Source of the DNA: a plasmid
Reading direction: 5' to 3' (one strand)
Length of the DNA: 64,000 nucleotides
Sequence record: NZ_CP014527.1
Part shown: positions 1-64,000 of the stretch, one piece after another
Layout of the letters: the number at the start of each line of letters is the position of its first letter
Position numbering within the stretch: the first letter of the stretch is position 1
Made by a program: the position numbers and the translations under genes
Notes under the pieces: generated by a model
Seen by the model: the letters and a program-made list of their open reading frames with translations, nothing else
Told to the model about the DNA's origin: nothing
The model's database searches: none

Positions 1-45584: not shown

Positions 45585-48500
45585 TCACCCAGGCATTGTC
45601 GGACAGACGTCAAGGACCGGGCTGGCCAGTTCCTGCAGGCCCGCCCCGACCGCACCGGCTAGGCACGACCCGCTGGTTGCCGCCCCGATGCCGCAGCCGG
45701 CAGCCGCGTGCACCAGAACCTTGCGCACGTCGCCGTCGCTGATCCCGAATTCAACCCCCAGATCCCCGATGCCCTGGAACACCTGCGCCGACACAACGTT
45801 GACCGCACCGGTCACCAGCGCCGAACGGGCCGCAGTGTCCAGACCTTCTCCGTTGACAGCCATATCCACAACGGCCAGCACACCGGTGTTGATCGCGGCC
45901 TGCGCCACTGTCTGCCCCAGTCCGGCCAGATGCCCTGCCGCACTGGCAACGCCTGCCCCGGCTGCGGTAGCACCGGTGGTTGCCGCTGTGGCTCCGGCTG
46001 CGGCCGTGGTGGTGGTTGCAGCCGTCGCCCCGGCTGTTGTTGTCGCGGCGGTGGCCCCGGTACTGGCTGTTGACCCGGCTTCGGTGCCGGCTCTGGTTAT
46101 GCCGCCGTCAAACCCCAGGCCATCACTGACCCCCTGGGTCAGGCCGGCCGTCAGGGCACTGACCACCAGGGACCGCAGGGTGTTGCTGGAAACAATGGAA
46201 CGCAGCGCACCCTGCATGTCACCGGACACCGCGCCGTTGGCAACAGAGGTCGAGACAGTCCCCGCAACACCGGCCAGGACGGCGTTTGTCATGGTCATGG
46301 CTGTCAGCTGGGCCGCTGTTCCGGCATAGGTGGCACCGGCCATCGACATGGTGGCCATGCCAGCCGACACCGACGTGCCGGCTGGCACTTCGGCAACACC
46401 GACGATATTGGCAGCCAGGCTGGCCGTGGCCCCGGCAGTCAGAACAGCGGTGGCAAGGGCAATCAGGGCCATGGTCCCGCCACCTATGCCGCTTTTCTGG
46501 TCATGCCAGCTGCGGTAGGTCTCTTCCACGCCCTTCCAGTCAACCCCCGGCAGGGTCCGGAGCGTTGCCAGATAACCAAGGCCGGGGGCCTGTGAAAGCT
46601 GGTCAAGGTCGGTCGCCAGGTCGCCGGTCGCACGGTATTCGACCACGATACCGCCCGGGCTTTCGATCACAAAGTCACCGCCGGACTCCAGAAGGGCGTG
46701 CCGGACCACCTCCCGTTCGTGGCCACGTTCTGTCATCGTCCACTTCAGGCCACCGTCCCGGTGTTCCGAAACCGACAGGACATCGCGTTCCGTGTCCGAG
46801 AGAAGGTGCAGCCTGGCATCCGGGGCCGCAAAGCGACCCTTCCCGACCCGCAGGGTCAGGGTGCCACCGGCGGAAACACGACTGGCGCGGATGGTGGTGT
46901 CGGATCCGGACTCCGTCGTCAGATCCGCAACAGAGCTGACATCAGAGCCTTTTATGCCGGTAAAGGCATGCTGCTCCGTACGGAAGCCACGTCCCCCCAG
47001 GAAGCCCCCAAAGGCACCGGATTTCTTGACCCGGTACGCGTGCACATACTGCTCGTGCAGTGATGTGACACGCAGTTCGCCCAGGGCGGTAATGTCGATA
47101 TTGCCGCCGCTCTGGATCCGGGACCCGGCAATCTCCATGTCACCGCCGGCATCCAGCGATACGGCGCGTCCCCCCGAAAGGACGCTGCTTTCATAGGTCA
47201 GCCGGCTCTCGTTGACATGCTCGGTCTTCTTCTTCCTGAAAAGACCCCGGCCTTTCGAGGTTGAACTGGACGCATAGCGCGAGGCCTGCGCACCCGCTGC
47301 CACAGACAGGGCATTGCCGGCGACCACATCCAGCCTGCCGTCGGCCGAAACCCGCGAGGCCTCGATGCCGATATCCGTACCCGACAGGCGGACATCGCCA
47401 CCGGACAAAACCGATGATCCCTGAAGGCGCTCAGCATACGCACTCCGCGTGCTTCTGCCGCTGCTTCCCGCATCGCTGGACACATCCCGCGTTGCACCGA
47501 CAACAAGACCACGACCGGCTTTCAGCGTCGCATTACCGGCAGCCTCAACCTTCGACCCCAGAACGGAAACCGCGCCATCCGCTTCAGCCGTCAGGGTACC
47601 GCCCGTGGAAATGGATGATCCCCGGGAGCGTTGGGAATGCGCGCTGTGTGTGCTTCGGCCGATGGTCCCAGCATAGGTGTGCTCATCGCGCGTAGCACCG
47701 ACAACAAGATCACCGCCGGCCTTCAGCGCCGTATTGCCGGCAGCCTCAACTTTCGAGCCCAGAACGGAAACCGTACCACCGGCCTCAACCGTCAGGGTGC
47801 CGCCCACATCAACCGTACTGCCACGATGGGTAACCGCTGTTCCGGATCCCCCGCCAATCTTTGTCCGGACGGTCCTGTATGCGTCACAGTCGCTCCTGCC
47901 TGCGGCACAGTCCGGGTTGCCTACACGCCGCTCGGCATAGGAGGCCCGGGTAAAACGGGTTTCTTCCTTCAGGCCTTCGATCGCGACATGACCGGCCTGG
48001 CTTTTGACGGCAAGATTGCCATCGGCTTTGACCCTGGTGCCAGCAAGGCGGACGGTGTCATGGCCGGATACAGACATGTCCCCGCCGGCGGCAAGCTCGC
48101 CACGTTCCAGATCAATGGTTCTTGCCGCAAGGGTTGCATCGCCCGTGCTTTTGATCTGCCCGCCCCCGCGCTGCCTGATGTCACCGGCGGTGATGGTTGT
48201 GGTGTTCCCGGCCACCAGCGCACCATTCCGGCGGTTCAGGAAGGCCATGGCCGCAGAAAGCGGAACGGTTCCATTTTCCAGTACCGGCGGGGATGCCAGG
48301 GCCTGCACAAGGTTCTCGCTGAGGAAGCGGTCTGCACCGGCCGCAATGTCTTGCGCGGGGCCAACGTTGTCGGCTCCCGCCCCGCCCGGCCATGCCGTAC
48401 GATCCAGCGACAGGATTTCAGACAGGCCCGGTTCGTGCTGTGCGGCCATGGGGCCGTAATTGAGGCGATCAAGAAGATACGCCGATGACAGGAAGGCTTT

Positions 48501-51062
48501 CTGGTCACCGGGTTTCTCGGCGGGAAGATCGCTTTTGGCAATTTGCAGGATTTCCTCCAGCTCCGTCCTCAGGGTGAGCAATGTGGAGGTCTCTGCCCCC
48601 GGAGTGCTGGGGACACGGTACTCCTGACCGGGGCTGGCCCGTCTCGGCCTGGGTGTTGTCGCGGCCTGTCGATCGTGAAGCTCGTCGACATGACCTTTAT
48701 CGCCCGTCTGGCTGTTGATCTCTGCCAGCATCTCTGCGGCGCTGCGGCTGCCGATCGTCAGGTTGTTGACCTGTTCCGCCTCGATATCCAGTATGCCACC
48801 GGCCTCAATCACCCCCCCGAAGGTATTGACGAAATCAAGGGTGCCTTGGTGACAGCTGTAGCAGGCGCGTTTGTGAACCTCGTGACGGGTACGGCTGGCC
48901 CCGAACGCAATATTGGTTACGGTCCGGGCCGAGATCTTCAGGTCCTGCCCGGCCCGGATTTCTCCGTAAACATTGCGGATACTGTCGGCATCCAGCGACA
49001 GGCCGCCGCCGGAACGGATCGTGGCCAGCACACCATCATCGTTGAGGGCATCCTCGGTGATCGTCACCAGGATATCGTAGCCCGCTCCTGAACCGGCACG
49101 GATTGCTTGCCACAGCGCACTGACTTCGGGCAGGATGGTCCCGTCCTTGATGTATTTCGGGTCAATCGCGGACAGGGTTGTGTCGTCCAGCGCCTGTCCG
49201 CTGGCAAGTTTCTCCCAGAGGGCAATATACCGCGTCCTGTAGGCGTCCTTGACAGGGAACGGGTCGACTTGCTCCACAACCGGTTCATCAACAGCGCTGT
49301 CGTCTGCGGTACTGTCATCTGCAGCAACGACCGGTACAACGCGCGCCTCCTCAACCAGCAGGTCGCGCATGAAATCAACGAGAGAGGGGACTCCGGCCTC
49401 GAAAGCCTTTCCGCTCAGGTTCTGGAAGTAGGCCACCCAGGCCGCTTTCGACCTGTCGGGATTGTCCTTGTCAAGGGCAGACGTGCGAAGCAGGCTGATA
49501 ATACGGGGGTCCAGAGGCGTATCCCCTGAGACCGTGCCGGAAAAGAAAGTCTCCAGAAGGAGCAGGTAGTCGTCACGCTTTCCAGGGTCAACGGAACCAT
49601 CCGGCGCGAGGATATCCGCTGACACCAGGCGATTGCGAATATCCTCGCCCGGATTTACGGGGTCAGACTTTTCTATTGACTTTCTGACCGTGTCCTTGAT
49701 CCTGACGGTCGGGGCCGTTCCCTCGTTGACAATGGACTTGGCCTTGACATGTAAACGGCCGCTACTGGCCTCTATCGTGCCGTTCCTGTTCACGACAGAT
49801 TCGGACCGTCCCTCCTCTCCTTTCGCATAGCCGATATCGAGCGTGTTTTTGCCAATGATCTTTCCGCCATCGTTGAGAACAAACGGCGCGTCGATGACAC
49901 TGTCCCCGTCAGAGAGCACCGTGCCCCTGTTCTCGACCCGCCGCCCGGCGGCCAGGGTTGTCTTCTGCCCGGACTTGATCGTCCCGCTGTTCTTGATGGT
50001 ATCAATAGCCCCGATCGAAACCGATGTGCCCGCATCGATGGTGCCTGTGTTGTCAACCGTATGAGCCGCGACAGAAATGCTGCCTGAACTTTTTATGGTA
50101 CCGGCGTTCTCGAACCGGGCTGTTGTTGTGATGGTGGTGTCCGTGCCGGCGGACAGGCTGGACCCGGATCCAAGGCGGATATACCCCTTTGCATCAAGCG
50201 TCAGGCTGGAAGCCGAGGCCATCGCGCCGTTCATGTTGACGCCGGCCCCGTCCTCGGTGGCAACAAGGGAAATCTGCCTGGCATACATTCCGCCCAGGGC
50301 GGCAACATCGAGGGCGATGTCCGGGGCCGGGGTATCAACGGTTATCGGGTCGGCCGCGAGGCTGTTGGCATCAACCCTGTTCGTCCCCATGACAACGTTC
50401 AGCGTGAGGCCCTTGACCTTGGCTTTTTCACGCAGGGCAATGGTGCGGGCAACAAGATCGATCTGACCGATGGATTGATCTTCCTTGGTGGCATCAAAAC
50501 CCGTTCCGTCGAACAGGATATCGCCGCCGCGGACATCAAAACGCTCCAGCTCACCCTGCTCATTGAAAATGGCCGCCCCGGTCGAGAGAGTTGCCCGGCT
50601 GGTATTGATGAAGCCACAGCTGTTACAGGTGATGCCATCCTCGTTGATCACAACGACGCGGGCTGTCGGTCCGACCACTTCCAGCAGACCGTCCATCTGC
50701 GAGCGGGTACCGCCGATGACCTGATGGATGATCAGCTCGGCCTCATGCCCGGGGGTCAGGTTGGGATTGCCCTCGATAAATCCCGCTTCAAGCTTTGAGT
50801 AGGCGGCAATGGCCGAATTGTTGTCGATGGCTCCGCGCGACGGGACATCGAACGTATGGTGCAGATTGTTTGATACGCCACTGCTGTTGGGCGTGTTGAT
50901 GTTGAAGAGCGGGATCCCGCTCCTTGACTGGTCGTCAAAGGCACGTTCCGTGTTCGTGACCGGCTGGGCGTGGACCAGAACAGGAGAGAGCGGGTAAAAC
51001 AGGGCCGCAAGCAAGGCGGATGCTTTCTGGAGCCAACGAAAGGCGCGTGTCAGTGTGTGCAT
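45585..51062 (-). CDS. Two-partner-secretion exoprotein (TpsA; filamentous haemagglutinin / CdiA-like). The C-terminus is frameshifted and truncated.
   Basis: N-terminal extended signal peptide and TPS domain with an NPNL motif (FIEGNPNLTPGHEAELIIHQVIGG), followed by long beta-helical FHA repeats including near-identical tandem ~200-bp DNA repeats around 47.4-47.9 kb. The ORF ends at 45585, but a haemagglutinin-like sequence continues in another frame (45588..~45250) before running into the IS5 remnant. Confidence 0.85.
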   Translation of the reverse strand: MHTLTRAFRWLQKASALLAALFYPLSPVLVHAQPVTNTERAFDDQSRSGIPLFNINTPNSSGVSNNLHHTFDVPSRGAIDNNSAIAAYSKLEAGFIEGNPNLTPGHEAELIIHQVIGGTRSQMDGLLEVVGPTARVVVINEDGITCNSCGFINTSRATLSTGAAIFNEQGELERFDVRGGDILFDGTGFDATKEDQSIGQIDLVARTIALREKAKVKGLTLNVVMGTNRVDANSLAADPITVDTPAPDIALDVAALGGMYARQISLVATEDGAGVNMNGAMASASSLTLDAKGYIRLGSGSSLSAGTDTTITTTARFENAGTIKSSGSISVAAHTVDNTGTIDAGTSVSIGAIDTIKNSGTIKSGQKTTLAAGRRVENRGTVLSDGDSVIDAPFVLNDGGKIIGKNTLDIGYAKGEEGRSESVVNRNGTIEASSGRLHVKAKSIVNEGTAPTVRIKDTVRKSIEKSDPVNPGEDIRNRLVSADILAPDGSVDPGKRDDYLLLLETFFSGTVSGDTPLDPRIISLLRTSALDKDNPDRSKAAWVAYFQNLSGKAFEAGVPSLVDFMRDLLVEEARVVPVVAADDSTADDSAVDEPVVEQVDPFPVKDAYRTRYIALWEKLASGQALDDTTLSAIDPKYIKDGTILPEVSALWQAIRAGSGAGYDILVTITEDALNDDGVLATIRSGGGLSLDADSIRNVYGEIRAGQDLKISARTVTNIAFGASRTRHEVHKRACYSCHQGTLDFVNTFGGVIEAGGILDIEAEQVNNLTIGSRSAAEMLAEINSQTGDKGHVDELHDRQAATTPRPRRASPGQEYRVPSTPGAETSTLLTLRTELEEILQIAKSDLPAEKPGDQKAFLSSAYLLDRLNYGPMAAQHEPGLSEILSLDRTAWPGGAGADNVGPAQDIAAGADRFLSENLVQALASPPVLENGTVPLSAAMAFLNRRNGALVAGNTTTITAGDIRQRGGGQIKSTGDATLAARTIDLERGELAAGGDMSVSGHDTVRLAGTRVKADGNLAVKSQAGHVAIEGLKEETRFTRASYAERRVGNPDCAAGRSDCDAYRTVRTKIGGGSGTAVTHRGSTVDVGGTLTVEAGGTVSVLGSKVEAAGNTALKAGGDLVVGATRDEHTYAGTIGRSTHSAHSQRSRGSSISTGGTLTAEADGAVSVLGSKVEAAGNATLKAGRGLVVGATRDVSSDAGSSGRSTRSAYAERLQGSSVLSGGDVRLSGTDIGIEASRVSADGRLDVVAGNALSVAAGAQASRYASSSTSKGRGLFRKKKTEHVNESRLTYESSVLSGGRAVSLDAGGDMEIAGSRIQSGGNIDITALGELRVTSLHEQYVHAYRVKKSGAFGGFLGGRGFRTEQHAFTGIKGSDVSSVADLTTESGSDTTIRASRVSAGGTLTLRVGKGRFAAPDARLHLLSDTERDVLSVSEHRDGGLKWTMTERGHEREVVRHALLESGGDFVIESPGGIVVEYRATGDLATDLDQLSQAPGLGYLATLRTLPGVDWKGVEETYRSWHDQKSGIGGGTMALIALATAVLTAGATASLAANIVGVAEVPAGTSVSAGMATMSMAGATYAGTAAQLTAMTMTNAVLAGVAGTVSTSVANGAVSGDMQGALRSIVSSNTLRSLVVSALTAGLTQGVSDGLGFDGGITRAGTEAGSTASTGATAATTTAGATAATTTTAAAGATAATTGATAAGAGVASAAGHLAGLGQTVAQAAINTGVLAVVDMAVNGEGLDTAARSALVTGAVNVVSAQVFQGIGDLGVEFGISDGDVRKVLVHAAAGCGIGAATSGSCLAGAVGAGLQELASPVLDVCPTMPG

Positions 51063-51084
51063 GGCTTCCCCCGGGCTCCTGTTC

Positions 51085-52770
51085 CTAGAACGACAGCGCC
51101 ATCTGCACGTACTTCACCGTGCCAGGATCGGTAAAAGAGGCCGGGCGCTCAAGGGCCCGTGCAACGCTCAGGTCAAGATGAAGCCGACTGAAAAGAGACA
51201 GCCGGACGCCTGCCGAAGCCCCGACCAGAACCGATTGCCCATAGGTCCGGTGATCATCGGCGCTCAGGGTGACAGAGCCACCGTCCAGCCCGAGAACGAA
51301 CGCAACCTGTGTATCAGGGTCCTAGTGCAGCCGGATCGCCAGATCATTGCGGGTCGAGAGACCTTTGCTTCCTGACAAGCTGTTTTCCTGGAACCCGCGT
51401 ATGCCGAAAGAGCCCCCGCCCGGGGAAAACCGGTCGGAACTCGACAGGGCACTGCGTGAGTACTGGCCCCGGATCTGATGATCCAGACGCAAGAGACCAT
51501 CCATGAACCGGGCATACACCGCCGAAGTGCCCGTAACCAGGAACGGCTCCGGATCAAGCGCGGGGTTCAGGGGTCTTCGTGCCCCCAGGGCCTCCATGCC
51601 CCGGATCGCATTGACGGACCAGCTGTGGTAGCCCCCTGCAAAATGGGTCCGTCCGTTCAGGCCAGCCTTCGCCTTGGTCGCAAAACGACGCTGGACAAGG
51701 ACCTCATGGTCACCCAGATAATTCCTTGAACGGGACAGGCCGACCCCGGCAACCGCATAGACCTTGGCTGCCTGACCACGCTACAGAAGGCGCTGCAGGT
51801 CTGCCGACAGCCTGTGATTATACCCATGCAGGGGGAAGCGCTGGTTGATGCCCGGAAGCGTGAACCTGTACGTGTTGTACCCGGCTCCGATGTGCAGGCC
51901 CCAGTTCCCGAAAGGGATCAGATAACGGCCGTGTACATCCCGGGCGTAGGTCTTGCCCCCTGAAAGTCCCCTTGTCGTCGATGATACGCCAAGCCGGAGC
52001 GTGTCGTTGCGATTGAGGAGATTGTCGTAATGGACGTCTGCCCCGGTCTTGTAGCGACCGGTATTCCGGTAGCCAAGATTGTCCAGGGACAGGCGTCCCC
52101 CGAGCGGGAACCTGTTTTGCGGGGATATCCGGACAATGGAGGTCCCGTGGCGGGTTCCGGGGTACAGCTTGAAGGTGCCGGACTGTGTCGGCGGAGCGTT
52201 GAAGTTCTCAAGGGCCTGTTCGATATCACGCAGGTTGACAATATCCCCCTGTCCTGACGGAAAGGCAGAATGGATACGGGAATCAGCCGCCTGCCCCCCT
52301 TCATAGTCGAAGTCCTCGATCCGTCCGGAAATCACAAGAACACGAAGCGTACCACCGGAGAGATCCTGCTCGGGCAGATAGACCCGGGTCGTGATCCACC
52401 CCCTGCCGGCATAGAATGCGTTCATGCTGTCCAGATAGCGGCTCAGATCACCCTGTCGTACGCACGTGCCGTTCAACCTGTCGACATCAGGGGGAACCAG
52501 GTCCAGGTCTTCGGCCCCTTCAACCCTGGTTGTGGATACCGGAAAACAGGGACCCGGATCCTCTTCCCGGTCATCCGGTCCGTCCCCGGGACGTTCCAGA
52601 TGAATATCAGGCCGTTTGTCCGGCTCGGCGTTGAAGTCCCAGTCCCTTTGCTGCCGGCGCAACTGCTCCTGCTCGATGGATTTCACAACATCCTCGGGCG
52701 TGACCTGCGCAACCCCCGGACAGGCTGCAAGGAAAAGGGATGCAAGCACACACAGGACAAACCGGTTCAT
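51085..52770 (-). pseudogene. TpsB (ShlB/FhaC/CdiB-family) outer-membrane transporter whose frame is conserved throughout but interrupted by two in-frame TAG codons
   Basis: Signal peptide MNRFVLCVLASLFLAAC, POTRA and barrel regions, and a C-terminal ...YVQMALSF ending in the canonical terminal Phe. In-frame amber codons lie at 51781-51783 and 51322-51324. The ORF track shows this gene as separate pieces (51781..52866 and 51322..51597). Confidence 0.75.
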
Positions 52771-54487
52771 GAACACACAAGGCCCCCCTCCGGGACCAGT
52801 CAGGGACTGGCCGAAAGCCGTAATGAATGACGGAAGGGATCCTGTGATTTTCGCACGACCAAGCACGTCGGCCCCTGCCTGAGGCCGGGGACAGCGATAT
52901 TGTGTGTGCGATCACACACCACACGATGCAGACCGATAAAAACCGATCTGCCCAAAACAGTGTCTGCGAAGGAAATTCCTTGTGAAGACCGGCCCGTGGC
53001 CCCTTGCAGGGCTTGTAGCAGATCCCTCCCCCCCCACGATTTTGACGATGTCCCAAAGGACATCTTTTTTGATTGTGCAAACCCTATATCACTACCACAG
53101 GTAAATGAAAATGGTAAAATGAAAACAGGTCGGGATAAAAATAAGAGGTGGTGTGCCCTTGTCAGCACCCCTGACGGAATACCGTTGCGCATGCCTGTTC
53201 TCCCACGAGGAATGTGGGTGGCGCACTATGTGCCACAGGGATCGAGCATGGCAGGGCCGCCTCCCTGACCGGGGGAGCATCAAGGGCGGGCATGCATAAA
53301 GCAGCGTCCGGACTATTTTCCCGGGCAGGACGTGCCAAAAGAAAAGCACTCTTCCCCCGCCGCGCTTGCGGCTTAAAGATGGCTTTTTTTCTGCAGTACA
53401 GAGGATGCCCCTATGCCAACAGTTGCCTTGCTTTCCACGCATCGTGGGGGCCTGTCCAATCTCTGCATTTTTCTGCCGTTCCCTGCATGCCCGGACGACT
53501 GCCATTCAACGCCCACGAAAGGCCTTTGGATCTTGCTGAATGTGTGGGCACAACAGACAGGGGAGCGTTGTCCGCAAGGCACCCTGTAAAAACACCCGGG
53601 TTTCTCACGCTTGCGTTGAGCACGGCCCGGCCGTGCGAACAAGCATCCTCATCGAATGAGAACAGGAGGTGGGCCCACCTCCTCTATCCTGCCGGTGGGT
53701 ACGACGGAGAAACTTTGAGATTCTTTGAGACAGGGGCATAGATACTTGCCAATTTCATTTGCACCTCTGTTCGTAGTTATACATAGTGGTCTGAGTAACA
53801 ATAAAACAGAAAACCTACATAATAATTTTGGCGATCAACGCCAGAGACGCAATTCCTCGATCGTTTTTCTGTGGCAATTTAAGTGATGCTTCATCAGGCG
53901 GATGTCGTGGTCGTAATCCTGCTCCGTACGAAACGCGTAATCCGGATCAATATTGCGGCAACGCTACTGTGAAAGGCTGTACGATCAACTCAGAGCGCTT
54001 GGCCTAGTTGTCAATGTCGTCGTACTCTGAAACACGATCTACAATGGATGTGGGCCTGGAACAGCTCATAGTAGAGGTCTACGATGCTCGACCTGAATAA
54101 GTTGCATGCCTGTCGCCGCTTGGCTCAAAACACGTCAATATGTTCGGCTGATGCACCTTCTCTCTGCCGGAATTCGTGGCTTGACGCGAACTTAGGTCGT
54201 TACGCGATCCTCAGAAAACTGCCCCTGACGAGCCCTGAAATCCTTAAGTAGTTTTTCTGTTCCGTTGCTACTCAAATCCCTATTTCTGGCGAATTATTGT
54301 GGCCCTGCTGTTTCCGTCCGTTTTACGTTATCTGTATGTGTTATATAAGGTTAAACCGTTATAGATTCTATTTAGCTAATTCTATCAGTCAGTTAAATGG
54401 ATAATTGTGCGTGATCTACCGAGTCTTATTGCACGCAATATACCGATATACAGGTCGTGTTATCCACAGGCTTGGCCTTGCTTTTTA

Positions 54488-55176
54488 TCATTCGTCAATC
54501 TCACTCGGCGGGGGTAAAAGCTCCATGGTTTTATGAGTGAATACGGCCAAGATGCGATCATTCCGCCCCCAACGCCACGCGTTGGTCCCGAGATCTTCAT
54601 TCATGCGTTGTTGCTCAGGGTCTGACTTGTCGAATGCCAGACCAACCCGATATTGTGGCAGACTATCAGCTTCCGAGATTTTCTTCAGATAAACTTTGAA
54701 ATTACGGAGCTCCATTTCTGAGCCACACCTTTCCGCCAGGCGCGGCAGAGAAATCTTCCATATCGGCTGACGGCCACAATGCTTGCGTGCCAGCTCGTAA
54801 AGCCGCCTTTCCAAGCCCATCTTGAGCCTGAAATACCCGCGATCAATGGTGAGAACACGCCTGTTCTCGACAATTGCACGAAACATCCATTTGTTCAGGG
54901 TCAATTCAACGGCGGCCATTACCCTCTGTCCACGCGAATTGATGCGCTCGACAATCCTGTAGCTGTCGATCCACGAGAATCCCTGGCATTCACGCTCCTC
55001 ATTCTGTCCAGAGGTAATGGTGGTGCGAATAGTGGTGCTCTGCAGCCGGTCCAGTGCAGACATGAAGAGTTCGTAAGCTTGTTTGCCTGTTCCGCGTCCG
55101 GTAAGCCTGAGAAAGTCATAGACCGGAAATTGAATGGTGCGGTTTACAGAGGCGCCACGTTCAAGGCGGCTGTTCC
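54488..55176 (-). pseudogene. Plasmid replication initiator RepA (RPA family), missing its N-terminus and ending exactly at the first CRISPR repeat
   Basis: ...NRTIQFPVYDFLRLTGRGTGKQAYELFMSALDRLQSTTIRTTI...FSWIDSYRIV...LTIDRGYFRLKMGLERRLYELARKHCGRQPIWKISL matches the RPA consensus block by block. The reading frame stays open upstream of the track start at 55063 and runs into repeat 1 at 55177 with no start codon. About 60-100 N-terminal codons of the family are absent. Confidence 0.75.
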
Positions 55177-55605
55177 GTTGCTGCTTGACCGCAATTTCTG
55201 AGATGCTAGTCTTCTATGCCGGTGAGCATGTCCTGGACCGTGTTGCTGCTTGACCGCAATTTCTGAGATGCTAGTCTAGAACAAGGTTGAAGCCGCCTAC
55301 CGGCGCGTTGCTGCTTGACCGCAATTTCTGAGATGCTAGTCTTCGGGCCACGACAGGAGGGTTGGGATGATGGTTGCTGCTTGACCGCAATTTCTGAGAT
55401 GCTAGTCTGCCTGCCACACATAGGCGATACCTGCGAGCGTTGCTGCTTGACCGCAATTTCTGAGATGCTAGTCTAACGCTGAAAATAGACCCGGCTGTGG
55501 TTCTGTTGCTGCTTGACCGCAATTTCTGAGATGCTAGTCTGTATTCAGGAAATAGCCAGCGTTATTGGCGTTGCTGCTTGACCGCAATTTCTGAGATGCT
55601 AGTCT
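55177..55605 (+). CRISPR. CRISPR array with 7 identical 36-nt repeats (GTTGCTGCTTGACCGCAATTTCTGAGATGCTAGTCT) and 6 spacers of 29-30 nt
   Basis: Repeats are at 55177, 55242, 55307, 55373, 55439, 55505 and 55570. Spacers are tctatgccggtgagcatgtcctggaccgt, agaacaaggttgaagccgcctaccggcgc, tcgggccacgacaggagggttgggatgatg, gcctgccacacataggcgatacctgcgagc, aacgctgaaaatagacccggctgtggttct and gtattcaggaaatagccagcgttattggc. The strand is assigned from complementarity to the tracrRNA. Confidence 0.95.
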
Positions 55606-55679
55606 TGATCAGCGCTTTGCGCCTTGATTCCACTTGATAATATCGCGATGTAGCGGTGTATTTTTTGCACACATCGCTC

Positions 55680-56024
55680 CTATAGCAACACCAGTTGCGA
55701 CGGATTTTCGCGGGCCCTCCGCCGGTCTTGGTTCGAAAAGTGAACGATGTTGCGGAACTGACGGTCCGTAAGAGCCAAAATCTGGACGTCACCCTTGTCG
55801 GGCAAGGCCTGTTTAATGCGACGAATGCGGGCCTCAAGAGCCTCCTTCCCATTCACAAAACGACCATAAGCCGAAAACTGGCTGCGTTCAAAGCCTTCAT
55901 CAAGGAGAAAATTCCGGAAGTCCGTAGCAGCCTTGGCCTGGGCCCTGGTCCCGACCGGCAGGTCGAACATGACCAGCACCCACATCAGACGATATCCGCT
56001 GAGATGATACGTGGTTCCATTCAT
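55680..56024 (-). CDS. cas2: Cas2 (type II)
   Basis: 114 aa. LSGYRLMWVLVMFDLP...FRNFLLDEGFERSQFSAYGRF...RIKQALPDKGDVQILALTDRQF is typical of type II Cas2. The ATG overlaps the cas1 stop. Confidence 0.85.
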   Translation of the reverse strand: MNGTTYHLSGYRLMWVLVMFDLPVGTRAQAKAATDFRNFLLDEGFERSQFSAYGRFVNGKEALEARIRRIKQALPDKGDVQILALTDRQFRNIVHFSNQDRRRARENPSQLVLL

Positions 56025-56932
56025 GATCCCAAGGCACGAAAGGTATCGATCGAAGGGAGACCGGGCAAGGCAAGCGCAAGACGACGCGTTTCGAAGCTGC
56101 GTGCAAGCGAGGAGGCCAGACGCCCAAGTACTGTGGCCAGGGGTGTCGTTTCATCCGCCAACGGCAGGTCAAGGGCAATAAGCCGGGCCAAGGCTGCCTT
56201 GGCGGACGGTGTGACGTCTGTGCCTTCCCGTCTGACGATCTCCCGGACAGTCATGTCAACAAACGGACGGAAGGGTTCCATCAGGTCATCGGCCAAGGCA
56301 AAAGCATTGCCGCGATTGGCATGAAAGATACCGATAGCAGGGTGCAGACCAGCACCGGCAACAGCCCGTGCGGTGGCGGCACGCAGAACAGTATAGCCGT
56401 AATTGAGAAGCGCGTTGATGCCACCGCCATCGGTATTCCGGCGGAAATCCGGCCCCATCATCAGTGGCCAGTAAAAGCGGGCGGCCTGTGCCTCAATGTT
56501 GCCTGTGTCACCGGACCGGACACGACGCGCCATCATGCGAAGGGGAGCTGAGGACTGTCCAATGGCTTCGAGCGATGCAGCCTGTATACCGATCTTGGCA
56601 ATGACGATGGCCTTCCAGGCCCCCTTCACCAGAGGTACGGGCGCAGACCATTGGGCACGAATGCGCGCACCCTGTTGGTGGTGCCCCTCCATCGGCCACA
56701 GAAGGCCCGTTGGGCGATGATTTGACCCGCAGATGACAACAGGTGTGCCCTGTTCCGCGAGCGCAGCCAGCAGCGCGTTGGACCAGGTTATCCCGTGGGC
56801 ATGGGCCAAAACTGCGGCGACTTGATCGAGAGGCACGCGGGCGATCCGCTTTCCTCCCTCGCTTACGGTCAGAAATCCACGGTCACGGGCCAGATGGCGA
56901 CCATCCTGTGTGAGGTCAATGATCTGATCCAT
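56021..56932 (-). CDS. cas1: Cas1 (type II)
   Basis: 303 aa Cas1 integrase. It lies 59 nt downstream of the cas9 stop. Confidence 0.9.
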   Translation of the reverse strand: MDQIIDLTQDGRHLARDRGFLTVSEGGKRIARVPLDQVAAVLAHAHGITWSNALLAALAEQGTPVVICGSNHRPTGLLWPMEGHHQQGARIRAQWSAPVPLVKGAWKAIVIAKIGIQAASLEAIGQSSAPLRMMARRVRSGDTGNIEAQAARFYWPLMMGPDFRRNTDGGGINALLNYGYTVLRAATARAVAGAGLHPAIGIFHANRGNAFALADDLMEPFRPFVDMTVREIVRREGTDVTPSAKAALARLIALDLPLADETTPLATVLGRLASSLARSFETRRLALALPGLPSIDTFRALGS

Positions 56933-56991
56933 GGCTGGTTCCCCTCTCCCCCGCCGAATGGATTCAGCCTACAGAACCCGCCAGAACCCCG

Positions 56992-59900
56992 TTACCCTTT
57001 TCTGCCAGGATCACGGAAATGACCTGTTTCATCCACAATAATGCGACGGGCACCCGCCTCGATCAGGGTGCGGGCAGTGAAACGCAGATAAAGGTCTTCT
57101 TTATATTTCTCACAGCGCTTCCTTGCATTGGATGCCGTGTGCGGCACCAAGGAAATCTTACCGTTACGGTCGAACATCACAACGGTAGCAATAACCGGAC
57201 CAAACTTGCTGTCATCCAGCTTTACCATGTCGGACTTGAACAAACGCAAAAGCCGCTTGGCCGCCGGATGTGGGCGTGGCTCAGGGCCAGGTTGGTGGGC
57301 ATCGAAGGTGCTGACAATATGTTCGGTGATGGCTCCTCCGGGTAACCTCCAGACCTCAAAGCAATGGTTGGAATTGCCTTTATAGCCTTTGTAAGCCCGA
57401 CCGGATGCATCCCGTATTTCGACTACGCTGATCGGCTCGATCAACCGGACGCGGCGGATCCCGTGGTAAGGGCCAGGCCTGTCGCGGAAGTGTGCCAGCG
57501 CTTCGGCAAACGCATCATCCTTCTTGCCGGCGGTCACGGCCGCAAGGGCTGCCTTCAACGGTTCGTCCCTGATCTTGCCGATCATGGTGGGGGTCAGGTT
57601 GTCGAAGGGCTCGCGGGTAACCACAAGCGGAACACCCTTCTCGGATTGCCCGGTCAGGCCATAGGCCGTGTCGCGGTGCAAGGGGCCGGTTGTCTGGTCG
57701 CGCCCTTTCATGCGGGTCGTGAGGTCGATCCGGCCATGATCGGGGCGGTGGCTGACAATGATACGGTCGACTTGTGCCGCAACCGCTTCACGGAACCCGG
57801 GCCACGGGGGCATGATGGATGAGGCCAGTGCCTCACGGCCCTGATCGACATCTGTACGCGCCTGCTCGGCCATCGCCTTGATCAGGCCACGGTCTGTTGC
57901 CGCCACCACAGCCGCATCAATGGCGTGGTGACGGTGGTCCATCCGGTTCTTCTCTTTTGTGACATCACGCAGCGGGTCCGTAAGAATCCCGTTCAGACCC
58001 CAGTGCCGGCGCAGCATCTCTGTCAGCCGCCCTGGAACGACCCAGACATGGCTCTTGCCATCTGCACCGTCATAGAGCGTTTCAAGATAGGCCTTGGATA
58101 TTCGCGAAAGGTACTGGGTATCCACCAGCGCCCGCGCCTCGAAATCCCGCTCGCCCTCAAACCGTGCCATCGCATCTTCGGCAAAGCGCCAGCGCTTGAA
58201 TTCAGGAATATGGCGCAGATTGTCGTCTTCAAGCGCCCAGATCCGCATCCCGTCCCGCCGGGCTTCTGATGGCGATTTGTTGCGCTTCTGGCGATTGGCT
58301 TCCTTCATGCACAGGGTGCGGTTGGCCGTGCTGTCGTCAAGTGTACGGGAATAGGGCAGGATGTGATCGATGTCGATCGCGCCCGAGAAGAGCAAAGAGG
58401 GTGAAATGATGGTCCCGGTATAAGGGCAACGCCGCATCATCGGATCTTCGTGGAGTTCCTGCCAAAGACGAACATACATGCGGTTCGCACCCGTATCCGG
58501 AACACCCCATTCGGTCAGGAGAGCAGACCGTGCTTCGGCGGCCTTTCTGTTCTTGAGATTCAGGGCTATGGCCGCCTTTTTCTGGCCGGTGCTTTGCTTC
58601 AGGTCGCGAGCCAGTTCGACCACGATCTCTGCTGGTTTACCATAGCGGGCGATGATCCTGTTCACCAGGCGGCGCAGCTGGTTCAGCCCGATGTGAACCG
58701 TCGGGTTGGTGATCCGTCCAAAACGTGTGATATCGTCATGATGCGGCTCACCGGTCCCCGGGATAACATGAGCCTGCAGCACTTCACCATAATAGGGAAG
58801 TGATTCCAGAATCTCGCCCGTCCGGCGGTCGGAGTGGTGTTGATCGAGCGCCTTCCCCACCGCCTCGCTATAGGTCAGGACCTCGGCTTTCAAGCAGTCC
58901 AACAGCTTCCGCGTTGCTGTCTCGCCAAGGCGACCATAGCCTTCGGGCAGGGGGGCATCAGCCGTTGCGCGTGCATGCGCATCGTCCAGGCCGTGGACCT
59001 GCTTCAGCCACTCAACCAGAGCCATGGTATCATCATCATCACGAATACGCCCGACGATTTCGGCCTGCACCTCAGCCTCAAGCACCGACCAGCGCGGGCC
59101 GAAGCGGTCGGGGTGCGACAGGCTCGCCCGGACCGGATCGCAGGCGATGTAATCGCGCCCCTTCTCCAAGGTAAAGGTCTGCCCGTCACGCAACTTGAGA
59201 TGTTTTGCGATAGCCTTCAGCGACAGTTTCGCGGAGGCTATGGCCTTGACCGGTGCCTTGCCGTCCAGAAGCATGATGACTTTATCACGCTGCTCCTTGC
59301 CGAGGGGAACAGCGGCCCCGCTTTCGGTCCTGATCCGCAGCGCATTGACTGTTTCATAAAGAACACGCCGCTGTGTCAGCGGATGAGCCCTTGGCAGGCG
59401 CGGTTCCGGGAAGAACAGACACCGTCCCACCGCTGGTGCTTTCAGGGGACGCTGAAAGAAGATTGTCTCAAACACTTCATGGCGCAGGCTATCTGTCAGC
59501 ACCGGGTGATGTGCGGCCTGCGCAGCCCAGACCTTGTTGAACTCTTCCTCCAGGTGTCGCCGGTCCGGGTAGAAGTCATACCCCGTTTCTGCTTTTCCAC
59601 CGTCAACGGACCGCAAGGTAAGCCGCGTGCGAACAGACGGCACACGGCGCAGATCTTCGGCTTGGCTGCGACGCAGGTGCAGGAATTCGCCATAGGTCCG
59701 CGCTCCGACGGCCATCATCGCCTGATCCAGCCGTGCAGAACCATCGATGATCTTGCCGCCCTCGTTGTTGCCACGGTCCGTTTGGCGGTTCGACTTGAAG
59801 CCCCGCCGTTGGTTAAGATGGAACAACGCCCGCCCGAGTTCGGTAAGTTCCAATCGGCGATCCAGGGCATCGGCCCGCAGACGATAGGGATCCAGTAACT

Positions 59901-60177
59901 CCAACGGCTTCGCCTGACTTGGGTCTTCCGGCATCAAACCGGCCGCCGCAAGGCGCCTCATCAACGCTGCACGACGGCGCAAATATCGGTCACGCCGTCG
60001 CCGCAACGCGCGCGCATTGCGACGCTCCACGGCTGACGAAACGCCTGTCTTCGCGTCCCGGCCATCCGAGAAAAGTCTCACGCCACAATCTATAATCTCG
60101 GCAATCATGCCGTTGGTTATGCGATAGAGAAACCAGCCGATGGATGTGGAACCGATGTCGAGCCCAAGACGAAGCAT
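56992..60177 (-). CDS. cas9: Cas9, compact type II-C (about 1061 aa), with all catalytic motifs intact
   Basis: RuvC-I MLRLGLDIGSTSIGW, RuvC-II EIVVELARDL, HNH DIDHILPYSRTLDDSTANRTLCMKEANRQKRNKSP, and RuvC-III RHHAIDAAVVAATD. The true ATG is at 60177. The track ORF to 60354 carries a spurious 59-aa N-terminal extension. There is no csn2 or cas4, so this is subtype II-C. Confidence 0.95.
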   Translation of the reverse strand: MLRLGLDIGSTSIGWFLYRITNGMIAEIIDCGVRLFSDGRDAKTGVSSAVERRNARALRRRRDRYLRRRAALMRRLAAAGLMPEDPSQAKPLELLDPYRLRADALDRRLELTELGRALFHLNQRRGFKSNRQTDRGNNEGGKIIDGSARLDQAMMAVGARTYGEFLHLRRSQAEDLRRVPSVRTRLTLRSVDGGKAETGYDFYPDRRHLEEEFNKVWAAQAAHHPVLTDSLRHEVFETIFFQRPLKAPAVGRCLFFPEPRLPRAHPLTQRRVLYETVNALRIRTESGAAVPLGKEQRDKVIMLLDGKAPVKAIASAKLSLKAIAKHLKLRDGQTFTLEKGRDYIACDPVRASLSHPDRFGPRWSVLEAEVQAEIVGRIRDDDDTMALVEWLKQVHGLDDAHARATADAPLPEGYGRLGETATRKLLDCLKAEVLTYSEAVGKALDQHHSDRRTGEILESLPYYGEVLQAHVIPGTGEPHHDDITRFGRITNPTVHIGLNQLRRLVNRIIARYGKPAEIVVELARDLKQSTGQKKAAIALNLKNRKAAEARSALLTEWGVPDTGANRMYVRLWQELHEDPMMRRCPYTGTIISPSLLFSGAIDIDHILPYSRTLDDSTANRTLCMKEANRQKRNKSPSEARRDGMRIWALEDDNLRHIPEFKRWRFAEDAMARFEGERDFEARALVDTQYLSRISKAYLETLYDGADGKSHVWVVPGRLTEMLRRHWGLNGILTDPLRDVTKEKNRMDHRHHAIDAAVVAATDRGLIKAMAEQARTDVDQGREALASSIMPPWPGFREAVAAQVDRIIVSHRPDHGRIDLTTRMKGRDQTTGPLHRDTAYGLTGQSEKGVPLVVTREPFDNLTPTMIGKIRDEPLKAALAAVTAGKKDDAFAEALAHFRDRPGPYHGIRRVRLIEPISVVEIRDASGRAYKGYKGNSNHCFEVWRLPGGAITEHIVSTFDAHQPGPEPRPHPAAKRLLRLFKSDMVKLDDSKFGPVIATVVMFDRNGKISLVPHTASNARKRCEKYKEDLYLRFTARTLIEAGARRIIVDETGHFRDPGRKG

Positions 60178-60367
60178 GTTACGAACCCAAATAAAAAAGA
60201 TGGGGGAATAATTGTTCGACCCTTGATTTATGTCAACACACAACGCCATCCAAGGTAGTGATTCAAAGTGGCAAACATCGAGCGTCCCAAATTCGATCGG
60301 ACAGACGGGAGCATTTTCCTGGAAAAGGTGACTGATTGCACCTTGACAACTCACGGCAAATAAATGA

Positions 60368-60462
60368 GAGTTCGGCTCTCAGAAATTGCGGTCGAGCCGT
60401 TAACAAGCTCGACAGAGCACCACATAGAAACCCGGGGCTACGGCCCCGGGTTTCCTTTTTGT
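60368..60462 (+). ncRNA. tracrRNA, encoded divergently just upstream of cas9
   Basis: The anti-repeat GGCTCTCAGAAATTGCGGTCGAGCCG at about 60374-60400 is complementary to the repeat (17 contiguous matches, about 24/27 overall). It is followed by a small stem (GAGC..GCTC) and a strong terminator (CCCGGGGCTACGGCCCCGGG then TTTCCTTTTT at 60431-60460). Confidence 0.7.
60431..60460 (+). terminator. Rho-independent terminator of the tracrRNA
   Basis: A GC-rich perfect 8-bp stem with a 4-nt loop, then a T-run. Confidence 0.7.
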
Positions 60463-60658
60463 CGTACCCGATCATGAACCTAGATGCATTCCGTATCTTT
60501 ATTGGCCATGGCGGCTCGCAAAAAAAGTCTTCAGCCGATCCTGCCACCCCCAAGCTGCATGGCCCTGATCTTGCCCTGCCCCCTAGGGCACTCCCCCGAA
60601 TGCTGCGGGCATAAACAGAAACACTCAATTAATGAAAACATATTAAACGTATATACGA

Positions 60659-60877
60659 CTATCCGTATTTCTGCAAAAGTAAGTCACGCAACTCATCTGA
60701 AATCTTGCTGCCACGCATGGCACATTGGGCCTTGATGGCACGGTGCAAACTTGCAGGGATATCAATTGTCAACCTCTTCATCGGTTCCTCTGCATCCCGA
60801 CTGTCCACCCATGCATCCGCAGAAACAGGAGCTGACTTGGTTGTCGGCCTGGTCCCGATTGAAACTTTCTTGCTCAT
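60659..60877 (-). CDS. ParG-like ribbon-helix-helix partition protein
   Basis: 72 aa. The C-terminal KRLTIDIPASLHRAIKAQCAMRGSKISDELRDLL is an RHH fold. It sits directly downstream of the parA-like gene. Confidence 0.6.
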   Translation of the reverse strand: MSKKVSIGTRPTTKSAPVSADAWVDSRDAEEPMKRLTIDIPASLHRAIKAQCAMRGSKISDELRDLLLQKYG

Positions 60878-60925
60878 ACTTTCCCTCTCCGTAATTACAA
60901 AAACCGCTCATAGGCAGAACACAAT

Positions 60926-61498
60926 TCATTCATCAACTTCGTGAACAGAAAGTCCGCGAGCTGCGGCTTCAGCAAAAATAACACGCTGGGTAAGAGACGA
61001 TTCAAAAACAGGAACATCTGGATAAGCTGCCAGCGCCTCACGCACATCGCACCCGATTGCCGTATTTGATATTTTGCGATTTATAACAAATGCGTATTTA
61101 AGGTTTTCTTTAAAAACAATCGCTTCGCCAATAAGCTTGACGACCTCATCTGATGCCCATATGTCGTAAGGCGATGGCTGTGTAGGGATCAGAACAACAT
61201 CGGCGGCCATAACGGCAGATCGGGCTAAATCAGTGACACGGGGTGGCCCGTCAATCACAACGTGATCATAGCCATAGCCAATCTGGCCTATCTCTTTATG
61301 CAATGTTGGACGTGGAAGACCCGCAACTGAAAGCAACGGTGCCGCTTCACGAGCCGCCGCTCAATCAAGGCTGCTGCCTTGCGGATCTGCATCAATCAAC
61401 AAGACACGCCCACCACGACGCGCCAGACTTGCCGCAACATTGACACTGAGTGTTGTTTTCCCAACACCACCCTTCTGATTCAGAAACCCGACAATCAT
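60926..61498 (-). pseudogene. ParA/ParF-family partition ATPase with an in-frame TGA replacing a conserved Trp
   Basis: [45 protein letters not shown] then a TGA at 61361-61363, then AAAREAAPLLSVAGLPRPTLHKEIGQ...VIDGPP in the same frame. The family has Trp at this position (DPQGS..W). Confidence 0.7.
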
Positions 61499-61803
61499 GT
61501 GCGCAGTCCTTCATGATTTAAGGAAAATACTTTTTCTTTAAATCATGAAAACTGTCAAAGGTAAAACAACAGAATGAGGTACATCACCCCGTCGTAGAAA
61601 TAGCTGTTTTTACGACGTGGCCACTCCAGCTACAGGTAAAAGCTGTTCCGGATGCGGATGGTAAAATAACAAATAGAATCAGTGCATTAAGCTGGACAAA
61701 AGATAACCCGGGGATATATGTCATACGTATACATCTACAAGACCCGCGCCCCGGCCTGCACACCACAGGGCCGGGGCTGCCCCATAAATCAGGGAGAACC
61801 CCC

Positions 61804-64000
61804 GTGACAGACTTCACCAACACCCCGGGCCAGAAAGACACCTTTGTCGGGACCGATAACTGGGACAGCGTGTCTTATTCAAACACCGACAAGCCGGTGC
61901 AGGTAACGCTGCGGGCTGCGGAGTATGTGGACCAAGCCCGCGAAACCGCCCTAATAAAACACCTTGTTTTTAATCATGATAGTTATGGACCTCCCCCTGA
62001 CTTTTCGAACCTGAAGCCTTACATGGTGCGGGTTGCGAGGGATGTCACGGTCTATGTGGGTGGTGTGGCCGAGGACACCCTGCGCGACATCGAGAGTGTG
62101 ACCGGCGGGTCCGGGCACGACACCCTGGACGGCGGTGACGGGAACGACACCCTGGACGGCGGTGCCGGGAACGACACACTGAAGGGCAGTGCCGGGAACG
62201 ACCGACTGTACGGCGGTGCCGGGAACGACAGCCTGACCGGCGGTACCGGGAATGACACCCTGGACGGCGGTGCCGGTGATGATGTGGCCGATTACGGTGA
62301 CAAGAGCGCCCCGGTGAAGGTGACGCTGCGCGGTGCGGAGGATGCCACGGTCTATGTAAACGGCGTGGCCGAGGACACCCTGCGCAACATCGAGAATGTG
62401 GACGGCGGTTACGGGAATGACGAACTGACCGGCGATGCTAACGACAACCGCCTTGACGGGGGTGCGGGTGACGACACCCTGTCTGGCGGTGCCGGGAACG
62501 ATATCCTGTCCGGTGGTGACGGTGTGGACTGCCTGTCCGGTGATGACGGCGAGGACACGCTGAAGGGCGGTGCCGGGGATGACCTGCTGCACGGGTACGC
62601 CGGGGCTGACACCCTGCTGGGCGAGGACGGTGACGACCGGCTGTATGGCGGTGCTGGCACGGATACTCTGGACGGCGGAACCGGCGATGACACCATCAAG
62701 GGCGGGGACGGCAACGATACCCTGCGCGGGGGTGAAGGTAATGACACGCTGAAAGGTGATGCCGGCGATGACACCCTGACCGGCGGCGCGGGCGCGGACC
62801 GGTTTGTATTTGCCTCTGCGGCGGAGACGGTGGGCGATGTGATCACCGACTTCAAGGCCGGGGAAGACCGGATCGACCTGTCCGGCGCCGGGGATTTAGT
62901 GTTCAGCGAAGACGGTGCCCACGAACGGGCGCTGTGGACGGTTGTTGAGGGGGAAAACCTGCGTCTTCTGGGCGACACCGACGGCCATGTGGACAGCGCG
63001 GACATCAACATGCTGCTGCAGGGCGTAACGTCTGTGGGGGCCGATGCGTTCGGCTTCCAGGCGGCGCTGCGGTCCGGGGTTCTGGACAGCGGGAACCAGA
63101 CCGGTCCGGTGACGCTGGACCTGTCCAGCCATCCGGCAATCCAGAAAGCCCGTGGTGGTGCGGGCGATGACCGGATCACCGGCAATGCCCGCGACAACCA
63201 TCTGCAGGGCGGAACCGGCGCCGATGTTCTGGTCGGCGGAGCTGGATCCGATGTTCTGGACGGCGGGGCTGGCGCGGACACCCTGACCGGCGGATCGGGC
63301 GCGGACCGGTTTGTGTTTGCCTCTGCGGCGGAAACGGTGGGCGACGTGATCACCGATTTCGAGGCTGGGGAAGACCGGATCGACCTGTCCGGTGCCGGGG
63401 ATTTGGTGTTCAGCGAGGACGGCCCGCGGGCCGGTGCGCTGTGGACGGTTGCAGAAGGTGAAAACCTGCGCCTGCGCGGGGATACCGACGGTGATGCCAC
63501 AACAGCCGAGGTGGACATCCTGTTGTCACAGGCCAGTCACCTGGGTGCCGCTGATGTCGGAGCCACGGTTGTGGCCCGGGGAACCACCTTGGATGCGACC
63601 TCGGCGACCGCAGCCGTGACCCTGGATCTGGCCGCTTTTGCCGGGACCGATACCGCCATCGGCGGTGCCGGAGACGACACCATCCTTGGAACAGAAGGCG
63701 ACGATACCCTGAGTGGCGGTGCGGGCGATGATACCCTGACAGGTGATGAGGGTCATGATGTCCTGACCGGTGGTGCAGGCCATGACGAACTGACCGGCGG
63801 GGACGGCGATGACACCCTGACCGGCGGTGCAGACGGCGACCGACTGACCGGTGGAGCCGGGGCGGACCGGTTTGTGTACACCACGGCGGCAGAAACCCGG
63901 GGCGATGTGATTACCGACTTTACGGTGGGTGAGGACCGGATCGACCTGTCGGCTGTCGGGGATTTTGTGTTCAGCGTTGAAGGGCCCCGGGCCCGTTCAC
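61804..64000 (+). CDS. RTX-type calcium-binding repeat protein (haemolysin-type GGxGxD nonapeptide repeats). It is partial and continues past the right edge.
   Basis: Dozens of [11 protein letters not shown]/GGxGxDxL repeats and three near-identical blocks ([41 protein letters not shown]). The frame is open from 61549. The start is assigned to the GTG at 61804, preceded by AGGGAGAA, and is uncertain. The gene is absent from the ORF track because it has no stop within the window. Confidence 0.8.

Follow-up and report, generated by a model that had tools for sequence, protein, structure and literature searches.

How an apparently complete CRISPR-Cas system came to lie among what look like decayed plasmid genes, with a replication gene joined to its array, is the question raised by the locus described here. 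It is found in a stretch of 64,000 nucleotides (sequence record NZ_CP014527.1, hereafter the window) from Haematospirillum jordaniae, which is a blood pathogen. The window consists of accessory islands, including a yersiniabactin-like NRPS/PKS cluster, a P2-like tail cluster, a two-partner secretion system and RTX-type genes.

Gene content of the locus

The original prediction, made from the letters of the window, gave the order repA, array, cas2, cas1, cas9, tracrRNA, parG and parA, and all of these features were located where it had placed them. The features are as follows.

54405-54445, minus strand: two degenerate iteron-like 17-mers downstream of repA, related to CGGTATATCGCGTGCGG (sequence repeats)
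54488-55175, minus strand: repA remnant, RPA family (PF10134 profile positions 62-228 of 228, E = 6e-53)
55176: single junction base, outside both the repeat and the repA homology
55177-55605, plus strand: CRISPR array (7 identical 36-nt repeats, 6 spacers)
55177-55212, plus strand: oldest ("extra") repeat, at the trailer end (polarity from strain comparison)
55570-55605, plus strand: repeat at the acquisition end (polarity from strain comparison)
55606-55679: leader on the acquisition side, i.e., the gap from array to cas2 (newest spacers adjoin the leader side)
55680-56024, minus strand: cas2 (PF09827; TIGR01573)
56021-56932, minus strand: cas1, type II, NMENI class (PF01867; TIGR03639 with 227 bits, cut-off 120)
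56992-60177, minus strand: cas9, 1061 aa, start at MLRLGLDIGSTSIGW (HNH_4, RuvC_III; TIGR01865 with 505 bits)
60208-60236, minus strand: promoter-like site 5' of cas9, TTGACA-17-AATTAT (consensus match only, 10/12)
60377-60464, plus strand: predicted tracrRNA (anti-repeat, internal hairpin, terminator hairpin and T-run)
60659-60877, minus strand: parG-like ribbon-helix-helix gene, 72 aa (placed directly downstream of the small ParA)
60926-61498, minus strand: parA pseudogene (TGA and 3' deletion)

The CRISPR-Cas module

The three cas genes had been called intact, and this is borne out by their Pfam and NCBIfam matches and by purifying selection, as the low dN/dS values reveal (0.05-0.19 across the cas genes, with 0.06-0.08 for cas1 and 0.16-0.19 for cas9). 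Cas9, which is 100% identical to the H. jordaniae Cas9, matches HNH_4 (E = 4e-21) and RuvC_III (E = 3e-22) and carries both nuclease domains; the motifs DIGSTSIGW, DIDHILP and HHAIDA were also seen by eye in its translation. Neither csn2 (II-A) nor cas4 (II-B) is present, the cas genes being flanked only by the parG-like gene and repA in the list of open reading frames, and by this gene content the locus is a complete type II-C module.

The predicted tracrRNA begins with a 21-nt anti-repeat (60377-60397, plus strand) that can form 20 Watson-Crick pairs and one G-U pair with the repeat. Its terminator (60427-60464) is composed of a 12-bp G+C-rich hairpin (60427-60454) followed by a T-run, and the region has no match in Rfam. 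The repeat reads GTTGCTGCTTGACCGCAATTTCTGAGATGCTAGTCT on the plus strand, with spacers of 29-30 nt. The orientation of anti-repeat and terminator indicates that the plus strand is the crRNA sense, so crRNAs would be read opposite to the cas genes, as in other II-C systems. Their start probably lies in each repeat, whose 3' end TGCTAGTCT resembles a promoter in having the form TG-n-TAGTCT, i.e., a TG extension and a 3/6 match to the -10 hexamer (T, A and T at positions 1, 2 and last); the consensus promoter scan made no call for this motif. Moreover, a terminator-like hairpin is found on the plus strand within the leader (55640-55659).

Comparison of three strain arrays gave the polarity. The spacer order is a, g, h, i, j, k in the window, a, b, c, ..., k in contig L003, and new, b, g, j, k in contig L002, i.e., the arrays agree in the spacers near repA and diverge in those near cas2. 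New spacers therefore enter at the cas2-proximal repeat. The repeat originally named "repeat 1" does adjoin repA, but it is the oldest, trailer-end repeat and not the growing end. There are no spacers common to H. jordaniae and either sister species, and none common to the two sister species.

Six protospacers were found on the H. jordaniae plasmid CP014526, a Haematospirillum P2-like phage-plasmid that the matched spacers target. All six have G at +2 and A at +5, from which we infer a PAM of NGNNA. Taken together, the new spacers at the cas2 end, the purifying selection on the cas genes and the spacer targets with a PAM argue that the system is live.

The repA remnant and its junction with the array

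The repA frame was thought to be recognizable up to 55176, where it would meet the first repeat without a start codon. In fact, the frame reads ...KQQ|R|NSRLERGASVNRTIQFPVYDFLRL... directly out of the repeat and no start codon exists, but the homology extends only to 55175, and base 55176 can be assigned neither to repA nor to the repeat. On the gene strand this base is G in the window, as in contigs L002, L003, L004 and L006, versus T in the intact alleles. An assembly artefact at this point had been raised as a possible objection; however, these four independently assembled contigs, which come from strains with differing arrays, all have the junction ...GCAGCAAC|GGAACAGCCGCC, which is therefore genuine.

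The N-terminus of RepA is missing, as expected. The near-identical RepA orthologues of the sister lineages are 304-305 aa long and span the full Pfam profile, whereas the remnant retains 228 aa, corresponds to the intact 304-aa orthologue from residue 77 onwards, and is devoid of codons 1-76, the start codon and the promoter/operator, about the first quarter of the gene being gone. It had also been considered that a full-length family member of about 230 aa might exist, and none was found: among the 120 best RepA homologues, lengths are 282-414 aa, the one exception being a broken gene with a 211-aa product, and the truncation is therefore genuine. Window-specific substitutions in the remnant comprise seven synonymous and three non-synonymous ones, with no clear relaxation of selection so far.

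What has been lost can be read from the sister lineages. Haematospirillum sp. H1815 (L007) preserves the gene order of the locus at this same site, including parG, cas1, cas2 and cas9 (98% identical), an intact parA of 215 aa, and a full-length repA whose product covers PF10134 positions 1-227 of 228. Its array has nine repeats, the last two degenerate, followed by a 175-bp trailer and then repA; in the H4485-like contig L012, the terminal repeat is followed by an intact 304-aa RepA. Compared with the intact alleles, 392-405 bp are missing from the window, namely the trailer with two iteron-like 17-mers and repA codons 1-76. The claim that the array takes the place of the 5' end of repA thus holds if a deletion is meant, since H1815 keeps array, trailer and full-length gene side by side. 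The deleted upstream 17-mer pair is present in L007, L008 and L012. As for the pair downstream of repA, the 17-mer at 54429-54445 was found by the search tool and the second copy by eye. By their sequence, these iteron-like elements may be initiator-binding repeats.

Other lineages have other lesions. The repA of H4485 is broken at its C-terminus, and that of the L014 lineage is split into 211 + 91 aa. The backbone lesions differ and have arisen independently in three lineages.

Partition genes, probable plasmid origin and location

The in-frame TGA reported in parA was confirmed, where it replaces W46 (61361-61363), and to this we add a further lesion, the loss of 79 bp near 60932 at the 3' end, which removes the last 25 residues and shows 3-nt ATG microhomology. 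The Walker A box KGGVGKT is still present in the window copy. On the partition equivalog NF041546, which represents the small type Ib, the intact orthologue of H1815 reaches 271 bits (cut-off 180). In all H. jordaniae contigs examined, both genes, repA and parA, are pseudogenes. The only family match of the parG-like ORF is to Pfam ParD, below threshold (E = 3.4e-4, 21 bits versus a cut-off of 27), with no NCBIfam match, and the gene is conserved in both sister species (dN/dS 0.04-0.18).

The gene content points to a plasmid origin. The best RepA matches are plasmid initiators, and conserved 17-mers flank repA, with related copies upstream of repA on a Magnetospirillum XM-1 plasmid. The closest Cas9 outside the genus (L009, 80% identical) adjoins a resolvase, BrnTA, ParA and an RPA gene. 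Moreover, the G+C content is 59-61% in the cas genes against 50-52% in the backbone, and this difference in composition suggests that the cas genes were probably cargo inserted into the plasmid earlier. We found no free plasmid with the gene order of the locus in PLSDB, and one metagenome scan for the repeat gave nothing.

The location in the chromosome is suggested by contigs of other H. jordaniae strains (57-108 kb), in which uvrB lies about 5 kb past the left end of the window, together with glutaminase and transport genes. The proposal that the CRISPR-Cas came from a plasmid that integrated and decayed thus gains support from the H1815 backbone, the independent lesions, the iteron-like repeats, uvrB and the L009 neighbourhood.

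Origin of the present structure

In all likelihood, the locus is the remnant of a par/rep plasmid integrated in the H. jordaniae chromosome, which kept its II-C cargo and in which a single deletion truncated repA. The segment from about 54.3 to 61.75 kb (7.5 kb) would represent a small plasmid with an ancestral backbone of parA, the parG-like gene, RPA-family repA and iteron-like repeats, carrying the complete II-C module. Its integration would be older than the split of H. jordaniae from H1815 and H4485. As the chromosome replicates the element, the backbone would be dispensable and would decay independently in each lineage. In H. jordaniae, one deletion of at least 392-405 bp would have taken the array's oldest part together with its trailer of 165-175 bp, both upstream iteron/operator repeats and repA codons 1-76, and would have left a consensus repeat one base from repA codon 77. 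Separately, parA was inactivated by its nonsense codon and its 79-bp deletion. The CRISPR module may have survived because the repA side is upstream with respect to transcription and distal to acquisition, and is needed by neither expression nor adaptation. The deletion most likely arose by illegitimate end-joining with one filler base. The chance that an illegitimate deletion ends within one base of the repeat edge is estimated at about 5-10%, and for this reason the precision at the repeat edge is not accounted for by simple end-joining. On the whole, the case is a neat example of ordinary plasmid decay.

An improbable alternative is that the junction was made by recombination between a spacer and its target. 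An ancestral spacer derived from repA, of its own or a related RPA plasmid, would have led Cas9 to cut the repA protospacer, or would have recombined with it directly over 30 bp, and single-strand annealing would have deleted the interval. The junction does adjoin a consensus repeat on its spacer side, with repA oriented as a spacer would be, and the intact alleles, read antisense past the breakpoint, give ...GGCTGTTC|AGCAA, which fits NGNNA/NGNRA in the right register; by chance such a fit occurs at only 6.7% (NGNNA) or 3.4% (NGNRA) of positions on that strand in the trailer and repA. However, repA should then abut the repeat directly, while base 55176 intervenes, and the register that includes this base gives the PAM GCAAG, which does not fit. 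In addition, 0 of 24 known Haematospirillum spacers match repA or any RPA plasmid, and the PAM is based on six protospacers only. The fuller scenario, in which the ancestor was a minimal plasmid of about 8 kb with par/rep genes and the II-C system as its sole cargo, and in which self-targeting by a repA-derived spacer caused the H. jordaniae deletion, is just as improbable. If true, it would be a natural record of CRISPR self-attack ending in the loss of a replication gene after chromosomal capture.

Slightly less probable still is that the segment remains on an extrachromosomal replicon (a megaplasmid or chromid) with another initiator, in which case the par/rep decay would still be real. The window is in keeping with this, as it is entirely made up of accessory islands and has no tRNA gene and no core gene. 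Against it are the uvrB, glutaminase and transport genes beyond the left end in conspecific contigs, the repA pseudogene of the related L014 lineage about 7.5 kb from pstB-phoU-phoB, and the absence of a near match to the window in the 72,556 plasmid records of PLSDB, the H. jordaniae plasmid CP014526 among them.

We give least credence to an aborted Cas1-Cas2 integration. Cas1-Cas2 nicks the repeat-spacer boundary during integration, and the spacer-side edge of the repeat is the second attack site. A double-strand break at this boundary in the then leader-proximal repeat would have been resected and end-joined, with one filler base, to a break inside repA; this accords with a junction at the spacer-side edge of a perfect consensus repeat, with its one extra base and lack of microhomology (the parA deletion has 3 nt) and with the lack of H. 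jordaniae spacers in the sister species, as if all were acquired after the event, but the sister species share no spacers with each other either, so that the last point does not discriminate, and the array must have been reduced to one repeat at the time or the integration must have been ectopic.

Comparison with known systems

Read as an integrated plasmid remnant with its CRISPR cargo, the locus can be compared with three kinds of known systems. First, the II-C systems of Neisseria meningitidis and Campylobacter jejuni likewise have cas9-cas1-cas2 only, a Cas9 of about 1060 aa, a tracrRNA beside cas9, and an array downstream of cas2 on the opposite strand. The N. meningitidis repeat also starts with GTTG and has a TG-extended -10-like end, TGCTACAAT, corresponding to TGCTAGTCT in the window. 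The NGNNA PAM deduced for the window distinguishes it from these two systems. Its Cas9 is distant from the solved II-C structures (best PDB E-value 6e-62; Nme1Cas9 6JDQ, 1.5e-44), with its nearest sequence relatives in Rhodobacterales (about 65% identity). II-C arrays grow at the repeat that is transcribed last, and the "extra" repeat is their oldest (PMC12080349), a scheme with which the array polarity of the window agrees. The extra repeat of the window is a perfect consensus abutting a gene remnant, in contrast to a degenerate repeat with an intergenic flank.

Second, plasmid-borne CRISPR-Cas systems (Pinilla-Redondo et al. 2021, PMC9071438) are likewise complete loci carried as cargo beside rep/par genes. 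Among kin of this sort, the L009 Cas9 lies by plasmid genes, and more distant Cas9s (53% identical) are on Pseudosulfitobacter plasmids. The window element differs from the systems of that survey (PMC9071438) in that it seems to be fixed in the chromosome, its backbone consists of pseudogenes, and its matched spacers target a P2-like phage-plasmid rather than plasmid backbones. Third, among the RPA-family (PF10134) plasmid replicons of Alphaproteobacteria, plasmid II of Magnetospirillum sp. XM-1 has a RepA 72% identical over the retained 228 aa and related 17-mers upstream of repA, whereas the window has lost the upstream repeats, the start codon and 76 N-terminal residues. The ParA of the window lineage is of the small 215-aa type (NF041546), versus a 400-aa AAA ATPase on XM-1.

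Significance

The locus leaves the current understanding of CRISPR and plasmid biology unchanged. As by-products, the analysis yields an inferred NGNNA PAM for an uncharacterized 1061-aa Cas9 and a phage-plasmid target in an emerging human pathogen, and the strain-specific arrays could serve for typing. The three sister lineages and several strains form a natural series, in which CRISPR-Cas9 would have passed from plasmid cargo to a chromosome-fixed system, active amid lineage-specific decay of the backbone. It appears that the upstream flank could be lost as far as the last repeat while function was kept, because expression and acquisition in II-C systems are independent of that flank.

Layout of the CRISPR-Cas locus

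The repA gene beside the CRISPR array has lost its 5' end, and its reading frame now runs straight out of a repeat. The original prediction of this arrangement, which comprised the gene order, the array, the cas genes, a TGA codon in parA and repA joined to a repeat, proved accurate almost to the base.

Features of the locus (window coordinates unless a contig is named)
54405-54445: iteron-like 17-mers; also at 7265-7334 and 8311-8351 of L007 (locus of the sister species Haematospirillum sp. H1815) and at 170-264 and 1240-1302 of L012 (H4485-like metagenome contig)
stop at 54488, - strand: repA remnant, an open frame running out of the last repeat, initiator of the RPA family
55177-55605: CRISPR array, 7 identical 36-nt repeats and 6 spacers
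between cas2 and the array: leader, 74 bp
55680-56024, - strand: cas2
56021-56932, - strand: cas1
56992-60177, - strand: cas9
60377-60397, + strand: tracrRNA anti-repeat, 21 nt, followed by a strong terminator hairpin
60659-60877, - strand: ribbon-helix-helix gene in the parG position, 72 aa
60926-61498, - strand: parA, TGA in place of W46

The window comes from Haematospirillum jordaniae, its Cas9 being 100% identical to the NCBI protein of H. jordaniae. Since the anti-repeat and its terminator lie on the + strand, the tracrRNA and crRNAs would be read from that strand, opposite to the cas genes. Scanned with Rfam, 53.0-62.5 kb matched neither a tracrRNA model nor any other family, apart from a chance lncRNA hit. 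Both csn2 and cas4 are absent from the locus, so its gene content is that of type II-C, and gene content, tracrRNA, strand arrangement and acquisition polarity together assign the module to this type, as judged from sequence.

Truncation of repA

The repA N-terminus is missing, as had been claimed. The remnant is matched by the Pfam profile PF10134 only from position 62 of 228, and its best plasmid homologue, a 371-aa protein of Magnetospirillum sp. XM-1 plasmid II (72% identical), is matched from residue 78. Family members of about 230 aa would imply no truncation; among the best 120 homologues of the full-length protein, lengths range from 282 to 414 aa, save one 211-aa product of a broken gene.

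Using Cas9 as query, we located two orthologous loci in sister species. In H1815, whose Cas9 is 98% identical to that of the window, an intact 215-aa parA is followed by parG, cas9, cas1, cas2 and an array of nine repeats, the last two degenerate; after a 175-bp trailer comes a full-length repA that spans the whole Pfam profile. L012 is similar: a 165-bp trailer separates its terminal repeat from an intact repA that encodes 304 aa. Homology of the window repA to these intact alleles begins at codon 77 (window 55175), and the window is shorter by 392 bp than L012 and by 405 bp than L007. The missing stretch holds the trailer, repA codons 1-76 and two copies of the 17-mer CGGTATATCGCGTGCGG. This 17-mer flanks repA on both sides in all intact loci, the window being without the upstream pair, and related 17-mers occur upstream of repA on the XM-1 plasmid; they probably act as iterons/origin or operator sites. 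Moreover, the terminal repeat of the window is a perfect consensus whereas the old repeats of H1815 are degenerate, and therefore the event that took the repA 5' end probably also removed the original old end of the array. Within the window, no significant match to the missing part was found, either by tblastn with the 76 N-terminal residues or by blastn with the 392 deleted bases.

The remnant has seven synonymous and three non-synonymous window-specific changes, too few to decide on relaxed selection, and all three replacements fall on residues invariant in other homologues. Both repA and parA of the window fail functional-family tests and are by this measure pseudogenes.

Activity and targets of the array

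Named from the cas2 side, the spacers run towards repA as a, g, h, i, j, k in the window, as a to k without gaps in the conspecific contig L003, and as a new spacer, b, g, j, k in the conspecific contig L002. The repA-proximal spacers are thus common to three strains while the cas2-proximal ones differ, so new spacers enter beside cas2, and recombination between repeats removes internal units. In II-C systems, acquisition takes place at the last transcribed repeat, every repeat has a promoter of its own, and the oldest, 'extra' repeat is the first (PMC12080349); the polarity of the window fits the same architecture. The repeat 3' end, TGCTAGTCT, resembles a TG-extended -10 motif and is a putative repeat-internal promoter. 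A deletion reaching up to the last repeat is tolerated because the repA side of the array is needed for neither expression nor adaptation. Values of dN/dS are 0.16-0.19 for cas9, 0.06-0.08 for cas1 and 0.07-0.15 for cas2.

Six spacers match CP014526.1, 'plasmid unnamed 1' of H. jordaniae H5569, a P2-like phage-plasmid, circular and 33 kb long, that carries portal, capsid, tail and toxin-antitoxin genes. Those from H1815 and H4485 have 1-4 mismatches, and one from H. jordaniae is weaker (6 mismatches). G at +2 and A at +5 are common to the six protospacers, from which we infer the Cas9 PAM to be NGNNA.

The junction between array and repA

The junction is not an assembly artefact, a possibility raised beforehand: ...GCAGCAAC|GGAACAGCCGCC is the same in two NCBI assemblies and in two Logan assemblies of other read sets, and no two of the three complete arrays (window, L002, L003) are alike. 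Where intact alleles read ...CCTTGCT|GAACAGCC, the window aligns as ...GCAGCAAC-G-GAACAGCC. The repA frame, predicted to be recognisable up to 55176, can accordingly be followed to 55175, base 55176 belonging to neither repeat nor repA. The junction is without microhomology, unlike the 79-bp deletion at the 3' end of parA, which has ATG microhomology at its flanks. Judging from the 66-bp period, we estimate that the end of a random deletion would lie no more than one base from a repeat's right edge in about 5-10% of cases.

Of three mechanisms considered, we favour plain illegitimate end-joining as the one that would have produced the junction. It is improbable that a repA-derived spacer recombined with or cut its protospacer, so that the system's own spacer cost its replicon repA. 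Such a spacer would equal the repA antisense (...GCCACGTTCAAGGCGGCTGTTC), and the intact antisense just past the breakpoint, AGCAA, fits the inferred PAM in register (chance 3-7%); however, direct abutment is predicted, which leaves the extra base 55176 without explanation, and no known spacer matches repA. Spacer self-matches were likewise absent from the window and every fetched locus. Less likely still is that Cas1-Cas2 broke the DNA during an aborted integration; this would be consistent with the filler base and with a junction at a repeat edge, but nothing supports it directly. A repeat-like stretch in repA as partner of a recombination event was rejected. Aligned with the repeat in register, the 37 bases upstream of the breakpoint show 24% identity, and 11/21 positions agree at a 1-nt offset (counted by eye), which is of marginal significance at best; the terminal repeat, moreover, matches the consensus in full.

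Probable plasmid origin and chromosomal location

The claim that the CRISPR-Cas was acquired on a plasmid that later integrated and decayed is supported by the replicon-type backbone, chromosomal linkage and lineage-specific decay. The intact ParA matches the plasmid-partition equivalog NF041546 and the relatives of RepA are plasmid initiators; together with the 17-mers flanking repA, they mark the backbone as a replicon. Its G+C content is 50-52%, against 59-61% in cas9/cas1, and after the group at 80% identity, the Cas9 relatives next in line come from Rhodobacterales. Two origins are thereby indicated, and the cas module probably entered the plasmid before the plasmid reached Haematospirillum. 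The closest Cas9 outside the genus (L009, 80% identical) adjoins a resolvase, BrnTA, ParA and an RPA gene, and further relatives are found in islands that also contain transposases and integrases. No direct or inverted repeats longer than 10 nt bound the 7.5-kb element, and a scan of JGI metagenome contigs gave no match to the repeat.

The left flank is common to the window and H1815. Conspecific contigs extend past the left end of the window, first with a gene for a TonB-dependent receptor and, about 5 kb out, with uvrB, and in a related lineage a split repA lies about 7.5 kb from pstB-phoU-phoB. PLSDB, which includes an H. jordaniae plasmid, has no near match by megablast to either 53.5-62 kb or 30-54 kb of the window. 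The uvrB linkage, the shared flank, the proximity of pstB-phoU-phoB and the absence from PLSDB all point to the chromosome.

Other islands in the window

Positions 1-31000 hold a yersiniabactin-like NRPS/PKS siderophore island with genes of 1884, 3766 and 1734 aa, an Irp3-like reductase, a methyltransferase-thioesterase, an AraC regulator and two ABC exporters, and with strong AT skew along its full length. A P2/Mu-like tail cluster follows at 31700-44000 (GPD hub, tape measure, sheath, baseplate J), and G+C falls to 41% at 31-32 kb. Capsid genes were not seen in this cluster, which may therefore be a prophage remnant or tailocin; no CRISPR spacer matches it. At 45585-52866 lies a two-partner secretion locus (compared with L002 14002-15546), whose TpsA/CdiA-like exoprotein has 1825 aa in the window and 1947 aa in L002. 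In other strains the annotation splits its TpsB (ShlB) transporter into two ORFs (361 + 138 aa), and the gene may therefore be disrupted. Finally, 62000-64000 is repetitive coding sequence of 66% G+C, annotated with HemolysinCabind/RTX repeats in conspecific contigs (1155 aa and more); these repeats cause the long overlapping ORFs on both strands.

Decay and recombination within the genus

The backbone has decayed independently in each lineage. In H. jordaniae the 5' end of repA is gone and parA carries two lesions; in H4485, repA is broken at its C-terminus; H1815 is still intact. A further Haematospirillum-like lineage, represented by the Logan metagenome contigs L014 (1-403) and L016 (1-489), has a split repA (211 + 91 aa) with a different, unrelated upstream flank without CRISPR repeat, and downstream a tpsA 3' fragment, azlCD and pstB-phoU-phoB; the CRISPR module may have been lost from this site in that lineage, or may never have been there.

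Compared with L007 and L008 (the H4485 locus), window 55600-61800 is a recombination mosaic with a breakpoint near cas2 and the array. Its cas9-cas1 part agrees best with H1815, at 97-100% identity; for the cas2 3' end and repA the closest sequence is H4485/L012, at 96-99%, with H1815 at only 88-94%. A foreign plasmid as the source of the repA remnant, considered in view of its dS of 0.35 against H1815 (cas9, 0.05), was rejected, since the 96-99% identity of the remnant to the H4485/L012 allele means that the high dS reflects recombination within the genus.

The locus is an ordinary, well-documented case of a plasmid-borne CRISPR-Cas captured by the chromosome. At 55147-55212, the 'extra' (oldest) repeat left after the deletion is a perfect consensus, and the sequence before it is repA antisense. 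Were the remnant transcribed in the antisense direction, an extraneous crRNA with a repA-derived guide would result; it should not cut intact repA alleles, which differ from the guide at the PAM-proximal base and have no PAM in that register.

Follow-up and report, generated by a model that had tools for sequence, protein, structure and literature searches.

[quoted passage not shown]

Each repeat of the CRISPR array described here probably acts as a plus-strand promoter for RNA polymerase carrying the housekeeping sigma factor, with the arrangement CTTGAC(C)-16 nt-TG-C-TAGTCT. On the sequence evidence set out below, the probability of this reading is placed at about 0.72. The strongest evidence for the repeats as candidate promoters is comparative and comes from the conservation of the repeat 3′ end among related loci.

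The array lies within the window, i.e., the whole 64,000-nt stretch of plasmid DNA (record NZ_CP014527.1) that was analyzed, and belongs to the type II-C CRISPR-Cas locus of Haematospirillum jordaniae, in which cas9-cas1-cas2 occupy the minus strand. The elements of the locus and its left border are as follows.

54488..55174, minus strand: 5′-truncated plasmid-type replication initiator gene (Pfam RPA, repA), with a frame open to 2 nt from the first repeat
55177-55605, plus strand: seven exact copies of the 36-nt repeat GTTGCTGCTTGACCGCAATTTCTGAGATGCTAGTCT, starting at 55177, 55242, 55307, 55373, 55439, 55505, and 55570
55606..55679, plus strand: flank on the acquisition (“leader”) side, from the last repeat to the cas2 stop codon
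55680..56024, minus strand: cas2 (TIGR01573, E 4e-19)
56021..56932, minus strand: cas1 of the type II, NMENI subtype (TIGR03639, E 3e-67)
56992..60177, minus strand: cas9, 1061 aa (NCBIfam match; 1060 of 1061 residues identical to H. jordaniae Cas9)
60208..60236, minus strand: promoter-like site for cas9 (TTGACA, 17 nt, AATTAT)

The mechanically derived reading frame of cas9 reaches 60354, which sets the start 59 codons too early and makes the frame overlap the tracrRNA promoter and anti-repeat. Since the identity of 1060 in 1061 residues with the annotated H. jordaniae Cas9 runs from 60177, the gene is taken as 56992-60177. The stretch from cas9 to the array contains no csn2, cas4, or other fourth cas gene, and beyond the array the nearest gene is the repA remnant; the locus is therefore of type II-C. 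The original prediction had classified it in the same way, and the assignment stands on an NCBIfam-matched Cas9, a type II Cas1, and Cas2 as the only Cas proteins, with the array downstream of cas2. That all seven repeats are identical was likewise correct; however, the repeat sequence given at that time had lost “TGC” after GTTGC and thus comprised 33 letters instead of the true 36. The repeats enclose six spacers, each of 29-30 nt. Spacers of type II-C systems enter at the last repeat, beside cas2, and the newest spacer would therefore be that at 55541-55569.

At its other end, the array abuts the truncated repA, in which Pfam RPA profile positions 1-61 are missing; DNA similarity to the repA of a Magnetospirillum plasmid extends up to 55174. 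This old end has the appearance of a deletion junction, at which the original end of the array was probably lost, and such a deletion would explain why the first repeat is intact. The lack of a degenerate terminal repeat, to which the original prediction had drawn attention, follows from the identity of the seven copies but is not unusual, since the oldest repeat is intact in 22 of the 41 related arrays with a visible old end; a published survey of type II-C arrays places the share with an intact first repeat at about 40%.

The surroundings of the locus show further signs of decay. A ParA-type partition ATPase gene (60926-61500, minus strand) carries an in-frame stop after ...DPQGSSLD and is probably a pseudogene, which, together with the truncated repA, suggests that the locus sits in a decayed plasmid replication/partition module; in the relative L081, the ParA and RPA genes are intact and adjoin cas2. 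To the left of the locus, a two-partner secretion pair spans 45585-52866 on the minus strand. One partner is a filamentous haemagglutinin-like protein of 1825 aa (TPS domain, haemagglutinin repeats, and DUF637), and the other is a ShlB/FhaC-type transporter, whose listed open reading frame matches only the first 120 of the 311 ShlB profile positions and may be truncated. A megablast search of the whole locus against a plasmid database returned no match. Searches for protospacers of the six spacers gave matches at chance level only in the phage and plasmid collections (E 0.07-0.9), and two spacer cores had no counterpart in the viral contigs searched. As no protospacer exceeds chance, PAM and targets are unusable as an independent check of orientation.

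The direction in which the array is read is instead set by its tracrRNA, the gene of which lies upstream of cas9 and comprises the following elements.

60343..60460, plus strand: tracrRNA gene, divergent from cas9
60343-60348, plus strand: tracrRNA −35 element TTGACA (CCTTGACA at 60341-60348)
60377-60404, plus strand: anti-repeat, the only sequence strongly matching the reverse-complemented repeat
60407-60418, plus strand: small hairpin
60427-60454, plus strand: terminator with a 12-bp G+C-rich stem
60456-60460, plus strand: T run

A tracrRNA from the plus strand pairs only with repeat RNA of plus sense, and the crRNA sense is therefore plus; the predicted repeat:anti-repeat duplex has an energy of −46.3 kcal/mol with a plus-sense crRNA versus −38.2 kcal/mol with the opposite sense. 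The comparison set used throughout consists of 80 related Cas9 loci, all alphaproteobacterial, with Cas9 identities of 42-95%. In 46 of them the same tracrRNA architecture recurs, with GTTAACAAG after the anti-repeat followed by the hairpin and the terminator, which settles the crRNA sense for the whole family; in the window the array is read from left to right, converging on cas2. Transcription of the array opposite to the cas9-cas1-cas2 operon, as had been predicted, is thus supported by complementarity to the tracrRNA and by the strand of the latter, both in the window and in the 46 relatives.

The −35 element of the tracrRNA genes is also shared, since TTG, usually within CTTGAC, occurs 55-57 nt upstream of a GTTAAC anchor in 35 of the 46 loci; the −10 regions are poorly conserved. 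The start of the tracrRNA is expected at the 5′ edge of the anti-repeat, so that the anti-repeat would not cover repeat positions 28-36. An Rfam search of the 50-64 kb interval with E values up to 1 yielded no match to a tracrRNA or CRISPR family, the only hit being a chance snoRNA-like match (E 0.16). Besides the array after cas2, two relatives, L065 (4092-5310 and 10617-11698) and L058 (4739-5693 and 10669-10967), have another one upstream of cas9 that is built from the same repeat.

Given this tracrRNA, it is highly improbable that the cas9-cas1-cas2 transcript continues through the array on the minus strand and that the plus-strand motif is a chance resemblance. Such a transcript would find the array directly downstream of cas2, on the same side, with no strong minus-strand terminator in between, and the motif alone is statistically unremarkable. 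However, a repeat RNA made from the minus strand would share the sense of the anti-repeat and could not pair with it; moreover, hairpin and terminator fix the strand of the tracrRNA, both in the window and in 46 relatives.

The putative promoter consists of two elements, which recur in every repeat.

55185..55190, plus strand: −35-like TTGACC of repeat 1 (CTTGAC with the preceding C; repeat positions 9-14), recurring at 55250, 55315, 55381, 55447, 55513, and 55578
55204..55212, plus strand: extended −10-like TGCTAGTCT of repeat 1 (TG + C + TAGTCT), recurring in each repeat, the last copy ending at 55605

TG occupies repeat positions 28-29 and TAGTCT positions 31-36, with 16 nt between TTGACC and TAGTCT. 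The plus-strand arrangement that had been described from a first reading is therefore present in all seven copies; the accompanying term “near-consensus” overstates the match. Measured against the E. coli-type consensus, for a host that is alphaproteobacterial, TTGACC agrees with TTGACA at 5/6 positions and TAGTCT with TATAAT at only 3/6 (T1, A2, and T6). A sigma-70 scan under the E. coli definition (at least 4/6 per hexamer, 9/12 overall, and a spacer of 16-18 nt) accordingly flags the repeats on neither strand, the sum being 8/12. To qualify as a promoter, the repeat needs either the TG extension or a comparison with alphaproteobacterial consensus motifs, and its −10 hexamer stands at the weak end of its repeat family.

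Alphaproteobacterial promoters differ from the E. coli type. The consensus of Sinorhizobium meliloti is CTTGAC-N17-CTATAT, and that of Caulobacter is TTGaCgS / GCtANAWC. Repeat positions 8-13 read CTTGAC, positions 29-32 read GCTA, which is the core of the Caulobacter −10 motif, and the 16-nt spacing (13 nt between the longer Caulobacter motifs) fits both consensuses. In contrast, the downstream half of the −10 element in the repeat, GTCT, matches neither S. meliloti nor Caulobacter.

Two estimates describe how often such a motif arises by chance. The exact pattern TTGAC-N14-16-TGNTANNNT has no other site in the 64 kb, where 0.17 matches are expected, whereas a composite E. coli-type score at least equal to that of the repeat (5 + 3 + TG) is reached at 49 other sites in the 64 kb, i.e., at a rate of about 0.38 per kb of strand or approximately one per 2.6 kb. 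The seven repeat copies count as a single event. By itself, the motif is thus weak evidence and suggestive at most; it rises above chance because of its conservation pattern across the repeat family.

This pattern was derived from 50 distinct 36-nt repeats of related loci, oriented in the crRNA sense. T31 and A32 are present in 50/50, G29 in 48/50, C30 in 47/50, and T36 in 42/50 repeats, so that 42/50 retain TAnnnT; the first base of the TG extension, T28, is found in 25/50. The bases within the motif are nearly free, with 0.03 bits of information at position 33 and 0.28 bits at position 34. Such a 3′ end, with GC in front of TAnnnT, has the signature of a −10 element. When each repeat is set against its own tracrRNA in a fixed register (46 loci), most positions within 1-27 are Watson-Crick paired in 30-46 of the loci, whereas positions 28-36 are paired in just 8-22. 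The latter lie outside the crRNA:tracrRNA duplex, and pairing in the guide scaffold therefore cannot explain their conservation.

The oldest repeats, which accumulate changes, display the same preference. The first repeat is mutated in 19 of the 41 arrays with a visible old end; 35 of the 62 mismatches in the oldest repeats fall at positions 1-8, and GCTA and T36 are touched in one doubtful copy only. The published type II-C survey holds that the first repeat must keep its promoter, with which the present pattern agrees. A deletion of the outer end of the repeat would look similar, and the test is therefore supportive and not decisive. A minimal array belongs to the relative L081 (10505-10682; the crRNA sense is the minus strand of that locus), whose Cas9 is 80% identical. 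It has two repeats and one spacer, is adjoined by a BrnT/BrnA toxin-antitoxin pair, and its older repeat has eight mismatches with GCTA...T kept.

A different explanation of the conserved 3′ end is that GCTA...T is kept for the Cas1-Cas2 integrase, with the repeats not acting as promoters and the array being transcribed from an unrecognised external promoter on the plus strand. Spacers of type II-C systems enter at the last repeat, which makes the repeat 3′ end the leader junction, and the adjoining leader has conserved bases of its own (GAT at +2 to +4, T20, and G21) as well as a conserved hairpin. This explanation is nevertheless improbable. The bases at the junction, positions 33-36, are the least conserved of the repeat, contrary to what junction recognition predicts, while TAnnnT with a free middle is the expectation for a −10 element. 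Furthermore, the oldest repeats, which lie far from the site of integration, retain their 3′ end even where they have decayed. The sigma-70 scan found no promoter-like site on the plus strand from 54491 to the first repeat, and the left flank is occupied by the truncated gene on the opposite strand, which argues for promoters internal to the array. Integrase recognition could contribute to the conservation of GCTA.

The −35 element of the putative repeat promoter behaves differently from the −10 element. TTGAC occurs at positions 9-13 in 5/50 related repeats, TGGAC occurs in 32/50, and TTGGC, shifted one base leftward, in 10/50; the closest relatives outside Haematospirillum, with Cas9 about 80% identical, have TGGACC. 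The −35 element is thus a feature of the lineage and not of the family. The base that creates it, at repeat position 10 (55186 and its equivalents), lies opposite tracrRNA position 60394, at the one internal position of the duplex where Watson-Crick pairs are rare (only 7/46 loci); the remaining loci have G facing G (20), G-U (16), or U-G (3). Position 10 appears to be a conserved non-canonical spot in the crRNA:tracrRNA scaffold, at which a change from G to T costs the scaffold little. Position 4 of the repeat forms G-U in 42/46 loci.

The CTTGAC of the repeat is the same −35 element as that of the tracrRNA genes of the family and of the S. meliloti consensus. It also overlaps bases held by pairing with the tracrRNA, and its presence could therefore be incidental. 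An alternative proposal is that promoter activity resides, as in Neisseria, in the −10-like 3′ end alone, with TTGACC being an inert by-product of tracrRNA pairing. The rarity of TTGAC relative to TGGAC and the shifted TTGGC speaks for an inert TTGACC, as does the pairing of positions 7-14 with the anti-repeat in nearly all loci; in addition, the −10 hexamers of metagenomic TTGACC arrays are strong in some and weak in others, with no sign of compensation. An inert TTGACC is nonetheless rather unlikely, because the G10-to-T change that creates TTG falls at the rarely paired position and is free for other selection, because CTTGAC is the conserved tracrRNA −35 in the same loci and the dominant alphaproteobacterial promoter element, and because the TTGACC variant arose in several separate repeat lineages.

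A scan of metagenomes added further array lineages with TTGACC, all of which keep TA...T. Compensation between −35 and −10 strength was considered, as 4/5 TTGAC repeats from genome loci have weak −10 hexamers; this idea was rejected, since the −10 element of the metagenomic TTGACC arrays is strong as often as weak. The additional good −35 element of the original prediction is thus real as a sequence and matches the alphaproteobacterial CTTGAC, but it is shared by only 5/50 repeats and overlaps pairing bases. With these points taken together, the −35 element of the repeat is somewhat likely to add strength to the promoter.

Beyond the last repeat, a second feature is conserved. The 60 nt following the last repeat were folded for 47 non-redundant loci outside Haematospirillum, together with L001 and the window (n = 49). 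The 47 loci share a hairpin of roughly 47 nt, which begins within 1-6 nt of the last repeat and in most cases reaches nt 46-48. Over all 49, its mean z-score against shuffled sequences is −5.3, and its mean energy is −24.6 kcal/mol in the crRNA sense versus −19.8 kcal/mol on the opposite strand. It is more stable in the crRNA sense in 39/49 loci (Wilcoxon p = 4e-7), with 98 G-U pairs in the sense versus 31 in the antisense orientation. This asymmetry hints at an RNA of crRNA sense, which would itself lend indirect support to transcription leaving the last repeat, and it also stands against a minus-strand reading of the array. The sequence of the hairpin is variable except for GAT at +2 to +4, A13, T20, and G21. 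An RNAalifold consensus on a MAFFT alignment of the leader hairpin showed no structure, as the alignment does not bring the 3′ arms into register; per-sequence folds were used instead.

In the window, a short hairpin at 55607-55629 is followed by a weak hairpin at 55640-55659 and TTTTTT at 55661-55666, and L001 is alike; conservation of the flank extends to L001 and, in part, to L081 and L083. A T run follows the post-array hairpin in 20% of the loci versus 5% at random places. The hairpin as a plain terminator was tried and set aside, since a T run in only 20% of the loci means that it is not simply a terminator, and in the window the 75-nt flank is predicted to fold preferentially with a different second hairpin, in which the T run is buried. 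Candidate roles are an RNA insulator or terminator and, alternatively, a leader element for spacer integration. For Riemerella, the literature mentions a palindrome in the cas2-side flank in passing; no study of the function of a post-array hairpin or palindrome was found.

Based on the above, we propose that RNA polymerase with the housekeeping sigma factor would bind each repeat and start transcription about 5-8 nt into the next spacer, a position suggested by analogy with Campylobacter (nt 5) and Neisseria (nt 6). Transcription would then cover the remaining ~22-24 nt of the spacer and the following repeat, of which positions 1-27 pair with the plus-strand anti-repeat of the tracrRNA (60377-60404). 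Cas9 would bind the resulting crRNA:tracrRNA duplex, and RNase III would probably cut within it, forming the 3′ end of the crRNA. With a start inside the spacer, the 5′ end of the guide would be made by transcription initiation rather than by processing.

A more tentative proposal, which we consider doubtful, is that the type II-C systems of this clade go beyond the Neisseria and Campylobacter models as described in two respects, i.e., a full two-element promoter in the repeat and the conserved ~47-nt hairpin after the array. According to this proposal, the change from G to T at repeat position 10 may create the CTTGAC −35 element with the guide scaffold unharmed, and the hairpin, as RNA of crRNA sense, may stop or stabilise the transcripts before they run antisense into cas2; in Haematospirillum, a short hairpin plus one with a T run behind it would take its place.

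If the repeats act as promoters, the repeat-as-promoter design of type II-C systems would extend to a large group of alphaproteobacterial Cas9 loci, and the comparative evidence for it, an invariant TA...T outside the duplex, is independent of the few model organisms. One short repeat would serve several roles, with positions 1-27 as the guide scaffold and the last nine bases for transcription, and a single unpaired repeat position would let the −35 element appear. For users of H. jordaniae Cas9, the analysis sets the orientation of the guide, its likely length (about 22-24 nt), and the boundaries of the tracrRNA. A search of a paper library found no paper that ties Haematospirillum to repeat-embedded promoters and no H. 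jordaniae transcriptome.

Compared with known systems, the locus in the window differs in its transcription from type II-A loci, with which it shares a tracrRNA, Cas9, RNase III, and a similar repeat length. In type II-A, one leader promoter drives the array in the direction of the cas genes and spacers enter at the end where transcription starts, whereas the array in the window runs in the opposite direction and no external promoter is seen.

Within type II-C, recent papers treat repeat-embedded promoters as a general property, and they have also been inferred in Flavobacterium. In Clostridium cellulolyticum, repeat-embedded promoters were inferred, with heterologous expression in E. coli (PMC7038990). 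As in the window, its array is transcribed against the direction of the cas genes, and the last nine nucleotides of its repeat are similar to an extended −10 element (PMC7038990); unlike in the window, its Cas9 is distantly related to that of H. jordaniae. In Campylobacter jejuni, promoters embedded in the repeats were demonstrated experimentally (Dugar et al. 2013, PMC3656092). The repeat there ends in the extended −10-like GGTAAAAT, spacer nt 5 is the first base of the primary transcripts, and the contribution of RNase III and tracrRNA is limited to the crRNA 3′ end (PMC3656092). Each repeat in the window likewise ends in an extended −10-like box. However, Campylobacter promoters are generally without a −35 element and rely on the extended −10, whereas the alphaproteobacterial host of the window uses a strong −35.

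Among the closest parallels is Neisseria meningitidis, for which crRNA promoters embedded in the repeats, with starts at the sixth spacer nucleotide, have been shown according to later accounts of the original work (Zhang et al. 2013, via PMC5965381, PMC12477760). As described in those accounts, the locus resembles the window in having cas9-cas1-cas2 only and an array read towards cas2. The Neisseria repeat likewise has 36 nt, begins with GTTG, and ends with TGCTAnnnT; it shares 17/36 positions with that of the window, including TGCTA at 28-32 and T36. Its −10 element, TACAAT, agrees with TATAAT at 5/6 positions by direct comparison, versus 3/6 for TAGTCT. No −35 element has reportedly been described for Neisseria, whereas the repeat in the window has CTTGAC. 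The window differs further in that its tracrRNA lies upstream of cas9 and that its repeat promoter is a predicted one. The present observations leave the understanding of type II-C systems unchanged, as the repeat-embedded promoter arrangement is already known from Neisseria and Campylobacter, and the −35 element in the window represents a modest local variation on it.
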